Positions 1 through 64,000 of a stretch of 64,000 nucleotides of DNA are shown one piece after another. The notes below the pieces were generated by a model that was given only the letters and a program-made list of their open reading frames with translations, was not told the DNA's origin and did not search any database. Source of the DNA: an uncultured Chloroflexia bacterium (GTDB lineage: Bacteria > Chloroflexota > Anaerolineae > Anaerolineales > UBA11858); contig CAWHCC010000008.1 of the NCBI GenBank assembly GCA_963827805.1, positions 26,921-90,920 of the forward strand. The letters run 5' to 3'. Each line of letters opens with the position of its first letter. Position 1 is the first letter of the stretch. A program made the position numbers and the translations under genes.

Positions 1-598
1 GCGTCGGGATATGAAACGTCACCGCCAACCGGTTGAGGCCCTAAAAGAAATCGAAGGTCAAATTGAGGAATTAGAGGAAGAGGTCGAGAAGCCTGTCGAA
101 CGCCGCGAAGTGGATATAAAAACCGTAGAAGGCCCCATCCAGCTCGGTTCCAAAGTGCAATTGCGCACCTTGGGTACTGAGGGGGTGGTGACTGCCTTGA
201 GCGAAGATGAAGCCGAAGTGCAAGTTGGCGTGCTACGGGTGCGTACCCGGTTGACAGAACTCGATCTACGCTCACACGGCGAGTTAGCCCAAGAGAAACT
301 GCAACCCAAAAAAGAAAAGGGCGGGAAGACAACCGCGCCGCGGGCTGCCTCACCAGGCGTAGAGCTTGATTTACGCGGTCAGCGTGCCGATGATGCATTA
401 GACGCCCTTGACGGCTATATGGAGCGTGCTTACCTTGCCGGGCTACCCTGGGTGAGGCTCATCCACGGTAAAGGTACCGGCCGATTGCGCGATGTGGTGC
501 GCGCAGCACTCCGCGAACACCCCCATGTGAAATCTTACGAGGGTGGTAAACGCGGCGAGGGCGGAGAAGGCGTTACCGTGGCAAAGATAAGAAGCTGA
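1..598 (+). CDS. mutS2: MutS2 endonuclease, C-terminal fragment (Smr domain); 5' end lies upstream of the window
   Basis: ORF 11..598. Smr-domain signature (DLRGQRADDALDALDGYMERAYLAGLPWVRLIHGKGTGRLR) typical of the MutS2 C-terminus. The frame is open back to the window start. Confidence 0.7.
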   Translation, partial: RRDMKRHRQPVEALKEIEGQIEELEEEVEKPVERREVDIKTVEGPIQLGSKVQLRTLGTEGVVTALSEDEAEVQVGVLRVRTRLTELDLRSHGELAQEKLQPKKEKGGKTTAPRAASPGVELDLRGQRADDALDALDGYMERAYLAGLPWVRLIHGKGTGRLRDVVRAALREHPHVKSYEGGKRGEGGEGVTVAKIRS

Positions 599-617
599 AC
601 CAAATTGGAGCATTACA

Positions 618-2009
618 ATGTCAAAGATCATTCAAGCCATCCTGATTGGTGCGGGGCAGCGAGGGATGGGTGCCTATGCCCCTTATGCTTTGCAGCACCC
701 CGATCAAATCCAGTTTATTGCGGTTGCAGAGCCAGACCCTGAGCGCAGAGAGCGATTTTCAACCCAGCACAATATCCCCTCAAAATATCAATTCGATAGT
801 TGGGAACCATTATTGGATTTACCCCCACTGGGCCAGGCAGCTTTGATCTGCACGCAAGACCAGATGCACACAGAACCTGCGCTGGCAGCGCTAAACGCAG
901 GTTACGATGTGCTGCTAGAAAAGCCCATGGCAACCAGTCTCGGTGAATGCCAGCAATTGGTGCGCGCTGCCGAAGCTGTCGGACGTCAATTGCATATCTG
1001 TCATGTGCTGCGGTATACAACTCATTTTTCCCGCCTACGTGAAGTGATTCAATCGGGCGTTTTAGGTCAGATCGTCAACGTACATCATCGCGAGAATGTC
1101 TCTTATTGGCATATGGCACACAGCTTCGTGCGGGGGAATTGGCGCAATACCGAGGAAAGCTCACCGATGATTTTAGCAAAGTGCTGCCATGACCTGGATA
1201 TTCTGATCTGGCTTTTGGATGATCGCTGTAACTTCTTAAGCAGTGTCGGAAACCTGTTGCATTACCGTCCCGAAAACGCCCCTGAGGGAGCCCCGAAACG
1301 CTGCACAGATGGCTGCCCAGCTGCTGAAAGCTGCCCTTTTTATGCCCCTCGAATTTATTTGGACATGGACCCGATCTGGCAAAATGCAGCCGCCTCGCGC
1401 AAAGGCTTCGACCGTTGGGCGCTGCAAAGACAAATCGAATATCCAGCCCTAATCTCATCACTCAGCCGCGTGATCCCCCATTTACGGCAGATATCGGATT
1501 ACCGTGGCTGGCCAAAATCGGTGATCACCAATGAGGTCACCCCCGAAAATGTGCTGGCGGCGCTCAAGGAAGGTCCTTATGGCCGCTGTGTTTACCATTG
1601 CGATAATGATGTTGTCGATCATCAGGTAGTCAGCATGCAGTTCGAGCGCGGTACATCGGTAACCCTGACCATGCACGGGCATTCGTATCTCGAAGGCCGC
1701 TCCACGCGTATTGAAGGATCAAAGGCAACTTTATTCGCTTACTTTGGCATGGATGGTGACCGGATCGAAATTCACGATCACCGCACTGGAATTGAAACTC
1801 GATATGACACTCATCCTGAAGGAGATTCTGGTCATGGCGGCGGCGATGCCGGTTTGATGGCTGCTTTTGTAAAGGCGCTGCAATCCAAAGATGGAGCTGC
1901 GGGATTGACCACAGCACGCACTTCTTTAGAGAGTCATCTCATGGCCTTCGCAGCCGAAAATGCCCGTTTGGAAGAAAAGGTTATTAGGATGGAAGATTAC
2001 CGCTTGTAA
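618..2009 (+). CDS. Gfo/Idh/MocA family NAD(P)-dependent oxidoreductase
   Basis: N-terminal Rossmann motif ILIGAGQRG and overall family-typical length of 463 aa. Confidence 0.8.
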   Translation: MSKIIQAILIGAGQRGMGAYAPYALQHPDQIQFIAVAEPDPERRERFSTQHNIPSKYQFDSWEPLLDLPPLGQAALICTQDQMHTEPALAALNAGYDVLLEKPMATSLGECQQLVRAAEAVGRQLHICHVLRYTTHFSRLREVIQSGVLGQIVNVHHRENVSYWHMAHSFVRGNWRNTEESSPMILAKCCHDLDILIWLLDDRCNFLSSVGNLLHYRPENAPEGAPKRCTDGCPAAESCPFYAPRIYLDMDPIWQNAAASRKGFDRWALQRQIEYPALISSLSRVIPHLRQISDYRGWPKSVITNEVTPENVLAALKEGPYGRCVYHCDNDVVDHQVVSMQFERGTSVTLTMHGHSYLEGRSTRIEGSKATLFAYFGMDGDRIEIHDHRTGIETRYDTHPEGDSGHGGGDAGLMAAFVKALQSKDGAAGLTTARTSLESHLMAFAAENARLEEKVIRMEDYRL

Positions 2010-2042
2010 TGAAATTTTCGGAGCACTTTATCCGGCATTCAC

Positions 2043-3011
2043 TTAATCATCTAAACGGTGCTCAGCATGCAGGATACGTTTTGTCCCCGTTTCACACCGC
2101 AAAACCAAGGAATCGGTTTCAGCCCATTTCCCATGGTAGCGGACTCCGGATAATAGACGGCCATCCGAAATGCCGGTCGCGGCAAAAAATATTTGATTCC
2201 CCTTGACCAGTTGATCACAACTTAAGATTTGTTGCGTATCAAGTCCGGCAGTCATAATGGCAGCGCGCTCTTGATCGCTTTGTGGCGATAATCGGCCCAG
2301 CATCGCGCCTCCCATACATTTAATCGCGCAAGCAGCGATCACACCTTCTGCAATTCCGCCGACCCCCATCATTACATCAATATTCGTATCTTGCATCACA
2401 GCCATCAGCGCGCCGGCAATATCACCCTGGCTTCGAGCAACCACGCGGGCACCCGCTGATCGAATTTCATCGATCAGGTCTCGATGACGAGAACGGGCTA
2501 AAATAAAAACGACCAGATCGCGGATCTTCTTCTTTTTCGCACGGGCGATTAAGGCCAAAGTCCAGGCAGCGGGCGCGTCCATACACTCGGGGACGAGTAC
2601 ATCTGCAGCTTGATAGTCGACAACTATTTTTTCCATATAAACCGCCGGATAGGGTGCCCACATTGAACCCCGAGGTGCAACGCCAACGACTGAAATTGCG
2701 TCGGAGTGACCTAGCGCTAGAAGCCGGGTCCCATCGATGGGATCAGTTACCACATCCAATACCGGTCCATTGCCAGACCCAACAACCAAACCACTATCTA
2801 AATGGGAATGGGTTCCCAATTTGGCTTCCTCACCGATCACCACATGTCCTTTAATATTAATATCTTGAAAGGCCTTTGCCATCGCTTCAGCAGCGGCATG
2901 ATCAGCCTCATCCGCTTTATCTAACCCCAAATAACGACCAGCCGAAAGGGCAGCCGCTTCGGTTACTCTCACCAAAGACATACCCAAATTTGGAGATAAT
3001 TTTTGTTCCAT
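2043..3011 (-). CDS. glpX: Class II fructose-1,6-bisphosphatase (GlpX family)
   Basis: 322 aa. GlpX-like motifs (GEGTHVVIGEEAKLG-type N-terminus, DPIDGT, VVGVAPRG). Confidence 0.8.
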   Translation of the reverse strand: MEQKLSPNLGMSLVRVTEAAALSAGRYLGLDKADEADHAAAEAMAKAFQDINIKGHVVIGEEAKLGTHSHLDSGLVVGSGNGPVLDVVTDPIDGTRLLALGHSDAISVVGVAPRGSMWAPYPAVYMEKIVVDYQAADVLVPECMDAPAAWTLALIARAKKKKIRDLVVFILARSRHRDLIDEIRSAGARVVARSQGDIAGALMAVMQDTNIDVMMGVGGIAEGVIAACAIKCMGGAMLGRLSPQSDQERAAIMTAGLDTQQILSCDQLVKGNQIFFAATGISDGRLLSGVRYHGKWAETDSLVLRCETGTKRILHAEHRLDD

Positions 3012-3026
3012 TATTGCCTCCGCACA

Positions 3027-5183
3027 TTACGCATCGATAGCTTCCAACAATCCAGCCAACTCCCAGGCATACATGCCACCTTGCAACACGCGCAAATTTT
3101 CAAAACCTTGTTTGGTTAACGCAGATGTGGCACGGGTGGACCGCCTTCCCCCGCGGCAAACAATTACCACCGGGCAATCTTTAGGCACCTGGGAGATATC
3201 GCCAAAGAGTTTGAGCAGTGGGATCAATTTTGCTTGTGAAATATGCCCTCTTCGAAATTCCCGCATTTCCCGGACGTCTATAACCAGGGGAGCATTCGGG
3301 CCGTGGAGTTCATTCCACAGCACCAAAGGTTCCACAGTTTTTATTTCATCTTGAGGCACTCCTAACGGGAGGGTGATTTCTTTCTCCCTTGGATGTCTTT
3401 CCGGCCTGGGGATGTTCTGACATTCCAGAAAGACGCGTGCATCACATTCATATACGCAGATTGCAGGATCCAACACCCGATGGAAAAGGTATTCGATCGC
3501 AGAATTATATGAAAGAAAATGGTCTTCACCCAAAAAGTCATAAAATTCTGTCGACTTGAGGCGATCCATGATGGGGTCTTGGGTACGCATCATAAAAACA
3601 TCACCGCCCCGTTCACGGTAGGCGCGCACAATTGATTCGAGCTCATGTACGCCGCTGATATCCACCTGGTCAACACTAAACATGCGCAGCAGCAAGAACC
3701 GCTGGCTGGGATTAGCTTCCATATGATTGCGGATGGCTTCATCAACGTGAGGGACAGCACCAAAATATAAGTCCCCAAGGATATCCAAAATTCCCATCTG
3801 TGGGCAGGGATCACGATCTGGTTGATGCGTAAAATGGCGAAAACCCTCACTTGGCAAAACAGAAACTACACGTGGTATGCTGGTTCGCAAGACATAAACA
3901 ACGAATGATAGCAGGATACCCACCAACACAGCAAATTGCAGCGGCAGGAATAAAGTGCTGACAAATGAACCCACCATGATAATAGCATCACCACGAGTGC
4001 CTCGGAGAATGCGCTTCATCTCAGCTTTATCGATCATGCCATAAGCGGTGACCACCAGTACACCGGCGAGCGCTGCCCGCGGGACAAAAGCAGCATAGGG
4101 GGCCATCACGAACATCGCAATCAAAACGAAGATCCCTGAGAACACTCCAGCCAAAGGGCTGCGAGCGTCCGCATCAAAATTGATCGCCGAACGTGTAAAA
4201 GAACCGGAAACACTGTATCCCGAGAAGAAACCACTAAACAAATTGGCCAAGCCTTGACCAATGAACTCTTGGTTGCTATCCAAGCGCTGGCGGGTCTGGC
4301 TGGAAATTGAACGCGAAATGGCAATGGATTCGACCAGCCCTATAGCACCGACAGCCAGCGCGCCCGCCGATAGATCTACAATCAGACCAAGGTTCAATAA
4401 GGGTAATTTGGCGAGAGGCGGAAGGTTACGAGGGATCTCTCCAAGAATTTTGACGCCTTGTTCATCCAAACCAGCTAAGCCAACAACCGCTGCAGAAAGC
4501 ACCATGATTATCAGGGCACCCGGCCATTTGGGCAAAAACCGCTTTTGTAAAATCAGCAGCAGCATTGCACCAACCCCGATGGATAAGCTGATCAAATGGG
4601 TTTCAGGAAAATATACAACTAGCTCCTGGATCGTAGCAATCAGGCTTGAAGCACTTGGAAATTCCAGACGCATCAGATGGCGAAGTTGGTTTACGGCAAT
4701 CAAGATACCTGCACCAGCCGTGTACCCAATAATGACAGAATCGGATACAAAATTTACCAGTATTCCCAAACGAGAAACACCCAAAGCGGCTTGGAAGACA
4801 CCCACCATCACAGCCATTAGCCCAGCAGCAGCCAAATACTCTGGCGTACCCACAGCTGCAATCGGCAGCAGGGTAGCCAGTACCAACAAAGATGTTGAAT
4901 TGGTCGGTCCGGTGTGAAGTTGACGCGATGATCCCCATAATGCTCCGACAATGGCGGCTACAATAGCAGCGTATAATCCCACCGCTGGAGGAAGTTCAGC
5001 AATCAGAGCAAACGCGATGGCCTGAGGCAGCAGCACAACAGCCACTGTCAGACCCGCAATTAAGTCGGAGCGCAAATTGCCGCGTTCGTACGTTTTGAAG
5101 ATGGATATGGGACGGGCGAAAAAAGAAATAGTTTCCGTGCCAACGCGATTGATGATCGTCGTCGGGATCGACGTAGAGGACAT
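3027..5183 (-). CDS. SulP-family anion (sulfate) permease fused to a STAS domain and a C-terminal rhodanese domain
   Basis: 718 aa. Multi-TM SulP core, then a STAS region, then a rhodanese fold carrying the active-site loop CRGGRRS (catalytic Cys present). Confidence 0.8.
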   Translation of the reverse strand: MSSTSIPTTIINRVGTETISFFARPISIFKTYERGNLRSDLIAGLTVAVVLLPQAIAFALIAELPPAVGLYAAIVAAIVGALWGSSRQLHTGPTNSTSLLVLATLLPIAAVGTPEYLAAAGLMAVMVGVFQAALGVSRLGILVNFVSDSVIIGYTAGAGILIAVNQLRHLMRLEFPSASSLIATIQELVVYFPETHLISLSIGVGAMLLLILQKRFLPKWPGALIIMVLSAAVVGLAGLDEQGVKILGEIPRNLPPLAKLPLLNLGLIVDLSAGALAVGAIGLVESIAISRSISSQTRQRLDSNQEFIGQGLANLFSGFFSGYSVSGSFTRSAINFDADARSPLAGVFSGIFVLIAMFVMAPYAAFVPRAALAGVLVVTAYGMIDKAEMKRILRGTRGDAIIMVGSFVSTLFLPLQFAVLVGILLSFVVYVLRTSIPRVVSVLPSEGFRHFTHQPDRDPCPQMGILDILGDLYFGAVPHVDEAIRNHMEANPSQRFLLLRMFSVDQVDISGVHELESIVRAYRERGGDVFMMRTQDPIMDRLKSTEFYDFLGEDHFLSYNSAIEYLFHRVLDPAICVYECDARVFLECQNIPRPERHPREKEITLPLGVPQDEIKTVEPLVLWNELHGPNAPLVIDVREMREFRRGHISQAKLIPLLKLFGDISQVPKDCPVVIVCRGGRRSTRATSALTKQGFENLRVLQGGMYAWELAGLLEAIDA

Positions 5184-5253
5184 GACTCTATTATACTGGT
5201 CTCACAACCGAAGACCCAGCTTTAAACAAATTTAAAATAAACACAGTTTTGAG

Positions 5254-6177
5254 TTAGTGTTTCAATCCCTCATTAAGCAGCCAAACGCCGACCACGATCA
5301 GCCCCATCCCACCCAACATACCTTTGGTTATTTGCTCATCCAATAAGAACATCCCTGTCAGCATCGCGACCACTGGAATGATATAAGCTGACATGACCGA
5401 GGCGGTAGCGCCAAAATGTTGTATATTGTAAAACGAGAGCAGTATTCCTAAAAAAGTACCAATAATAGCCGCATAAATCAAAGCCATTAAACCCTGTGAA
5501 TTAACCTGAGAAAGATCGAAACCAACAAAAATGATCGATAAAGGCATTACCACCAACGCAGCCGTGAGCATCCTGATTCCAGTTACATCGACAGCGTCAA
5601 AATCTTTTACATATTTACGGGTATAAATTGTCATTGCACTGCCAAAAACCATGGCACCAAATATCATTAGATACCCTTGAATGCTCCCCTGAACCTCGGC
5701 TAACCCCAATTCACCCCAGGCGGCAAGCATCACTGCTCCACTCAGGGCTAACAGCACACCCAAACTTTTGCGCAGGGTCAGTCGTTCATCGGCAAGATAG
5801 AAGTGGGCAAGCAATACCGTAATCGCCGGATTAACTGTGATCAATATCGAGGCCAGTCCACTTGAAAGATACTGCAAGGAGGCTACGATGCCCGTCATAG
5901 GGATGGCTGTACCCAATACCCCCAGAACTATCGAATGTTTCCACAATTGCCTTCCCTTCGGCCAGGTTCTTTTACCGATTCGCAGCAAATAGACCACACC
6001 GAAGCCCATCGCAGATAAAGTCAATCGTAAACCGATATAAGTTGTTGTGCTAAATTGCCCAACACTAAAACGAGAAGCTACCAAGGTCGTACCAAACATC
6101 GCCCCTAAAATCAGAATATACGGCATAGATTGGGTTGTCAAATCAGTTTTCTCCTGGCCCCGCCAGAGTGGGGGCAA
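5254..6177 (-). CDS. DMT superfamily (EamA-like) transporter
   Basis: 307 aa with about 10 TM segments and two EamA-like halves. Confidence 0.75.
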   Translation of the reverse strand: MPPLWRGQEKTDLTTQSMPYILILGAMFGTTLVASRFSVGQFSTTTYIGLRLTLSAMGFGVVYLLRIGKRTWPKGRQLWKHSIVLGVLGTAIPMTGIVASLQYLSSGLASILITVNPAITVLLAHFYLADERLTLRKSLGVLLALSGAVMLAAWGELGLAEVQGSIQGYLMIFGAMVFGSAMTIYTRKYVKDFDAVDVTGIRMLTAALVVMPLSIIFVGFDLSQVNSQGLMALIYAAIIGTFLGILLSFYNIQHFGATASVMSAYIIPVVAMLTGMFLLDEQITKGMLGGMGLIVVGVWLLNEGLKH

Positions 6178-6285
6178 ATACCATCAAATCATAACGCAGG
6201 CAAGATAAAGCGTAAAGCATAAATATACCTAAAGCACCATAACTCTGCCTCCCCTTTTCAGCTAATTTGTGCTAATATTGGCGGA

Positions 6286-7014
6286 ATGAAAGCCCTAATA
6301 ATTTCTGATATTCATGCAAATATAACTGCTTTAGATGCAGTTCTCGAACACGCCGAGGATTTTGATGCCACATGGTGCTTAGGTGACGTAATTGGATACG
6401 GGCCCGACCCCAATGAATGTATTGCGCGCATTCAGTCATTACCAAATTTAGTTTGCCTGTTAGGCAATCATGACGCTGCCGTGATTGGGGATATTGATAT
6501 CACATCTTTCAATATCGAAGCGCGTATTTCCGTCGGTTGGACTCAAACTGTGATCCATGATGAAGGCCAAGATTTCCTAAAAAAGCTCCCGTCAAAAATA
6601 GAGGTAGAAGGTCAAACATTGGCGCATGGCAGCCCGCGGCATCCCATTTGGGAATATTTATTAGACACACCAACGATTAACGAGAATTTTGAATTTTTTG
6701 ATACACCCTTTTGTTTCGTGGGGCACACGCATCTGCCTGTAATTTACCAACTTGATGATGAGCATCAGATGCCCAGCCATGCGATACCAGAACCCTTCAC
6801 ACCAATCCAATTGGTTCCACGGGCCATCATCAATCCTGGCTCTGTCGGTCAACCTCGTGACCGAAACCCGTACGCATCCTATATCATCTTCGATACAGAA
6901 ACTTTCATTATGGAAAATCGACGGGCACCCTATGATGTTGAAGATGTGCAGGTCCGCATGCGCGCGGCGCGATTACCCCAGCGGCATATCAACCGTCTGG
7001 AAATCGGTTGGTAG
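6286..7014 (+). CDS. Metallophosphoesterase (YfcE-like calcineurin-type phosphoesterase)
   Basis: Motifs DIHAN, GDVIGYGP, GNHD and GHTH. Confidence 0.7.
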   Translation: MKALIISDIHANITALDAVLEHAEDFDATWCLGDVIGYGPDPNECIARIQSLPNLVCLLGNHDAAVIGDIDITSFNIEARISVGWTQTVIHDEGQDFLKKLPSKIEVEGQTLAHGSPRHPIWEYLLDTPTINENFEFFDTPFCFVGHTHLPVIYQLDDEHQMPSHAIPEPFTPIQLVPRAIINPGSVGQPRDRNPYASYIIFDTETFIMENRRAPYDVEDVQVRMRAARLPQRHINRLEIGW

Positions 7015-7091
7015 CGGAACTGTAAAAATGGGGGCAACGTCTGATTCGAAAACAGCTTACCCTGGGTTGTTATCGAAAAGAGGAGATTAGC

Positions 7092-8036
7092 ATGTTAAAG
7101 AAAACCCTATTTGCATTATTTTTTTTAGTTTTGTTGCTGGCTTCTTGTGGGGGCGGCAATATGTCTGCGCCTGAGTTTGCTGGGGACAACTACGTTTTAG
7201 CCGAAGAACAAGAAGCTGCGGATGGCGCGCTTGCTCCTGAACCCTACGATGACGAAGCCAAGCGCGCAAATCTTGCCAGCAATATAGCGGAGTCTCGTGC
7301 AGAGCGCATGGTGATCAAGAATGCTGACATCGCGATCGTGGCCGAAGATCCGGCTCAATCGATGGACGAAATTGGCAATATGGCAGAGAACATGGGGGGG
7401 TTCATCGTGGAATCCTATCTATACCAGCAAACCCTCAGCAGTGGTGCTCAAGTTCCTCACGCCACGATCACCATCCGTGTTCCAGCTGAGAAATTAGAGG
7501 CTGCTCTTTCGCAAATCAAAGCTGCAGCCGTCGAAGTTGAGAGCGCCAATATCTCGGGGCAAGATGTCACCAGCCAATATACTGATCTGGCCTCCCGGCT
7601 GCGCAACCTGGAAGCCGCAGAAGCCCAACTACAAGAGATTATGGAGGAGGCCAAGCGCACCGAAGATGTGCTTGACGTCTTCAACGAACTGGTTGCCGTC
7701 CGCGAACAGATCGAGGTCATCAAAGGGCAAATGCAATATTACGAGGAAGCTGCCGCGCTCTCGATGATCACTGTGGGCATCACCGCGGACGAGGCCGTAC
7801 AGCCCATTCAACTGGGGGGCTGGCAACCGGCTGGTGTGGCCAAAGAAGCGATCGAAGCCCTGATTCAAGCGCTGCAATTCCTGGTTAATGCAGGCATCTG
7901 GTTCGTGCTCTGCATCTTGCCCGTCGGGTTGCTCATCGGGCTGCCGTTGTTCTTCATCGTGCGGGCAATCAACCGCAAACGGAAAGCTCGAAAAGCAGAA
8001 ACCGAGAGGGAAGAAACTGACCTCCTGGAAGAATAA
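7092..8036 (+). CDS. DUF4349-like lipoprotein with a C-terminal TM anchor
   Basis: Lipobox LLASC after the signal peptide, a coiled-coil region typical of DUF4349 and a C-terminal hydrophobic segment. Confidence 0.6.
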   Translation: MLKKTLFALFFLVLLLASCGGGNMSAPEFAGDNYVLAEEQEAADGALAPEPYDDEAKRANLASNIAESRAERMVIKNADIAIVAEDPAQSMDEIGNMAENMGGFIVESYLYQQTLSSGAQVPHATITIRVPAEKLEAALSQIKAAAVEVESANISGQDVTSQYTDLASRLRNLEAAEAQLQEIMEEAKRTEDVLDVFNELVAVREQIEVIKGQMQYYEEAAALSMITVGITADEAVQPIQLGGWQPAGVAKEAIEALIQALQFLVNAGIWFVLCILPVGLLIGLPLFFIVRAINRKRKARKAETEREETDLLEE

Positions 8037-8044
8037 TCAAGATA

Positions 8045-8083
8045 AAGACAGCTGATAACTGGACATCTGCTGTCTTTTCATTT
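8045..8083 (+). terminator. Intrinsic terminator after the DUF4349 gene
   Basis: Hairpin aagacagc(N15)gctgtctt followed by a T-rich tract (ttcattt). Confidence 0.5.
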
Positions 8084-8229
8084 AAAAAAGGGATCACGCC
8101 AATTTTTGAAACGAACTCCACGCGAGAAATTTTTGAGGAGCGTAAATCCCAAAGGAAAATCTCTGCCCTGAGCTGCGGCGCCAAAATTTCCATCCGCAGT
8201 TATATAATGCCCACGGTATAATCACCTCA

Positions 8230-8939
8230 ATGGAAAAACTGGCTCAAGAATTTAACACCCTCACTGGAGGGACCCTCTCGCAGCAGCAAATCAACGCCCT
8301 GGAAATGTATTCTCAGGAGTTGGTCGCCTGGAACAAAATCCATAACCTGACGGCCATCCGAGAACCAGACCAGGTGCGCATCAAACATTTTTTAATTCGC
8401 TGAGTGCTTGCCTGGTCATGAATGGGTCACAACTCGACCGCGTGATCGATGTGGGTACTGGGGCCGGGTTTCCTGGATTGCCGCTGAAAATCCTTTACCC
8501 TCAGATGCACCTGACTTTGGTTAAGTCAATTGGTAAAAAGGCTGCTTTTTGCGAGCGTGTGGCGGCTAAGCTGAGATTAGAAAGAGTAGATATAATCCAG
8601 ATGCGGGCGGAAGAACTGGGGAGACTTGAACAGCATCGCGAACGATACGATTGGGCTTTAGCCCGTGCCGTGGCCGTGATGCCCGTGTTGTTAGAATATC
8701 TGCTTCCCTTGGCGAAAGTGGGCGGTTGTGTGCTAGCGATGAAGGGTGAGAGCGGTCCGGCCGAGGCTCAAAAATCCGAGGCAGCGGCCCAGATTTTGGG
8801 CGGACATTTACGCCAACTCCAAGTCGTAACTTTACCCGGTGTAGTGGAAGAACGTTATCTGGTAACGGTCGATAAAATTGCCACGACACCCGAAAAATAT
8901 CCACGTCGAGTGGGGATTCCCGCAAAGAGACCATTGTGA
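8230..8939 (+). pseudogene. rsmG: 16S rRNA m7G527 methyltransferase RsmG, split by a 1-nt frameshift in a poly-T run near 8388-8393
   Basis: An RsmG N-terminus (…NLTAIREPDQVRIKHFLIR*) in frame 1 stops at 8401. The rest (…FFNSLSACLVMNGSQLDRVIDVGTGAGFPG…) continues in frame 3 and is reported as ORF 8418..8939. Restoring one T gives a contiguous KHFFNSLS. Confidence 0.7.
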
Positions 8940-8944
8940 AATGC

Positions 8945-10168
8945 TCAGGGTGCCGGGGGCGTAATGGTAGCCTGCAAAGTTCCCCCGTAAATATGCCATT
9001 GTTGAGCAGTTAATACAAAACCCTCGGAGAAAAGATCGAGATCGGTTGTAGTGAGTAAAGCCTGTTCAGCCTGAGCTAACCGGTCTAGCAAATCGACCCG
9101 CCGCCGGGGATCGAGTTCAGCTAATACTTCGTCGAGCAGCAGCACCGGCCAATGGCCGGTTTTTTCTTTCATCCAGACTACTTCTGCCATTTTGACAGCC
9201 AGCATCGCGGTGCGAATTTGCCCCCGCGAGCCATAGGTGCCCAAATCGATGCCGTTTGCCAAAAAGCGCAGCTCATCGCGATGCGGTCCAACGGTGGTTA
9301 AACCACGGGCAATTTCTTCGGATCGTTTCTCGTTGAGGGTCGTCTGAAATCCTGCGACGATCTCAGCCTTTGAGATGCCAGTACGATCTATGGGAGCATC
9401 AAGCGGGAGAGTAAATTGCGCAGGCTGCTGGGGGAAAGGATCATAAGCGGGATGATAGGCTAAGCGCAACACTTCTTCCCCGCGGGTTAGTTCACTGTGA
9501 GTGATGACTGCAAGGTCTTCAATTTCGTGGAGCGCATGAATTCGCGCTTCGATTAGGACAGCCCCACTGAGCGTAATTTTCTCATCCCAAAAAGCCAGTT
9601 GAGATGAATCTCCCCCGCGTTCCCCCAACAGTTTCAAGAGCGCATTCCGTTGACTAATGGCTTTACTGTACGTTGAGAGGGCCGTAGCATAATTGGGGAT
9701 CGTCTGTGACAGCAGCAAATCAAGATAGCGGCGGCGGGCCGATGGGGAACCTTCGATTACTTGCAACATCTGCGGTAAGAAAAGCACGGCGTTGAAATGC
9801 CCAATGACATCACTAACTTTACGTTTGCTGCCATCCAGAAAAATTTCTTTGCGCACGCGAGAGCCTCCATTGTGTCCGTTATTTTCCTGGATGATGCGAA
9901 CCTCTAAACGATGCGATTTTCCCCCGCGCACGTAATCTGCTACGATGCGCCCCACCGCCAGGGGATTTTTCCCTGCAATAAAGTTAATTAGTTGACGGTC
10001 ACTACCTGCATGAAAAGATGTAAAAGCTGCCAGATAATAAATTGCTTCTAGCAAGCTAGTTTTCCCTTGGGCGTTATCGCCTAATAATAAGGTTGCCCCA
10101 CGCGGCACATCCACATCCAAACGAGAGAAGTTGCGAAAATCTGTCAGAGAGAGATGGGTAATGTGCAT
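8945..10168 (-). CDS. recF: DNA replication/repair protein RecF
   Basis: Walker A GDNAQGKTSLLEAI and the RecF signature region, 407 aa. Confidence 0.9.
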   Translation of the reverse strand: MHITHLSLTDFRNFSRLDVDVPRGATLLLGDNAQGKTSLLEAIYYLAAFTSFHAGSDRQLINFIAGKNPLAVGRIVADYVRGGKSHRLEVRIIQENNGHNGGSRVRKEIFLDGSKRKVSDVIGHFNAVLFLPQMLQVIEGSPSARRRYLDLLLSQTIPNYATALSTYSKAISQRNALLKLLGERGGDSSQLAFWDEKITLSGAVLIEARIHALHEIEDLAVITHSELTRGEEVLRLAYHPAYDPFPQQPAQFTLPLDAPIDRTGISKAEIVAGFQTTLNEKRSEEIARGLTTVGPHRDELRFLANGIDLGTYGSRGQIRTAMLAVKMAEVVWMKEKTGHWPVLLLDEVLAELDPRRRVDLLDRLAQAEQALLTTTDLDLFSEGFVLTAQQWHIYGGTLQATITPPAP

Positions 10169-10244
10169 TAGGTCGATTCAGACGGAAGCCACGGAGTAGA
10201 GACGTCCGTGGCAAATTGAAAGTTGATTATTTTAGACACCCAAG

Positions 10245-10757
10245 TTAATTAGCAGGACCAACTTGCCCGGTTTCTACTTCTGGTTGCCAGACCTGGAGAG
10301 CAATATCGGTGAATAGAACGCCATTTAGATGATCCACTTCATGTTGGAAGATGCGAGCCAACCAACCTTTGGCCTTAATCTTCATGGGTTGGCCGCGGCG
10401 GCTGAAACCTTTGACGGTAACTGATTCGCTGCGCTCAACGTCACCGACCAACGTTGGTATGGACAGGCATCCTTCGATCCCCATCACTGTCTCCCGAGAT
10501 GGGCGTACAATCTCTGGGTTGACAACCGTGAAAAGGCTGGGTTCCGCGGTTTCATCCTCTTCGTCACCGAATTCTACAACGATCACTCTTTGGAGTACAT
10601 CCACCTGGGGCGCGGCTAATCCAACACCAGGAGCTGTCCGCATGGTTTCAACCATGTCATCGATCAAGGTTTGCAACGCTGGACCAAAATCGGTCACCTT
10701 ACGGGCCTGTTTCTTGAGTGTCGGATGAGGGACTGTAATAATTTCTCGAACTGCCAT
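10245..10757 (-). CDS. def: Peptide deformylase
   Basis: Motifs GVGLAAPQ, EGCLS and QHEVDHLNG. Confidence 0.9.
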   Translation of the reverse strand: MAVREIITVPHPTLKKQARKVTDFGPALQTLIDDMVETMRTAPGVGLAAPQVDVLQRVIVVEFGDEEDETAEPSLFTVVNPEIVRPSRETVMGIEGCLSIPTLVGDVERSESVTVKGFSRRGQPMKIKAKGWLARIFQHEVDHLNGVLFTDIALQVWQPEVETGQVGPAN

Positions 10758-10858
10758 AACGAAACTTAACCTTTTTGCTACTTAAAAACCGGCTCATATT
10801 TTACCTGAAAAACCATAAAATTCTTGATCCTTTCATCATCTTCTAACCCAATAATCAC

Positions 10859-12535
10859 CTAAAAACCTAAATCCTGATTCCGCCACGGGAACCGTTGGTC
10901 TTCAGTCTCTTCGTGATAGATCTCGAGCCAAGTTGCCATGCGTTCGTGTTCTTGCTCCATTCGATCTTGCTCCTGTTGGGCAACCAACTCTTCCATGCGA
11001 CGGGAAATATCTTGGTGGACAACCGATGGATCATGAACTCCGTCAAAACTAAACGTTTCATCGCCAACATTGATATAGACATTTCCCACATTAAGAATCA
11101 ACCCGATAATGCTCGGCACTTCATGCCCTAAACTCTGGATATTCTTGATGGGGGCCGAGCGGAAAGATTCTTTTCCGAAAGGTTTCTTATCCCGGTCGAT
11201 AATCAGATCGCGAGTTACCCGATATAGATCGTTGCGCCAGTCTTCATATTCGTACAGCCACCAAAAGAAAAACCCAACCGTTGCCAAAGCTGTAATCCAC
11301 CAAATCCATTTTCCCCCATTGATTTCATTAATAACCAAATAAGCTGATAGAAAAGAAATAGCAATTAATGACAATATAAAAACGATATTTGGGGCCAACG
11401 AATTTTTGAGGAAGATGGACCAATGTTTACGATAAGTGATGGTATCGCCATCAACAATACGCGTTTTGAAGATTGCAAATCGTCCTGGCTTCTTCGCTGC
11501 TACTGGGGGGATAGAGCTTGGCTCTTCGAAGGCAGCCTCCTCACCCTCAATTTCCAACCGATCACGGATCGTTTGCCGGATCGCGGTTAACTGGTCACGT
11601 TGTGAGCGACGCCGTGAGCGTAAAATAAACCCTTGGATGAGTTCTTTCATCCGCTCAGGATGATGCACATCTGACATGTGTAATTCGCTGTTAAAGGTTC
11701 GAACGATCAGATCACCAACTTGAATGGCACGATGGAAGAAATTCCCGGTTTGAATATTCATAGATTGGATTGTCCGGAGGGGAGTTTCTTGACGGCTGGT
11801 GCCTCGGAACAGGATTCGTTCTCTCCAAACCACGCGAACATTGGTGACGATAAAATAGTCGTTTCGCCATTCTGCCCAGGCCCAAAGGATGGCCAGAAAC
11901 CCTACCAAAGCTAAGCTGCCTCCGACAATCCAAGCGAAAGCCAGCAACCCAGCCATCTGATTGAAGAGCAGCGAAACTGCTGTCAGAATGGTCAGGTCAA
12001 AAGAAACCAACACTGCCATCAAAAGGATTTCACCTACCAAACGGATGGGATGCCGGCGAGTAATCAGATTGATATATTCGCCCTCGCCAAGCCAATCGAT
12101 ATGTAAGCGGCTAGAAATTTCATGGGTGCGGGAGAAAGCAGCCAGGTAGGGTTCCACCTGGGGATATTTTTCACGCAGCCAATCGAAATCATTTGAGTTA
12201 AGGTAATACAAGTCAACAGCATCAAAAGCAGAAACCGTTGCAGAACGCTCCCGGTTGAAATAGAGGGCATCTTCTCCAACTGTATCACCCACATCAAAAA
12301 TGGCGAGTTCGATTTCGGAACCTATTTCATCATCAAAACGGCTGATGCGTAATTTCCCCCGCGCAACAAAATATATATTATCACCCTCATCACCCTCTCT
12401 GAAAATCACTTCACCTATTTTGTATTGAACATATTTCAAACGGCCAGCAATAATGCCAAGGTCATCATCGCTCAATTCATTGAAGATCTGAACTTGTTGG
12501 AGGAAATTAACTCGTTTTTCGATTTCGGGTAACAT
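10859..12535 (-). CDS. Membrane protein with an N-terminal cyclic-nucleotide-binding domain and two bacterial PH (YdbS/YdbT-like) domains
   Basis: A cNMP-binding fold at the N-terminus, TM helices, then two bPH_2-like segments (DYFIVTNVRVVWRER… and NDLYRVTRDLIIDRDKK). Confidence 0.65.
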   Translation of the reverse strand: MLPEIEKRVNFLQQVQIFNELSDDDLGIIAGRLKYVQYKIGEVIFREGDEGDNIYFVARGKLRISRFDDEIGSEIELAIFDVGDTVGEDALYFNRERSATVSAFDAVDLYYLNSNDFDWLREKYPQVEPYLAAFSRTHEISSRLHIDWLGEGEYINLITRRHPIRLVGEILLMAVLVSFDLTILTAVSLLFNQMAGLLAFAWIVGGSLALVGFLAILWAWAEWRNDYFIVTNVRVVWRERILFRGTSRQETPLRTIQSMNIQTGNFFHRAIQVGDLIVRTFNSELHMSDVHHPERMKELIQGFILRSRRRSQRDQLTAIRQTIRDRLEIEGEEAAFEEPSSIPPVAAKKPGRFAIFKTRIVDGDTITYRKHWSIFLKNSLAPNIVFILSLIAISFLSAYLVINEINGGKWIWWITALATVGFFFWWLYEYEDWRNDLYRVTRDLIIDRDKKPFGKESFRSAPIKNIQSLGHEVPSIIGLILNVGNVYINVGDETFSFDGVHDPSVVHQDISRRMEELVAQQEQDRMEQEHERMATWLEIYHEETEDQRFPWRNQDLGF

Positions 12536-12695
12536 AGCCTGATTTTAGCATGAATTTATGGGTCTCTGGGAAATCACAGGATGGCGTCAACCTGTTCAAG
12601 TGTTTAGCCTACAGAAAACCCATTGGTGCTGATCTCATCATGATCGCGTAACCATGATAAAATTCGGTTCATTTTACGCTTTAGGAGCAAGAAAT

Positions 12696-14153
12696 ATGCC
12701 TATTCATTTTGGAACGGATGGCTGGCGTGCAGTCATCTCTGACACATTTACCTTTCACAATTTACGGCTGGTATCGCAAGCCATCGCGGATGCGGTTAAA
12801 ACTGGGCACTGGAACAATGATGAATGGGGAGAAGATATTGACCCGAAGAAAATCATCGTGGGTTTTGATACACGTTTTCTCTCAGATCGTTTCGCGGGAG
12901 ATGTTGCCCGGGTTTTAGCAGCCAATGGCTTTACAGTTTGCCTAAGTCAAGCCGACTGCCCCACCCCCGCGATCTCATATGCGGTTCGGCATCATAAGGC
13001 TGCCGCAGGGATCGTGATCACGGCTTCCCATAATGCCCCGCGCTATAACGGGATCAAACTCAAAGCAGCTTATGGTGGATCAGCTCTCCCTGAGCAATCC
13101 CGCCGGGTTGAAATTTATCTCAACGATAATGAAGAGCGCGGCCGCGGCCCCAACCTGATGGATTGGGATGTGGCCCGCGATATGAACCTGATCGAAAGAT
13201 TCAACCCGCTCCCTGCTTACTACGAGCACTTGCGGACATTAATCGACTTTGATGCTATTGCTGAGAATCCACCGCGGGTTGTGGTTGATTCGATGCACGG
13301 ATCGGGGCGCGGCGTCATCAAAGGCATCTTGCAAGGGACAGGATGCGAGGTGACCGAAATTCGGGGCGAGATGAACCCTGGATTTGGCGGCACCCACCCC
13401 GAACCCATTGGGCATAACCTGGGTGCGCTGGCAGGTGCTCTCAGCACCGGGATCGGAGATCTCGGCCTGGCCACAGATGGGGATGCTGACCGCATCGGTG
13501 CTATGGATGAACGCGGCAATTTCGTCGACCCACACAAAATCATGGCTCTAGCTTTCCAATATTTGGTGGAAGTGCGTGGCTGGCGAGGACCCGTTGTGCG
13601 CACCGTGTCGACCACTCGCATGATTGACCGTTTGGCTAAACGTTTTGATTTACCCGTTTACGAAACGCCAGTGGGCTTCAACCATATTGCCGATTATATG
13701 CTCAAAGAAGATGTTCTGATCGGCGGCGAAGAATCCGGCGGCATTTCATTTAGAGGGAATATCCCCGAAGGTGATGGCATTTTGATGGGGCTGCTGTTGG
13801 TAGAAATTGTAGCCACCTCAGGCAAATCGCTCCATACGCTGGTCAACGATCTGCTTGAAGATGTTGGCCCTGCTTTTTACGAGCGGCGTGATTTGCGTTT
13901 GAAACACCCTGTCGCGAAAAAAGCCATGACAGCACAACTGAAAGATCACGCCCCTGAAAAAATCGGTGACATCTGCCTCCGTGAGGTTCAAACGGTCGAT
14001 GGGGTGAAATATATTATGGATGAAGGGTCTTGGCTTTTGATCCGCCCATCGGGTACGGAGCCAGTATTAAGGGTTTATGCCGAGGGCCGCAGTCCAGAAA
14101 TTATTGAGGACTTGCTTCATTTTGGGGAAGAAATTGCCAGCAGTGTGGCTTAA
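12696..14153 (+). CDS. Alpha-D-phosphohexomutase family protein (phosphoglucomutase/phosphomannomutase)
   Basis: Active-site TASHNAP, GTDGWR N-terminus and the Mg loop DGDADR. Start placed at the ATG at 12696, preceded by an AGGAG RBS. Confidence 0.8.
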   Translation: MPIHFGTDGWRAVISDTFTFHNLRLVSQAIADAVKTGHWNNDEWGEDIDPKKIIVGFDTRFLSDRFAGDVARVLAANGFTVCLSQADCPTPAISYAVRHHKAAAGIVITASHNAPRYNGIKLKAAYGGSALPEQSRRVEIYLNDNEERGRGPNLMDWDVARDMNLIERFNPLPAYYEHLRTLIDFDAIAENPPRVVVDSMHGSGRGVIKGILQGTGCEVTEIRGEMNPGFGGTHPEPIGHNLGALAGALSTGIGDLGLATDGDADRIGAMDERGNFVDPHKIMALAFQYLVEVRGWRGPVVRTVSTTRMIDRLAKRFDLPVYETPVGFNHIADYMLKEDVLIGGEESGGISFRGNIPEGDGILMGLLLVEIVATSGKSLHTLVNDLLEDVGPAFYERRDLRLKHPVAKKAMTAQLKDHAPEKIGDICLREVQTVDGVKYIMDEGSWLLIRPSGTEPVLRVYAEGRSPEIIEDLLHFGEEIASSVA

Positions 14154-14173
14154 CTAAATCCCAAGGAATCGCG

Positions 14174-14211
14174 CAGGCAGAACGTCATGATGACGTTCTG
14201 CCTGTTTTTTT
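14174..14211 (+). terminator. Intrinsic terminator (14-bp stem plus T7) between convergent genes
   Basis: caggcagaacgtca-tga-tgacgttctgcctg followed by ttttttt. Confidence 0.6.
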
Positions 14212-14258
14212 ATATATTTCAATTTATCCCCACAATTTTTGGAGAACGGAAGTGAAAT

Positions 14259-14870
14259 TTAGGAGTTTACAGTCCTCAACCTTCGGGCCAAGAAGATCAC
14301 TACCACCAAAGCGGCAGCTAACGCAATCATCCCTGGGATCCCAAAATCGTCCGCGAAGCCAGTATCCGGCAAGCCCGTAGCTGCGGGTGTAGCCGTACCA
14401 CCTCCAGCTTGCTGGGTTAGCAATGCCGAAACCGTGGCGGTACGCGGATCTGTAGTGGCTTGCACAGCCCCAGCCGGCGTATCCGTGGGCGCTAACACAG
14501 GGGTAGGACTCGATGTCGCGGTAATCGGAGCGGGTGATGATGTTCCCGTGGGGGTATGCGTCCAAGCTTGCGCTTGAGCCGTCATCTCTGCGGCCATGGC
14601 AACTTCGGTATTTTGGATATTTATTTGGGCAGCCTGTGTGCTCTGCGCATCACGCCGCTGGGGCATGAACACCATTGCATACACAGCCATGCAGACCAGC
14701 GCCAAAATTAGAACAGCACCTAAAATACCTGCAACCAGCCAGAACGTTCGGTTGTCACTCCCCCCCTCTGAGGCATCATCATCTTCAAAGTCATCGAATT
14801 CATCTACGGGTTCATCATCTTCAAATTCGAAATCACTAAAATCATCCATATTATTTCCTTTCTCCTCCAA
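14259..14870 (-). CDS. LPXTG-motif (LPDTG) cell-wall-sorting protein with an acidic cytoplasmic N-terminus and a signal-anchor TM
   Basis: The C-terminus reads LPDTG, then a hydrophobic helix, then RRLR, a classic sortase signal. The middle is Thr/Pro/Ala-rich. The N-terminus, MEEKGNNMDDFSDFEFEDDE…, precedes a TM helix. Confidence 0.6.
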   Translation of the reverse strand: MEEKGNNMDDFSDFEFEDDEPVDEFDDFEDDDASEGGSDNRTFWLVAGILGAVLILALVCMAVYAMVFMPQRRDAQSTQAAQINIQNTEVAMAAEMTAQAQAWTHTPTGTSSPAPITATSSPTPVLAPTDTPAGAVQATTDPRTATVSALLTQQAGGGTATPAATGLPDTGFADDFGIPGMIALAAALVVVIFLARRLRTVNS

Positions 14871-14917
14871 TAATCTAACTCAGCAATATGAGAATATTAT
14901 TGCTATCATTAGATATA

Positions 14918-15973
14918 TTACGTCAAAACTTCAAGATTTGCCAGGGGAACAATCGCAGTTTCTCCATTTTCGAGATTGATTTTGGCTGATTTAGCCCGCA
15001 ATCCACTGGGAAGTTCCGCTGGTTTACCGAGAATATACTCTATCGTACCAATTGAATTTTGATCTTTCGCACGCATCAGGCGCACTTTTTGGCCTGCGGC
15101 ATAGTCTTCGGTTTCCACCGGAAGGCTGGGATCGTTAGAAGACGATAACGGGATGGCTATCTCTGGACGAGTCCCCAAAAAATGATCAAAAGGAACCGCG
15201 TTGATAGAAACCTCGCGATTCTGGTTGGTGGTTAGCAAATTATAGCTTGCTGAATCTAATGGTCGGAAACCAAAACCGCGCAGCACAACAATAGGGTACG
15301 GCATTTTTTCAGCCAGAGGAACCAAAGCGGCTGACATGCTGGAGAGGATAAGACCCTTTATCGGAATATCCACCGCGTTGCGGAGTGCTTTTGGCTGGTC
15401 ACAATAGCCACTTAATATGACTGTTCCTCGCAGGCTGACATCTAATTGATCGCTGCTCAATTTTCCATCTGGCGCTTCAAGCATGTTCTGCATCAATCCA
15501 AAATCCATATGTCCATTTCCCCAGACACCTTGAATTAACGCCCCTACAGTTTCGATTACCGCGCCGCGATCAGATATTAAGTCAGTGACAACACCAGCCA
15601 TGCCAGATCGAAGTTCATGCGGTAAAGTATCAACTTCAAGTAGAATTTTCCCGTTACGAATAATGGAAATTCTGCCAGAAACCGGCGCTCGTAATACTCG
15701 GCGGGTGATGCCGACAGGACCAGCAATCAAATCACCTTCAGCAACTTCATCTCCAGCCTCACGCTGAATAAAAGATTGTGCTTCTTTAGCAGAAACACCC
15801 AAAGCGCGCGGGACATTGAGCAACAAATGTTCTGGAGCTAAAGTCGCTTCAGCGATGATATCACGGGGCGCAACTTTTTGCCCCTGACGAACAAGCACCC
15901 TCCCCGATACGGGAAGCGCTCGTTCTCGCCGGATGGTGGTCAGGGGCAACACATGAACAATGGAGGCCAACAT
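14918..15973 (-). CDS. Hypothetical protein (possible beta-rich SAF/barrel-like fold)
   Basis: 351-aa ORF in an operon with the flanking genes. No confident family assignment. Confidence 0.45.
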   Translation of the reverse strand: MLASIVHVLPLTTIRRERALPVSGRVLVRQGQKVAPRDIIAEATLAPEHLLLNVPRALGVSAKEAQSFIQREAGDEVAEGDLIAGPVGITRRVLRAPVSGRISIIRNGKILLEVDTLPHELRSGMAGVVTDLISDRGAVIETVGALIQGVWGNGHMDFGLMQNMLEAPDGKLSSDQLDVSLRGTVILSGYCDQPKALRNAVDIPIKGLILSSMSAALVPLAEKMPYPIVVLRGFGFRPLDSASYNLLTTNQNREVSINAVPFDHFLGTRPEIAIPLSSSNDPSLPVETEDYAAGQKVRLMRAKDQNSIGTIEYILGKPAELPSGLRAKSAKINLENGETAIVPLANLEVLT

Positions 15974-16104
15974 AACTTTTGTATCCTATCTATCTGGATT
16001 TTATTTTCAACTGCTCTCCGGCATTCGCGAATTCGATCTCATACCGAAATTTTTTAAACATACCGAAATTTATAATCAACAGTGCAAGATAAATGCCAAA
16101 AGGA

Positions 16105-17856
16105 TTAACTACCAAACACCCACTGCCATTTAGCAAACATTTCCCGTCGCCGGCTGTCATCATTGTGAAGTACTATTGGACGGCCACGAGCATCAATTAC
16201 CACGCCATGCACTCCACCGACCATGCGCAAGCGTCCACCTCGGCCGGGACCTCCCATACCAATATCAAATCTATGAAGGGGTTGTAAGCGCAGGTTGACC
16301 GTTTGCCCCAGAGGCACTGGCAATATTTCTAGGGAGCCATATTTCACTTCCATGCGGGTTTCACTCCCATCCGCATAGGTAATCTGCAAACGTAAGATTG
16401 ATGTACCTGGGCGAGCTTCACCAACAGGTGAAATAACTGCTCCTAAGTTTAACATATTGGCTTCAAGCACTTGAACAACCAAAGTAGGGTTGATATCTGC
16501 GGCAGCACCTAAAGCAGCCGTTAGATTGCCCAGATCTAAAAGTATGGTCGTGATTCCGGTTGGTTGAAGACCATCTAACAAAGTTAACAAGCTGCTCCCA
16601 TGAGAAGGAGCATGTGTGAAAACCCTCCCGCGTGCGAGAATTGGTTCAAAACCAGGCAACAATCCAGGATTAGGGGTTGCTACTCTTCCAGGAAATCCAG
16701 TAGCCGTTTGCTTCGTGCTAAGTCGAATAACTTCACGTACAATAGCCTGTTCGATGGCCTGTTCGATGGCTGTAGCAGGAATAGCAGATGGATATGCTGC
16801 TTTTTGATAGATATAATCTCGAATATCATTATCGCTTAATTCTTCGGTAAGCCAGCGCGAAATATTTTTCAAACGGGTGCGCTTGAGAATGCCTGGCAGG
16901 CCAAGCCCTAAACCAAGATCTGGGTAAACGCCCGAGGTCAGCTGACCAGCAAAACCTGCGGCCACGGTAGCTGCAGAGGCGCCAATATCAATTCCTAAAA
17001 CCCCTTTTTCTGGGTCATACAGGCGGCTGAGAAAACGGATCATACGACCGAAGGCTGATGCAGTTGGCATCAAATTTCCCCCGGTCCACCCATCAATTTC
17101 TTGAACACCGAGAATTTTCTGTCTGCGTATCTGGCGATGAATTTGAGCCAGCTTCATCTGGGCAGCATCCAACTGCTCAATTTCCAATGTTGGGCGAATA
17201 TTAGGCGCAAAATGCAATGTTGCAGCACCATCCAACAAAGATCGAATATCTCGACGAACTGCCTTGTTCCCGGCAAATAACACTTGAGGACGCAAACTTT
17301 CTGGCAATAAACGACAGGCCAATCCTACTGTCTCCAACAGGTTCTTTATGGATCGATCTGCTCCATCCTCGGTGCCACCAGCAGCAATAATCAAATCAGG
17401 GCGTGTTCGCAAAATCAAATCAATTCTGGCATCTTGCTTTCGGCGGTCATTCAAACTCAAAGTTTCAACGACTTCAGCATAAGTAGTCGCAGCCAAGCGT
17501 CGAGCGCTTTCTAAAGAAACATTTTCTAATAAACCTACAGCCACCACTTTGAGTGGCGGACCTACAGAAATTGTAGCAGCCAAAGAATCAACCCCAGAGC
17601 CATCCGAAGCACTCGGCATAATGATGCTTTCATCGTCTCGCAATAGTAAACGCCCTGAGATTTCTTGAAGCTGATCCAAGGCTCTTCGAACACCTTCACC
17701 GACATCTCGAAATGGTGCGCCTGCGGTTGTTACTGCGGAACCGGCTGCCAGGAAACGATAGCGGCCATCTACCACATCGAACAAAAGGGCACGAGTCGTA
17801 GTCGTCCCAATATCGATTGAAAGAAGAGAATCTGCGGAGACAAGTGATGTGGTCAT
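16105..17856 (-). CDS. ASKHA-superfamily (actin/Hsp70/sugar-kinase fold) ATPase-like protein
   Basis: The N-terminal phosphate-1 motif SIDIGTTTTRALLFD resembles PilM-, GlmL- and hydantoinase-type nucleotide-binding motifs. 583 aa. Confidence 0.5.
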   Translation of the reverse strand: MTTSLVSADSLLSIDIGTTTTRALLFDVVDGRYRFLAAGSAVTTAGAPFRDVGEGVRRALDQLQEISGRLLLRDDESIIMPSASDGSGVDSLAATISVGPPLKVVAVGLLENVSLESARRLAATTYAEVVETLSLNDRRKQDARIDLILRTRPDLIIAAGGTEDGADRSIKNLLETVGLACRLLPESLRPQVLFAGNKAVRRDIRSLLDGAATLHFAPNIRPTLEIEQLDAAQMKLAQIHRQIRRQKILGVQEIDGWTGGNLMPTASAFGRMIRFLSRLYDPEKGVLGIDIGASAATVAAGFAGQLTSGVYPDLGLGLGLPGILKRTRLKNISRWLTEELSDNDIRDYIYQKAAYPSAIPATAIEQAIEQAIVREVIRLSTKQTATGFPGRVATPNPGLLPGFEPILARGRVFTHAPSHGSSLLTLLDGLQPTGITTILLDLGNLTAALGAAADINPTLVVQVLEANMLNLGAVISPVGEARPGTSILRLQITYADGSETRMEVKYGSLEILPVPLGQTVNLRLQPLHRFDIGMGGPGRGGRLRMVGGVHGVVIDARGRPIVLHNDDSRRREMFAKWQWVFGS

Positions 17857-17860
17857 AATG

Positions 17861-20713
17861 CTACGAGATGAAATTTAAAATCAGATTCCATAAATAAGAA
17901 ACTCGCTCGATAAGGGCGGTAATCGCGGCTAAATAAACACCAGAGAACAAGGCTCCAAAAGTAATGGCAATGAAAACCTGACCAACTCCGCCAATAGTTT
18001 CGAGCCACTGAGGCCGCTGGGAAGATTGATCTTCAACACTTTTGCGGCGAATTCCGAAATGGAAATAAAGTAAAGTTGTCAGGGTACCTGCCAGGATTAT
18101 GAATGCATTTAGCGGGTTGCTATTATCTTCGAATACACTCATAGAAGCTGAGGCTTGTGGGTAAATCGTTCCCAAAACGGCACCACCAATGGCAGCCGCA
18201 GCACCCACACCTACTAAATATGCCACCGCAATATTCCCAAGTTTGTTCAAACGCGGCGATATTTTGGTCAGCATAAGCGCACCTAAAATCAAGAAGAGAA
18301 TTGCGAAAAGTTTCTCTCCTCGATTACCATCTACAAAAGGAAAAACCATTTGTGGCAGAATAACATTTTGGATAACAACAATGGTTACATACCCAGCGGT
18401 GACACCGATGAAAAGATGTGCTGCAATCCGGAAGAGAACGTTGTCACCCACTATATAGCTAAATATAAATATAGTTAGCACAAACCCAAGGATTGCGCCG
18501 ATAACGTCTAACATGCTCAAATCGAAAGCACTCATGCAGATTTCTCCTTCCGATTCCTTTCGTCGAGCAAGCAGTGTAGATATTACGGTAATGCCGCCAC
18601 CAATAAGGATTGCACTGACAGCTACAATTAGAACTATATTGAAGGCATCCCAATATGATCGAGCGATATTCGGCCGGGTCATAACTTCGTAGGCGGCACC
18701 CCCGGTCAAGCCACTCACGAAACCATCAATCTGTTTTTGTTGATGCGCAAAATACGGGCGCACCATGGGTTCTGCTTGTGCACTTACCAGTACAACAAGT
18801 GGAACAGCCTCTAATTCTGGATTTACCTGTTCAACCCATGCGCGGGCGGTATTAGGATTATCTGTTATCAATACCACCAGTGAGAAGTCAGATACTTTGT
18901 CGATATTTTTGAGGGGTGCTGTCTCCCAGGCTCGCATACCATCTAAGGTTTCCGGGAAAACCCAGTTGGGGTTGCGAGCAAATGCGCCTAAACCTGTCAC
19001 TCCGCCTGGGACGTACCCCAGGTTTACATACTGATTACCACTGATATAACCGTGACTCCCCTGAATATTATTGATGAAATGTTCTGCCAATAGCGGCCCC
19101 GTCGGCGATGTTGATACCAACACTAGTTTGGTACCTTTCAGCATCATATGATCCACGACAGCAGCAGAGGCAGCCTCCATTTCACCTGCCAACCCAGGTT
19201 CGTAATCAAATGCTAATAATGCAGTATCCTCTGGGGTTAACGCATTCACCAAATTCCTGGTTTCTTCTACACCCATGGGAATATTCCCGGGGGATGGCAT
19301 AGTTGCGATTTCGCTGCCGGCCAAAACTGCCACGAACGCGATCACTACCAAAATCGCGCTCAAGATCATTCGAAAAACCCGTTGACTCGAGATTAATGGC
19401 GGTGTTGGCAATGGCTGAGATTGTTTTTCGGTTTCCAACAAATCTAACAGCACATTAGCATGCGCTTGTTGCGCTTCGGTGATCTGCAGCTTGCTAGAAT
19501 AGACCGGCGGTTTTTTCAAACGCGAGATTTCTGGCTCGGCTGCCAGCACACCGTACAGACCAGCCAATGGCCCAGAATTCTCCATTGGACCGCGTTTTTC
19601 TGAACCAGCTGCATCCGTGGGAGATGATTCAACTGGCCGCATTGCAGCCAACCATCCAGGTAATTCCGCAGGTTCCAAACCATCGACTGGACCTGTTTTT
19701 TCTTGAGTTTGGTCTAAATCAGATAAGGGTTCATCCGCTATCCAATCTGCCAACTGATCCATTTCATAGAGATCATCGACAAACTCAGCATCGCTAGCAG
19801 AAGGTGTGATCTCAACAGGCTCATCTTCAATTGCATCCGTCGCCACTGATATGGGCACATCAGCATCGCGCAACCAGTCTGGGACTGCTCGGGATTCGTC
19901 TAAAGTAGTAGGCGGTATTTCTGGCTCACTATCAGGAAGATTTTCAACCCCCTCGATTTCAGCCAGCCAATCCGGTAAATCCTCTTCAATTACAGGAGAA
20001 GCTTCAATTTCTTCGTCCCCAATATCAGCAAGCCAGGCGGGGATTTCCTCTTGATCTGCTAAAGGGGATGCTGCTTCCTTAGATAATGGGGCTTCAACGC
20101 CTTCAACATCTGACAGCCAGTCAGGAATACCTTCTTCATTTGCGGGTGGAACCACACTTTCAATTTCATCACCAGTCGCCAACCACTCGGGGGTATCCCC
20201 CCTGTCGTCACCAGCTTTGGCCAAACCAGCAGTCAGCCCAATCTTAGCAGCCATGCTGCCAATATCATCTTCTTTTTCATCATCCGCCTGCAAGTCCTGT
20301 AAATTCTCTTCCAAGACAGGGGGCGCCGCAGCTTCGACACTTGCATCGATATCATCTCTCAACCAAGCCGGGAGTTCATCGCCCGCCGGCAAAGGGGAGT
20401 CTGCTATTTGAGACTGTACTTCCTCTTCGTTTGGCGTTTCTTCTTGCTCATCAAAACTCGTCAGCCAAGCCGGTAAATCATCATCCTGATCAGGGGACGA
20501 GGGGAAACTCTCTGCCTCAAGAGCACTATCTTCAGTGCGCCAGTCCGGACTCGCCGCATCCGCTTCTGACATCTGAACCGTGGGTTCTGAAGTTCCTTCT
20601 TCTTGTTCATCAAATCCAGCCAACCACTCAGGGATATCATCTTCGGCAGCAACGGCGGCAGCATCTTCGGCTATATCTTCACCTGCAAGCCATTTAGGAA
20701 GGTCATCATCCAT
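17861..20713 (-). CDS. Large membrane protein: an acidic disordered N-terminal half with 11 D-[LI]-P-x-W-L repeats, a TM, a roughly 270-aa extracytoplasmic domain and a C-terminal 6-7 TM bundle
   Basis: 950 aa. Repeats are DLPKWL, DIPEWL, DLPAWL, ELPAWL, DTPEWL, GIPDWL, EIPAWL, DLPDWL, AVPDWL, LADWIA and ELPGWL, each separated by D/E-rich linkers. Confidence 0.6.
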   Translation of the reverse strand: MDDDLPKWLAGEDIAEDAAAVAAEDDIPEWLAGFDEQEEGTSEPTVQMSEADAASPDWRTEDSALEAESFPSSPDQDDDLPAWLTSFDEQEETPNEEEVQSQIADSPLPAGDELPAWLRDDIDASVEAAAPPVLEENLQDLQADDEKEDDIGSMAAKIGLTAGLAKAGDDRGDTPEWLATGDEIESVVPPANEEGIPDWLSDVEGVEAPLSKEAASPLADQEEIPAWLADIGDEEIEASPVIEEDLPDWLAEIEGVENLPDSEPEIPPTTLDESRAVPDWLRDADVPISVATDAIEDEPVEITPSASDAEFVDDLYEMDQLADWIADEPLSDLDQTQEKTGPVDGLEPAELPGWLAAMRPVESSPTDAAGSEKRGPMENSGPLAGLYGVLAAEPEISRLKKPPVYSSKLQITEAQQAHANVLLDLLETEKQSQPLPTPPLISSQRVFRMILSAILVVIAFVAVLAGSEIATMPSPGNIPMGVEETRNLVNALTPEDTALLAFDYEPGLAGEMEAASAAVVDHMMLKGTKLVLVSTSPTGPLLAEHFINNIQGSHGYISGNQYVNLGYVPGGVTGLGAFARNPNWVFPETLDGMRAWETAPLKNIDKVSDFSLVVLITDNPNTARAWVEQVNPELEAVPLVVLVSAQAEPMVRPYFAHQQKQIDGFVSGLTGGAAYEVMTRPNIARSYWDAFNIVLIVAVSAILIGGGITVISTLLARRKESEGEICMSAFDLSMLDVIGAILGFVLTIFIFSYIVGDNVLFRIAAHLFIGVTAGYVTIVVIQNVILPQMVFPFVDGNRGEKLFAILFLILGALMLTKISPRLNKLGNIAVAYLVGVGAAAAIGGAVLGTIYPQASASMSVFEDNSNPLNAFIILAGTLTTLLYFHFGIRRKSVEDQSSQRPQWLETIGGVGQVFIAITFGALFSGVYLAAITALIERVSYLWNLILNFIS

Positions 20714-21790
20714 CTCATCAGAGTCGAGTCAGAGATTCTGGTTGAAGATCAATCTCCCCAGTTGGCGGGTCTAAATCTGGAACTTCGCTCTCTACCGCAG
20801 CAGCGCTGACCACATCAGCCCCATCATCATCGAGCATGCCATAAAGAGTACCCGTGTCCATATCAAATGGCTTTTGAGGTCTGGGTAAATCTTCTGTTTG
20901 AGCTTCTTCTTGAGCCCTCAAATCAGCCAGCCAATCAGGAGGGTCGGAATCTTCAGCGCTCAAAACTGGAGGTTCGCCTTCCGCAGATGGGACATCATCG
21001 GCGCCAAGTCCTGATAACCAATCTGGCAAATCACTTTCTTCAGAGGGTGAAATGCTTTCTGCTTCTTCTGCACCAGCAGAGAGCCAGTCGGGTAAATCCG
21101 CTTCTTCCGCCCCGAGCGCTGGACTTGCTTCATCGGATTGAAGGTAATCTTCGATGGGGATCGTCTCCTGGCCAATATAGCCTGGAGTTTCTTCATGTGA
21201 AGGTGTTTCTTCGTCCCCTCCTTCGGAGAGCCAACCGGGCAAAACATCGCCTGTTCCAGAAGGAATATCGGTCTCATCCCCGCGGTCTGAAGTTAACCAA
21301 TCGGGCAAATCTCCCTCTTCTGATGTGAAAGGTGACTCAGGGGCTGCTGATGACAAATCGCCTAATGGCGCATCATCTTCCTGGGCATCGCTGCCAGAAA
21401 GCCAATCTGGCAAATCGCTGGTTTCATCGATGGGTTTGGGGCTTTCAGCTTCTTCTTCAACTGAGAGCCAAGAGGGGAAATCAGAATCGCTGGATTCTTG
21501 GGCTGTTCCCAAGGATGGCGTGGTTCTTTCCGTTTCCATATCTTCAAGCCAGTCGGGGATACCGTTATTATTGAAGTCCATACGAGAGGCAGCCTCACGT
21601 TCGGAATCTGGGTCGGCTGTTGCTTGAGGAAGAGGAGATTTTTCAGGTTCAGAATCACCGCCAAGCCGGGTCATCCAGTCATCGGTTTCATCTTCAAAGG
21701 GAGCATCGTCATCTGTCTCGCTAAAATCCGCATCAGAATCAAAATCCAGCCAATCCGGCAACTCTGAGCCAGAACTCTGTGTCCTCCGGG
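19393..21790 (-). repeat. Coding tandem array of about 20 short 'acidic linker + D-[LI]-P-x-W-L' motifs spanning two adjacent ORFs
   Basis: Visible in the translations of ORFs 17861..20713 and 20718..21761. Spacing is about 25-40 aa. Confidence 0.6.
20718..21761 (-). CDS. Highly acidic disordered protein with 9 D-[LI]-P-x-W-L repeats; likely the continuation of the upstream zinc-ribbon ORF
   Basis: 347 aa. Repeats are PDWL, IPDWL, FPSWL, DLPDWL (x3), VLPGWL and PPDWL. The ORF begins at a TTG, and the frame upstream reads …SGSELPDWL, which continues the motif. Confidence 0.55.
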   Translation of the reverse strand: MPDWLDFDSDADFSETDDDAPFEDETDDWMTRLGGDSEPEKSPLPQATADPDSEREAASRMDFNNNGIPDWLEDMETERTTPSLGTAQESSDSDFPSWLSVEEEAESPKPIDETSDLPDWLSGSDAQEDDAPLGDLSSAAPESPFTSEEGDLPDWLTSDRGDETDIPSGTGDVLPGWLSEGGDEETPSHEETPGYIGQETIPIEDYLQSDEASPALGAEEADLPDWLSAGAEEAESISPSEESDLPDWLSGLGADDVPSAEGEPPVLSAEDSDPPDWLADLRAQEEAQTEDLPRPQKPFDMDTGTLYGMLDDDGADVVSAAAVESEVPDLDPPTGEIDLQPESLTRL

Positions 21791-21969
21791 ATTACCGGAT
21801 CATCTGAGGGGGTAGAAGCAATGAGAGGTTTTAGACGCGCTTGACAAAACTGGCAAATATCCAGGTTGTTGGGGTTGGGCTTTCCACACATGGGGCAACG
21901 TATTTCAGCCATTGATTTATCCACTGTAAGGGCGATCAGTGCCCATGAGAATCCGAATTCCGGTGGCAA
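21739..21969 (-). CDS. Zinc-ribbon protein (CPMCG…CQFC); probably the N-terminus of the repeat protein, separated from it by a 1-nt indel
   Basis: MAEIRCPMCGKPNPNNLDICQFCQARL. Deleting one T near 21775 fuses …PEDTE to SGSELPDWLDFD…. Confidence 0.45.
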   Translation of the reverse strand: MPPEFGFSWALIALTVDKSMAEIRCPMCGKPNPNNLDICQFCQARLKPLIASTPSDDPVIPEDTEFWLRVAGLAGF

Positions 21970-22582
21970 TAATGCCCAATGCTACACCAAGTAAGACACC
22001 TCGAGAACCACCAACGGTCGGAACTTGCAGGATCCAATCTCGGATTTCAGTCGCCAGACCAAAGCTGGAGGCGAACGCAGGGATTGCGCCGATCAGCAAT
22101 ATCAGAACGACGATGACGAAGATCGCCGACATGAAATTCAGTTTGCGAGCAAAAAGGCGGGTGGCTGCATAAGTGAGGCTGATCGCGATAATAGCCATAA
22201 GACTAGATTCAACAGGCAATTGAATATTCTCAAATATCCACCGCGTATAGCGCAATCCCTGGGCTCCCTGCCAATAAGTCATCACAAGATCATAAGCGCC
22301 AACCAAAAGTGTAAATACAAGGGCAGTCACTGTAATCAGGCTGTAGGCCGCTCCATCTCCCCGGCAAATCTTTTTCACATGCACAGATGTTAAATTGAAT
22401 ACGCCAACTATTACTGCCACGCCCGCAACAATGATTGTCCCTTGAAGAAAATAGTCACGCAAAATGCCAAGGATGGTAGTTCCACCGGATGAGTTTGTAC
22501 CAAAGAAATAACCGAGCAGGACAATCAAGCCCACGCTAATGGCAATTGCTACAGATATTGGGGCTCGAAACTTAAGTTTCAT
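21917..22582 (-). CDS. Integral membrane protein (about 5 TM), unknown function
   Basis: 221 aa, hydrophobic. Overlaps the downstream neighbour by 4 nt (translational coupling). Confidence 0.5.
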   Translation of the reverse strand: MKLKFRAPISVAIAISVGLIVLLGYFFGTNSSGGTTILGILRDYFLQGTIIVAGVAVIVGVFNLTSVHVKKICRGDGAAYSLITVTALVFTLLVGAYDLVMTYWQGAQGLRYTRWIFENIQLPVESSLMAIIAISLTYAATRLFARKLNFMSAIFVIVVLILLIGAIPAFASSFGLATEIRDWILQVPTVGGSRGVLLGVALGIIATGIRILMGTDRPYSG

Positions 22583-23361
22583 AGAAGGCCCCCTAACATA
22601 TCAACGAGGATGGTATCCAGGTCGAGTGCCTTAGCAATCACACCAAGGATGATTATTGCGACGATTGCCCAACGAATAATATCTTGGGCGCGTAGGCTGG
22701 CATCGTGTGTGGGTCCAGCATTGAGATAAGCACCCCCTGCATATAATTCTTCACCAATCAGGGGTTCATGAGCCGTGGCATAAAGCACAGCCTGAGCAGG
22801 AAGACTATCTGTACCGGCGAGGGTCATATTATCACTGCGCTCACCGGCATCCGTAATCAGGGCAACCTCGCTGCCAAAATGTCCCGCCAAAATATTTGCT
22901 CCGGTCTTATCGTCGCTCGCGAGTGACATGGTACCGGCTGCATAAGAGAAAGGTGTTAGACCTGTTACTCTACCGGAGGTGGCATCAAATTGTTCACCCA
23001 AACCGATCCGCTGGTAAGTGCCGCGCAATGTATCTTGTGCCAAAACTCCAAGAGTTCCCTCACCAGCTGTGGCGATGGGCGGATTGTCACCCGTGGATGT
23101 AGAGCCTGCCATCCGTTCGAGTATGCTCAACCCGATAAAAGCTGTGGCACTTTCTGGACCATTAACCCCACCTTGCCCAATACTGATATGCAAGCGCGAT
23201 CCCGCTTCCACAGCAAGACCAATCGCCCGGCGTAACTTGGTAAATGCTGAAATCCTGCGTAAATTCAACTCTGGGCGACTGCGGCCCGAAGCTACAAAAA
23301 TTACGATCAAACCAAAAAATATGAGGATAAAAACAAAACCAAGCAGGCCGGATAGAGTCAC
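22579..23361 (-). CDS. Bitopic membrane protein with a large extracytoplasmic Gly/Ala/Thr-rich domain, unknown function
   Basis: 260 aa. TM helices at the N- and C-termini. Confidence 0.5.
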   Translation of the reverse strand: MTLSGLLGFVFILIFFGLIVIFVASGRSRPELNLRRISAFTKLRRAIGLAVEAGSRLHISIGQGGVNGPESATAFIGLSILERMAGSTSTGDNPPIATAGEGTLGVLAQDTLRGTYQRIGLGEQFDATSGRVTGLTPFSYAAGTMSLASDDKTGANILAGHFGSEVALITDAGERSDNMTLAGTDSLPAQAVLYATAHEPLIGEELYAGGAYLNAGPTHDASLRAQDIIRWAIVAIIILGVIAKALDLDTILVDMLGGLL

Positions 23362-23382
23362 TGTGGTATTCCCTCCAGAGGA

Positions 23383-23661
23383 CTATGCTCCTTCAGATCG
23401 TTCTGGTTGCTGTAAAACAGAGATAAAAGCCTGTAATTTATTTTGATCTTCTAGCAGATCTGCCAGGGCATCCAGTTGACCTTCAGGTAAAAACTGGTTA
23501 AAGAAGGGTTGACCGACATATACAAACTGAGCACCAAATATATTCAGCGGTCCCAAGGCATCCAAGAAAGTTGCAGTGAGATCTTTCACTCCCCAACAAT
23601 TCAAGGTTTTTGCCCAAGTTTGCCAGATATGTGGGTTTTGTTCCACGTGTGTCCGCTCCAA
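23383..23661 (-). CDS. Small cytoplasmic hypothetical protein; first gene of the operon
   Basis: 92 aa, 21 nt upstream of the next ORF. A 295-bp non-coding leader lies upstream. Confidence 0.4.
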   Translation of the reverse strand: MERTHVEQNPHIWQTWAKTLNCWGVKDLTATFLDALGPLNIFGAQFVYVGQPFFNQFLPEGQLDALADLLEDQNKLQAFISVLQQPERSEGA

Positions 23662-23956
23662 AAAAGGGAATCTTTAACTTATTACACAACGAAACAGCGC
23701 TTCAGTTTATTGAGCTTTGCGGCGCTCCGTAAGTATAGCATAATTCCGATTTATACGGTAAGCGATGTCAGGCTCATTGGCGCTGACGAAAAACTTTTTG
23801 AAACTTATGAATAATCAAATAACCTAAATTTACCTAGGCAAAAACCCAGCAGCGCTTCGATTACACTGTTTCTAATCTCAATTTTAGGCAGTGTGGTTCA
23901 TAACCTGCAAGATTCCTGCCAGGAGTTTTGTCTCGCCGAAGTCATTACACTTCTTG

Positions 23957-24742
23957 TTAGATTTTTTTGCATCCGGCTATCAAAATATGATGGTTGACAA
24001 AGGATGCATCAGGGGTGCCCAACTTTTCAACCTGGAGCCATTCTACAACCAGAGGGGGGGCTTCATCGAGCATACGACCCAGTTGCTCAAAAATTTCTAA
24101 CGAGCAACCTTGCCGCTCAGCCCAAGGGATTAACTGATGCCTTTTGAGGATTTCTTCTGTGTGCTTTACCCGAAATCCAGCCTGCTCGAACATTCCCACC
24201 CACTCCGTGTGACTGAAAGCCCGGTGGTGACTAGGGTCACGCAAGCGCTCAAAACTATCCACATATCGGGCAGCAGTCTCATCTTCGGGAAGCACGTGAT
24301 CCTGTACCAGCAGCATTCCGCCGGGTTTTAGCACCCGACTCCCCTCTCGGATGAAACGGGCGCAATCCGGGAAATGATGCGGCGCGATCCGACAGGTGAC
24401 TAAATCGAAAATGGGCTCAACAAATGGCAGATTCTCTCCATCAGCAAGTCTAAACTCAATATTGTTCACACCCTGCTCAATTATGAATATTTCTGCTGCC
24501 GAGAGCATTTTTGGGGTCAGGTCGGTAGCCACTACATTTTTTACAATTGGCGCAAACTTGAGTGCCGTATGTCCACCACCGGTAGCAATATCCAGCACCA
24601 GCCAATCCGCTTCAGGACGAGCAATCTCGACCAACCGATCTAAATCATAGCCCTTGGCATGCGATTGACTGGTTACATAACCATCAGCAAACTGAGCAAA
24701 ACGCTCTTGAGAAAGGGCTTTACTTTCTTTCTCAGACATCAT
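23957..24742 (-). CDS. Class I SAM-dependent methyltransferase
   Basis: Motif I VLDIATGGG, Methyltransf_11-like. Confidence 0.8.
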   Translation of the reverse strand: MMSEKESKALSQERFAQFADGYVTSQSHAKGYDLDRLVEIARPEADWLVLDIATGGGHTALKFAPIVKNVVATDLTPKMLSAAEIFIIEQGVNNIEFRLADGENLPFVEPIFDLVTCRIAPHHFPDCARFIREGSRVLKPGGMLLVQDHVLPEDETAARYVDSFERLRDPSHHRAFSHTEWVGMFEQAGFRVKHTEEILKRHQLIPWAERQGCSLEIFEQLGRMLDEAPPLVVEWLQVEKLGTPDASFVNHHILIAGCKKI

Positions 24743-24753
24743 TTATTTACCTT

Positions 24754-25323
24754 TCACTCTTCCGTCAGCCAATATTCACCGCCACCACCTTCACGCTGCA
24801 TCATCTTATATTCGATGAAACCACGACGAAGTGAAGCTGTATCCTCCGAGTAATTTTTCAAAATTTCGTTGATTTGTTTTTCAGTATAACGTATACCTGG
24901 CTCGAAAGCGTGGAGCACGTACCGCAAAATAGCCTCGAATTTCTTCTGCTGTGCCGGAAACTGCCGGATACGGCCATCAGGATCACAAAAGGTACTGATC
25001 ACCTTTCGGTCGTAGGCATCCATATCAATGTCAGCTGTTACTGCCGGGAAGGTGTCCTTCGCTAATAAGCGCTGCGATAAAGATTCTAATGTTTTGGTTT
25101 CCAATCGATAAACATTATAGTAACTTTGTGAACGGGCGCTGACCAAACCAATCTTCGATAAACGCGTTAAGTGATGAGACACCGTCGAGGGGCGTAATTC
25201 GAGCAGCTCAGCCATTTGCTCCACAGTGTATTCACTTTGTGCCAGCAATCCAACAATTTTTAGGCGGTTGGCATCTGCCAGGGCCTTAAAAAATTCCAAT
25301 AATTCAGCAACTTGCTCTTCCAT
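24754..25323 (-). CDS. ArsR/SmtB-family transcriptional regulator with a C-terminal DUF2087-like domain
   Basis: Winged HTH LADANRLKIVGLL…STVSHHLTRL. Confidence 0.75.
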   Translation of the reverse strand: MEEQVAELLEFFKALADANRLKIVGLLAQSEYTVEQMAELLELRPSTVSHHLTRLSKIGLVSARSQSYYNVYRLETKTLESLSQRLLAKDTFPAVTADIDMDAYDRKVISTFCDPDGRIRQFPAQQKKFEAILRYVLHAFEPGIRYTEKQINEILKNYSEDTASLRRGFIEYKMMQREGGGGEYWLTEE

Positions 25324-25333
25324 GATTTCACAT

Positions 25334-25375
25334 CCTGTAGAATTGATTCGATATACATCGAATCAATTCTACAGG
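25334..25375. promoter_or_regulatory. Perfect 19-bp inverted repeat (spacer atac) immediately upstream of the ArsR-family gene start; candidate operator
   Basis: cctgtagaattgattcgat-atac-atcgaatcaattctacagg. It ends about 10 nt before the ATG, which is read on the minus strand. Confidence 0.45.
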
Positions 25376-25534
25376 CAGCCACTTGGTTCGTCAAGGGTTA
25401 AACAACTCACAAATTCTCTTTCCCTTCTCCACACGTCAACAAATCTCACTTTTTCCTGCTAATATTTTCAGTCATTCTATTACTCCAAGTACAAGCCTCA
25501 ATTTCTTCTGGGATGGAAGATGCCTGATGTAAGG

Positions 25535-25565
25535 AAAAAAGCCTATCACGACTACTTGATAGGCT
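25535..25565 (-). terminator. Intrinsic terminator downstream of slyD
   Basis: On the minus strand: agcctatc-aagtagtcgt-gataggct followed by tttttt. Confidence 0.5.
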
Positions 25566-25592
25566 CTCCACATACATTCAGCAACTTACTTT

Positions 25593-26096
25593 TTAGTGAA
25601 CGTGTCCCTCACTACCGTGGACATGACCGTGCTCAAATTCTTCGACCGAAGGATGGCGCAAACTGACAATCTTAACATCAAAAGTTAGGTCTCGGCCTGC
25701 CAATGGATGGTTAAAATCCAACTTTGCCCGCGATTTTCCCACCGAGATAACCTTAGCAAAAAGCATATTGTCATCTTGATCTTTCATTTCCAGTTCGACC
25801 CCAGGTTCTAGGCAAATCTCTTCGGGGAATTCATCGAGGGGAATATCCACAATCTGCTCAGGGTCGAATTCGCCGTAAGCGTCTTTAGCCGCCACAGTTA
25901 CCTGCAGATTTTCACCTACCGCCAGGCCGCCCAAATGCGATTCCAACCCGGGTATGATATTGCCATAGCCTTGTAAAAACTGGATCGGACCATCTTCTTC
26001 GGACGAATCCACGATTTCACCATCTACTGTTAAAGTATATTCCATGGTCACCACCAAATCATCAGCAACCAGAATGAGTTCATTATTTTCGGTCAT
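25593..26096 (-). CDS. slyD: FKBP-type peptidyl-prolyl cis-trans isomerase SlyD with a His-rich tail
   Basis: An FKBP fold with an IF insert, and the C-terminal HGHVHGSEGHVH metal-binding tail. Confidence 0.85.
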   Translation of the reverse strand: MTENNELILVADDLVVTMEYTLTVDGEIVDSSEEDGPIQFLQGYGNIIPGLESHLGGLAVGENLQVTVAAKDAYGEFDPEQIVDIPLDEFPEEICLEPGVELEMKDQDDNMLFAKVISVGKSRAKLDFNHPLAGRDLTFDVKIVSLRHPSVEEFEHGHVHGSEGHVH

Positions 26097-26229
26097 AAAT
26101 TACCTCGCTGAAGAAATTTTCATTATTTGCAACTCTTGTTCAATTCAAACTGTATTTTAAGCACAGGCAGTATATCACAGCGAGAGTGCTACAATCTTTG
26201 TAGATGGTGAATAATCAAGAGGCGAAATT

Positions 26230-27234
26230 ATGAAAAAACGGATAACTCGTTTAGGTCGGATTCTAATCATCTTTGTTGTTTTCTTGATCGCAACCGCTTG
26301 TAATTTAAGACCCCTTTTATCCCCCACACCAATCCCACGATCTGAATCTGTCCCTACGGAAGCTGTCAAAGTGAGATCAGATCAAGATATCTGGCCGCCT
26401 GTTACGGCACCGGGCTGGAGTCAGCCTGTTCCACTCGATGCGCCGGTCAATACCGCCGGAGGTGAAGACAGCCCCTTCATTACACCCAATGGACAGACGC
26501 TCTACTTCTTTTTCACACCTGATGTGAATATCCCTGCTGAACGTCAAGTCAGTGATGGGGTTACCGGTATCTGGCAAGCTGCCCGCAGCGGCGATCAATG
26601 GCTGGAGCCTCAACGAGTCCTGCTTGCGAAGCCTGATGAACCTCACCTGGATGGCTGTCCCTTTGTAACGGATGATTGGATGGCCTTTTGTTCCGCTCGG
26701 GTAGGCAACCACCGCGAGGTCGATATCTATACAGCAGAATTCCAAAAAGGCAATTGGAGCCATGTGCAGAATTGGGGGGAACCTTTCAATTTGGCATATC
26801 AGGTTGGTGAGTTGCATATTTCTAATGATGGAGATTTATATTTTGGCAGCAATCAACCTGGTAGCCTGGGGGGGTTCGATCTGTGGGTTTCTCATTGGAA
26901 TGGCGAAAGCTGGGAAACTCCCGTTAATTTGGGCGCTGGCATCAACACAGCCAATGATGAGAATCGCCCATTTATCACTGCCGACGGGAGAGAATTATGG
27001 TTTGACGGGACCAGCCAAAAAGGGCATCCAGGGCCGGCAATCTTTCGGTCAACGCGCCAATCTGATGGGACATGGGGGCCGCCAGAGGAGATCATCTCTT
27101 CTTTTGCGGGTGAACCTACGCTGGTTGGCGACGGAAACACGTTATACTTTGTACACCACTATTTCTCCAAAGATCTCAGCAAAATGATCGAAGTTGATAT
27201 CTATGTCTCAACCCGTTTGGGAACTAGCGAATAG
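26230..27234 (+). CDS. Putative lipoprotein with PD40/TolB-like beta-propeller repeats
   Basis: A signal peptide with lipobox-like IATAC, and repeated PFIT(P/A)(N/D)G…LYF motifs. Confidence 0.6.
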   Translation: MKKRITRLGRILIIFVVFLIATACNLRPLLSPTPIPRSESVPTEAVKVRSDQDIWPPVTAPGWSQPVPLDAPVNTAGGEDSPFITPNGQTLYFFFTPDVNIPAERQVSDGVTGIWQAARSGDQWLEPQRVLLAKPDEPHLDGCPFVTDDWMAFCSARVGNHREVDIYTAEFQKGNWSHVQNWGEPFNLAYQVGELHISNDGDLYFGSNQPGSLGGFDLWVSHWNGESWETPVNLGAGINTANDENRPFITADGRELWFDGTSQKGHPGPAIFRSTRQSDGTWGPPEEIISSFAGEPTLVGDGNTLYFVHHYFSKDLSKMIEVDIYVSTRLGTSE

Positions 27235-27242
27235 GAGGCAAA

Positions 27243-28172
27243 ATGGATCCTACCGTAATCCAATGGCTTTTAGATGGTGACCCTTCAGTGGCATGGCAGG
27301 TGCAGCGAGATTTGTTGGATAAACCTGCCAGCGTCTTCGAATTGACACAAGCGCGTGTGGCTACCGAGGGGTGGGGTGCAAAATTTATAGGATTCCAAGA
27401 CCCCGAGGGAACCTGGGCACAGAGACTCTACAGCCCAAAATGGATATCTACCACCTATACCATGCAGACCCTGCGGCGGTTGGGGCTGCCACCTGACAAT
27501 CCCCACGCTCAAAAGGGATGTCAACAGTTACTTGACAGGGGCTTCATGCCGGATAACGGGATCAATTACATCCGTAATCCTAAAATTAAGCACAGCGAAA
27601 CCTGCATCACCGGGATGGTGCTTTCGCTACTCGCGTATTTCCGCTATCCAGATGAGCGATTGCACCGAGTTGCAGGGCACTTACTCGCGCAGCAAATGGA
27701 CGATGGCGGTTGGAATTGCGAATCCTATAACGGAGCTACCCACAGTTCGTTCCACACCACCATTTCTGTTTTGGAAGGTTTGTGGGAATATGAGAAAACT
27801 TTTGGAGAGAATGCTGATATCACTGCCGCCCGGTCGAAAGCGCATGACTTCCTGTGGCTGCACCGTTTGTACCGATCTCACCGCACAGGCGAAATCGTTG
27901 ATCGAAAACTGATGAAGCTCACCTTTCCCCCGCGTTGGCGCTTTGATTTGATGCGAGTGCTAGATTATTTTCAGGACTGCAAGGCTCCCCGAGACGAACG
28001 GCTTGCTGAGGGAGTCGAGTTGCTACGTTCCAAACAGCGCAAAGACGGCACCTGGCCATTAAATTCCGGCATGAGCGGGCGTTTCTTCTTTCTTATGGAA
28101 AAAGCCGGCCAACCCAGCCGTATGAACACACTCCGAGCCCTGCGGGTGTTGCGCTGGTGGGAAGTATACTAA
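27243..28172 (+). CDS. Prenyltransferase/squalene-cyclase-repeat (alpha/alpha-toroid) protein
   Basis: Repeated DGGW/DGTW motifs: QMDDGGWNCE and RKDGTWPL. Confidence 0.5.
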   Translation: MDPTVIQWLLDGDPSVAWQVQRDLLDKPASVFELTQARVATEGWGAKFIGFQDPEGTWAQRLYSPKWISTTYTMQTLRRLGLPPDNPHAQKGCQQLLDRGFMPDNGINYIRNPKIKHSETCITGMVLSLLAYFRYPDERLHRVAGHLLAQQMDDGGWNCESYNGATHSSFHTTISVLEGLWEYEKTFGENADITAARSKAHDFLWLHRLYRSHRTGEIVDRKLMKLTFPPRWRFDLMRVLDYFQDCKAPRDERLAEGVELLRSKQRKDGTWPLNSGMSGRFFFLMEKAGQPSRMNTLRALRVLRWWEVY

Positions 28173-28509
28173 GGTAGCACAAATCCATGACCTTAGGTTG
28201 GCAATATCAAAACACACCATTATTTTTTTGTGCGCAGCAATTCAGGTAAAATACTTAGTGAATGTATCCACAAGTCCCCCAGAATCGACGAGAGCCGGGT
28301 TCGCCATACCCGGCTCTCTCTAAGGAGGAGAAGAAGAGAAATCGCCCTTCATGCCATAATATTACACCGACTTAGTCCGATTTACTTGACGATTACCCTA
28401 CGTTAACCCTACGAAACCCCAACAATTTTGAAAGCAAACTAAATTATGCTATGAATATTGAAATCGTAAATTTAACAGCCACTTTACGTAAAGTTTGGAG
28501 AGTTGAACC

Positions 28510-29265
28510 ATGACTTTTGCAATCACGCGTCGCCACCTTCCCAAAGATGATCACGATCAACTCGACCACCATCACAATAGAGACCCCCACCGATATACAT
28601 CCACTTTAGCAGATGTAATTTTAGGCGGGCAAGATGGGCTCGTCAATGTGCTCGGGATTGTACTTGGTATTGCCGCTGCCACCAGCGCCCCTCGCATTGT
28701 TTTGGTTGCTGGTATAGCAGCCACCTTCGCCGAATCCATATCGATGGCCGCAGTAGCCTACACCTCCACTTTAGCAGAAACCGCCCACTACGAAAGTGAA
28801 CGAGAGCGCGAGTATCGTCATGTTCGAATGGTGCCTGCTGTGGAGCGCGAAGAAATCCGTGAAATTTACCGCCAAAAAGGCTTTGAGGGTGAATTACTTG
28901 ATCAGATTGTCGAGAAAATCACAGCGGATGAGGATGTTTGGGTAGGTGTGATGATGGCCGAAGAACACCAATTGACTCCTACCAACCGGAAAGATGCCTT
29001 AAAATCGGCTATCATTGTTGGGATTGCTGCTGTGGTTGGTTCCATAATTCCATTAATCCCTTTTCCCTTTTTGGATGTAAAAACCAGTATTTGGGTTTCA
29101 TTGCTCATCTCCTCGGTAACATTATTCCTTGTGGGTGTGTACAAAGCCCGCACAACCGTAGGCCATCCCGGAAAAAGTGGGTTCGAGATGGCCGTGATCG
29201 GCATCGTAAGCGCTTTAGTAGGGTATTTGGTCGGCCTGATCCTAAAAGTTCCGGCTGCCCCTTAA
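28510..29265 (+). CDS. VIT1/CCC1-family Fe/Mn transporter
   Basis: An N-terminal His-rich region and the VIT-family motif LGGQDGLVNVLGIVLG, followed by TM helices. Confidence 0.8.
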   Translation: MTFAITRRHLPKDDHDQLDHHHNRDPHRYTSTLADVILGGQDGLVNVLGIVLGIAAATSAPRIVLVAGIAATFAESISMAAVAYTSTLAETAHYESEREREYRHVRMVPAVEREEIREIYRQKGFEGELLDQIVEKITADEDVWVGVMMAEEHQLTPTNRKDALKSAIIVGIAAVVGSIIPLIPFPFLDVKTSIWVSLLISSVTLFLVGVYKARTTVGHPGKSGFEMAVIGIVSALVGYLVGLILKVPAAP

Positions 29266-29276
29266 TCGGAGTTTAT

Positions 29277-30023
29277 ATGTCGAACGGTAACTCAAAATTT
29301 TGGGCTGGTTTGGCCTTAGGAGCACTGGGTGGTGCACTATTAACACAGCAGCTGCTTAGCCCCCGCCGCATGCCCAATGCCAAATCGTGGCAAAAGCTTC
29401 TCAGTACAAAGATGGGAGAAACCGGGGCCGCCGTGCTGCTGGGCCGCGTTCAGCAGCGTTATGACGAGCTAATCGCTCAGCGAGTGATTTTCGATCGTAA
29501 AGCGCTCCAGGGTCATTTGACGGAGAATATCCTTCCTGGATTAGCACTTTATCAAACACTCCGGTCTGATGGGTTGGAGAAAGATGCTGCTTTAGCTCAA
29601 ATGGATACGCTCTACGCGGCGCAGTATCAACCCGGAGGAACGAATCTGAGCCGCTTAGAGCGTATTTTCAAACTGCTCCCTGGCAACTTTAACGCGTTCA
29701 AATGGTTAGCCCGCAACGCGATGCAGCGCGGCTTCCCTACACCTGGCTTTGAGCTGGAATATATCCCAGACGACCCAACGCAATTTGGTTTCAATATCCA
29801 ACGTTGTTTTTATCTGGATATGCTCACCTATTTTGGTGCCCCTGAGTTGACAAACAGCTTCTGCAAGATTGATGATTTCACGATGTCTGCTTTACCCAAA
29901 GAAATTCAATGGAAACGCAGCGGCACTTTAGGGATGGGTGCAGATCATTGTGATTTTCGCTGGAATTATGTACCCCTGAAAAAAGTTGAAGAATCTAGAG
30001 CGGACCCGTGTGCCCAATCCTGA
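29277..30023 (+). CDS. Hypothetical protein, possibly L-2-amino-thiazoline-4-carboxylate hydrolase-like
   Basis: Start placed at the ATG at 29277. The long ORF 28938..30023 overlaps the VIT1 gene in another frame. The family call is a weak recollection only. Confidence 0.4.
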   Translation: MSNGNSKFWAGLALGALGGALLTQQLLSPRRMPNAKSWQKLLSTKMGETGAAVLLGRVQQRYDELIAQRVIFDRKALQGHLTENILPGLALYQTLRSDGLEKDAALAQMDTLYAAQYQPGGTNLSRLERIFKLLPGNFNAFKWLARNAMQRGFPTPGFELEYIPDDPTQFGFNIQRCFYLDMLTYFGAPELTNSFCKIDDFTMSALPKEIQWKRSGTLGMGADHCDFRWNYVPLKKVEESRADPCAQS

Positions 30024-30065
30024 GGTGTAGCGATATAATTGCATCATCGAAGATCGGAGGCTTGT

Positions 30066-30815
30066 ATGGAAATTTTAGGCATCGATATTGGGGGCAGCGG
30101 CATTAAAGGTGCACCAGTCAATATCAAGAAGGGGAAACTTCTCACACCCCGGTACCGCATCCCTACCCCTCAGCCATCTAAACCCAAGGCTGTTGCCGAG
30201 GTTGTCGGAGAAGTTGCGAAGCACTTCAACTGGAAAGGCCCAATTGGTGCGGGCTTTCCAGCACCAATCCAGCATGGGATTGCGCGCACGGCTGCCAATG
30301 TCCACGATAGTTGGATCAATACAAATGCCGCGAAGCTCCTCACCAAAGCCACTGGGTGCCCTGTTACTGTGGTCAACGATGCCGATGCGGCAGGAATGGC
30401 TGAAATGTCCTTCGGTGCTGGAAAAGGGCGAGATGGCGTTGTGCTGCTGGTGACCATTGGAACCGGGCTGGGTACTTCAGTTTTTATTGATGGCAACTTG
30501 CTGCCCAACACAGAATTTGGTCATATCGAAATCGATTGCGAAGATGCCGATTAAACGCATCCGATGCAGCCCGCAAAGAAAATGATCTGTCCTGGAAAAA
30601 ATGGGCTCAACAGCTAGACACTTACTTGCTGCGGCTTGAAGCCCTCATCTGGCCAGATTTTAATTATTTTGGGTGGGGGAGTGAGTAAAAAACACGAAAA
30701 ATTTATCCCGCGTTTGACGGTAAAGGCGGAGGTAGTACCAGCCGAAACACTCAACGAAGCAGGCATTATCGGAGCCGCATTGGCCGCTGGGAAAAAACGA
30801 ACTGCAAAAAGATAG
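30066..30815 (+). pseudogene. ppgK: ROK-family polyphosphate/ATP glucokinase with two 1-nt frameshifts (about 30552 and 30690)
   Basis: The N-terminal 171 aa ([15 protein letters not shown]…[11 protein letters not shown]) stop at 30554. The conserved C-terminus (…[34 protein letters not shown] | [20 protein letters not shown]…[10 protein letters not shown]) continues in two other frames. Confidence 0.7.
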
Positions 30816-30844
30816 TTTTTGGTTATGGCAGCATAAGGCAATCA

Positions 30845-30887
30845 ACAAACCTCCTGGGCGAGAAATCCAGGAGGTTTGTTTTCTCTT
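30845..30887. terminator. Bidirectional intrinsic terminator between convergent ppgK and the flotillin gene
   Basis: A 14-bp stem aacaaacctcctgg/ccaggaggtttgtt with an 8-nt loop, followed by ttctctt. Confidence 0.5.
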
Positions 30888-30908
30888 AAAGCATCAAGGG
30901 GGAAATGC

Positions 30909-33128
30909 TTAGTCTATTTGAGTCAGCAACTCATCCTTCAACTCATCGAGTTGATCTTCATCAACCAATCCGACATCATCGACTGGAGCAACCCCGTCAA
31001 AATTGAACCCTAGCACACCGAGAAGGGGCTTTATAGGAATATCCCCAACCAGGCGAAAACTTGCATCTTTTTTGATACCGTTGAGCGCACTAGCTAAATC
31101 CTCACGTCCAGCAACCACTGGTTCCAATCGTTCAACAAGGTCAGCCACTTTCAAACTGGAGAACATACGAGGGTTGACCTCGCCTAGCACTTGCTGGATA
31201 TAAGGCATAAAGGCGCTCAATTTACTAAGTTGAAATCCGCTGCCATTATCGTTGCTCGCGCCATCAATGATATTACCAATCACTGGCACTTCTTCGCCCA
31301 ATAAACGCAGCCCGTGGGTGAAAGACATCAGATCGGTGAAGATTTTGCTAGTCTGGTTGCCGCTGCCGTAAATATTAACTTTGATGCCTGGCGCCACCGC
31401 TTCGAAGGCCTTCATATAGGCATCCATCTGCATAGTAGCGATGCGCTCTTTGTGATCGTACTCCATGCGCATCTTTTCGAGTTCCACCAGCACGGGAGCC
31501 TCTTCGTAGAGCGCCATCAACTGTTTCTGCGCCCGAATTTCAACCTCTTTGAGTTTCTGCAAACGTCCAGCTTCAGCTTCAGACTGCGCTTTGGCGACCT
31601 CAGCCTGTGCCAGACCATCGGCCCGGTTGACAGCTACCTGCTTCTCAGCCACCGAAACACGTTCCGCTTCAACCTCAGCTTCTGCCAGACCGGGGGCTGC
31701 GGCTTCGGCCCGGGTGGCCTCGGCCCGGATCTTTGCGGCGTGCGCCCGCTTCTCTGATGAAGTAGCTTCAGCCTCAGCTTTCATCAATTCAGCCTTGGTT
31801 TCAGCTTCTACTTTGATTTGTAAAGAACGCGCTTCAGCATCAGCTTCGACTTTCAGCGCCTCACCAACCTGATTCGCTTCCACCAAGGCGATTTCTTTAA
31901 CTCGATCAGCCGCAGCTAACTCCTCACGCTGCAAACGCTTAGCTTCAGCCTCGGTGAGTTTGGCTTTGCGCTCATTTTCACGAGCCTGTTCCAGTGCCAA
32001 ACGGTCTGCTTCAGCTTCAGCTTCGGCTAACTTGATGGCGGCATCCCGTTTTTGCTGTTTGGCACGCAATTCAGCGGCACGCTCTGCTTTCAGAAAAGCA
32101 ATCTGGGCTTCTTTTTCGGTTTCACCCTCGCCAATTTCTTGCGCAAGCTGCACTTTAGCAATATCACGTTCGTGAGCGATCTGAGCAGCTTTCTTTTCAC
32201 GCTCAATTTGCTGCACCTGAACCTCGTGCCTTCGAATGGTCAGCGATTCTTGCTGGTTGAGGGTCGCAGTCTCGACCTCGCGCTCCGCTTCCAGGCGTTC
32301 GGCGGCCAGCTTTTTTTCGGTCTCGGCCCGAATAACAAATTCGTGTCGCTCACGGGCCTGGTCATCGTCCAACTCGGCAACCTGCTCCAGGTTGGTGGCA
32401 ATGCTGGTTTCCTTCGAGATGCGGGATTCAGCCTGCTCCACCAGCTTATGATATGCCATACCTTCTAGCTTGGTGACGGTCAACAGCGCCAGATCATAAC
32501 CTAACTCCGAAAGAATCTGGTTGACCTTAGGGAAAGCAATCTCGGCCAGTTTCTGGCGCTCGGCAATAATCTCTTGCAAACCCATCGTCGCGGCGGCGGC
32601 AATCAATTCAGCCTTGCCAACCTCCATAATGGTTTTGATCAACCCAGTGGTTTCCAGACCCACACGTTGAGCCGCAGTTTCGGCTTTGTCGGGGTTAAGC
32701 TTGGCCACCGCGTGTGCCCATAACTTGAAACTGACTTTACTATTGTCCAGTGCCTCAACACCCTCATCATCAATTCCCCGAATGGGCACTGTAAAACTGA
32801 CGGTTTTGAGTTTTATCACCTGAGTCAGTCCATTGAGCCAGTAACGCGAAGGGCGGTCGGCAGTTTGGCCGTATACCCGCCGTTCGCTCGAGACAATCCA
32901 ACTGTGGCGGCCGTCGCCCGTAACCACATGGATTTCGTCGGGCGGCACCAGGATGCGGCGGCCAAAACCAAAAATACTGCGAGCGCGGTCAGCTTCAGTA
33001 CTCAACGAAGCCGCGCTGGAGCTAAATTCGCTAATCGATTTCTCCACGCGCTGCATTTGATTCTGGTCAGGCTGCTTTTGTGGGTTTTTCATTTCTCCTC
33101 CAAAAATAAATTGTTGATAGCCCCCCAT
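30909..33128 (-). CDS. Flotillin-like SPFH/Band-7 protein with a very long Ala/Glu/Lys/Arg-rich coiled coil
   Basis: An N-terminal SPFH domain, then a coiled coil of more than 300 aa (AERLEAEREVE…, AEAEAEADRLA…) and a C-terminal globular region. Confidence 0.75.
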   Translation of the reverse strand: MGGYQQFIFGGEMKNPQKQPDQNQMQRVEKSISEFSSSAASLSTEADRARSIFGFGRRILVPPDEIHVVTGDGRHSWIVSSERRVYGQTADRPSRYWLNGLTQVIKLKTVSFTVPIRGIDDEGVEALDNSKVSFKLWAHAVAKLNPDKAETAAQRVGLETTGLIKTIMEVGKAELIAAAATMGLQEIIAERQKLAEIAFPKVNQILSELGYDLALLTVTKLEGMAYHKLVEQAESRISKETSIATNLEQVAELDDDQARERHEFVIRAETEKKLAAERLEAEREVETATLNQQESLTIRRHEVQVQQIEREKKAAQIAHERDIAKVQLAQEIGEGETEKEAQIAFLKAERAAELRAKQQKRDAAIKLAEAEAEADRLALEQARENERKAKLTEAEAKRLQREELAAADRVKEIALVEANQVGEALKVEADAEARSLQIKVEAETKAELMKAEAEATSSEKRAHAAKIRAEATRAEAAAPGLAEAEVEAERVSVAEKQVAVNRADGLAQAEVAKAQSEAEAGRLQKLKEVEIRAQKQLMALYEEAPVLVELEKMRMEYDHKERIATMQMDAYMKAFEAVAPGIKVNIYGSGNQTSKIFTDLMSFTHGLRLLGEEVPVIGNIIDGASNDNGSGFQLSKLSAFMPYIQQVLGEVNPRMFSSLKVADLVERLEPVVAGREDLASALNGIKKDASFRLVGDIPIKPLLGVLGFNFDGVAPVDDVGLVDEDQLDELKDELLTQID

Positions 33129-33356
33129 TTAGGGCTCGATGGATATTCCTTGAAATTCTACCCTTTCCTAATAAGGAAGATCAGTCTAAGCTTTGTGATG
33201 GGCTGCTAAACCGAATTTTCACATTGGCCCAAGTTTAGCCGCGTTCACGAGGGGCAACTACCGGTATTTTCCCCCCAATCAAAAGACTTGCGCATTTCGC
33301 AAATTTAGTGTCGACATTGAACAAAATTGCGCGAAATCGCGACTTCACTATAAAGA

Positions 33357-34571
33357 CAGGGCAATCGCATATGACTATCCAGCCAGAACCTTGAGAAGAT
33401 AATCGTTATTCCAACCCGCCTGCAAACGCTTGGCTTTGATACCACCTTTAGCAGAAGTTTCCTGCTTGAGTAGATTGACAGCCATGTGACGCAAGACCGC
33501 CAGGTTGGCTGGGGCATGATCCTTGCGGACCCGACTGCGGTCTTCGTTGAAAGCAATATCGAGAACCCAGTGGAGGCCATTTTCGATGCCCCAGTGTTGA
33601 CGCGTCGCTTTCAGGAACCGTTTGGCATTGGCCGGCAAGCTGGAAATGAAGAAGCGAACTTTGATGGTTTCTTCATCATCAATGATGCGTCGTCGCACAA
33701 GCATGCTAATACTCCGCAAATTCGTCCACTTCTGAGTCTGTCTGACGCTATCCAGATATTCAGGATCCGAAGTGGCCCAACACTCCCGCACATCAATCCG
33801 TCCGTGGCCTTTCTTGACTTCCTTGTCGTAATCATAGGGTGCCTCTTGAAAGCCCTGCTGTTGGTCATAGGAGAACAGCATTTCGAGATCACGATACAGA
33901 TGGCCTTGGTTTTGTTTGACCGCCAACAGGTAATCGGCTTCCGCAGCGATGATTTGCTTAGCGATCTTGGTCTGCGTACCCAGCGCATCGATCGTGACGA
34001 TACAGCCTTTGATGGCCAGCAGGCGTAATAACTCTGGAATCGCAGTGATTTCGTTGCTTTTCTCTGCCACTTGGCGCTGTCCCAGCACCAGATGGTTTTG
34101 CTCTGCCCAGGCGCTCACCATATAAATCGCACGCTTTCCTTGACTGCGATCATGGGAGCCGCGCATCTGTTTGCCATCAATCCCGATCACCTGTCCTTGC
34201 GTGATTTCGCGTAAAGCCTTGACCCATTTCATGAAGCTAGCCTGGAATTCTTCCGGATCGATCAGCGCAAATACCCTGCCAAACGTGTCATGCGATGGGA
34301 TCCCCTTGGGCAACCACAAGTATTGGCTCAACCAGTTCAGCTTCTGATAGCCGAACTGCTCAATTTCAACCCAGCCATCTGCACCGCAGATCGTTCCCAG
34401 GATGGCGATGGTAATGATATCGAATAACTGGTGTGATACATTTGGCCCACGCGGATCGTTTATGTTGGAAAAGTGCTCTTCCAGACTATGGATTGGCTCT
34501 GTTGGCATGGTAATTCTCCTCCTGATTTCTTTGGATTACCATTATCTCATTTTTTATATGCGATTGCCCTG
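33357..34571 (-). mobile_element. ISAs1-family insertion sequence (1215 bp) with perfect 16-bp terminal inverted repeats and a 10-bp target-site duplication
   Basis: IRs are CAGGGCAATCGCATAT at 33357-33372 and its reverse complement at 34556-34571. Direct repeats ACTATAAAGA flank the element at 33347-33356 and 34572-34581. Confidence 0.8.
33375..34508 (-). CDS. ISAs1-family transposase (H-repeat-associated/YhhI-like DDE)
   Basis: The family-typical N-terminus (DPRGPNVSHQLFDIITIAILGTICGADGWVEIEQFG…GIPSHDTFGRVF) and C-terminus (HWGIENGLHWVLDIAFNED). 377 aa, intact. Confidence 0.85.
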   Translation of the reverse strand: MPTEPIHSLEEHFSNINDPRGPNVSHQLFDIITIAILGTICGADGWVEIEQFGYQKLNWLSQYLWLPKGIPSHDTFGRVFALIDPEEFQASFMKWVKALREITQGQVIGIDGKQMRGSHDRSQGKRAIYMVSAWAEQNHLVLGQRQVAEKSNEITAIPELLRLLAIKGCIVTIDALGTQTKIAKQIIAAEADYLLAVKQNQGHLYRDLEMLFSYDQQQGFQEAPYDYDKEVKKGHGRIDVRECWATSDPEYLDSVRQTQKWTNLRSISMLVRRRIIDDEETIKVRFFISSLPANAKRFLKATRQHWGIENGLHWVLDIAFNEDRSRVRKDHAPANLAVLRHMAVNLLKQETSAKGGIKAKRLQAGWNNDYLLKVLAG

Positions 34572-34654
34572 ACTATAAAGATATCTATACAATAAAATAA
34601 GATTTGATCTGGTATGATAAAAAGTAACTTTCAATTGAGGAAGGAGAAGTCGTT

Positions 34655-35293
34655 ATGAAAAAAGTTTTTATGATTTCAGCAATAGTCATTTTGCTGCTTG
34701 TGCTGGGTGTTCTGTTGATGCCCCAGGTGGCCGGCCGAGCTGCTCCTCAGCAACAGGTCACCTCAGGACCCAGTTGGAACGCGATCGGAATGCCACTAGA
34801 TGATACAAACTCATTATCAGATGCTCAGGCCATTGCGGATGAGATTTCTGGAACGCAACAAATCTTGCGTTGGAATTCTGCTCGTCAAGATTTTGACTTC
34901 TGGTTACCCCCCTTCCAGTTTGGCACAAACTTCACAACCACTCTCGGGGATTCTTATATGGTTTTGGTCGATGACTCTGCCCCCCTTGTTTTCAATGTTG
35001 CTGGAGACGTCCCGCCTGCAACAGGAAACCCCGGCGCACTACAATACAGTCTTGTGGGCACATCACCCTGCCAATTCAACGCAATTACATTACCTTTGGA
35101 TCTAGGTGATAGCATTTTGGATGCACAGGATTTGGCTGATAGCATTGGCAATGTAGATCAGGTTTTGAGCTGGGAACCAGCACGTCAAGATTACGATTTT
35201 TGGCTACCCCCTTTCCAGTTTGGTACAAATTTTGAAGTCAAAGCTGGATATCCTTATATGGTATGTACAACGGTTGCCAGGGTATGGCCCTAG
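34655..35293 (+). CDS. Secreted protein built from two tandem homologous modules of about 90 aa (DFDFWLPPFQFGTNF core), unknown function
   Basis: A signal peptide, then the internal duplication …QQILRWNSARQDFDFWLPPFQFGTNFTTTLGDSYMV… / …DQVLSWEPARQDYDFWLPPFQFGTNFEVKAGYPYMV…. Confidence 0.55.
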   Translation: MKKVFMISAIVILLLVLGVLLMPQVAGRAAPQQQVTSGPSWNAIGMPLDDTNSLSDAQAIADEISGTQQILRWNSARQDFDFWLPPFQFGTNFTTTLGDSYMVLVDDSAPLVFNVAGDVPPATGNPGALQYSLVGTSPCQFNAITLPLDLGDSILDAQDLADSIGNVDQVLSWEPARQDYDFWLPPFQFGTNFEVKAGYPYMVCTTVARVWP

Positions 35294-35483
35294 AGACGAT
35301 TAAGATCAATTAATCAAAGCGTTAGAAAAAAATTTGAACGCATAATGGTATTAATGATAATTTTTTGGATTTCGATTATTGTAGATGCAATTGATACAGG
35401 TGAATTGTTCGCAGCCGGTACCGCTTATCTGCAGCCAATGCACGCAGTCAAGCTAAATTCATACTGTGACTAGGGAGAAACCA

Positions 35484-38400
35484 ATGAATAAAACAAAACT
35501 TACTCTAATCCTCGGTGCCATTCTCCTATTGGCTCTGGCATTCGGTTTTAGCAGCCAGGCAACCGCCCAAAACAATAGCAGCCAAAAAGTCACCGCCCCC
35601 CCTGGAACTTTTGTAGCCAATCAGCCCGGCGTCACCTTGCTGCACGATTATGGCTCTTTTGCTCTATACCAGGTAAATGATACGGCCTTACAAAATTTAT
35701 CTTTCAGCGAACTGCAACAGATTACGCCTGTGGATGAGCGCATTTTGCTGGATGCCTATCCTTTCAACCCGCAGACAGATCGAACTCGAAATTCCTGCTA
35801 CATTTCGTCTGGATGAGGCCAGCAGCAATGGACTACAGATCGTTCAATTCGTGGGTCCCATCAAAGATGAATGGCTGAAAACCTTACGAGATGCCGGGGT
35901 CACGCCAATCCAGTATATTGCCAACCATGCTTATCTTGTTTGGGCAAATGACTCTAGCCGAACACAGCTCAACAATATGGCGGACGAAAATAATTTCTTG
36001 CAATATAGTGCCCCCTACCAACCTTACTTCAAACTAGGGGCTCAGATTCGTAATGAGGTTGTAAACCCATCCACGGTGAGCAGTGCTGAAAGCATTCCAG
36101 TGGTGATTCAAATTTACAACCATCCAGGAAATTTGCACTCCAAGGAAGTGATTCGATCCCTATCCATTAATCAAATTTCTGACTGGTCGCCGATTTTGGC
36201 ATATGAAAACGCCATTATTACCCTTCGCATCAGTGATCTAGCTGCAATCTCGCAGCTATCCGATGTGGTTTGGCTAAATCAGAAATTGGCACCCGAACTG
36301 ACGGATGAGGTCCAGGGTCAAATCCTGGCAGGCAACTTTGACGCCACCCAGTCAGGGCCTTCTGGCCCTGGGTACCTGACTTGGCTGAACAGTTATAGCT
36401 TCAGTACCGACCCGTCTGATTATCCCATCGTGGATGTCACCGATGATGGCATCGGCAACGGTACGGTCAACTCTGGCGATCCTACCTTACATCAAACAGG
36501 TAACCTTGCAAATCCTACCCGGTTGTCTTATGTGGCCAACTGTACTGATTCCGCCGATGGCGGCGGACCCGATGGACACGGCCATATCAACGTCAGTATT
36601 GTTGGTGGTTACGATACTACCTCTGGTTTTCCTTTTGTCGATCCACTGGGATATCAACGCGGGCTGGGAATTAACCCCTTTGGTCGCCTTGCCGGCACTC
36701 GCATCTTCGATGCAAGTGGTTATGATATCAGCAGTTGTAGTGGCACCGACACAGGTGTCATCAAGAGTGTGCAAGATAACGGCGCACTGATTAACACCAA
36801 TTCTTGGGGCTGCTCGGGATGTGCAGGCAGCTATGATGATTCATCGCAGGCTTATGATGTCGGTGTACGCGATGCTGATCTCACCGAGACGGGCAACCAG
36901 GAGATGATCATTGTTTTCTCCGCTGGGAATTCTGGTTCCAGTGCGAACACGATTGGCACACCCGGCAACGGTAAGAATATGATCACCGTAGGAGCCTCAG
37001 AAAACGACCGTCCATCCGATGAAGATGGCAATTGGACCGATGGCTGCGGCATTGGACCCATCGGTGCTGATAATGCCATGGATGTGATCTCTTTCTCCAG
37101 CCGTGGTCCGGCACCGGGTGGACGTGTAAAGCCTGAAATCATCGCTCCTGGAACCCATATCCAGGGCACCGCCAGTACGAACGCCAGTTATAACGGCAGC
37201 GGTGTTTGCGATCAATATCGGCCATCCGGGCAAACTATTTTTGCCTCATCATCGGGTACCAGTCACTCTACACCAGCTGTAGCTGGTGTGAGCTCACTGG
37301 CTTATTGGTGGCTAGAAAACACCTACAGCCTAACCCCCAGCCCGGCGATGATGAAAGCTTACTTAATCGCACACCCAACCTACCTGACCGGAGTCAGTGC
37401 CAACGACACCTTGCCCAGTAACAACCAGGGTTATGGTATGCCCAATATGTCACTGATGTTCGATACTGCTGACAAATACTTGCTCGACCAGTCCGTGATT
37501 TTCGATAATTCTGGTGAAACCTGGACTTGGAGCGGCGGTGTAGCTGATAACACCAAGCCCGTGCGTATCGTCTTGGTCTATACCGATGCGCCTGGCGCGA
37601 TCGGCACTAGCCCGCAGGTCAATGATCTCAACCTCAGTGCTACGGTTGACAGCTCAACTTACCTGGGAAATATCTTCACCGGACAGTGGAGCGCCACTGG
37701 CGGGACCGCAGATTCAGCCAACAATTACGAAGCCATCTTCCTGCCAGCAAGCACAACGGGCAGCATCAATATTACGGTGACCGGATTCAATATTGCCGGG
37801 GATGGTGTTCCGAATGTGGGGGACAGCACCGACCAAGATTTCGCAATTGTTTGCTACAACTGCAGTCAGACGCCCGATTTCACAGTAGATGCAACCCCCG
37901 CGGCGTTGGATATTTGCCTTCCAGATGATGCCGATTATAACGTTTCAGTCGGCGCGATCAATGGTTTTTCTGATCCTGTTACTTTGAGTGTTACTGGAAA
38001 TCCAGGTTCTGCATCTTTCTCAACGAACCCGGTCACACCTCCAGGCAGCAGCACCATGACAATCAGTGGTGCAGGTGCTGGTAATTACACACTGGCTATC
38101 ACTGGCACAGGCGGCAGCCCACCAATCCTGCATACCGATAACGTTGATTTGAACGTTTCTGCTGCTGCACCTACAGTTCCAACACTCACTACCCCGGCCG
38201 ATACCGCTACAGGGGTTCCAGTAACTCCCACATTTAGTTGGTCAGACACTGGCGCTAGCAGCTATCTTTTGGAAGTGGCTACTGATTCTGGTTTTAGCAA
38301 TATCGTGTACAGTGTGACTGAAACAAACACCAGCCACACAGCCGGTAGCAGCCTGAGCACGAACACAGAATATTACTGGCGCATCACAGCCCAAAACGGT

Positions 38401-40314
38401 TGTGGTAGTTCACCTTCCTCTGTTTTTTCATTTACCACCCAAACGGGCTCGTTGGTTTGTAATGGCTCTGTTGTAGATTTCAATGGCGGCTTGCCCGTTG
38501 ATTGGTCCGTAATCGATAATGAAAGCACAGGTGTGGTTTGGACGCTAACCGGGAGTACCGGTTATCCAACAGATTGTGGAGAAAGCAACTATACCGGTGG
38601 GAGCGGAGCTGCTGTTTGCGCCTCCAGTGACCAATTTGGCGCAGCAGAATTTGACACGGAAGTTCGGAGCGGCCCTTTCGACTTAACGGGGTTCGCATCT
38701 GCTGCGCTCACCTATGAAGCTAATTACGCCAATTATGTAGGTCTGGATTTTCTTAATCTGGAAATCAGCACAAATGGCGGCAGCAATTGGACCAACTTGC
38801 TGAGTTGGAATGAAGATCATCACCCCAATGGGCTCCGTGTTCCGCCGGGCGAGTCAGTCAATGTTGATTTATCAGCCTATTTAGGCATGAGCGGTTTACT
38901 CCTACGGTGGCATTATTATGACCCAAACTTAGGTGATTGGGGTTGGTATGCTCAATTTGACGATGTTGCACTAACTTGTGTAAGTGGTTCACCCCCCGTA
39001 ATTGAGGTTAATCCTGTGAATTTAGAAGCTAGCCTGATCCCAGATGTGCAGATCACTCAAACCTTGATAATCAGCAATACTGGTGGCTCTGATTTGGATT
39101 GGACTATCTTCGAGGATAGTGAAACCAGCATAGTACCGCCACCAAGTGCTTCATCACTTAGTTCGGCTTCGAACCTTTTGCAATTTGGAGAAAGCAATGT
39201 GATCTCCGGCACAGCCGAAAATAATAATGCTCTAATAACACCAAATGCTTTGCAGGCTATCATTGACCAGGCACCCAACCAGTCCAATGGCATCTTTTCC
39301 GATAGCAATTGTGATGGTTGTGACAACCCACAACAAGTATTGGCTGAAAATTTCACCTTATCTGTTGATGCAACGATTACCAGTATCGTCATGTGGGGTG
39401 GATACTTTCCAGGCAATACCCCGGCAAGCCCTGATGTGTTTACCGTAATCATCCACCAGGATTCTAGCGGTCTACCTGGAACGACCCTTTCTACCGAAAA
39501 TAATGTTCCATATACACGCGTGCAAACCGGAGTGGTTCTCTTTGGCGTTGATGAGTGGATGCACACACTCACGCTGGCTAATCCTGTCATCTTAACGCCC
39601 GGCTCTTATTGGATCGAGATTTACAACGATACCGGAACCGGGACGGATGACTACTTCTGGGAGGTTTCCAATGCTGACACCATTGGAAACGGGATTATCG
39701 GCTCAGGATACGCTTTTGAAGCACCAGGAGTAAGCTGGAATCTCGATGCGGTTAATGATTTTGCTATACAACTCATCGGGGATATTGTTGCCACTTGCGA
39801 TGTTCCTACAGATATCACCTGGTTGAACATTTCAACCACCAGCGGCACGATCACACCGGATCTGAGTGACGCTCTGGATGTGATTTACGACTCGACCGGG
39901 TTAGCCACTGGCGAATATACCAGCACGCTGTGTATCGACAGCAACGATCCGGTCACTCCACAGGTTCAAGTGCCCGTCACCATGACAGTCTGTACCCAAC
40001 CTGCCACCGTCACTGATGTGAGCATCAGCCGTAGCGGCAATGACGTCACCTTAAACTGGACAGCTGTGCCAGGGGCTACAGCCTATCGGATTTACCGGGC
40101 CACAAACAATCCCTACTATACTCCCGGGATAAGCTTTATCTATGATCTGACCCCCACCAATACCTATACGGATCTAGGTGCGGCAGGTGATATAGATAAT
40201 AACTATTATTATGTGGTGCAGGTAGTCAATTCCTGTGGTGCAAGTTCGGTTGAATCTGAAGCATCAAACCGCACGGCTGAGTTTGATTATCCAATCCAGC
40301 CCGGTACGCCCTAA
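35484..40314 (+). CDS. Multidomain S8 subtilase-family serine peptidase (about 1600 aa) with FN3-like and beta-sandwich C-terminal domains; a frameshift near 35785 separates the signal/propeptide start from the main frame
   Basis: Catalytic triad contexts DVTDDGIG, HGHINVSIVGG and SGTSHSTPAVAG, plus NSWG. The signal peptide MNKTKLTLILGAILLLALA sits in ORF 35466..35816, which joins the 1545-aa ORF 35677..40314 after a 1-nt shift. Confidence 0.75.
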
Positions 40315-40324
40315 AGATGCGTAA

Positions 40325-40363
40325 AACACTGGTAAACATCCCGAAGCGAGCAATGCTTCGGGA
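40325..40363 (+). terminator. Intrinsic terminator after the S8 peptidase gene
   Basis: An 11-bp stem catcccgaagc/gcttcgggatg, then T8. Confidence 0.6.
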
Positions 40364-40543
40364 TGTTTTTTTTGAGACAGCGATAGAGATTCTTTTTGGA
40401 GAGTTGCATAAACAAAAATCAATTCACACATGACCTCCAAATCATCAGAACGGGAAATTCGTCAGTTGTATTGCCCATCGATTCACGTCATAATAACGAT
40501 ACTGGCAAACCCTATTTTTCATTAATCAAGGAGAAACATTTCT

Positions 40544-42718
40544 ATGGTGATCCATACGCCTGTGCAAGAATTAAAGGCCGCCCACCGCCAATTGGCGGAA
40601 TACCACTACGAGCTTCGACCTGTGGAGCGCGGCTATGCTAACCGCACGCTGTATATCAATCTGGAAGATAACTCTTTTGAAGTGCGCCCCGTCACCCAAC
40701 AGATGAAAGATCTATTCACCGGCGGGCGCGGCTTTGCACTCAAACTTTTGTGGGATGCAGTTGATTCCGACACTACCTGGGAAGACTCCAAAAATGAGCT
40801 GGTGATCGCCAACGGTCCCATTTGTGGAATCACAGCCTACCCAGGCAGTGGTAAAGCTACTGTCGTGACTCTCTCACCGCTGACCCACAATGTGATTGAC
40901 AGCAATGTGGGTGGATATTTCGCCCCGTTTTTGAAATTTGCGGGATTCGACGCCCTGGAAATTCAAGGGAAAGCCGCCGAAGATGTGATTATTTTCATTG
41001 ATGGGGATACCGGTAAAATCACCATTGAAACGGCCCCGCTCGAAATGGTTGATTCTCACCTTTTGGGGAATGTGCTCACCGAGATGTACGCTGACGATGA
41101 AAAAGGCAAGCGCGGCATCTCGGTCATGACGGCTGGGGATGCGGCCGAACATATCCGCTATGCCTTGATCAACTGCACCTTTTACGATGTACGCCGCAAA
41201 GAGATCCGTTTGAAGCAAGCCGGCCGCGGCGGTGCGGGAAGAGTCTTCCGCGACAAAAAGATCAAAGGCCTGGTGGTGCGCTACAGCCATATGCGCGGTA
41301 ACAGCAACGGGCCCGCGGATATGGATTTAGTTCGTAAGGCAGGACGGCGCATCAACAAAGAGATCACCGAACTCGATGATGTGCAAAACCAGATGCGCAA
41401 AGTTGGCACCGCCAATATCGTCGAAACGATGGATCACTTCCACCTGCTGCCGACGCACAATTTCCGCTACGGCACCCACCCCGAGACCCCCAAGATCGAC
41501 TCCTCCGTTTGGAAAGCCCGCTTCACCCAAGGACTCCCCGATGGCTGCTGGCTGGGATGTACGATGTCTTGCTCTCATGGTGTTGATGGTTTCCCTGTCC
41601 AAACTGGCCCTTATGCTGGAACCGAGGTTTTGGTCGACGGCCCCGAATACGAGAACGCCGCCGGGCTGGGCTCCAATATCGGCAACTTCGATCCGCAGAT
41701 TTTGCTGGAACTCAATTTCTACTGCGACACTTACGGCATTGATACAATCTCCTTCGCCAACTGCTGTGCCTTCGCCATGGAATGTTACGAAGAGGGCATC
41801 CTGACCACCGAACATACCGGCGACCTGGAACTCAATTTTGGCAATGGGCTCGCGGCTTTAGAGTTATTGCACCAAATGGCGCGCGGCGAAGGGTTCGGAG
41901 TGACAGTCGGCCAAGGCGTGCTGTACATGAAAAAATATTTCGCTGAAGAGTTTGGCGGTGACCCCGATTTTCTGCACGATATTGGCATGGAAGTCAAAGG
42001 TATGGAGATTTCTGAGTACGGCACCAAAGAATCGATTGCCCAGCAAGGCGGTTACGGGCTGGCCACCAAGGGCGCACAGCACGATGAGGCCTGGCTGATC
42101 TTTATGGATCAGGTGCACAACCTCCTGCCCACTTTCGAAGACAAGGCCGAGGCGCTGCACTACTTCCCAATGTGGCGTACCTGGTTCAGCCTGCACGGGC
42201 TGTGCAAACTCCCTTGGAATGACATCTCTCCGGAAGGCAACAGTGAGACCGCCGAACCCGCCAAAGTGGAGGAGCACGTCGAAAACTACACCTGGATCCA
42301 TGAGGGTGTCACCGGCATCCCCACCACCGCTCAAGATTTACTCGACCAATCTGAACGGGTCTACAATTTCCAAAAGGTATTCGCCATTCGTCAGGGTCGG
42401 GTGGGCCGCCAGCATGATTATATTCCCTACCGCGCGATGGGGCCCGTCACCACCGACGAGTACGAATCACGTGCGGAGCTTTACGATACGCAGCTGCGCG
42501 ATATTGTTGAGGTTGATCCCGAAAATCTGAGTGTTACTGAGAAAATGGCACATCTCCGCAAATACCGCGAAGATCAGTATGAACTGCTGCTCGATGCGGT
42601 TTACAAGCGCCGCGGCTGGGATAACGACAGCATCCCCACTGAAAAGAAATTGCAGGAGTTAGGGATCGATTTGCCCGAAGTAACGGAAGTGATAAAATGG
42701 GCTAAAGGACAAATTTAA
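40544..42718 (+). CDS. Aldehyde:ferredoxin oxidoreductase (AOR) family tungsten/molybdopterin enzyme, long variant of 724 aa
   Basis: The AOR N-terminal domain (YANRTLYINL…FTGGRGFALKLLWD) and the Cys motif region of the Fe-S/pterin-binding domain. Confidence 0.8.
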   Translation: MVIHTPVQELKAAHRQLAEYHYELRPVERGYANRTLYINLEDNSFEVRPVTQQMKDLFTGGRGFALKLLWDAVDSDTTWEDSKNELVIANGPICGITAYPGSGKATVVTLSPLTHNVIDSNVGGYFAPFLKFAGFDALEIQGKAAEDVIIFIDGDTGKITIETAPLEMVDSHLLGNVLTEMYADDEKGKRGISVMTAGDAAEHIRYALINCTFYDVRRKEIRLKQAGRGGAGRVFRDKKIKGLVVRYSHMRGNSNGPADMDLVRKAGRRINKEITELDDVQNQMRKVGTANIVETMDHFHLLPTHNFRYGTHPETPKIDSSVWKARFTQGLPDGCWLGCTMSCSHGVDGFPVQTGPYAGTEVLVDGPEYENAAGLGSNIGNFDPQILLELNFYCDTYGIDTISFANCCAFAMECYEEGILTTEHTGDLELNFGNGLAALELLHQMARGEGFGVTVGQGVLYMKKYFAEEFGGDPDFLHDIGMEVKGMEISEYGTKESIAQQGGYGLATKGAQHDEAWLIFMDQVHNLLPTFEDKAEALHYFPMWRTWFSLHGLCKLPWNDISPEGNSETAEPAKVEEHVENYTWIHEGVTGIPTTAQDLLDQSERVYNFQKVFAIRQGRVGRQHDYIPYRAMGPVTTDEYESRAELYDTQLRDIVEVDPENLSVTEKMAHLRKYREDQYELLLDAVYKRRGWDNDSIPTEKKLQELGIDLPEVTEVIKWAKGQI

Positions 42719-42790
42719 GACCACTTTTTGAATTAGAGAGCAGCCTCGCTGGCAATTTGGCTGGCGGGGCTGTTTGTATAAATTTCCAAA

Positions 42791-43831
42791 ATGCATATGG
42801 AAAACAAACCAACGAAGAAAACCGAAGTTTTTCTTCATGCCATTCGAAGCGGATACGGCATTGAAGTAGATACCTTGCAATTTCTCCTGCGCGGCTGGGG
42901 TGGGGATTGCTACGCTGCTGAAACAAAAAAAGGGGAGCGCTACTTCCTCAAAATACACGATGACGCAACGTATATGGGCACTGCGGCCACGTTGAGGAAT
43001 TTTTATCTCCCCTTGATGGATCAACTCAACACCAAAAGAATTTTGCCCCATATCCCACATCCCATAAAAACACTGGATGATGAATTTAAAATGGGTGTCG
43101 GCTCGAAAGAGTTGGTTCTTACCAATTTCATCGAGGCTGAACTGGTCGGGTTTGGCCACTTGCCTGACCACATTCTGGTTCGGCTGGCAGAAGCCGTCGG
43201 GGTTTTGCACAATAGCCGCGCCCAAATTGAAATCGAGCATCCTTTTACAGAACAGTTCGAAATCTCTTTCGCAGCTGATTTAGTTCGTTCATTCGAGAAG
43301 CTTGCCGCTGTCACAGCCAAAGACAGCCTCGGAACGAAACTGCTGCGCCAGACTCTACTGCCAAATCAGGGTGAAGTGTTGGCTGCGCTCCAATACCTCA
43401 ATGATCTTAAGGCTCAGGTCAAGGAGATCAAGAAACCAATGGTGATCTGTCACACCGACTTGCACGGGGGCAACCTTATGACAGACGATCAGGGAAACCT
43501 TTATATCCTGGACTGGGAAAATGCCTTGATTGCCCCCCCAGAACACGATTTATTTTTCTTCGCGAGTGACGGGCGTTTTTGGGAGTTATTCTTGCCTGCC
43601 TATAAACGTCAATTTGGCCCGGCATCTATCGAGGTAGATATCCTGCGTTTTTATTACTACCGCCGCACGCTGGAGGATATTGCCGGCTTTGTACTGCGCA
43701 TCTTGCAAGGGGAGGGAGAGGAGGCGCGCGACCAGGAAGATATTGGATGGCTCCAGGGAAACTTGAAAGATTTAGGTCGGATCGAACCAACAATTGCAGA
43801 ATTTCAAAAGAAGCTTAAATCTATGTGCTAG
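42791..43831 (+). CDS. Phosphotransferase-family kinase (APH/choline-kinase-like)
   Basis: A Brenner motif HTDLHGGN and a DWE motif. Confidence 0.7.
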   Translation: MHMENKPTKKTEVFLHAIRSGYGIEVDTLQFLLRGWGGDCYAAETKKGERYFLKIHDDATYMGTAATLRNFYLPLMDQLNTKRILPHIPHPIKTLDDEFKMGVGSKELVLTNFIEAELVGFGHLPDHILVRLAEAVGVLHNSRAQIEIEHPFTEQFEISFAADLVRSFEKLAAVTAKDSLGTKLLRQTLLPNQGEVLAALQYLNDLKAQVKEIKKPMVICHTDLHGGNLMTDDQGNLYILDWENALIAPPEHDLFFFASDGRFWELFLPAYKRQFGPASIEVDILRFYYYRRTLEDIAGFVLRILQGEGEEARDQEDIGWLQGNLKDLGRIEPTIAEFQKKLKSMC

Positions 43832-43848
43832 CGGGATGACCTTTAGTA

Positions 43849-45351
43849 TCACCGGCATTTGTTCGCGAGGTGTTCGTTTTCGGCAAAGGATCCAGCCTCT
43901 TCTGGTTCGTATTGCGGGGGATTAATTTCATCAGGGATTGGCGATATGTAAGGTTTATCACCGGTACGCTGCTCAAACTCTTGGCGGATTTTGACGAGAT
44001 GCTCGGGGTTCGCATATATCTCCATTGCGGTAACAGCCATAATTTTGGCGGCGTGCAGCATCCCTTTATGCCCAATCGACATCCCAGAACAAGCCACATT
44101 CCCCCAACTGTGACCGGGGACACCGGTTGGCCAGCAAGCAGTCCAAAGCATGCTTACCGGCACAATCTGACTGAGATCACCGACATCGGTTGAACCCGTC
44201 CCAATGACACTGGCATCTAACGCGGGAAAATTCTGACCCACCAAAGGCTGATCACGGAAACTATCCAGGCCGGCAGCCCTCTCGGGAGATAATTTGTAAT
44301 ACTCAATCGCCGCGTCTATATAATCAGCGTTCGAACCCGGGAAAGCATCGTTGACTTGCTGCGCAAAATCAATTTCTTCTGGTGTAAACTCGATGGGGCC
44401 AATCAACTCCATAGCCTGGTATTGTAAATCCGCCAGATAATGGTTGCTCAACACTGCCGAACACCCTTCTTCAAAAGCAATTTCAACCTCAGTTTCTGTC
44501 ATCATCGCGGCCCCCTCGGCTACTTTGCGGACGCGTTCGACCACTTCGGCCAGATAATCGGGTTTTGCGGCACGGATATAGTAGTAAGCTTCAGCTTTAT
44601 CAGGGACGATATTTGGCGCTTTGCCGCCATCGGTGATGATGTAATGAATGCGCACATCATCCTTGACATGTTCGCGCAGATAATTGACGCCCACATTCAT
44701 CAATTCGACAGCATCTAAAGCTGAACGCCCTTTATGCGGTGATCCCCCAGCATGGGAAGAGCGACCATGAAACCGATAGTAGATGGCGTTAACCCCCACC
44801 ATGCTCCCTTTCGTGGGCATATTCATGCTACCAGGGTGAAAATTAAAGGCCGCGTCCAGATCGTCGAAAGCGCCGGATCGGGCCATGAAAACTTTGCCGC
44901 TACCCTTCTCCTCTGCTGGGCAGCCATAATAGCGCACTGTTCCTGGTTTTCCAGTAGATTTCAATAATTTTTGCACCGCGACAGCCGATGCAACCGCCCC
45001 CGTTCCAAGCAAATTATGCCCACAGCCGTGACCATGCCCATCGGCTTCAAGCGCATCTTTAGCAGGCTGGTTTGTTTGGCTCAACCCTGGTAAAGCATCA
45101 TACTCTCCGATAAAACCAAGAATGGGCTTCCCTTCCCCCCACTCCGCGACAAAGGCCGTATTCAGCCCGCCAATATTCCAGGTGATCGTAAACCCCTTGT
45201 TTTCCAAATAATCCGCCTGCAATCGAGACGATTTAAATTCTTGCCAGGCTACCTCGGGTGTGCGCCAGATTTGATCCGCCATCGCGGTAAAAAATTTTTG
45301 ATTTTCATCCAACCAATTAATGATAGATTGCAGTGATTTATTAGTGTTCAT
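43849..45351 (-). CDS. M20-family amidohydrolase (AbgB/aminobenzoyl-glutamate hydrolase-like)
   Basis: 500 aa with an M20 metal-binding HGHGCGHN-type region. Confidence 0.75.
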   Translation of the reverse strand: MNTNKSLQSIINWLDENQKFFTAMADQIWRTPEVAWQEFKSSRLQADYLENKGFTITWNIGGLNTAFVAEWGEGKPILGFIGEYDALPGLSQTNQPAKDALEADGHGHGCGHNLLGTGAVASAVAVQKLLKSTGKPGTVRYYGCPAEEKGSGKVFMARSGAFDDLDAAFNFHPGSMNMPTKGSMVGVNAIYYRFHGRSSHAGGSPHKGRSALDAVELMNVGVNYLREHVKDDVRIHYIITDGGKAPNIVPDKAEAYYYIRAAKPDYLAEVVERVRKVAEGAAMMTETEVEIAFEEGCSAVLSNHYLADLQYQAMELIGPIEFTPEEIDFAQQVNDAFPGSNADYIDAAIEYYKLSPERAAGLDSFRDQPLVGQNFPALDASVIGTGSTDVGDLSQIVPVSMLWTACWPTGVPGHSWGNVACSGMSIGHKGMLHAAKIMAVTAMEIYANPEHLVKIRQEFEQRTGDKPYISPIPDEINPPQYEPEEAGSFAENEHLANKCR

Positions 45352-45372
45352 ATTTTGGCTCCAAATTTATGG

Positions 45373-46218
45373 TTAGGTTCTATTTATTTGTAGTTTAGAT
45401 TGGTGCCAGACTACGGCTGAGATTTGCCCCGCTTCGCCCGTTAAAACAGGTAACAACGCTTGTAATTTGTGGGGGTCTCCCGTTGTCAGATATTGGATCG
45501 ATCCCCAAGGTATTTCTGTGTCATTTTGCCCGACGCGGCGATTGTTTATATCTTGTAACCCAAGCAAGCGGCCCACCTGACGGGCAATGGCGGGCGCGGG
45601 GTCAATAACTTTTACATCTGGGCCGACAATCTCTTGAATCAGAGGGATCACGAAGGGATAATGCGTGCAGCCCATTACAACTCGGTCGATATGGTGTTGC
45701 ATCATCGGCCGCAGGGCTGATTCAAGGATCGCTCGCGTTGCGGGTGTGTTCAACTCCCCTTTTTCGATTTGTGCCACTAACCCTGGGCAGGTATCTTGCA
45801 GTACAGTGACGCCGTTAGCAAATCGCTCGATCACCAAAAAGTAAAGCTCTCCCTGAAAAGTAGCCGGTGTTGCTAAAACACCGACCACGCCGCTTTGCGT
45901 TTGTTCAGCTGCCGGTTTGACCGCAGGTTCCATACCAACAAAGGATACCTTGGGAAATGTTGAGCGCAAATGATAGAGGGCCGCGGCGGAAGCCGTATTG
46001 CAAGCCACAACCACCAGCTTAACTCCCTGATCTAGCAAAAATTGGGTAATCGCCTCGGAAAAAGATCGCACCTGTTCTAATGGGCGCGGTCCATAAGGAA
46101 CATGCGCCTGATCTGCGATGAAAATCAGATTCTCTAGAGGATATTGGCGGTGAATTTCTCGCAGCACCGAGAGCCCCCCTACCCCAGAATCAAAAATGCC
46201 GATGGGCGCTGAGATCAT
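45373..46218 (-). CDS. murI: Glutamate racemase
   Basis: GIFDSGVGGLSV and CNTAS motifs. Confidence 0.85.
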   Translation of the reverse strand: MISAPIGIFDSGVGGLSVLREIHRQYPLENLIFIADQAHVPYGPRPLEQVRSFSEAITQFLLDQGVKLVVVACNTASAAALYHLRSTFPKVSFVGMEPAVKPAAEQTQSGVVGVLATPATFQGELYFLVIERFANGVTVLQDTCPGLVAQIEKGELNTPATRAILESALRPMMQHHIDRVVMGCTHYPFVIPLIQEIVGPDVKVIDPAPAIARQVGRLLGLQDINNRRVGQNDTEIPWGSIQYLTTGDPHKLQALLPVLTGEAGQISAVVWHQSKLQINRT

Positions 46219-46934
46219 TTTGCAACAGCCTCTACAAAAGCGCGGAATAGGGCCTGCATTGGAGCGGAATCAGGCATCCATTCAGGGTGCCACTGCACTG
46301 CCAGACCAAAGGGATGGTCAGGGAGTTCGATGCTTTCGATCAACCCATCCGGAGCCCAGGCTGTCGGTTTTAAATTTGGGGCCAGGCTCAAAATCCCCTG
46401 ATGGTGCAGGCTGTTGGTTTCAATTCCTTTAGTTGCGAGAATTTTTGCCAAACGGCTATCGTTATCTACCCGAACAGAATGTCCCAAATGATCGCGAGGC
46501 CAATCCGGGTAGTAATTATGTTTCAATGCCTGAGGATGTTCGTCCGCGATATGCTGGTAGAGCGTGCCTCCCAAGGCCACGTTGATCACCTGAAGGCCGC
46601 GGCAAATCCCTAAAAATGGTACGCCATCCGAAACGGATGCCCGCACTAACTGAATTTCTACGCGGTCACGATCTAAATCAACGCTATCCACTTTCGGGGA
46701 TAATTCCATACCGTATTCGCTGGGTTCCACATCGCCCCCTCCAGAAAAAACGATACCATCTACCCGGGAGAGCAACCAGTTGATTTGATCTCCTGGTAAG
46801 CCTAAGGGGATAAGCACCGGTAATCCCCCTGCTCGAGATACCGATTGAACATAGTTTTCACCGAGTGCCAAAATGGGATTGTCGTATTGATTCGTTGTTC
46901 GGTAGGTCGTAATGCCTATCAAAGGTGTTTTCAA
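46215..46934 (-). CDS. Gamma-glutamyl-GABA hydrolase-like class I glutamine amidotransferase (peptidase C26)
   Basis: GICRGLQ nucleophile elbow and catalytic His. Overlaps murI by 4 nt. Confidence 0.75.
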   Translation of the reverse strand: MKTPLIGITTYRTTNQYDNPILALGENYVQSVSRAGGLPVLIPLGLPGDQINWLLSRVDGIVFSGGGDVEPSEYGMELSPKVDSVDLDRDRVEIQLVRASVSDGVPFLGICRGLQVINVALGGTLYQHIADEHPQALKHNYYPDWPRDHLGHSVRVDNDSRLAKILATKGIETNSLHHQGILSLAPNLKPTAWAPDGLIESIELPDHPFGLAVQWHPEWMPDSAPMQALFRAFVEAVAK

Positions 46935-47004
46935 GCTGAACTCCTATAAGCAAAAAAGGGCGCAGCTCTGGGCTGCACCCTTATATTTTACGCTAATTTT
47001 TCGT

Positions 47005-47394
47005 CTAGTTAAATTTTTGCTTGAGACGAGCACTCTTGCCGGTGCGATCACGTAAGAAATATAACTTTGAGCGGCGTACGTGAGAATGGCGATGCACTTT
47101 GACATCCTCAATGCGCGGGGAGCGCATCATGAAGGTTCGCTCAACGCCAATCCCGTTGCTGGCAACGCGACGTACGGTAAAGTTTTCATTCACGCCACCG
47201 TTGCTGCGACGGATGACAACACCTTTAAATTCCTGCACACGCTCGTTATTACCTTCTTTGATGCGCAGAAAAACACTGACGTTATCACCAACCCGCAGAT
47301 CGTCGGGTACGTTGGGGTTTACGGGAGCTTCAACAGCTTTTAAAGTTTCATCCATGGTCTTTGCCTTATCACTTTCATAAGTTTCAATCAACAT
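47005..47394 (-). CDS. rplS: 50S ribosomal protein L19
   Basis: A conserved L19 core (…RVQEFKGVVIRRSNGGVNENFTVRRVASNGIGVERTF…). Confidence 0.85.
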   Translation of the reverse strand: MLIETYESDKAKTMDETLKAVEAPVNPNVPDDLRVGDNVSVFLRIKEGNNERVQEFKGVVIRRSNGGVNENFTVRRVASNGIGVERTFMMRSPRIEDVKVHRHSHVRRSKLYFLRDRTGKSARLKQKFN

Positions 47395-47560
47395 AAAGCC
47401 GCCCTTTGCGGCGCGGCACGGGATTATACCACGCCGAATTTTATTTGCAAAGCGCGCGTTGAAGGGAATTTAAGGGAACTTTACAAGAATAAGTTAAACA
47501 AAGCTTTCCAAGTGCGGTGCTGCTAATTGAAAAACGGCGAGTGTCTTAGCATCAATAAAT

Positions 47561-48031
47561 TCACCAGCTCGAAATCATTTCAAAAACTTGGGCTAAGGCA
47601 ATACGCTCCACGCGTAAAAACTCATCAACATCTCTTTCCAAAGGCGCGGGGGACAGCTCAGTTGCCAGGAAAACGTGCAATAACTCAGTCGAATAACCCG
47701 GAGCAAGAAAAAACGACCCTATGTTTTCAAGTTTCCCGGCTTTCATCCCAATCTCTTCGCGGGTTTCACGCTGGGCACAAACTTCCGGGAGTTCGCCGGG
47801 CTCAAGACCCCCTGCAGGCAATTCTAGCATTTCAATCCCCGCAGCATGCCGATATTGGTGCACAAAACAAATATTGTTATCCGCATCAATTGGTAAAATT
47901 GTAACTGCACCGCTGTGTTCGACAATATCTAACGTTGTTTCACCACCATTTGGCAAACGAACTCTATCCTTGCGCACCGAAAAAATCCGTCCATGGTAAA
48001 TGGATTCGGAATGGATCATTTCAAATTTCAT
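47561..48031 (-). CDS. NUDIX hydrolase
   Basis: A Nudix box GGLEPGELPEVCAQRETREEIG. Confidence 0.8.
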   Translation of the reverse strand: MKFEMIHSESIYHGRIFSVRKDRVRLPNGGETTLDIVEHSGAVTILPIDADNNICFVHQYRHAAGIEMLELPAGGLEPGELPEVCAQRETREEIGMKAGKLENIGSFFLAPGYSTELLHVFLATELSPAPLERDVDEFLRVERIALAQVFEMISSW

Positions 48032-48187
48032 ACGTTCCTCGATCGCTTCAATAATAAATGCTGGGGGAGTATATCACTTTTCAATTGAGTGATACAATTC
48101 TTTGCCACGAGTAATGCGAATATTTAATTCAGCCACACGATTTGTTTCAAGCCGGATTTAAAATTGTTATAAAGAAAGGGATAGCCT

Positions 48188-48562
48188 ATGGAAAGATTTT
48201 TCTTCATCATTGGTTCCATTCTTGCCGGGCTAGCTGTTGCCACAGGCGCATTTGGCGCACACGGTTTACAAAAACTCGTAACCCCGGAGCGTCTTGAAAC
48301 CTGGGATAAAGCTGTCCGCTATCAAATGTATCATGCCCTGGCCCTCCTCCTACTAGCCTGGGCAATCACCCATTGGCCGGAGCAAACAAAATTATTATCA
48401 GCAGGCGGTTGGCTTTTTCTGGCTGGTGTCGTGCTATTTTCAGGAAGTTTATATTTATTGGTCGTCAGCGAAATTAAATTGCTTGGAGCGATCACACCAC
48501 TTGGCGGCGTAGCCTTTGTTGCCGGATGGTTGTGTCTGGTAATTGCTGCCTGGCGAGGATGA
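48188..48562 (+). CDS. DUF423 membrane protein
   Basis: 124 aa with 4 TM segments and the family-like N-terminus. Confidence 0.65.
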   Translation: MERFFFIIGSILAGLAVATGAFGAHGLQKLVTPERLETWDKAVRYQMYHALALLLLAWAITHWPEQTKLLSAGGWLFLAGVVLFSGSLYLLVVSEIKLLGAITPLGGVAFVAGWLCLVIAAWRG

Positions 48563-48614
48563 TTTCTCTGACAATACGTTTATTTGTTTTTACCTTTTAC
48601 TGGTGAGCAAAATT

Positions 48615-49403
48615 ATGAAACCTAACTTACTGCGTCAAAAACTTAATGCGGGTAATCCCACGATCGGAACCCGGGTTCACAATATTTGGCCTTCGATAGT
48701 GGAAGTGATCGGTCATACTGAAACTTACGACTATGTTGAATTCTTGGCAGAATACGCCCCTTATGATCTGGACGCCCTCGACAATTTCTGTCGTGCGGTA
48801 GAACTCTTTGATATGTCATCGATTATCAAAGTTGATCCGGAACAACGCGCCTTTTTAGCCCAGCGAGGTATTGGAGCGGGATTCCAGGGCGTGTTATTCG
48901 CCGATGTGCGCACCGCTGAGGATGCCCGCGAATGTGTGAAAATTTGCCGTCCTGATACTCCCGACGATGGCGGCAGCTTTAGTGTTGCCATGCGGCGCTT
49001 CACTTATATGGATTACGGTGCGACTCCAGAATACGCGCAAGCACTGCGGGATACCGTCGTAATGATCATGATCGAAAAAAAATCCGCCGTCAAACAACTC
49101 GATGAAATCTTAGCCGTAGAGGGCATCGATATGATCCAATGGGGGCCAGCCGATTACTCGATGAATATCGGTAAACCTGGGGAATTGAGTGACTTCGATG
49201 TCACTGCCGCCGAACAACAGGTAATTAAAGCCGCTTTGAAAGCTGGCGTAACCCCGCGGGTTGAGATTGGGCATCCTAGCGAAGCACGCTATTACACCGA
49301 TATGGGCATCCGTCACTTTAGTTTGGGTGTCGACCTGACAATCCTATATGATTGGTGGGCTGATAACGGCGGAGAGCTTCGTTGCATGGTAGGGGACCGC
49401 TAA
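48615..49403 (+). CDS. HpcH/HpaI-family 2-keto-3-deoxy-sugar acid aldolase
   Basis: Start placed at the ATG at 48615. Family-typical N-terminus LLRQKLNAGNPTIGT. Confidence 0.7.
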   Translation: MKPNLLRQKLNAGNPTIGTRVHNIWPSIVEVIGHTETYDYVEFLAEYAPYDLDALDNFCRAVELFDMSSIIKVDPEQRAFLAQRGIGAGFQGVLFADVRTAEDARECVKICRPDTPDDGGSFSVAMRRFTYMDYGATPEYAQALRDTVVMIMIEKKSAVKQLDEILAVEGIDMIQWGPADYSMNIGKPGELSDFDVTAAEQQVIKAALKAGVTPRVEIGHPSEARYYTDMGIRHFSLGVDLTILYDWWADNGGELRCMVGDR

Positions 49404-49444
49404 TGGGACGGAATAGAAGTTCTCGCTAAATAAGGATCACCATT

Positions 49445-50645
49445 GTGAAATTGACATCTGAAGAACAAGCCATCTTGGATGGTGCTCAAGGCCGCGCCGC
49501 GCAGAAAGCGATGGAGATTTTAGCTGCTCTTGGCAAAATCTACGGTGCGAAACAACTCATTCCCGTCACCTCGGTGCAAATTTCGGGGGTCAGTTATGCC
49601 AATCTGGGGGAGGCAGGGCTGCACTGGCTCGCAGAGATGGCAGACGGCTATGGCCGCGCTCAAGTGCTGACAACGCTCAATCCCGCGGGGATGGATATCG
49701 AAAATTGGCAAGCACTCGGCATCAGCCCTGAGTTTGCTGAAAACCAACTGCGTGTCCTCGATGCTTTCGCCCGGATGGGCGTGGTCACTACTGCATCCTG
49801 CACCCCCTATCTGATTGGCAATACACCCCATTTTGGCGAACATATTGCCTGGGCAAAATCCAGCGCTGTCTGTTACGCGAACTCAGTTCTCGGTGCGCGC
49901 ACCAATCGGGAGGGCGGGCCCAGTGCGTTGGCCGCCGCACTGACCGGACGGACACCCGCATACGGCTACCATTTAGACGAAAATCGTCAGCCGACCGTTA
50001 CGTTGAGCGTGGGCGCCCCCATGGATGAGAACTCCGATTTTGGGGCGTTGGGCAAAGTGATTGGCGAAATACTAGAAAGCCGGGATGGCGGCAGAGTCCC
50101 ACTTATTATGGGGGTTGAAATCTGCTTCAGTTGAGAATCTCAAATCTTTCTGCGCATCTGTGGCAACCTATGGCGGGGTGGCACTTTTTCACATGGACGG
50201 GATCACCCCCGAGGCTTCCAGTGTGATTCCGCCAAAAGAGGAGATTCGCATCACTTTTGATGAAATCCAACAAGCGCGCGCCTCCATGATCGATGCCGCC
50301 TCCGCGGATGTCGATTTCGTCAGCTTGGGTTGTCCTCATCTATCGATTAAAGAGATCGCCCGGATTGCAGAATTACTGGCTGGCAAGCGCGTGACCAAAG
50401 AGTTTTGGATCACCACCGCGCGGCCCACCAAACAAATCGCCGACATGATGGGATATTCGGCCATCATTGAAGAGGCCGGGGCAAAATTTGCCGCCGACAC
50501 CTGTTGCGTGGTAGCTCCGATCAAAGGGCGCTTCAAAGCCCTGGCTACCGATAGCGCAAAAGCTTGCTATTATGCCTACGCCAAAAACGAGTTTAACACT
50601 GTCTTGCTTCCATTTGACGAGGTGGTCGAGGAAGCTTTGAGATAA
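49445..50645 (+). pseudogene. Aconitase X (AcnX) type II large subunit (DUF521), split by a 1-nt indel in a G-run near 50100
   Basis: ORFs 49445..50134 and 50085..50645 are consecutive halves of one DUF521 protein. The junction reads …RVPLIMG | LKSASVENLKSFCASVATYGGVALFH…. Confidence 0.65.
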
Positions 50646-50698
50646 AATCCACGAATTAGCATTTATTCGCGAAAATCTGCGGCTGCGAGTTTAAGTTT

Positions 50699-51106
50699 AT
50701 GATCCTAACTGGAAGAACGATATATTCTGGAAACGCTCAGGGAGAAGCGCTGGTAACCTCGCAGGGGATTTCGTTTTTTGGCGGCGTTGATCCAGATACG
50801 GGTGTGATCGTGGAACGCGGCCACGAATTAGAGGGGCGAAGCATCGCTGGAAAAGTACTGGTCTTCTCCACAGGTAAAGGATCGACGGTTGGCTCGTACA
50901 CACTGTACCGGTTGAAACATAATGGGCTGGCCCCAGCCGCAATTATCAACGCGGAATGTGAAACAATCACTGCAGTTGGATGTATCATCTCTGAAATCCC
51001 GTGTATCGATCAATTGGAAATTAACAAGATTCGTAATGGGGATCATTTAGTTCTCAATGCTGCGAAAGCCCGCGTTGAGATTGTCAAATCTCAGAGAAAA
51101 AGCTGA
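50699..51106 (+). CDS. AcnX type II small subunit (DUF126)
   Basis: 135 aa, immediately downstream of the large subunit. Confidence 0.65.
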   Translation: MILTGRTIYSGNAQGEALVTSQGISFFGGVDPDTGVIVERGHELEGRSIAGKVLVFSTGKGSTVGSYTLYRLKHNGLAPAAIINAECETITAVGCIISEIPCIDQLEINKIRNGDHLVLNAAKARVEIVKSQRKS

Positions 51107-51296
51107 AAGAACCACGTTCTTAGTAAGCAGGATAACCTGCGTTTAATCGCCAAGAGTTGGTGGCTGCATCAACCACCAACTCTTAGAGATCCATCCTCTA
51201 ACTAATTTGTCACATTTCGGACTGGCCTGCAGCTCATTGCTGGAATACCAGGTCGAGTTAGTCTTCGATTTTACTCTTACAAACTTGAACTATTGA

Positions 51297-51971
51297 TCAA
51301 TTTTCTAGCGGCGTGATGGTCAACTTCGCCGTTGGACCTTCCCAACCAAAAATCTGCGGATCGATATCGCCAATTCCAAGGATGCCTCGGTGCAGGTGGA
51401 TGCGTTGGTTAGAGGGGTCACGCAGGGTACCACCAAACGGAGGCCCTGGAACATACTCCGCAAGCTCGTTATTTCGCTCTGTTCCAGCATCATAAGTGCG
51501 GAGATGGAAACTTTTTACACCTTCCTTGGGCAAGCGCAACCCACTGGCACCGACAAACCCATCATTGGTTTGCACAAGCATGCTTGCCAGGGAAAGTCTG
51601 GCACCTCGTCGGCCCTGGATTGTAATCGTCAACAATTCGCCGGGCAAAAGTGGAACGGAGAGAGCTTCGACATCGAGAACTTTGCGGGAGGCGTTTGCAC
51701 TTTCAGCTGCCGGCCCGGTGTTCCCAGTCTCGGCAATCAAGCGCAAATCATCGCTTGCCCGCCCGCGTAGATGGAAAAGCTTATATTTGCCCTTGTGCGT
51801 GATGAAGATTGGCGGAGAGAAGATTTGACCGTCGGTCAAATTCTCTAAGGTAACTTCATAGGTAACATAGTGGTTTTCACCCGCAGCAAAGACGGAAGTC
51901 ATAGGAATGAGCACCACGATGAGCAGTAAGATACTTAACTTGAGTGAACGGAAAAGTTTTAGTTTGTACAT
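51297..51971 (-). CDS. Secreted spondin_N-like domain protein
   Basis: A signal peptide. The family recollection is weak (LENLTDGQIFSPP…TNDGFVG). Confidence 0.45.
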   Translation of the reverse strand: MYKLKLFRSLKLSILLLIVVLIPMTSVFAAGENHYVTYEVTLENLTDGQIFSPPIFITHKGKYKLFHLRGRASDDLRLIAETGNTGPAAESANASRKVLDVEALSVPLLPGELLTITIQGRRGARLSLASMLVQTNDGFVGASGLRLPKEGVKSFHLRTYDAGTERNNELAEYVPGPPFGGTLRDPSNQRIHLHRGILGIGDIDPQIFGWEGPTAKLTITPLEN

Positions 51972-52185
51972 GGGTTTTCTCCTTTGGTGCTAGAGGATGG
52001 ATTTCTTTCATTGTACAAACTGGTTCTTACCTGAAGCTTAGGAGAGTGTTACGAATTCCTTACGCCAGGCACACCGACGCACGGATTGCAACGCTACCCA
52101 AATTTGGGATACTCAACGGTTACGCAGATATCCGTCAAGAGGAAATTTTTTGCACATATATAAACGACTTTTGTAAATAGAAAAG

Positions 52186-52215
52186 GGAACATGGGATCAA
52201 AGTAACCCATGTTCC
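52186..52215 (-). terminator. Candidate intrinsic terminator downstream of the FAD-oxidoreductase gene
   Basis: A 10-bp stem ggaacatggg/cccatgttcc, followed on the minus strand by cttttctatt. Confidence 0.35.
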
Positions 52216-52363
52216 AAACAAAATTGATTAGGAAAATCAAGCTTATGTGAGAATAAGTGTTTTGCGGTTTGTTGTTCGAAATACAATAGCTGGTTTTTCC
52301 GCAAAATCTTGATGAATGCCGGACTGCAAAACTTTTTATTTTAGAGCACTTATCGGCATTCGC

Positions 52364-53551
52364 TTAATGCCAGATATCTTCGTAAGCGTGCTCGCCTTTT
52401 AATAGATCGCCGCGCTCGAAACGCTGCGGATCAAAAGGAGCTATATCCACGGTTGCTGCTTTCCCATCGACAATTAGATCAGCAATACAAGCGCCCACCG
52501 CAGGCGCAATCTTGAAACCCGTCCCGCTGAAACCGCACTGAACGTAGAATCCATCAGGGCCAACTTGCCCGATGGCAGCACGCTGATCTGGTGTGATGCC
52601 GTCATAACCACCGTGCGCGCTATGCAATGAAGCTTTCTCCATAATGGGCACACGCAGGCAAATGCGCTCAATCGCACGTTCCACAAATCCGGGCTGTGCT
52701 CGATCCGTGTAACCTTCCGGTGATTCCCCCAGGGGGTTATTATCCTCCAAGCCAACCAGAGTCAAACCGCCAGTTTCAGGGCGGAAATACATCGAGTTGG
52801 CATTGTCGATCACGGTGGGGTGGCTGGGACCCAGTTCTTGAGGGCGGTTGACGAACATGGTATCGTGCCGCCAGGTGTCGATGGGCAGACCTACATCGGC
52901 CATTTTCGCCACACCAGCAGCCCAGGGTCCAGCTGCATTAACAATGACTGGAGCATAAAAAGCGCCTTCCGAGGTAACCACACCCTTCACTTTGCCAGAT
53001 TCTGCCTCAATCGCGGTCACCGTGCAACCCTGCAATAAACGGGCTCCGCCTCGTCGGGCTGCGTCCATCATAGATGCCGTAGTGGCGCTCGGATCGGCAT
53101 ACCCGGATTCAGGTTCATAGGCTGCGGCCTCTACATCTTCAAAATTGAATAGTGGCGCCAAACGCTGCACATCATCCCGTGTAACCAGCAAGCTGGGAAT
53201 ACCAATTTGCTGGTGCATGGCAATATTCGCTTTGAGCTGCTCCTCATAACCGGAGGTGACAATTTGAATAAAGCCAGTCCGGGTAAAGCCGCAGTCACCG
53301 CCGACGCGTTCGTCCCAATTGCGAAAATACTGGAACGATTCCCAGGCCAGGCGAGATTCAGTTTCCAGATCGTAGTGCATCCGCACCAATCCGCTGGAGC
53401 GACCGGTGGCCGCCGAACCCAATGTGTTTTTCTCGATCACCAGCGTTTTCAAGCCGCGCGCGGCGAGATGAAAAGCCGTGCTGGCCCCGTGAATCCCGCC
53501 GCCGATGATGATGGCATCTGCGGTGTTTTCGGCTGTGTGGCTCATTTGCAA
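52364..53551 (-). CDS. FAD-dependent oxidoreductase (DAO family, sarcosine/glycine-oxidase-like)
   Basis: A dinucleotide-binding motif IIGGGIHG. Confidence 0.8.
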   Translation of the reverse strand: MQMSHTAENTADAIIIGGGIHGASTAFHLAARGLKTLVIEKNTLGSAATGRSSGLVRMHYDLETESRLAWESFQYFRNWDERVGGDCGFTRTGFIQIVTSGYEEQLKANIAMHQQIGIPSLLVTRDDVQRLAPLFNFEDVEAAAYEPESGYADPSATTASMMDAARRGGARLLQGCTVTAIEAESGKVKGVVTSEGAFYAPVIVNAAGPWAAGVAKMADVGLPIDTWRHDTMFVNRPQELGPSHPTVIDNANSMYFRPETGGLTLVGLEDNNPLGESPEGYTDRAQPGFVERAIERICLRVPIMEKASLHSAHGGYDGITPDQRAAIGQVGPDGFYVQCGFSGTGFKIAPAVGACIADLIVDGKAATVDIAPFDPQRFERGDLLKGEHAYEDIWH

Positions 53552-53595
53552 CTCCTAAGAAATCGAGCTTCTTGAAGAACCTCGGTTTCTACTTA

Positions 53596-56025
53596 TCATA
53601 AAAGGCTTTCGAGCACCTGAATTTGCGCGTCAGTCAAATGGCGGTAACGGCGTAAGGAAAACTCGCCGTTGACGATGCAGGGCCACTCACGCAAAATAGC
53701 TGCTTTTTCCCAGCTATCGAGTTTAAATTGGTAAAGGAACCGCTCCAATTTTACGGCGGTGCGCTCGCGGGCTGCGAGCACGCCGTGCAGGGTCACAACC
53801 AATTCATCACAAGGCGCTAAATGGATGGGGCCCAATTCAAGGGTATCCGTATCAGTGTGATATTTGGGTTCTGGGGTGATGGCGGAATCATTCAATATGA
53901 TCGAAATTTCTGAGGGGTTTGCAATCCCTCTGAAATTCAGGGCGTAATTCCGCTCCCTGGGGATGAGTTCCGTAGCTCCGGTTGCGGAGGAAAGCGTGAA
54001 AGTGAGAGGGCCGCCGCCCCAGGTCTGGGCCATTTTTGTCAAAGCATATTTCCCTTGTTGGTAGCCCGTGGTTTCGCCATCATCTTCAAAAAGCTCAAGA
54101 GCATTATCTGCGCCGGGGAATATATACACTTCCAGTGTTTCGGGGTTCTCGATCCCACCCCAGCCAACCTGTGGGGCGAGCGGCACAATAGCGCCCGCTT
54201 TGGCAAAAACAGGAATATCGTCGAGCACACCGTAAACTGCTTGCCAGCCCTCCCCGGAGGTGCGTTCTCCTGTGAAGAAGTCGTACCAGTCACCTTCGGG
54301 TAACCAAATATTTTGTCGGCTGAGACCGGTTTCGGGGTGGGCGGGTTTGGTGAAGGGAGCCGCCAGCAACTCGGAACCAAACCAGTAAGTATTATAGGCC
54401 GTAAAGGAAAATGTGTCCTCGTTGGGATCGGTATAGTAAAGCGGCGTGATCAGCGGCAATCCGGTTTGGTAATTGCGCCAGGACATCGTGTAAATATAAG
54501 GAATCAAAGCGTGGCGCAGGCGCATCGCGGCGCTGGCAGCTTTCTCAGCGGCTGGCCCGCGGCCCCAGGGACGGCGCTCATGAAAAGGGTTGGCTGTACA
54601 ATGCAGCCGGAAAATGGGACTGAAAACACCATATTGCACCCAGCGGGTGTAAAGCTCGTCATCCTCGATACCGCCCATATGACCGCCGATATCATGGCTC
54701 CACCAGCCGTAGCCCACGTTGGCCGCGGTGGAGGTGAAGCCGGGTTGGAAGTCGAGCGCCTCCCAGCCGATCACGGTATCGCCGGAGAACCCGATGGGAT
54801 AGCGGTGATTGCCCAGTCCTCCCCAACGCGAAAAGATGAAGGGGCGTTTGACCCCATCCCGTCCGAGATCGTAGAAATGCAGATGGTTGAGCCAGCCCAG
54901 GGGATCAAGTCCAGGCAGCCTGGAAAGTTCGCCTTGCTGCCAATCTAGCCACCAAAAATCAACACCCTGTTCTTCGAGGGGGTGGTGCAGAATTTCAAAA
55001 TATCCTTGGGTAAATTTGGGATCAGCAATATCGAAGGGGATGGGGTCATTACTTTCGGGCTCAATACCCATAAACTCGGCAAAGGCAGGAAACTGTTCTT
55101 CGTGGGGGTGGATGCCCTCAGCGGGGTGCAGATTTAGCGCGGTTTTCAACTCCAGGTTGTGCAGTTCTTCAATGAAGCCCTCTGGGTCGGGGAAAAGTTC
55201 GCGGTTCCAGGTGTAGCCTGTCCACCCTGTGGAGGTGTTGCCCGTTTCAGTCAGGTGCCAATCCATATCGACGATGCAAACCGAAAGCGGGACACCGTGA
55301 ATTTTGAATTCTCGCATCAACCCCAGTAACTCCGCACCCGAATATTTCCAATAGCGGCTCCACCAGTTACCCAAAATATAGCGTGGCACCATCGGCGTCC
55401 GCCCGGCGATGCGGGACAGATCGCGCTGACAGGCGGTGAAATCAAAACCGTAACCAAAGAAGTACAAATCCAAATTTTCGGGACGAGCACGCGTTTCAAG
55501 CCAGCAATCATCATTGAAAACCAGGGATTTCGAATCATCGTAGACGGTTCCCCCGGTGGATGCCATCAAGCCCGGGTCGGGCCGTACAAAACCGGCGGCT
55601 TCATCGAGCGTGCGGTACGTGCCGCCCAAATTGCCGGTGTGGAATGGGTGGTCGCCAAAATGCCAAGTATGGCCAGTGGCTTTGACGATCATCTGCAGGG
55701 TCGTAGAAGTGAATCCCTGCGGTGTCACGCGATAATTCAGGTGTAGGTATTCTGTCTCGATTTCGATTCGTCGTTCATTGGCAATCCAATCATATTTTGG
55801 CACTGGCTGGTTGCGGTACCAGACCGCCTGACTGGGATGATCTTCGAATTCACCGCTGGGGCTGAATTCCATGCGGATCAATCGGTCTGTTATCACAGTA
55901 AAACGCCAATTGGGACCGGTGATGATTGCATCAGGGTTAGGTTGTGGATCAAATTGAATTTGAAATTGAGGCAGGGTCATGGCGATTCCTTTTCTTGATG
56001 GCAAGATGTTTGTTGAGGGTAGCAA
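53596..56025 (-). CDS. Glycoside hydrolase family 31 (alpha-glucosidase/alpha-xylosidase)
   Basis: 809 aa with GH31 catalytic-region motifs (DMDWH, WLDW…GE). Confidence 0.8.
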   Translation of the reverse strand: MLPSTNILPSRKGIAMTLPQFQIQFDPQPNPDAIITGPNWRFTVITDRLIRMEFSPSGEFEDHPSQAVWYRNQPVPKYDWIANERRIEIETEYLHLNYRVTPQGFTSTTLQMIVKATGHTWHFGDHPFHTGNLGGTYRTLDEAAGFVRPDPGLMASTGGTVYDDSKSLVFNDDCWLETRARPENLDLYFFGYGFDFTACQRDLSRIAGRTPMVPRYILGNWWSRYWKYSGAELLGLMREFKIHGVPLSVCIVDMDWHLTETGNTSTGWTGYTWNRELFPDPEGFIEELHNLELKTALNLHPAEGIHPHEEQFPAFAEFMGIEPESNDPIPFDIADPKFTQGYFEILHHPLEEQGVDFWWLDWQQGELSRLPGLDPLGWLNHLHFYDLGRDGVKRPFIFSRWGGLGNHRYPIGFSGDTVIGWEALDFQPGFTSTAANVGYGWWSHDIGGHMGGIEDDELYTRWVQYGVFSPIFRLHCTANPFHERRPWGRGPAAEKAASAAMRLRHALIPYIYTMSWRNYQTGLPLITPLYYTDPNEDTFSFTAYNTYWFGSELLAAPFTKPAHPETGLSRQNIWLPEGDWYDFFTGERTSGEGWQAVYGVLDDIPVFAKAGAIVPLAPQVGWGGIENPETLEVYIFPGADNALELFEDDGETTGYQQGKYALTKMAQTWGGGPLTFTLSSATGATELIPRERNYALNFRGIANPSEISIILNDSAITPEPKYHTDTDTLELGPIHLAPCDELVVTLHGVLAARERTAVKLERFLYQFKLDSWEKAAILREWPCIVNGEFSLRRYRHLTDAQIQVLESLL

Positions 56026-56182
56026 AGGGTAGCTTTTTCGTCAAGGATACAACAAAAATCTGACGTTTATCCAGCGTGACTTATAATCTTTCCTGGCTGT
56101 CTTAGTGATAGATTATTAGTATTGGGTGACAGAAAAAATTTGAGGGAATCAAGCAAACTTATTATCTTTGGGAGGGTTACAG

Positions 56183-56861
56183 ATGAGGAAACGAACTTTC
56201 ATCAAAATCTTTTTTACGCTGCATTATGCCTAATCTTCGGTAATGCAATTTCAACGTCAGCACAAGTTGCGCCCTCAGAATGGGAGAAGGTTTGCGCTGG
56301 TGAGGGTCTCACCACTTTTGAATCCTGGGGTAAGGATATCCCATGTGTACCGAAGATATTACCAGACGAAGGTATAAACAACGAATCCTTTTCCAGGGAC
56401 GAAATCAATACACCCACAGACATAGTACCAAATTCAGCAGAGTATACTTATCTGGTTTATTCATCTTATATAAATGGCAATTGGGAAATTTTTGGGACAG
56501 CAAACCCATGGAGCCATAGTGGAATCAGCTATAAGATTCGGATGACAAGTCATCCTGGGGCAGATATACAACCCCGATTATCTCAGAGAATTCATCCAAC
56601 CATTATATGGATTGGTATAACAAACCCATAAACTATCACAATCTTCGGAGAAAACTTGAAACCCCCATAGTACAAATTGGCGATGTTCCTGTTTTGAATG
56701 TGCAATGGATTGATAAAAACACGCTTACTGTGGTCATTCCTTCTGAATTACCTCCTGGCAAATTTGATATATGGGTAACCAACCCAGGAGGTCAAGAGGC
56801 CATTCTCGTGGGTGGCTTAGAACTTGGAGAGTTAGTATATCTACCTGGTATCATTCGTTAA
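56183..56861 (+). pseudogene. Small secreted hypothetical protein with a C-terminal IPT/TIG-like segment; two apparent 1-nt frameshifts
   Basis: The ATG at 56183 gives MRKRTFIKIFF…, which joins ORF 56122..56631 if one T is added to the T6 run. ORF 56607..56861 continues in a third frame. Confidence 0.4.
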
Positions 56862-56947
56862 CTACAATTGATTTCAAATTTAGACTCCACACCAAAAACG
56901 GGTCTGCGCTTTGAACGCAGACCCGTTGATCAATCTAGAGAGGGGGA

Positions 56948-58598
56948 TTACATCATTCCGCCCATGCCGCCGCCCATGCCGCCGCCTGGGGGCATCGAAG
57001 CTTCGGGTTCGGGGATGTCTGTAATCAGGGCTTCGGTGGTCAGGATCATAGCTGCGATAGAAGCAGCATTTTCCAGAGCGCCGCGGGTAACCTTTGCGGG
57101 GTCAATCACGCCGGCTTTGACCATATCACCGTATTCTTCGGTGAGTACGTTGTAGCCAAGTTTTGTATCTTTCTTCTCAGCCTGTTGGCGGCGGACGTTC
57201 TCCAAAATTACGGAACCGTCTTTACCAGCATTGGCAGAGATTTTGCGCATGGGAACTTCCAAGGCATCTCGCACAACGTTAACCCCAATCTGAGCATCTG
57301 GGTAATCCATCTTGAGGTCATCCAGAACGTGCATCGCATTGATCAACGCCACACCACCACCTGGAACGATACCGTCTTCAACGGCCGCGCGGGTTGCGGA
57401 GAGTGCATCTTCAACGCGGTGCTTCTTTTCTTTCAACTCAGTCTCGGTTGCAGCGCCAACACGGATGATGGCCACGCCGCCGGAGAGTTTTGCCAGACGT
57501 TCTTGTAGTTTTTCACGGTCGTAATCGCTGGTGCTCTTGTCAATCTCGACACGGATTTGCTCAATGCGGCCTTTGATGGCAGCAACATCACCGGTTCCAC
57601 CAACAATGGTGGTGTCATCTTTTGTGGAGATGATCTTCTCCGCACGGCCCAAATCATCAATGGTGACGCTGTCCAGCTTGCGGCCCATCTCTTCGGTAAC
57701 CACAGTACCGCCGGTCAGAACAGCGATATCCTGTAACATAGCTTTGCGGCGGTCACCAAATCCGGGGGCTTTGATGGCCAAAACGTTGAGCATGCCGCGC
57801 AACTTATTGAGTACCAGGGTGGCCAGTGCTTCACCGTCAATATCTTCAGCGATGATCACAAATTCGCGCTTGCCGATTTGTACCAGTTTTTCGAGGATCG
57901 GAACAATATCTTGAGCGGCAGAGATTTTCTTGTCATGGATCAAGACGTAAGCATCATCGATATTGGCTTCCATTGATTTCGGGGTCCGTGATGAAATAAG
58001 GTGAAAGGTAGCCGCGATCAAACTGCATACCCTCAACATACTCGGTCTCGAACTCAAGGCCGCGGGATTCTTCGACGGTGATAACGCCATCTTTACCAAC
58101 TTTGTCCATCACATCGGCGATCAACTCACCAATAGTGCGATCTTGAGCAGAAATGGAAGCCACATTGGCAATATCTTCGTGGGTTTCAACCTCAATAGAA
58201 TTGTCGCTGATTTCTTTGGCGACAGCTTCAGCAGCGGCTAAAATACCCAGCTTCAACAGCATAGGGTTAGCGCCAGCAGCCAAGTTTCGCATACCACCGG
58301 TCACAATTGAGTGAGCCAAAACGGTGGAAGTAGTGGTGCCATCACCAGCAATATCATTGGTCTTGGTAGCAGCTTCTTTGAGGAGCTGCGCGCCCATATT
58401 CTCAAAGGGATCTTCCAATTCGATTTCTTTCGCAACGGTCACACCGTCGTGGGTAATGGTGGGGCTACCAAATTTTCGATCTAATGCCACATTGCGGCCC
58501 TTAGGGCCCAGGGTGGTGACAACTGCTTTTGCCAGGGTGTCAATGCCCTTAATCAGGCTGCGGCGAGCCTCATCAGAAAATACTAATTGTTTTGCCAT
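56948..58598 (-). pseudogene. groL: Chaperonin GroEL, split by a 1-nt insertion in a C-run near 57997
   Basis: ORF 57954..58598 is the GroEL N-terminus and runs to …YFITDPE. ORF 56948..58099 is the remainder, including the C-terminal GGM repeats. Confidence 0.85.
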
Positions 58599-58627
58599 GA
58601 AAATACTCCTTAATCTTTATAGCAGAT

Positions 58628-58918
58628 CTATTTTTCGACGATCGCTAAAATGTCGCTCTCGCGCAGGACGAGAACTTTCTCGCCTTCCAGCTTGATCTCT
58701 GTACCAGCATACTTGGCGTACAGAACAATATCACCAACAGCAACGTCTAATTCGACGCGCTCGCCAGCATCATTGCGGGTGCCTGGACCTACAGCCAAAA
58801 TTTTGCCTTCTTGGGGCTTCTCTTTGGCGGTGTCGGGCAACATGATACCACCAGCGGTGATTTCATCTTGCTCGATCGGTTTTACAACAATGCGGTCGCC
58901 GAGGGGTTTGAGTGCCAT
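58628..58918 (-). CDS. groS: Co-chaperonin GroES
   Basis: A 96-aa canonical GroES. Confidence 0.9.
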
Positions 58919-58958
58919 ATTTGCCTCCTGAATCTTTTATTCTTATTATGGGATTTGC

Positions 58959-58985
58959 TTTAGCACTCCCAATTGACGAGTGCTA
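58959..58985. promoter_or_regulatory. CIRCE element (HrcA operator) upstream of groES
   Basis: A perfect TTAGCACTC-N9-GAGTGCTAA, 41 bp upstream of the groES start. Confidence 0.85.
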
Positions 58986-59447
58986 AAGACAGCCTGAATG
59001 ATAACTAGATTCAGAGTGGAAGTCAAGGGGAACAGGCTAAGGTGTTAACGGATTCTTACAAAACTCTGATACTTTGGGTGTTTTCAATCCGGGAGCAAAC
59101 CGCACACTCCCAGAAAGCGCGGGAACATGTGAACTTGCTGACACTCCCTGGCATCACCACCTCTGGCAAAAATATAGGTGCGTGCGCACTTTTATTGGGA
59201 TTGCATCCTTCAAGATTGTTAAGGATGCTGTATTCTCTGAATCTATGATTTGTTTAATTGAGGGGTTCATATTATGTTTTGGGGTTAGCAGCCAAATTCA
59301 AGATTTAGCACGCTACTACAAACCCCAGTTTTTTGCGATTCCCCCAAAGATTAAAATGCCTTATTGCTCTGAAATAATTCGACAAATGGCTTCGTTCTCA
59401 TCTACTAGCCCCATCAACAAACCATTATCCGGAAAAGTCTGCCGCAC

Positions 59448-60756
59448 TTAAGTCATCACAGCTAACGCCTCCGGGCACTGATTGGCATTGGGCCGGCTGA
59501 GCGCCGCCAATGTGGAACCGTACATGGCGTAAAACCAACCCGCTTCATCGTTGGTAAGCGCTAACTTTTCCACCGGGCCTGGGATATCAATCGCCAACTC
59601 CAACTCATCAACGATCTCTTGCGCGCGCGGCTGAACGCACCCATCCACAACGCATTCCAACACTAAAGCGGCACTCTCGTAATTCCGAGCGCGGCGGTAG
59701 ATATCGCCCAACTGACCGTAGGTGACCGGATTGGTGGGGTCAAGACGCAAGGCTTTCTGCGCGTTGATCCCGGCGATGAAGAACTCCCCCATTTGAGCAT
59801 AGGTTTTCGCAATCGCAATATAGGGAATCGGGTCAAGAACGCCATTGGCTTCGTTAATATCCGCGGCCCTGCTGAAATACTCCAGAGCTTGTTCATATAT
59901 CAATTCTGCCGAATTCGGGGTTGTCGGAGCGCACGGCCAATGTGCGGTAATTCAGGCCGATATTTATATATAGGAAAGTAAGATTGGGGTTGATGGCCGC
60001 AGCTTTTTCGTATTCTTCGATGGCTACGCGGTATTGCCCGAAAGTTTCCAGTACAGTGGCATAAACTCGGTGGGTATCCATCACGCCGGGGGCTAACTCA
60101 ACCGCGGTACGGGCATGCTGTTCGGCTTGCGACCATTTTTGCTGATCGAGCAAAACTTCGGCGTAGAAGGCTAGTGCCAGGTAATTGCTGGGATCTAAGT
60201 TGTATGCATAACCAGCGGCCTGCTCGGCTTCAACCAGCCATTTTTGAGCCTGATCACGATCAACGGCTACCGAAGCACTCCAATCGAGCACCAGCGCCTG
60301 GATAGCTTTGACTGTGCTATCATCCGGGGCCAGTGCAACTGCCTTATCAATGGAGGCGCGCGCTTCTTCCATGCGGGCGATCTTACCTTCTTGGGTGGGC
60401 AGCAAACTCGAGGAGTAGGTTTGCAAACGTGCCAACTCTGCCCAGGCAAGCGCGTTATTGGGTTCTAATTCGAGCGCTTGATTGTAAGACTCGATGGCGC
60501 CCATTTTCTCTTCATCAGATACAACACCAGCATTGAAATGGGCATCAGCTTCCATCAAATAAGAATCGGCTGTGCGGGTAGGTGTTGGGGTTGGCAAAAA
60601 TGCCGGCTGAAAACGATCATCCGGTCCGGTGCCAACCTGAGTTGCATACCAGCCAATCGCGAGAATCAAGATAAACAAGATCAAAACGCGATAAGGATTG
60701 CTCTTGAGTCCACTTTTTGCAAATGTGGGTTTTTTCCCGGTTAAGTTACGGTTCAT
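59448..60756 (-). pseudogene. TPR-repeat membrane-anchored protein, split by a 1-nt indel near 59900
   Basis: ORFs 59893..60756 and 59448..59903 are contiguous TPR sequence. The architecture matches the intact downstream paralog. Confidence 0.55.
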
Positions 60757-61994
60757 CAGGGCTCGGTGGATTCTTCGGCTTCAGCAGCTGCTTCGTCTGC
60801 TTCCAGGTTTTGCTGGCAAATTTCTAATCCCGCCTCGGCATTGAACACCGCAACCTCATTGTCTGGCACTGCTGACAGCATCGTTTGGAAAATGGGCACC
60901 GCCTCACCACAACGACTGGCGCGAGCCAAAGTCAACCCATACGTGGAGTAATATTCGATAATGCGCAGATCGTAATCCAGCGGCAACCCCTCGATTACTT
61001 TTCCATCGCTAGTCATTCCGCCTTGGATAGCCAGGGCGAGTTGCTCAATGGCCTCAGCAGGTTTGCCGTTTTTAGCTAACATCACGCCATAATTGCCTCG
61101 CAACCTGGCATTGGCAGGATCGTTACCAACCGCTTGCTCAGCATACTGAGCAGCTTTAGCATATTCACCATAAGTAAAATAAACTCGAGATGCAACTAAA
61201 TCTGGCTCGTAGTCTTCTGGATTCAGGGCGTTAGCCTGATTTAGGGCTTCAACGGCCAAATCATATTCGCCCATTGCATAATAGCTGTATCCTTTGAGCA
61301 AGTGCAGGCTCGGGATGCGATCATTGATCGCAATCGCGGCATCGAATTGCTCAACAGCTTCTTGGAAATTCTGCGTGTTGTAGAGAATATACCCGCGCGC
61401 CCGGCGTACTTCCAACGAATTTGGGTCCAGTTGCAGGGCAATGCGAGATTCTTCAGCACCGCGCTCGAAGCTGCCATTATCGAAAAGAATTTCGGCATAA
61501 ATAGCGTGTGCGATGGCATAATTTTCATCGAGGGCTAAAGCTCGCTTCACAGCGGCCTCAGCTTCCAAGGAATCCCCTAAAAAGTTCATCGCCCAGGCCC
61601 GCATCGAATGCGCCAAGGGGTTATTAGGATTAAGCAGCAGTGCCAATTCAGCATTTTCCAACGCCCCTTCATATTCACCCGCTAAAATCTGAATGCGGGA
61701 TAACTCCACGTAGTTAGATGGGTTTTCTGGGTCGGAAAGAATCGCATCTTCGTAGGCTTCAATGGCCTGGCTAAGCTTCCCTTCACTATATAGATCATCA
61801 GCTTCATTAACAAACAACTCTGGGCTGCGGGTTGGTGTTGGCGTTGGAACAAATAGTGGTGGCGTGTTAGGCAAAACAACCTGGTTAACATAAACCATCC
61901 CGGCAACTAAGCCGCCCAAAACCAGCACGCGCCAGGGATTGGAGCGCTTACGCCGTTTTCGATTCATGTTCCATTTGCTGCCACGTAAATACAT
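60756..61994 (-). CDS. TPR-repeat membrane-anchored protein (paralog of the adjacent gene)
   Basis: A basic N-terminus, one TM and a PTPTPTR linker, then TPR repeats. 412 aa. Confidence 0.7.
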   Translation of the reverse strand: MYLRGSKWNMNRKRRKRSNPWRVLVLGGLVAGMVYVNQVVLPNTPPLFVPTPTPTRSPELFVNEADDLYSEGKLSQAIEAYEDAILSDPENPSNYVELSRIQILAGEYEGALENAELALLLNPNNPLAHSMRAWAMNFLGDSLEAEAAVKRALALDENYAIAHAIYAEILFDNGSFERGAEESRIALQLDPNSLEVRRARGYILYNTQNFQEAVEQFDAAIAINDRIPSLHLLKGYSYYAMGEYDLAVEALNQANALNPEDYEPDLVASRVYFTYGEYAKAAQYAEQAVGNDPANARLRGNYGVMLAKNGKPAEAIEQLALAIQGGMTSDGKVIEGLPLDYDLRIIEYYSTYGLTLARASRCGEAVPIFQTMLSAVPDNEVAVFNAEAGLEICQQNLEADEAAAEAEESTEP

Positions 61995-62034
61995 ACTTAA
62001 TCGTTCCTACTCAGTACTAAGGTTGGGGGAAGTG

Positions 62035-62083
62035 GCAGGGTGAAACCCTGCCACTTCCCCCGCACACTTTTTTAGTTTGTTCA
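62035..62083 (+). terminator. Very stable GC-rich hairpin (16-bp perfect stem) followed by T6; terminator-like
   Basis: gggggaagtggcaggg-tgaaa-ccctgccacttccccc, then gcacac and tttttt. Confidence 0.4.
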
Positions 62084-62221
62084 ACCCGGGTTATTTCATC
62101 TTACCATGATTGATACTTGCGTCAAGACGGCCTTTGAGCCTCTCATAAGCCGCTCATTGACGTGCCATTTTCGCAAAAGGTTCCACTTGTCAAGCCTTTC
62201 ACTTAGCGCTAGAATGAAGTT

Positions 62222-62974
62222 ATGCGCTTTGATGTTTTTACCCTCTTCCCCGAAGTAATCAATCCTTATTTACAAGCCAGCATTCTGCAGCGAGCACAAG
62301 AAAATACGTTGGCTGAATATCATATCCACAATATCCGCGATTGGACAACTGATAAACACCATACGGCTGATGATGAACCGTATGGCGGCGGCGGGGGAAT
62401 GGTGATGAAAGCTGAACCAATTTTCAACGCGGTAGAGGATATTATTGGCACGTCTTCTGACTGCCCTATCATTTTGATGACACCCCAGGGGCGAGTCTTC
62501 ACTCAGAGCATTGCCCGTAAACTTTCCCGGCAGCCGAGGCTAGCCTTTATAGCAGGTCGCTACGAAGGATTGGACGAACGCGTCCGCCAGCATCTCGTGA
62601 CAGACGAATTTTCGATCGGAGATTACGTGCTCACCGGTGGGGAATTGCCAGCTTTGGTGATGATCGACGCTATTACGCGGCTACTCCCTGGAGTTCTCGG
62701 TGATGCAGAAGCTCCTAATAAAGACTCTCACTCCTCAAGCCTGCTAGAACATCCTCATTACACCCGGCCCGCCGATTTCCGCGGCTGGGAAGTCCCTGAA
62801 ATCTTACGGTCCGGCAATCATGCGCTCATTAATCAGTGGCGTTACCAAGAATCGCTGCGCCGTACTTGGGAGCGACGTCCAGAATTACTCCAAAACGCCA
62901 ATCTCTCAGAAAAAGACTGGAAATTTATTCACTCCCTGCAAGCAGAAAAAGAAACCGGAGAGCGTGGAGCGTAA
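62222..62974 (+). CDS. trmD: tRNA (guanine37-N1)-methyltransferase
   Basis: A canonical TrmD (FDVFTLFPE…, GGGGGMVM). Confidence 0.9.
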
Positions 62975-63045
62975 CGCGTTGGGCGTGATCTCCAAACCTG
63001 ACTTTTTGCTCTTCACTCTCAAACCACCACTACCTGGAGACCACC

Positions 63046-64000
63046 ATGAAAACAAAGTTCAATTACGGCAAAATTTTTTTACTCGGTTTCGGATTTTTTG
63101 GCGTCAGCGTGATTTGGGGTACCTATAACGCTTTTGTCCCCATTTTCCTGGCCGATAAATTTGGCCTATCCGCTTTCATGATCGGCTTTTTCATGACTCT
63201 CGACAATATCGCTGCCCTGCTGATCCAACCGCCGGTGGGCGCCTGGTCTGACAAGTTGCGCACACCAATTGGCCGCCGTATGCCCTTCATCTTAATTGGG
63301 GCGCCGTTGGGGGCATTGGCCTTTGGTTTGATCCCCATTGCCGCGATTTTACCTCTGTTTGTAGCTTGCACCAGCACCCTGCTGCTCAGCATGGCGCTTT
63401 GGCGCACACCGGTTGTGGCCCTGATGCCCGATATCACCCCCTCCCAGTACCGCTCCCAGGCGAATGGGATTATCAATTTTATGGGCGGGATCGGCGCCAT
63501 CTTTGCATTTTTAGGGGGATCAGCACTCTATAAAATGAATCCGGCCTTCCCATTTTGGTTGGGTTCTGCCCTTGTGATTTTGTCGGCTCTTTTGGTCTTC
63601 ATCTTCATCCGTGAACCCAAAGAGTACGATGAATCCCCTGAGGAAACCCCTGGAATGATTGCCAGTCTCAAAGAAGTTATGCAGGATAAAGACAAAAGTG
63701 CCCTGCGCCTGCTGCTGGCGATCTTCTTCTGGTTTGTCGGTTACAACGCCATTGAAGCCTTTTTCACGCTTTACTCTGTCAACCAATTGGGACTGAACGA
63801 AGCCGACGGCGCCGGTTTACTGGGGCATCTCTCGCTCTTCTTCGTTTTATTTGCATTGGTAGCTGGCGTCGTGGGTGCTCGCATCGGACGCCGGGTGTCG
63901 ATCTCGCTCGGGTTGATCCTGTTAGCCACGCTCGTCACCGGGATATATTTGATGGCTCCCGAAACGCTGATCACACCATTGGCGAAACTCCCTGTTCTGG
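63046..64000 (+). CDS. MFS transporter (GPH/sugar-cation symporter-like); 3' end lies beyond the window
   Basis: The ATG at 63046 opens a hydrophobic multi-TM frame that runs to the window end. It is missing from the ORF track because no stop codon falls inside the window. Confidence 0.7.
   Translation, partial: MKTKFNYGKIFLLGFGFFGVSVIWGTYNAFVPIFLADKFGLSAFMIGFFMTLDNIAALLIQPPVGAWSDKLRTPIGRRMPFILIGAPLGALAFGLIPIAAILPLFVACTSTLLLSMALWRTPVVALMPDITPSQYRSQANGIINFMGGIGAIFAFLGGSALYKMNPAFPFWLGSALVILSALLVFIFIREPKEYDESPEETPGMIASLKEVMQDKDKSALRLLLAIFFWFVGYNAIEAFFTLYSVNQLGLNEADGAGLLGHLSLFFVLFALVAGVVGARIGRRVSISLGLILLATLVTGIYLMAPETLITPLAKLPVL

Follow-up and report, generated by a model that had tools for sequence, protein, structure and literature searches.

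By definition, a sortase substrate is secreted and has its signal peptide removed. In Gram-negative bacteria, Braun's lipoprotein Lpp is held by an outer-membrane lipid anchor, and L,D-transpeptidases act on its C-terminal Lys. Bitopic partners of actin-fold ATPases include PilN, which acts with PilM, and FtsN, which acts with FtsA. Published precedents come from Listeria, in which Lmo1136 is a predicted doubly anchored lipoprotein with an LPXTG motif and Lmo0880 is a LysM-bearing LPXTG protein (PMC3415414). No description of a conserved family of LPXTG proteins anchored by a transmembrane (TM) helix was found in the literature.

The protein described here, g7, is encoded by the last gene of a seven-gene minus-strand operon (g1 to g7) located in the window, the whole 64-kb stretch of DNA that was analysed. 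It combines a hydrophobic segment near its N-terminus with an LPDTG sequence near its C-terminus. We consider it about evenly probable that g7 is an uncleaved signal-anchor protein linked by sortase to peptidoglycan, a reading taken from its sequence and that of its relatives. An N-terminal membrane anchor together with a C-terminal LPXTG signal would make a covalent tie between membrane and wall probable.

The g7 gene and its family

The preliminary description placed an LPDTG-encoding open reading frame at positions 14259 to 14870. This reading frame is present on the minus strand and comprises 203 amino acids counted from a TTG codon. An ATG at 14847-14849 sits seven codons inside it, and for several reasons the true start of g7 is almost certainly this ATG at 14849 rather than the TTG: the resulting 196-residue product is 100% identical to a protein already on record (P0001), the N-termini of orthologues read M(xx)MDDF, and a Shine-Dalgarno stretch (AAGGA/GGAGGAG) lies 7-19 nt upstream. 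The reading frame is thus real, with its coding part confined to 14259..14849 (-), including the stop codon at 14259-14261. The sequence from this ATG to the hydrophobic segment contains no further in-frame start codon (ATG, GTG or TTG); a downstream start providing a normal signal peptide, which the preliminary description had named as one circumstance that would undo its proposed anchor, is therefore excluded.

The family to which g7 belongs is large. A word-indexed search retrieved 921 proteins at E<=0.01, and an exhaustive profile search of representatives clustered at 50% identity returned 1047 clusters at E<=1e-3, of which 212 also passed E<=1e-30; with few exceptions, the proteins are 180-220 aa long. 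When each GTDB species was represented by one genome, members were present in 194 genomes. The best 80 of these 194 carriers are labelled as Anaerolineales, Anaerolineae, Anaerolineaceae, Chloroflexota or 'Chloroflexia' metagenome-assembled genomes (MAGs), with the exception of one 'Nitrosomonadaceae' MAG. A locus in a MAG labelled 'uncultured Nitrosomonadaceae bacterium' (L083, CAXMRF010000005.1) carries the full operon with its flanking synteny, and this MAG has probably been mis-binned. Complete MAG chromosomes with the operon include CP070785.1, CP070764.1 and CP070639.1. Matches to g7 homologues also place the lineage in many metagenomes. The family is best explained as small, bitopic proteins of the envelope that are restricted to Anaerolineales.

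The g7 protein falls into no Pfam or NCBIfam family. The weak matches that were obtained were considered and rejected. GltJ of Myxococcus gliding (NF033761) was matched by 40 of 40 members, at about 17-23 bits against a cut-off of 450 bits and over about 115 of 671 model positions (~362-478), which fall on the first TM helix and the low-complexity stalk. SepX/GlpR (NF050100) scored 14.5 bits against a cut-off of 150 and covered only the first TM helix and the helix that follows it. Weak matches to the Mucin, Tweety, FliL, ComGG and Rv0361 families reflect low-complexity or TM similarity.

Anatomy and predicted membrane topology of g7

The g7 product begins with an acidic tail (MDDFSDFEFEDD...; aa 1-32, 14754..14849 (-)) that is disordered in the AlphaFold2 (AF2) model (pLDDT <50) and predicted to be cytoplasmic. 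Its 32 residues from the ATG include 18 Asp or Glu (56%) and no Lys or Arg, and 16% are aromatic, among them five Phe. The earlier account of about 45 strongly acidic residues was therefore right as to character and too generous as to length, the tail comprising 32 residues from the ATG or 39 from the TTG. Its proposed resemblance to the upstream repeat proteins likewise holds for composition, which is acidic and aromatic in both, and fails for motif, since the g7 tail carries DDF/DEF and not the PDWL repeat.

The tail is followed by an invariant NRTF sequence (aa 33-36) and the first TM helix, TM1, a run of 27 hydrophobic residues from F36 to M62 that is predicted to act as an uncleaved signal anchor (NRTF and TM1 together aa 33-62, 14664..14753 (-)). 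A P-x-R-R sequence and a juxtamembrane helix, helix A (AQSTQ.A.IN.QNTEVA...AWT), come next (aa 63-97, 14559..14663 (-)) and are continuous with TM1 in the model, where residues 33-96 form a single helix with pLDDT of about 90 in its TM part. The Thr/Pro/Ala-rich stalk of the preliminary description is borne out by a disordered linker of this composition at aa 98-132 (14454..14558 (-)), and it is approximately here that LysM or PDZ domains are inserted in some relatives. Conservation and the AF2 model both mark a second helix, helix B (DPRTATVSALLTQQA; aa 133-149, 14403..14453 (-)). The sortase-type motif LPDTG occupies aa 160-164 (14358..14372 (-)), 32 residues from the C-terminal end, and the remainder of the putative sorting signal (aa 165-196, 14262..14357 (-)) consists of a conserved FADDFGIPG sequence (aa 165-173), a second TM helix, TM2, formed by a 15-residue hydrophobic run (GMIALAAALVVVIFLA; aa 174-188), and the basic tail RRLRTVNS (aa 189-196). 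No globular domain is present in the 196-aa product.

Taken alone, the charges around TM1 are ambiguous with respect to orientation. With an acidic N-flank and RR beyond the helix, TM1 departs from the textbook N-in signal, which counts against the sortase tether. The same arrangement would, for TM1 by itself, favour an N-out orientation, and acidic N-tails are known to be translocated by the proton motive force in E. coli. The protein might accordingly be inverted, with the N-tail driven outside by the membrane potential and with the stalk and LPDTG left in the cytoplasm, where the motif would be irrelevant to sortase. Against this stands the charge distribution over the whole protein, which favours a topology with both ends inside: Lys and Arg residues average 1.4 for the N-tail and 3.2 for the C-tail, as against 1.9 just past TM1 on the stalk side, and inversion would leave the conserved RRLR tail exposed. 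Thr/Pro-rich linkers and LPXTG motifs are, moreover, extracytoplasmic features.

Domain fusions among the relatives argue in the same direction. In one relative (P0153), a complete Hanks-type Ser/Thr kinase (PF00069, E=2.5e-52) immediately precedes the TM1-equivalent helix, so that the N-terminal side of that helix must be cytoplasmic. In four others (P0124, P0127, P0248 and P0251), between one and three LysM domains (E down to 2.8e-30) separate helix A from helix B, and a further relative (P0130) has a PDZ domain inserted between the same two helices; the acidic tail, NRTF-TM1 and the C-terminal motif are all still present in these LysM and PDZ variants. LysM domains bind peptidoglycan. The inserts thus indicate that the stalk lies outside the membrane, in the wall compartment, and the four LysM-bearing relatives in particular point to a location in the wall. 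In the light of the kinase fusion and the stalk inserts, both of which run opposite to what inversion demands, we regard the inverted orientation as highly improbable. Other variants were also seen in the family: in a set that includes P0151 and P0165, there is an unassigned insert that seems to consist in part of about three repeats of about 80 residues, and in one member a domain of about 230 aa replaces the sorting signal.

A second question is whether TM1 is retained. If it were a long signal peptide cut after A-V-Y-A58, g7 would be an ordinary secreted LPXTG protein attached to the wall only, matching the canonical sortase pathway. Residues V56 (-3) and A58 (-1) hardly vary and obey the -3/-1 rule of signal peptidase, an observation that speaks for cleavage and against the tether. 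The hydrophobic run of TM1 nevertheless extends past this sole candidate site into MVFM, with no helix breaker at -4 to -6, and the n-region would have a net charge of about -17 with a single Arg. By inspection, g7 does not qualify as having a cleavable Sec signal peptide, given its acidic n-region, its 27-residue hydrophobic run and the continuous helix modelled across the site. Cleaved signal peptides are not expected to be strongly conserved; the conservation of NRTF and TM1 greatly exceeds what is usual for them and is also higher than that of the N-tail and stalk on either side, and the N-tail itself carries a conserved acidic-hydrophobic motif, MDDF.D, at its start. In P0153, the equivalent segment lies some 300 residues into the protein, behind the kinase domain. 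A cleaved signal peptide is, on this evidence, decidedly unlikely. TM1 instead looks like an uncleaved N-in anchor, judging from sequence and model, and the earlier prediction of a signal anchor in place of a signal peptide is upheld as a prediction by the conserved 27-residue TM1, the modelled helix and the kinase, LysM and PDZ variants.

The putative C-terminal sorting signal and the search for a sortase

The claim that g7 ends in a cell-wall sorting signal (LPDTG, a hydrophobic helix and RRLR) is confirmed at the level of sequence across the family. A motif of the form [LIM]P.[TSGA]G is present in all 120 close homologues, 30-34 residues before the C-terminus. Within it, Pro and Gly are found in all 120, Leu in 115 and Thr in 97 (with Ser in 11, Gly in 10 and Ala in 2), and the X position is occupied by at least nine different residues. 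Among 148 divergent representatives (50% identity), 136 have LPxTG or LAxTG with an almost random X, and one or other form is present in about 81 of the 85 related loci. The best-conserved columns over 136 representatives are NRTF, the LPXTG motif, the GFAD.VG.PG that follows it, and helix B. Fixed L, P, T and G around a free X, at canonical spacing to a hydrophobic helix and a basic tail (family-mean Lys and Arg content 3.2), is the recognition pattern of sortase, and we know of no process other than sortase recognition that selects for it.

Profile searches detect many members of the family. The LPXTG anchor model TIGR01167 detects 29 of 40 members at E<=1, and PF00746 detects 14 of 40. Against a TIGR01167 cut-off of 15.9 bits, seven of the members scored individually reached 16.8-20.0 bits, and the g7 copy in the window fell short at 13.3-13.5 bits, which weighs against the tether. 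The C-terminus of g7 largely qualifies as an LPXTG sorting signal by sequence. An alternative type of C-terminal signal, the PVV-CTERM exosortase signal (NF051874), was rejected, as it scored 13.8-19 bits against a cut-off of 27 and matched the TM helix and basic tail only.

Parts of the same evidence are also compatible with a simpler arrangement, in which no sortase acts and g7 is an unprocessed hairpin that keeps its two TM helices in the membrane and both termini on the cytoplasmic side; the LPxTG-like sequence would then be kept for a turn, or for contact with the wall or a partner. TM2 and the RRLR tail are conserved above the family average over 136 representatives, which is unusual for a segment destined to be discarded. 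In 12 of the 148 representatives (about 8%), the motif is degenerate (LTDTG, LSQTG, LGKTG), the L-P part having been lost while TGF, TM2 and RRLR were retained. Both observations tell against the tether and for the hairpin, as does the sub-threshold score of the window copy. What the hairpin accommodates poorly is the exact match to sortase specificity, down to LAxTG alternatives, the canonical distance from the motif to the hydrophobic segment and basic tail, and the detection of most members by LPXTG-anchor models. An unprocessed hairpin is rather unlikely in our estimation.

The searches for a sortase bear directly on this choice. No sortase was found in the 64-kb window, where a TLxTC regular expression over all open reading frames gave chance matches only, nor in the 85 related loci (±10 kb, 1.43 Mb), where TLxTC matches were again those of chance. 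A class E sortase HMM (hmmsearch) and S. aureus SrtA (phmmer) yielded nothing below E=0.1 against 7379 open reading frames. A class E sortase consensus query, validated on sortases in the PDB, was run against a set of 5.8 billion proteins; no Chloroflexi label occurred among its best 120 matches, the named ones being Actinobacteria or generic 'sortase A' entries from metagenomes. A tblastn search of plasmids for sortases likewise gave no Chloroflexi among the matches listed or the ten most frequent genera. These results favour the hairpin and count against the tether insofar as the operon and its surroundings and the best 120 consensus matches are concerned. In favour of the tether, the sortase family has been associated with Chloroflexi in a phylum-level statement (PMC6744442), and this remark was the only literature found on sortases of the lineage.

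A novel sorting enzyme encoded by the operon itself was also considered. Neither a conserved Cys nor a Cys/His/Arg set is present in the products of g1, g2 and g4 or in the ectodomain of g3; an enzyme encoded within the operon therefore lacks support. The window and the 85 loci contain no second LPXTG-type open reading frame, which counts against the tether. The window also encodes a 1545-aa subtilase (Peptidase_S8; 35677-40314 (+)) with long C-terminal extensions, in which no LPXTG or other recognisable C-terminal anchor is present and the N-terminal signal is ambiguous. If the genomes that carry g7 have no sortase, the strict conservation of LPxTG will need a new explanation.

Operon context, proposed role and comparison with known systems

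Virtually all of the 85 related loci preserve the order g1-g7, even where g7 is only 40% identical. The flanking genes, which encode a phosphoglucomutase and a cNMP-binding protein, are syntenic too, so that synteny is weaker evidence for a functional link than it appears. The first conserved gene of the operon, g1 (22579..23361 (-)), encodes a 260-aa DUF6754 membrane protein (PF20539, E=3e-32), and no publications mentioning DUF6754 were found. It is followed by g2 (21917..22582 (-)), which encodes a 221-aa polytopic membrane protein with no family match, and by g3 and g4 (together 17861..21914 (-)), which encode a giant acidic membrane protein and a 224-aa polytopic membrane protein (g4, 17861-18535 (-)), respectively. 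The g3 product is about 1050 aa long. Its roughly 20 P[DE]WL repeats are followed by two TM helices, between which lies an extracytoplasmic domain of about 250 aa. In a relative that is 88% identical (L001:3179-6328), about 20 D/E-rich [LIV]P[DE]WL motifs precede the first TM helix of g3, which has no family match, and in sequence the repeats look like a multivalent array of short linear motifs.

In the window, g3 is frame-split near 20715-20790 relative to L001, in which g3 encodes 1049 aa and g4 is separate and encodes 224 aa. The 3' part of g3 in the window runs in frame into g4 owing to a 1-nt difference at about 18536-18545 (GAAATCTGCATGAGT in the window versus GGCACTGCATGAGT). These frame changes could be either assembly indels or real variants. 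At 56948-58598 (-), a chaperonin (Cpn60/GroEL) gene appears to be split into overlapping reading frames of 383 and 214 aa, the former matching only positions 238-488 of the Pfam model; the split may reflect another frameshift in the window, and assembly indels would then be indicated. At 33375-34508 (-), a gene for a DDE transposase (DDE_Tnp_1 and DDE_Tnp_1_assoc) suggests the presence of an insertion sequence.

Between g4 and g7 lie g5 and g6. The g5 product (16105..17856 (-)) is a 583-aa homologue of the GlmL/MutL family of actin-fold ATPases (PF13941, E=5e-63) and has no relative in the PDB by sequence. That of g6 (14918..15973 (-)) is a 351-aa cytoplasmic protein with no Pfam family; its 120 best matches listed are all about 351 aa long, and the three with a named source are from Anaerolineales or Chloroflexi. 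An AF2 model of g6 built on a 44-sequence alignment (pLDDT 85.5) contains three domains, namely an N-terminal barrel-sandwich hybrid resembling the N-termini of RnfC and NqrA, a swivelling beta/beta/alpha domain and a C-terminal KOW/Tudor/SH3-like barrel, and these modelled folds assign no function. The g6 gene ends 47 nt upstream of g7, and no promoter-like site was found in this gap. Beyond g7, the interval between g7 (-) and the convergent phosphoglucomutase gene (+) contains a perfect 15-bp palindromic hairpin at 14173..14205, which has a plus-strand T-run and is likely to be a shared terminator that marks the end of the operon.

If the sortase reading is followed through, g7 would enter the membrane as a hairpin whose two termini face the cytoplasm, and TM1 would remain as an uncleaved N-in anchor. 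A stalk of about 100 residues, made up of the helix continuous with TM1, the Thr/Pro-rich linker and the short helix B, would lie outside. A housekeeping sortase encoded elsewhere in the genome would cut LPDT|G and join Thr163 to lipid II or peptidoglycan, and the 33-residue peptide containing TM2 would be discarded, leaving a mature protein held in the membrane at one end and bound covalently to the wall at the other. The acidic, aromatic N-tail would serve as a putative cytoplasmic handle for operon partners such as the GlmL-like ATPase, g6 and the PDWL-repeat protein. A broader proposal, offered tentatively and with considerable doubt, is that g7 is a sortase-made strut from membrane to peptidoglycan, a monoderm counterpart of Braun's lipoprotein that couples an Anaerolineales-specific machine to the sacculus; this machine would comprise the GlmL-like ATPase, g6, the giant PDWL-repeat protein and the three other membrane proteins. 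Possible roles of such a strut in these filamentous bacteria include that of a stator or of a positional anchor.

Were the sortase tether to prove correct, it would constitute a second use of sortase, in which the cytoplasmic membrane and a cytoplasmic complex are coupled covalently to peptidoglycan. It would also give the first clue to the function of a seven-gene operon, so far uncharacterised, that occurs in at least 194 species-level genomes of Anaerolineales. Through the g7 family, ideas about the envelope architecture of Chloroflexota can be put to a concrete test.

The g7 protein can be compared with several described systems. With the LPXTG surface proteins (TIGR01167/PF00746), it shares the tripartite signal, the variability of the motif and a Thr/Pro-rich wall-spanning region; it differs in having a conserved acidic tail and a 27-residue anchor in place of a cleavable, positively charged signal peptide, in the absence of a folded passenger domain, and in its Chloroflexota host. 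The likeness to Lpp is the closest on the functional side, but it is an analogy only, with no sequence relationship: both would be small helical or extended proteins with an N-terminal membrane anchor and a C-terminal bond to peptidoglycan, acting as a tether or spacer, although in g7 these properties are predicted, the anchor would be a TM helix that spans the cytoplasmic membrane, and the bond would be made by a sortase acting on Thr. PilN and FtsN resemble g7 in having a short conserved cytoplasmic N-terminal peptide, a single TM helix, an extracytoplasmic helix or linker and a gene adjoining that of an actin-fold ATPase; they carry no sorting signal and show no sequence similarity to g7, and binding of the g7 tail to the GlmL-like protein is putative. 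Among the Listeria proteins, Lmo1136 provides a precedent for membrane retention combined with LPXTG, and Lmo0880 for the combination of LysM and LPXTG seen in variants P0124 and P0127. The Listeria anchor is a lipobox, whereas that of g7 is a TM helix with a cytoplasmic tail, and the Listeria cases are single proteins, whereas g7 represents a conserved family embedded in an operon.

Follow-up and report, generated by a model that had tools for sequence, protein, structure and literature searches.

The window, the 64-kb stretch of DNA analysed here, carries on its minus strand two adjacent acidic open reading frames in which a short tryptophan-containing motif recurs about 20 times. The locus raises the question of whether these copies belong to one protein or two, whether they build a folded repeat or a disordered chain, and what they may bind.

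Motif copies and composition

The earlier note described about 20 copies of an acidic D-[LI]-P-x-W-L motif across positions 17861-21969, in two ORFs. A regular-expression count on the minus strand of 19634..21773 gave 21 occurrences of [DE]-[LIV]-P-x-W-L, the variants PDWR and ADWI included, against the 0.1-0.2 expected from shuffled sequences. Both ORFs are present in that span, but the motif-bearing part is confined to 19634..21773. The first part of the array (20733..21773, minus strand; 9 copies by the ORF list, regular expression and tblastn) is read as the 347-aa ORF 20718..21761, which contains nine P-x-W-L cores. The second part (19634..20713, minus strand; 12 copies including PDWR and ADWI) belongs to ORF 17861..20713, a minus-strand frame of 950 aa whose first 440 residues hold ten P-x-W-L cores plus the two variants. 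In 5000 composition-preserving shuffles, the two ORFs gave on average 0.17 and 0.12 copies, with maxima of 3 and 2. The consensus repeat unit is [DE]-[LIV]-P-[DE]-W-L-[SA]-x-[LM]. Aspartate and glutamate make up 27-29% of the residues of both acidic parts, and the computed pI is 4.05.

A six-frame scan of the window placed all motif matches between 19600 and 21800 within the two coding frames of the 347-aa and 950-aa ORFs, which speaks against a wrong-frame artefact, and across the whole 64 kb no acid-flanked copy was found outside the array. The motif region of neither ORF matched a family among the Pfam and NCBIfam profiles, and the earlier note likewise had not been able to assign the motif to a described domain family; array homologues gave only stray sub-threshold matches, such as PSP and DUF7843. 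A literature search found no mention of the motif or of DUF6754, a family encoded nearby. The motif and the eight-gene operon that contains it are undescribed.

A single gene interrupted by three insertions

The two ORFs had been taken for two adjacent proteins. Comparison with homologous sequences indicates instead that ORFs 17861..20713 and 20718..21761, together with a zinc-ribbon ORF at 21823..21912 in a third frame, are pieces of one gene. Searches with intact relatives (tblastn) located three frame changes in the window gene, each of which is a 1-nt insertion relative to those relatives in DNA alignments. All three lie on the minus strand, and were defined by alignment and reconstruction. 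At the first junction (21772..21775; alignment with L001, L002 and L003) an extra T cuts the zinc ribbon off from the array. At the second (20727..20731) the +1 insertion GAATCTCTG[A]CTCGAC makes the first of the two ORFs appear to end and the second to start anew. At the third (18540..18544) the +1 insertion GGAGA[A]ATCTGCATGAG abolishes the stop codon and fuses the frame to the next gene. Removal of the three bases in silico yields an ORF of 1125 aa with a C-terminal end like that of the relatives. Ribbon, array and membrane domain share a single ORF in the intact relatives P0001, P0003 and P0004, and in 67 of 72 related loci.

The five broken loci, four from MFD MAGs and one on the ERZ25039603 contig of L001, all come from assemblies with contig_N-style names, and further genes of the window are also frameshifted. 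The most likely source of the three +1 insertions is indel errors in a long-read assembly. Eight neighbouring genes contain no insertion, against three in the 3.4 kb of the array gene. Because this number exceeds the prediction from the overall indel rate of the window, the array gene may have undergone a genuine recent disruption in the source organism.

Domain organization of the reconstructed protein

From its N-terminus, the reconstructed 1125-aa protein has a probable four-cysteine zinc ribbon and a 742-aa tail with the 21 motifs, and then a Rossmann-like outer domain held between two membrane helices. The true N-terminus is encoded by MAEIRCPMCGKPNPNNLDICQFCQARLKPL (21823..21912, minus strand), a zinc-ribbon segment of 30 codons that is out of frame with the array here; residues 1-46 of P0004 match 21912-21775 by tblastn, in another frame than the array. 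The segment has the cysteine pattern CPMCG-x10-CQFC. It scores below the cutoffs of the zinc-ribbon Pfam models (PF13240, PF13248, PF12773 and similar), and the ribbon of the homologue P0112 passes PF13240 with 27.3 bits against a cutoff of 25. In a homologue model generated with AlphaFold2, the zinc ribbon has pLDDT values of 81-90.

The tail carries a net charge of -196. Two conserved elements precede the first membrane helix. The last motif copy, ELPGWLAAMRP (19634..19666, minus strand), is nearly invariant: in the family alignment, conservation reaches 90% or more at each of the residues L, P, W, L, A, M, R and P, and the AlphaFold2 model of P0004 predicts a short helix with a pLDDT of 68. 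A conserved juxtamembrane cytoplasmic segment (19427..19573, minus strand; alignment and model) includes GPLAGL, in which G, P, L and G are invariant, and after it a KKPPxYSxKL helix that corresponds to residues 683-699 of the P0004 model.

Transmembrane helix 1 (19304..19378, minus strand) was assigned by a hydropathy scan and a helix in the model. The Rossmann-like α/β domain (18644..19303, minus strand) lies between the two membrane helices, and helix 2 (18566..18643, minus strand; sequence, hydropathy and model) leads into RRKESEGE(SA), the natural C-terminus. We infer from the positive-inside rule and the absence of a signal peptide that the Rossmann-like domain is extracytoplasmic and that the ribbon and the tail are cytoplasmic.

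Predicted disorder of the array

In the AlphaFold2 model of P0004, computed from a 60-sequence alignment, residues 32-680 have pLDDT values below 50 and adopt no secondary structure, in a chain whose zinc ribbon and C-terminal domain are modelled confidently. The only helical turns in the array are at DWL and PAWL positions, in this model and in a chimera with the ASKHA protein of the operon described below. The distance between motifs varies widely (17-35 aa and above) and has no fixed period; the first 120 homologues carry 4 to 24 copies, and one protein has 50. Across the 120 homologues, E/D, L/I/V, P, D, W, L, S/A and L/M are conserved at fixed offsets. Identity between orthologues is 60-75% in the motif cores, as opposed to 26-50% in the spacers, which are unconserved among relatives in both length and sequence. 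No repeat was found in the array at the DNA level, and the copies differ in their codons.

A folded tandem-repeat domain is not supported, given the lack of a fixed period, of regular secondary structure and of a DNA repeat. The low pLDDT, the variable spacing and copy number, and the conservation of the cores alone support a multivalent short-motif scaffold in a disordered acidic region rather than a folded repeat, in line with the scaffold reading of the earlier note.

It is very improbable that the array is a tandem repeat whose fold AlphaFold2 missed, or a decaying pseudogene or wrong-frame artefact without function. Novel repeat folds can escape AlphaFold2 and the window gene does have three frameshifts; against this, there is no fixed period and the spacers are unconserved, the motifs are confined to coding frames and intact on either side of every frameshift, the 67 relatives are uninterrupted, and the motif is kept in more than 1000 homologues.

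The operon and its products

Eight tightly packed genes make up the operon, with the array gene in fourth place. Their order is fixed in Anaerolineales: it was the same in each of the 83 related loci, as far as the contigs extend. Neighbouring genes have overlapping stop and start codons, or codons at most 5 nt apart. Relatives are encoded in 324 species-representative genomes; among the best 80 of the 324, nearly all are labelled Chloroflexota or Anaerolineales. All genes are on the minus strand. The first (23383..23661) encodes a small protein of about 90 aa. It is followed by a DUF6754 protein of 260 aa (22579..23361; profile E = 3e-32) with membrane helices at both ends by hydropathy, and by a 221-aa polytopic membrane protein (21917..22582) directly upstream of the array gene. 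Downstream is a 224-aa polytopic membrane protein (17861..18535), 90% identical to the L003 protein. In the window it forms the C-terminal end of the 950-aa ORF, and relatives carry it as a gene of its own, with a 4-nt overlap (ATGA).

The sixth gene (16105..17856) encodes a 583-aa ATPase of the ASKHA fold, assigned by profile and model to the MutL/GlmL family PF13941 (E = 5e-63, 213.9 bits, model positions 2-448 of 450, above the gathering score), with about 115 extra C-terminal residues that form a β domain. Its relatives are 57-88% identical, constant in length and named "glutamate mutase L" at NCBI. A role as a GlmL accessory protein of glutamate mutase was rejected, as the protein scores 98.5 bits against an NCBIfam equivalog cutoff of 475. 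The operon protein resembles GlmL/MutL in matching the full Pfam model, but where a GlmL gene would be expected between glutamate mutase subunit genes, the ASKHA gene is placed among membrane-protein genes, flanked by those of the 224-aa membrane protein and the 351-aa protein in 83 of 83 loci. No glutamate mutase subunit was found among the Pfam-annotated genes of L001-L003.

The seventh gene (14918..15973) encodes a 351-aa soluble protein with weak similarity to barrel-sandwich hybrids at its N-terminus only. The product of the last gene (14259..14870), of about 200 aa, has an acidic DDFxDF N-terminus, a membrane helix, a T/P-rich region and a C-terminal sortase-type signal, composed of LP[DSE]TG, a hydrophobic stretch and RRLR. 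Comparison of the operon proteins with the PADLOC models of anti-phage defence returned only one marginal match, on a low-complexity region.

Proposed function and candidate partners

We consider it about an even chance (probability near 0.5) that the protein is a membrane-tethered disordered tail whose roughly 20 docking peptides gather a cytoplasmic partner at a membrane complex. Each motif would be a short docking peptide, in which the proline caps a single helical turn that displays W, L and, four residues on, L/M to a hydrophobic groove. The acidic flanks would keep the chain in an extended state and guide it to a basic surface. With some 20 sites on one tethered chain, many copies of the partner could be captured and concentrated, and copy number would tune capacity. 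Precedents in design include the eukaryotic endocytic adaptors Eps15 and epsin, whose DPF and DPW repeats bind the appendages of AP-2 and probably act through avidity. They share with the present array many acidic-aromatic motifs of 3-6 residues, irregular spacing and a long disordered region; they differ in being eukaryotic, with D-P-F or D-P-W cores and known receptors, whereas the array here is bacterial, has an L-P-D-W-L core and is part of a membrane-anchored chain.

The co-encoded ASKHA ATPase was one candidate for the partner. Five motifs appended to it in a single-chain AlphaFold2 chimera, in one test, stayed at pLDDT 25-38 and did not dock, which speaks against this assignment, and in the P0004 model no motif docked on the protein's own ribbon or outer domain. 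MamJ and MamK of magnetotactic bacteria offer a comparable pairing: the adaptor MamJ is acidic, repetitive and for the most part disordered, and its gene accompanies that of an actin-like (ASKHA) ATPase. The MamJ repeats are long (tens of residues), and there is no sequence similarity to the array protein. MamK forms true actin-like filaments, whereas the ATPase here belongs to the MutL/GlmL-hydantoinase branch and is not predicted to dock the motif.

The conserved C-terminal peptide of FtsZ has the consensus D-[IV]-P-x-[FY]-L-[RK], and forms a helical turn on binding partners that include the actin-like FtsA. It has the same succession of an acidic residue, an aliphatic residue, proline, any residue, an aromatic residue and leucine; five of the six positions match this consensus in residue class. 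It is conceivable, though improbable, that the motif mimics this peptide and that the array binds FtsA, SepF, ZipA-like anchors or another cytoskeletal ATPase, which would tie the operon to the division or septation of filaments. Foldseek matches of the operon ATPase do include the peptide-binding actin-like proteins FtsA and PilM, but with TM-scores of at most 0.46, no better than those of Hsp70, and the chimera showed no docking. The FtsZ peptide moreover occurs once, at the very C-terminus, with basic residues after it, whereas the motif has Trp in place of Phe or Tyr, acidic flanks, and about 20 copies internal to a non-FtsZ protein that bears a zinc ribbon and membrane helices. Neither the window nor loci L001-L084 contain an ftsZ or ftsA gene.

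The architecture provides a further point in favour of FtsZ mimicry. CdpC, the membrane anchor of haloarchaeal FtsZ1, combines a CPxCG-type zinc ribbon with a very long disordered linker, and thereby shares ribbon, linker and membrane attachment with the array protein (doi 10.64898/2026.07.16.738847). CdpC is archaeal, has two ribbons and uses an amphipathic helix instead of membrane helices; it has no homology to the array protein, and its linker is not known to contain a repeated motif.

A search with an HMM of the motif unit matched 969 cluster representatives among 1.84 billion. Of the 144 top matches that were new relative to earlier searches, 55 lack the membrane domain, and at least 34 of these 55 contain TPR repeats. 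They define a second array family, encoded away from the operon and adjoining ndk, in which the motif array is combined with TPR and other repeats in a soluble protein without membrane anchor.

This family bears on two readings that dispense with a dedicated receptor. The tail could be a polyelectrolyte brush or a sticker-and-spacer chain, whose W-L stickers weakly self-associate or join the TPR-array proteins into a membrane-attached condensate or exclusion zone. We regard this as unlikely, though it is the foremost alternative. It would accommodate the extreme charge of -196, the predicted disorder, the free variation of copy number from 4 to 50, the undocked chimera, and the pairing of the array with TPR and other repeats in the second family. 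A core fixed at six or more positions, among them Pro, Asp and the L/M at +4 from Trp, nevertheless exceeds what generic stickers need, and the near-invariance of the last copy and the strong like-charge repulsion opposing self-association point the same way.

Alternatively, the array might have no protein partner and bind either divalent cations or the membrane interface, W and L then inserting into the bilayer. The very high Asp and Glu content and the preference of Trp and Leu for membrane interfaces are in keeping with this, yet it has little probability: known Ca-binding repeat families in Pfam and NCBIfam are unmatched, anionic bacterial membranes would repel the acidic flanks, the conserved Pro, Asp and +4 L/M are left unexplained, and the TPR-array family is soluble.

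For the docking scaffold favoured here, the TPR domain is the best receptor lead, by domain co-occurrence alone: TPR domains are fused to the array in the sole other family that has it. The ASKHA ATPase of the operon is less strong as a candidate. The TPR groove of kinesin light chain recognises Trp within an acidic stretch, which resembles the TPR-fused second family. Kinesin light chain is eukaryotic and its motif is L/M-x-W-D/E.

The motif array and its enrichment

Both open reading frames described in the earlier note are present on the minus strand, namely a 950-aa ORF (17861..20713) and a 347-aa ORF (20718..21761). A pattern count for P-x-W-[LI] gave 9 copies in the 347-aa ORF and 10 copies within the first 440 aa of the 950-aa ORF, accompanied by the variants PDWR and ADWI, for a total of 21 copies over both ORFs when variants are included. 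Shuffled controls that kept the composition contained a mean of 0.17 and 0.12 copies per ORF, with a maximum of 3. The array of about 20 copies noticed previously is thus genuine and lies well past chance expectation. A six-frame scan placed every match at 19600–21800 in the two coding frames, which speaks against a wrong-frame artefact, and found no acid-flanked copy outside the array in the 64-kb window. A typical copy reads EEDLPDWLAEIEG, and the invariant one PAELPGWLAAMRPVE. The composition is 27–29% Asp plus Glu, with a calculated pI of 4.05.

No Pfam or NCBIfam model matched either ORF, in agreement with the earlier statement that the motif has no assignable domain family, and a literature search found no paper mentioning the motif or DUF6754, which is encoded in the same operon. 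On these searches, motif, protein family and operon alike are undescribed. Over 120 homologues, the consensus is E/D, E/D, [LIV], P, D, W, L, [SA], x, [LM], often followed by R or G. Copy number varies from 4 to 24 among these homologues and reaches 50 in one 2219-aa member, and the spacing is broad (mostly 17–35 aa) and lacks a preferred period. As DNA, the copies share 60–80% identity over 20–35 nt and differ in codon use, and no tandem repeat was found in the array. Recent DNA duplication is rejected as its origin on these grounds, and conservation of the motif therefore operates at the protein level.

A single gene with three insertions

The reading of the array as two adjacent proteins is not borne out. 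A putative four-cysteine zinc ribbon, MAEIRCPMCGKPNPNNLDICQFCQARLKPL, is encoded in another frame just upstream of the 347-aa ORF (21912..21823, minus strand). The closest relatives (P0001, P0003 and P0004; best local alignments 60–67% identical) are each one protein of 996–1212 aa, in which the ribbon is followed by a single long array and then by a conserved domain between two membrane helices, before the ending ...RKESEGESA. A tblastn alignment of P0004 to the window changes frame three times: residues 1–46 match in frame 1 (21912–21775), residues 47–429 in frame 2 (21773–20733), and the remainder after residue 429 in frame 3 (20710–18542). Frame 3 continues in the window into the 224-aa product of the next gene; in the relatives, the start of that gene overlaps the array-gene stop as ATGA, in a different frame. 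In DNA alignments, the window has one surplus base per junction, near 21773, 20729 and 18542; without these bases it reads as a 1125-aa ORF that ends in the native C-terminus. The motif copies are undamaged on either side of every junction.

The ribbon and the conserved domain share one frame in 67 of the 72 related loci with sufficient upstream sequence. The five broken loci (L001, which is the closest relative, L062, L064, L073 and L082) all come from assemblies with contig_N-style names, four of them MFD MAGs and L001 from ERZ25039603, which we take to be long-read assemblies. Eight genes neighbouring the array gene are intact with respect to their L001 counterparts, so three insertions in 3.4 kb represent an excess. 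Further frameshifted genes occur in the window. The ROK-family gene at 30066–30758 (plus strand), 75% identical to its L001 counterpart, contains a garbled 35-codon stretch with two stops after which the frame is regained, indicating two compensating indels. At 49445–50645 (plus strand), overlapping ORFs of 229 and 186 aa resemble two parts of a single frameshifted gene of about 400 aa, the first frame decaying into stops beyond residue 229. Because most relatives are intact, the broken ones carry contig_N names and other genes in the window are frameshifted, the three insertions are probably assembly errors, and a genuine recent disruption of the gene is the less likely account. Programmed frameshifting is implausible, given three separate +1 insertions and the absence of such a feature from the 67 intact relatives. 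The L001 assembly has a 1-nt insertion within the zinc-ribbon codons and a recF split into products of 108 and 320 aa (10001–10100 and 22151–23150), which point to indel errors there too. Indels in long-read assemblies can thus make one gene pass for several proteins.

Disorder, charge and topology of the array tail

The intact homologue P0004 was modelled with AlphaFold2 using a 60-sequence alignment. The zinc ribbon (pLDDT 81–90) and the C-terminal domain (above 90) are predicted with confidence. The array region is predicted to be disordered, with pLDDT below 50 over residues 32–680 and no secondary structure apart from short helices, located at DDWMTRL and the last motif. This last copy, ELPGWLAAMRP, and the subsequent GPLAGL segment are nearly invariant. 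The low pLDDT, the lack of a period and the variable copy number agree with the earlier proposal of a short-motif scaffold, which was supported by every test run; that the array is instead a folded repeat, a pseudogene or an artefact is extremely improbable.

The reconstructed tail carries a net charge of about −196. A chain of this kind might act without any receptor, as a polyelectrolyte brush or a sticker-and-spacer chain, which we regard as unlikely, or might bind cations or the membrane interface, for which the odds are very low. Identity to orthologues is 60–75% in the motif cores versus 26–50% in the spacers, a contrast that is somewhat inflated because the alignment favours matching Trp residues. 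The absence of a signal peptide, the N-terminal zinc ribbon, and the K/R clusters before the first membrane helix and after the second suggest that the tail is cytoplasmic and that the Rossmann-like domain lies outside. The array is the long, disordered, polyanionic tail of one membrane-anchored protein and bears one conserved short motif in many copies.

A second family with the same motif

Of 1.84 billion cluster representatives, a 30-column motif-unit HMM (alignment A4) matched 969 at an E-value of 1e-3, 364 at 1e-10 and 24 at 1e-30. Among the top matches that were new relative to earlier searches (n = 144), the membrane domain is present in 89 and absent in 55, and at least 34 of these 55 contain TPR repeats. 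The long members P0254, P0320 and P0390, of about 1700 aa, begin with a TPR domain followed by an E-[VIM]-P-D-W-L-K array, bear AWLESLAAKHGA-type repeats and a C-terminal TPR domain, and have no membrane helix; an HHH_3 domain is found in P0254 and P0390 and not in P0320. Genes for TPR-array proteins of this length lie far from the operon and immediately upstream of ndk (L084, 8001–13169; L085, 3623–8902; L086, 7001–12025). In two of these three loci, the gene adjoins a radical-SAM gene, DUF2344 and a PrsW protease gene. No further gene with two or more motifs was found in 1.4 Mb of operon flanks. As judged from these searches, the motif is a lineage-specific element of two unrelated architectures, which argues for a common receptor or a common physical role.

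A proposed docking scaffold and its analogues

Our main reading is that the array is a multivalent docking scaffold for a protein partner, with a probability of about one half; for any particular partner the probability is much lower. Each motif would constitute a docking peptide in which the proline caps one helical turn that displays the Trp, the Leu and the Leu or Met at position +4. AlphaFold2 places helices of three to five residues precisely at DWL and PAWL. The acidic flanks would hold the chain extended and guide it to a basic surface, and twenty sites per tether would catch many copies of the partner near the membrane complex.

Docking-motif arrays in disordered regions are a familiar organising principle of eukaryotic cells, and few clear bacterial cases are known. 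In its working, the motif array would be closest to the arrays of DPF and DPW motifs in eukaryotic endocytic adaptors. In architecture or logic it resembles MamJ, an acidic repetitive adaptor that is co-encoded with the actin-like MamK, and the W-acidic motifs bound by kinesin light-chain TPR domains. A comparable architecture is that of CdpC, a membrane-attached haloarchaeal FtsZ1 anchor with a zinc ribbon and a long disordered linker (doi 10.64898/2026.07.16.738847). The array protein belongs to none of these systems. That the array mimics the FtsZ C-terminal peptide in multivalent form, or is tied to another cytoskeletal protein, is improbable. The motif presumably resembles that peptide; no ftsZ was found in the window or in loci L001–L084.

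The operon and candidate partners

When one genome per species was scanned with a pattern, relatives of the membrane domain were found encoded in 324 genomes. Nearly all of the best 80 are labelled Chloroflexota, Anaerolineales or Anaerolineae; one 2.4-kb contig bears the label Pseudomonadota, and one locus the label Ca. Aquidulcis (Chloroflexota, class Limnocylindria). Gene order is constant in 83 of 83 loci, as far as each contig extends: a protein of about 90 aa, DUF6754 (260 aa), a polytopic membrane protein (221 aa), the ribbon/array protein, a second polytopic membrane protein (224 aa), the ASKHA ATPase of the MutL/GlmL family (583 aa), a soluble protein of 351 aa, and a protein of roughly 200 aa. 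The stop and start codons of genes 2 to 6 overlap or are at most 5 nt apart, which suggests co-translation and a complex. PADLOC defence models matched no operon protein, and a defence system was rejected as a reading of the operon.

The ASKHA protein gives a full-length match to PF13941 (E = 5e-63) and scores far under the GlmL equivalog cutoff; by these profile scores it is a member of PF13941 and not a GlmL. Its full-length relatives (581–594 aa) are 57–88% identical, with the nucleotide-binding glycine and aspartate motifs conserved, and the predicted structure has an additional C-terminal beta domain. Fold matches include the hydantoinase/acetone carboxylase branch, FtsA, PilM and Hsp70, all with low TM-scores and none of them a close solved relative. 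With a pI of 8.9, it is the only basic soluble protein of the operon. Docking was assessed with a single-chain AlphaFold2 chimera of ASKHA and a 140-aa segment with five motifs, using an alignment of 64 ASKHA homologues. The motifs gained no confidence (pLDDT 25–38 for the motif segment and above 90 for ASKHA), and the earlier suggestion of ASKHA as the partner is, therefore, not supported. ASKHA is kept as a candidate despite the negative chimera, alongside the TPR domains, proposed from domain co-occurrence, the cytoplasmic domain of DUF6754, and the 351-aa protein, whose profile gave nothing significant against PDB sequences.

The operon may tentatively be read as an unrecognised membrane machine of Anaerolineales, the core component of which would have an acidic motif tail of 20 to 50 valences that draws a specific cytoplasmic receptor, a TPR protein or an ASKHA-type ATPase, to the membrane and organises it there. 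The tail would then be a bacterial counterpart of eukaryotic multivalent adaptor scaffolds, by which, for example, envelope or septal structures of these filamentous bacteria might be built or positioned. Anaerolineales are plentiful in sediments, soils and wastewater sludge. A sharply defined motif of six to nine residues, in 4–50 copies on a tail with a net charge of about −200, is here anchored to a predicted membrane complex of eight genes with an order fixed in 83 loci and relatives in 324 species-representative genomes; the motif offers a direct experimental handle on the partner and, through it, on the role of the operon.

The protein of gene 8 (14259–14870, minus strand; homologues in L001–L083) has a conserved, acidic DDFDFDD tip at its cytoplasmic N-terminus. 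A membrane helix comes next, then T/P-rich sequence, and at the C-terminus LP[DSE]TG precedes hydrophobic residues and RRLR, which together form a sortase-type sorting signal. The protein would thus be a substrate of the sortase type that also has an N-terminal signal-anchor, an unusual pairing. A 131-nt AT-rich gap (15974–16104) separates the ASKHA gene from that of the 351-aa protein; it is the sole sizeable intergenic gap among genes 2 to 7, a place where an internal promoter or a regulatory element might lie. In L002, two large LysM/peptidase M23 genes that are absent from the window flank the operon immediately upstream, in the opposite orientation (408–3531). About 2 kb downstream of the operon, beyond a phosphoglucomutase gene on the opposite strand, the window encodes a membrane protein of 558 aa that carries cNMP-binding and bacterial PH domains (10859–12535, minus strand), the gene for which was found at 44 of the 83 loci.
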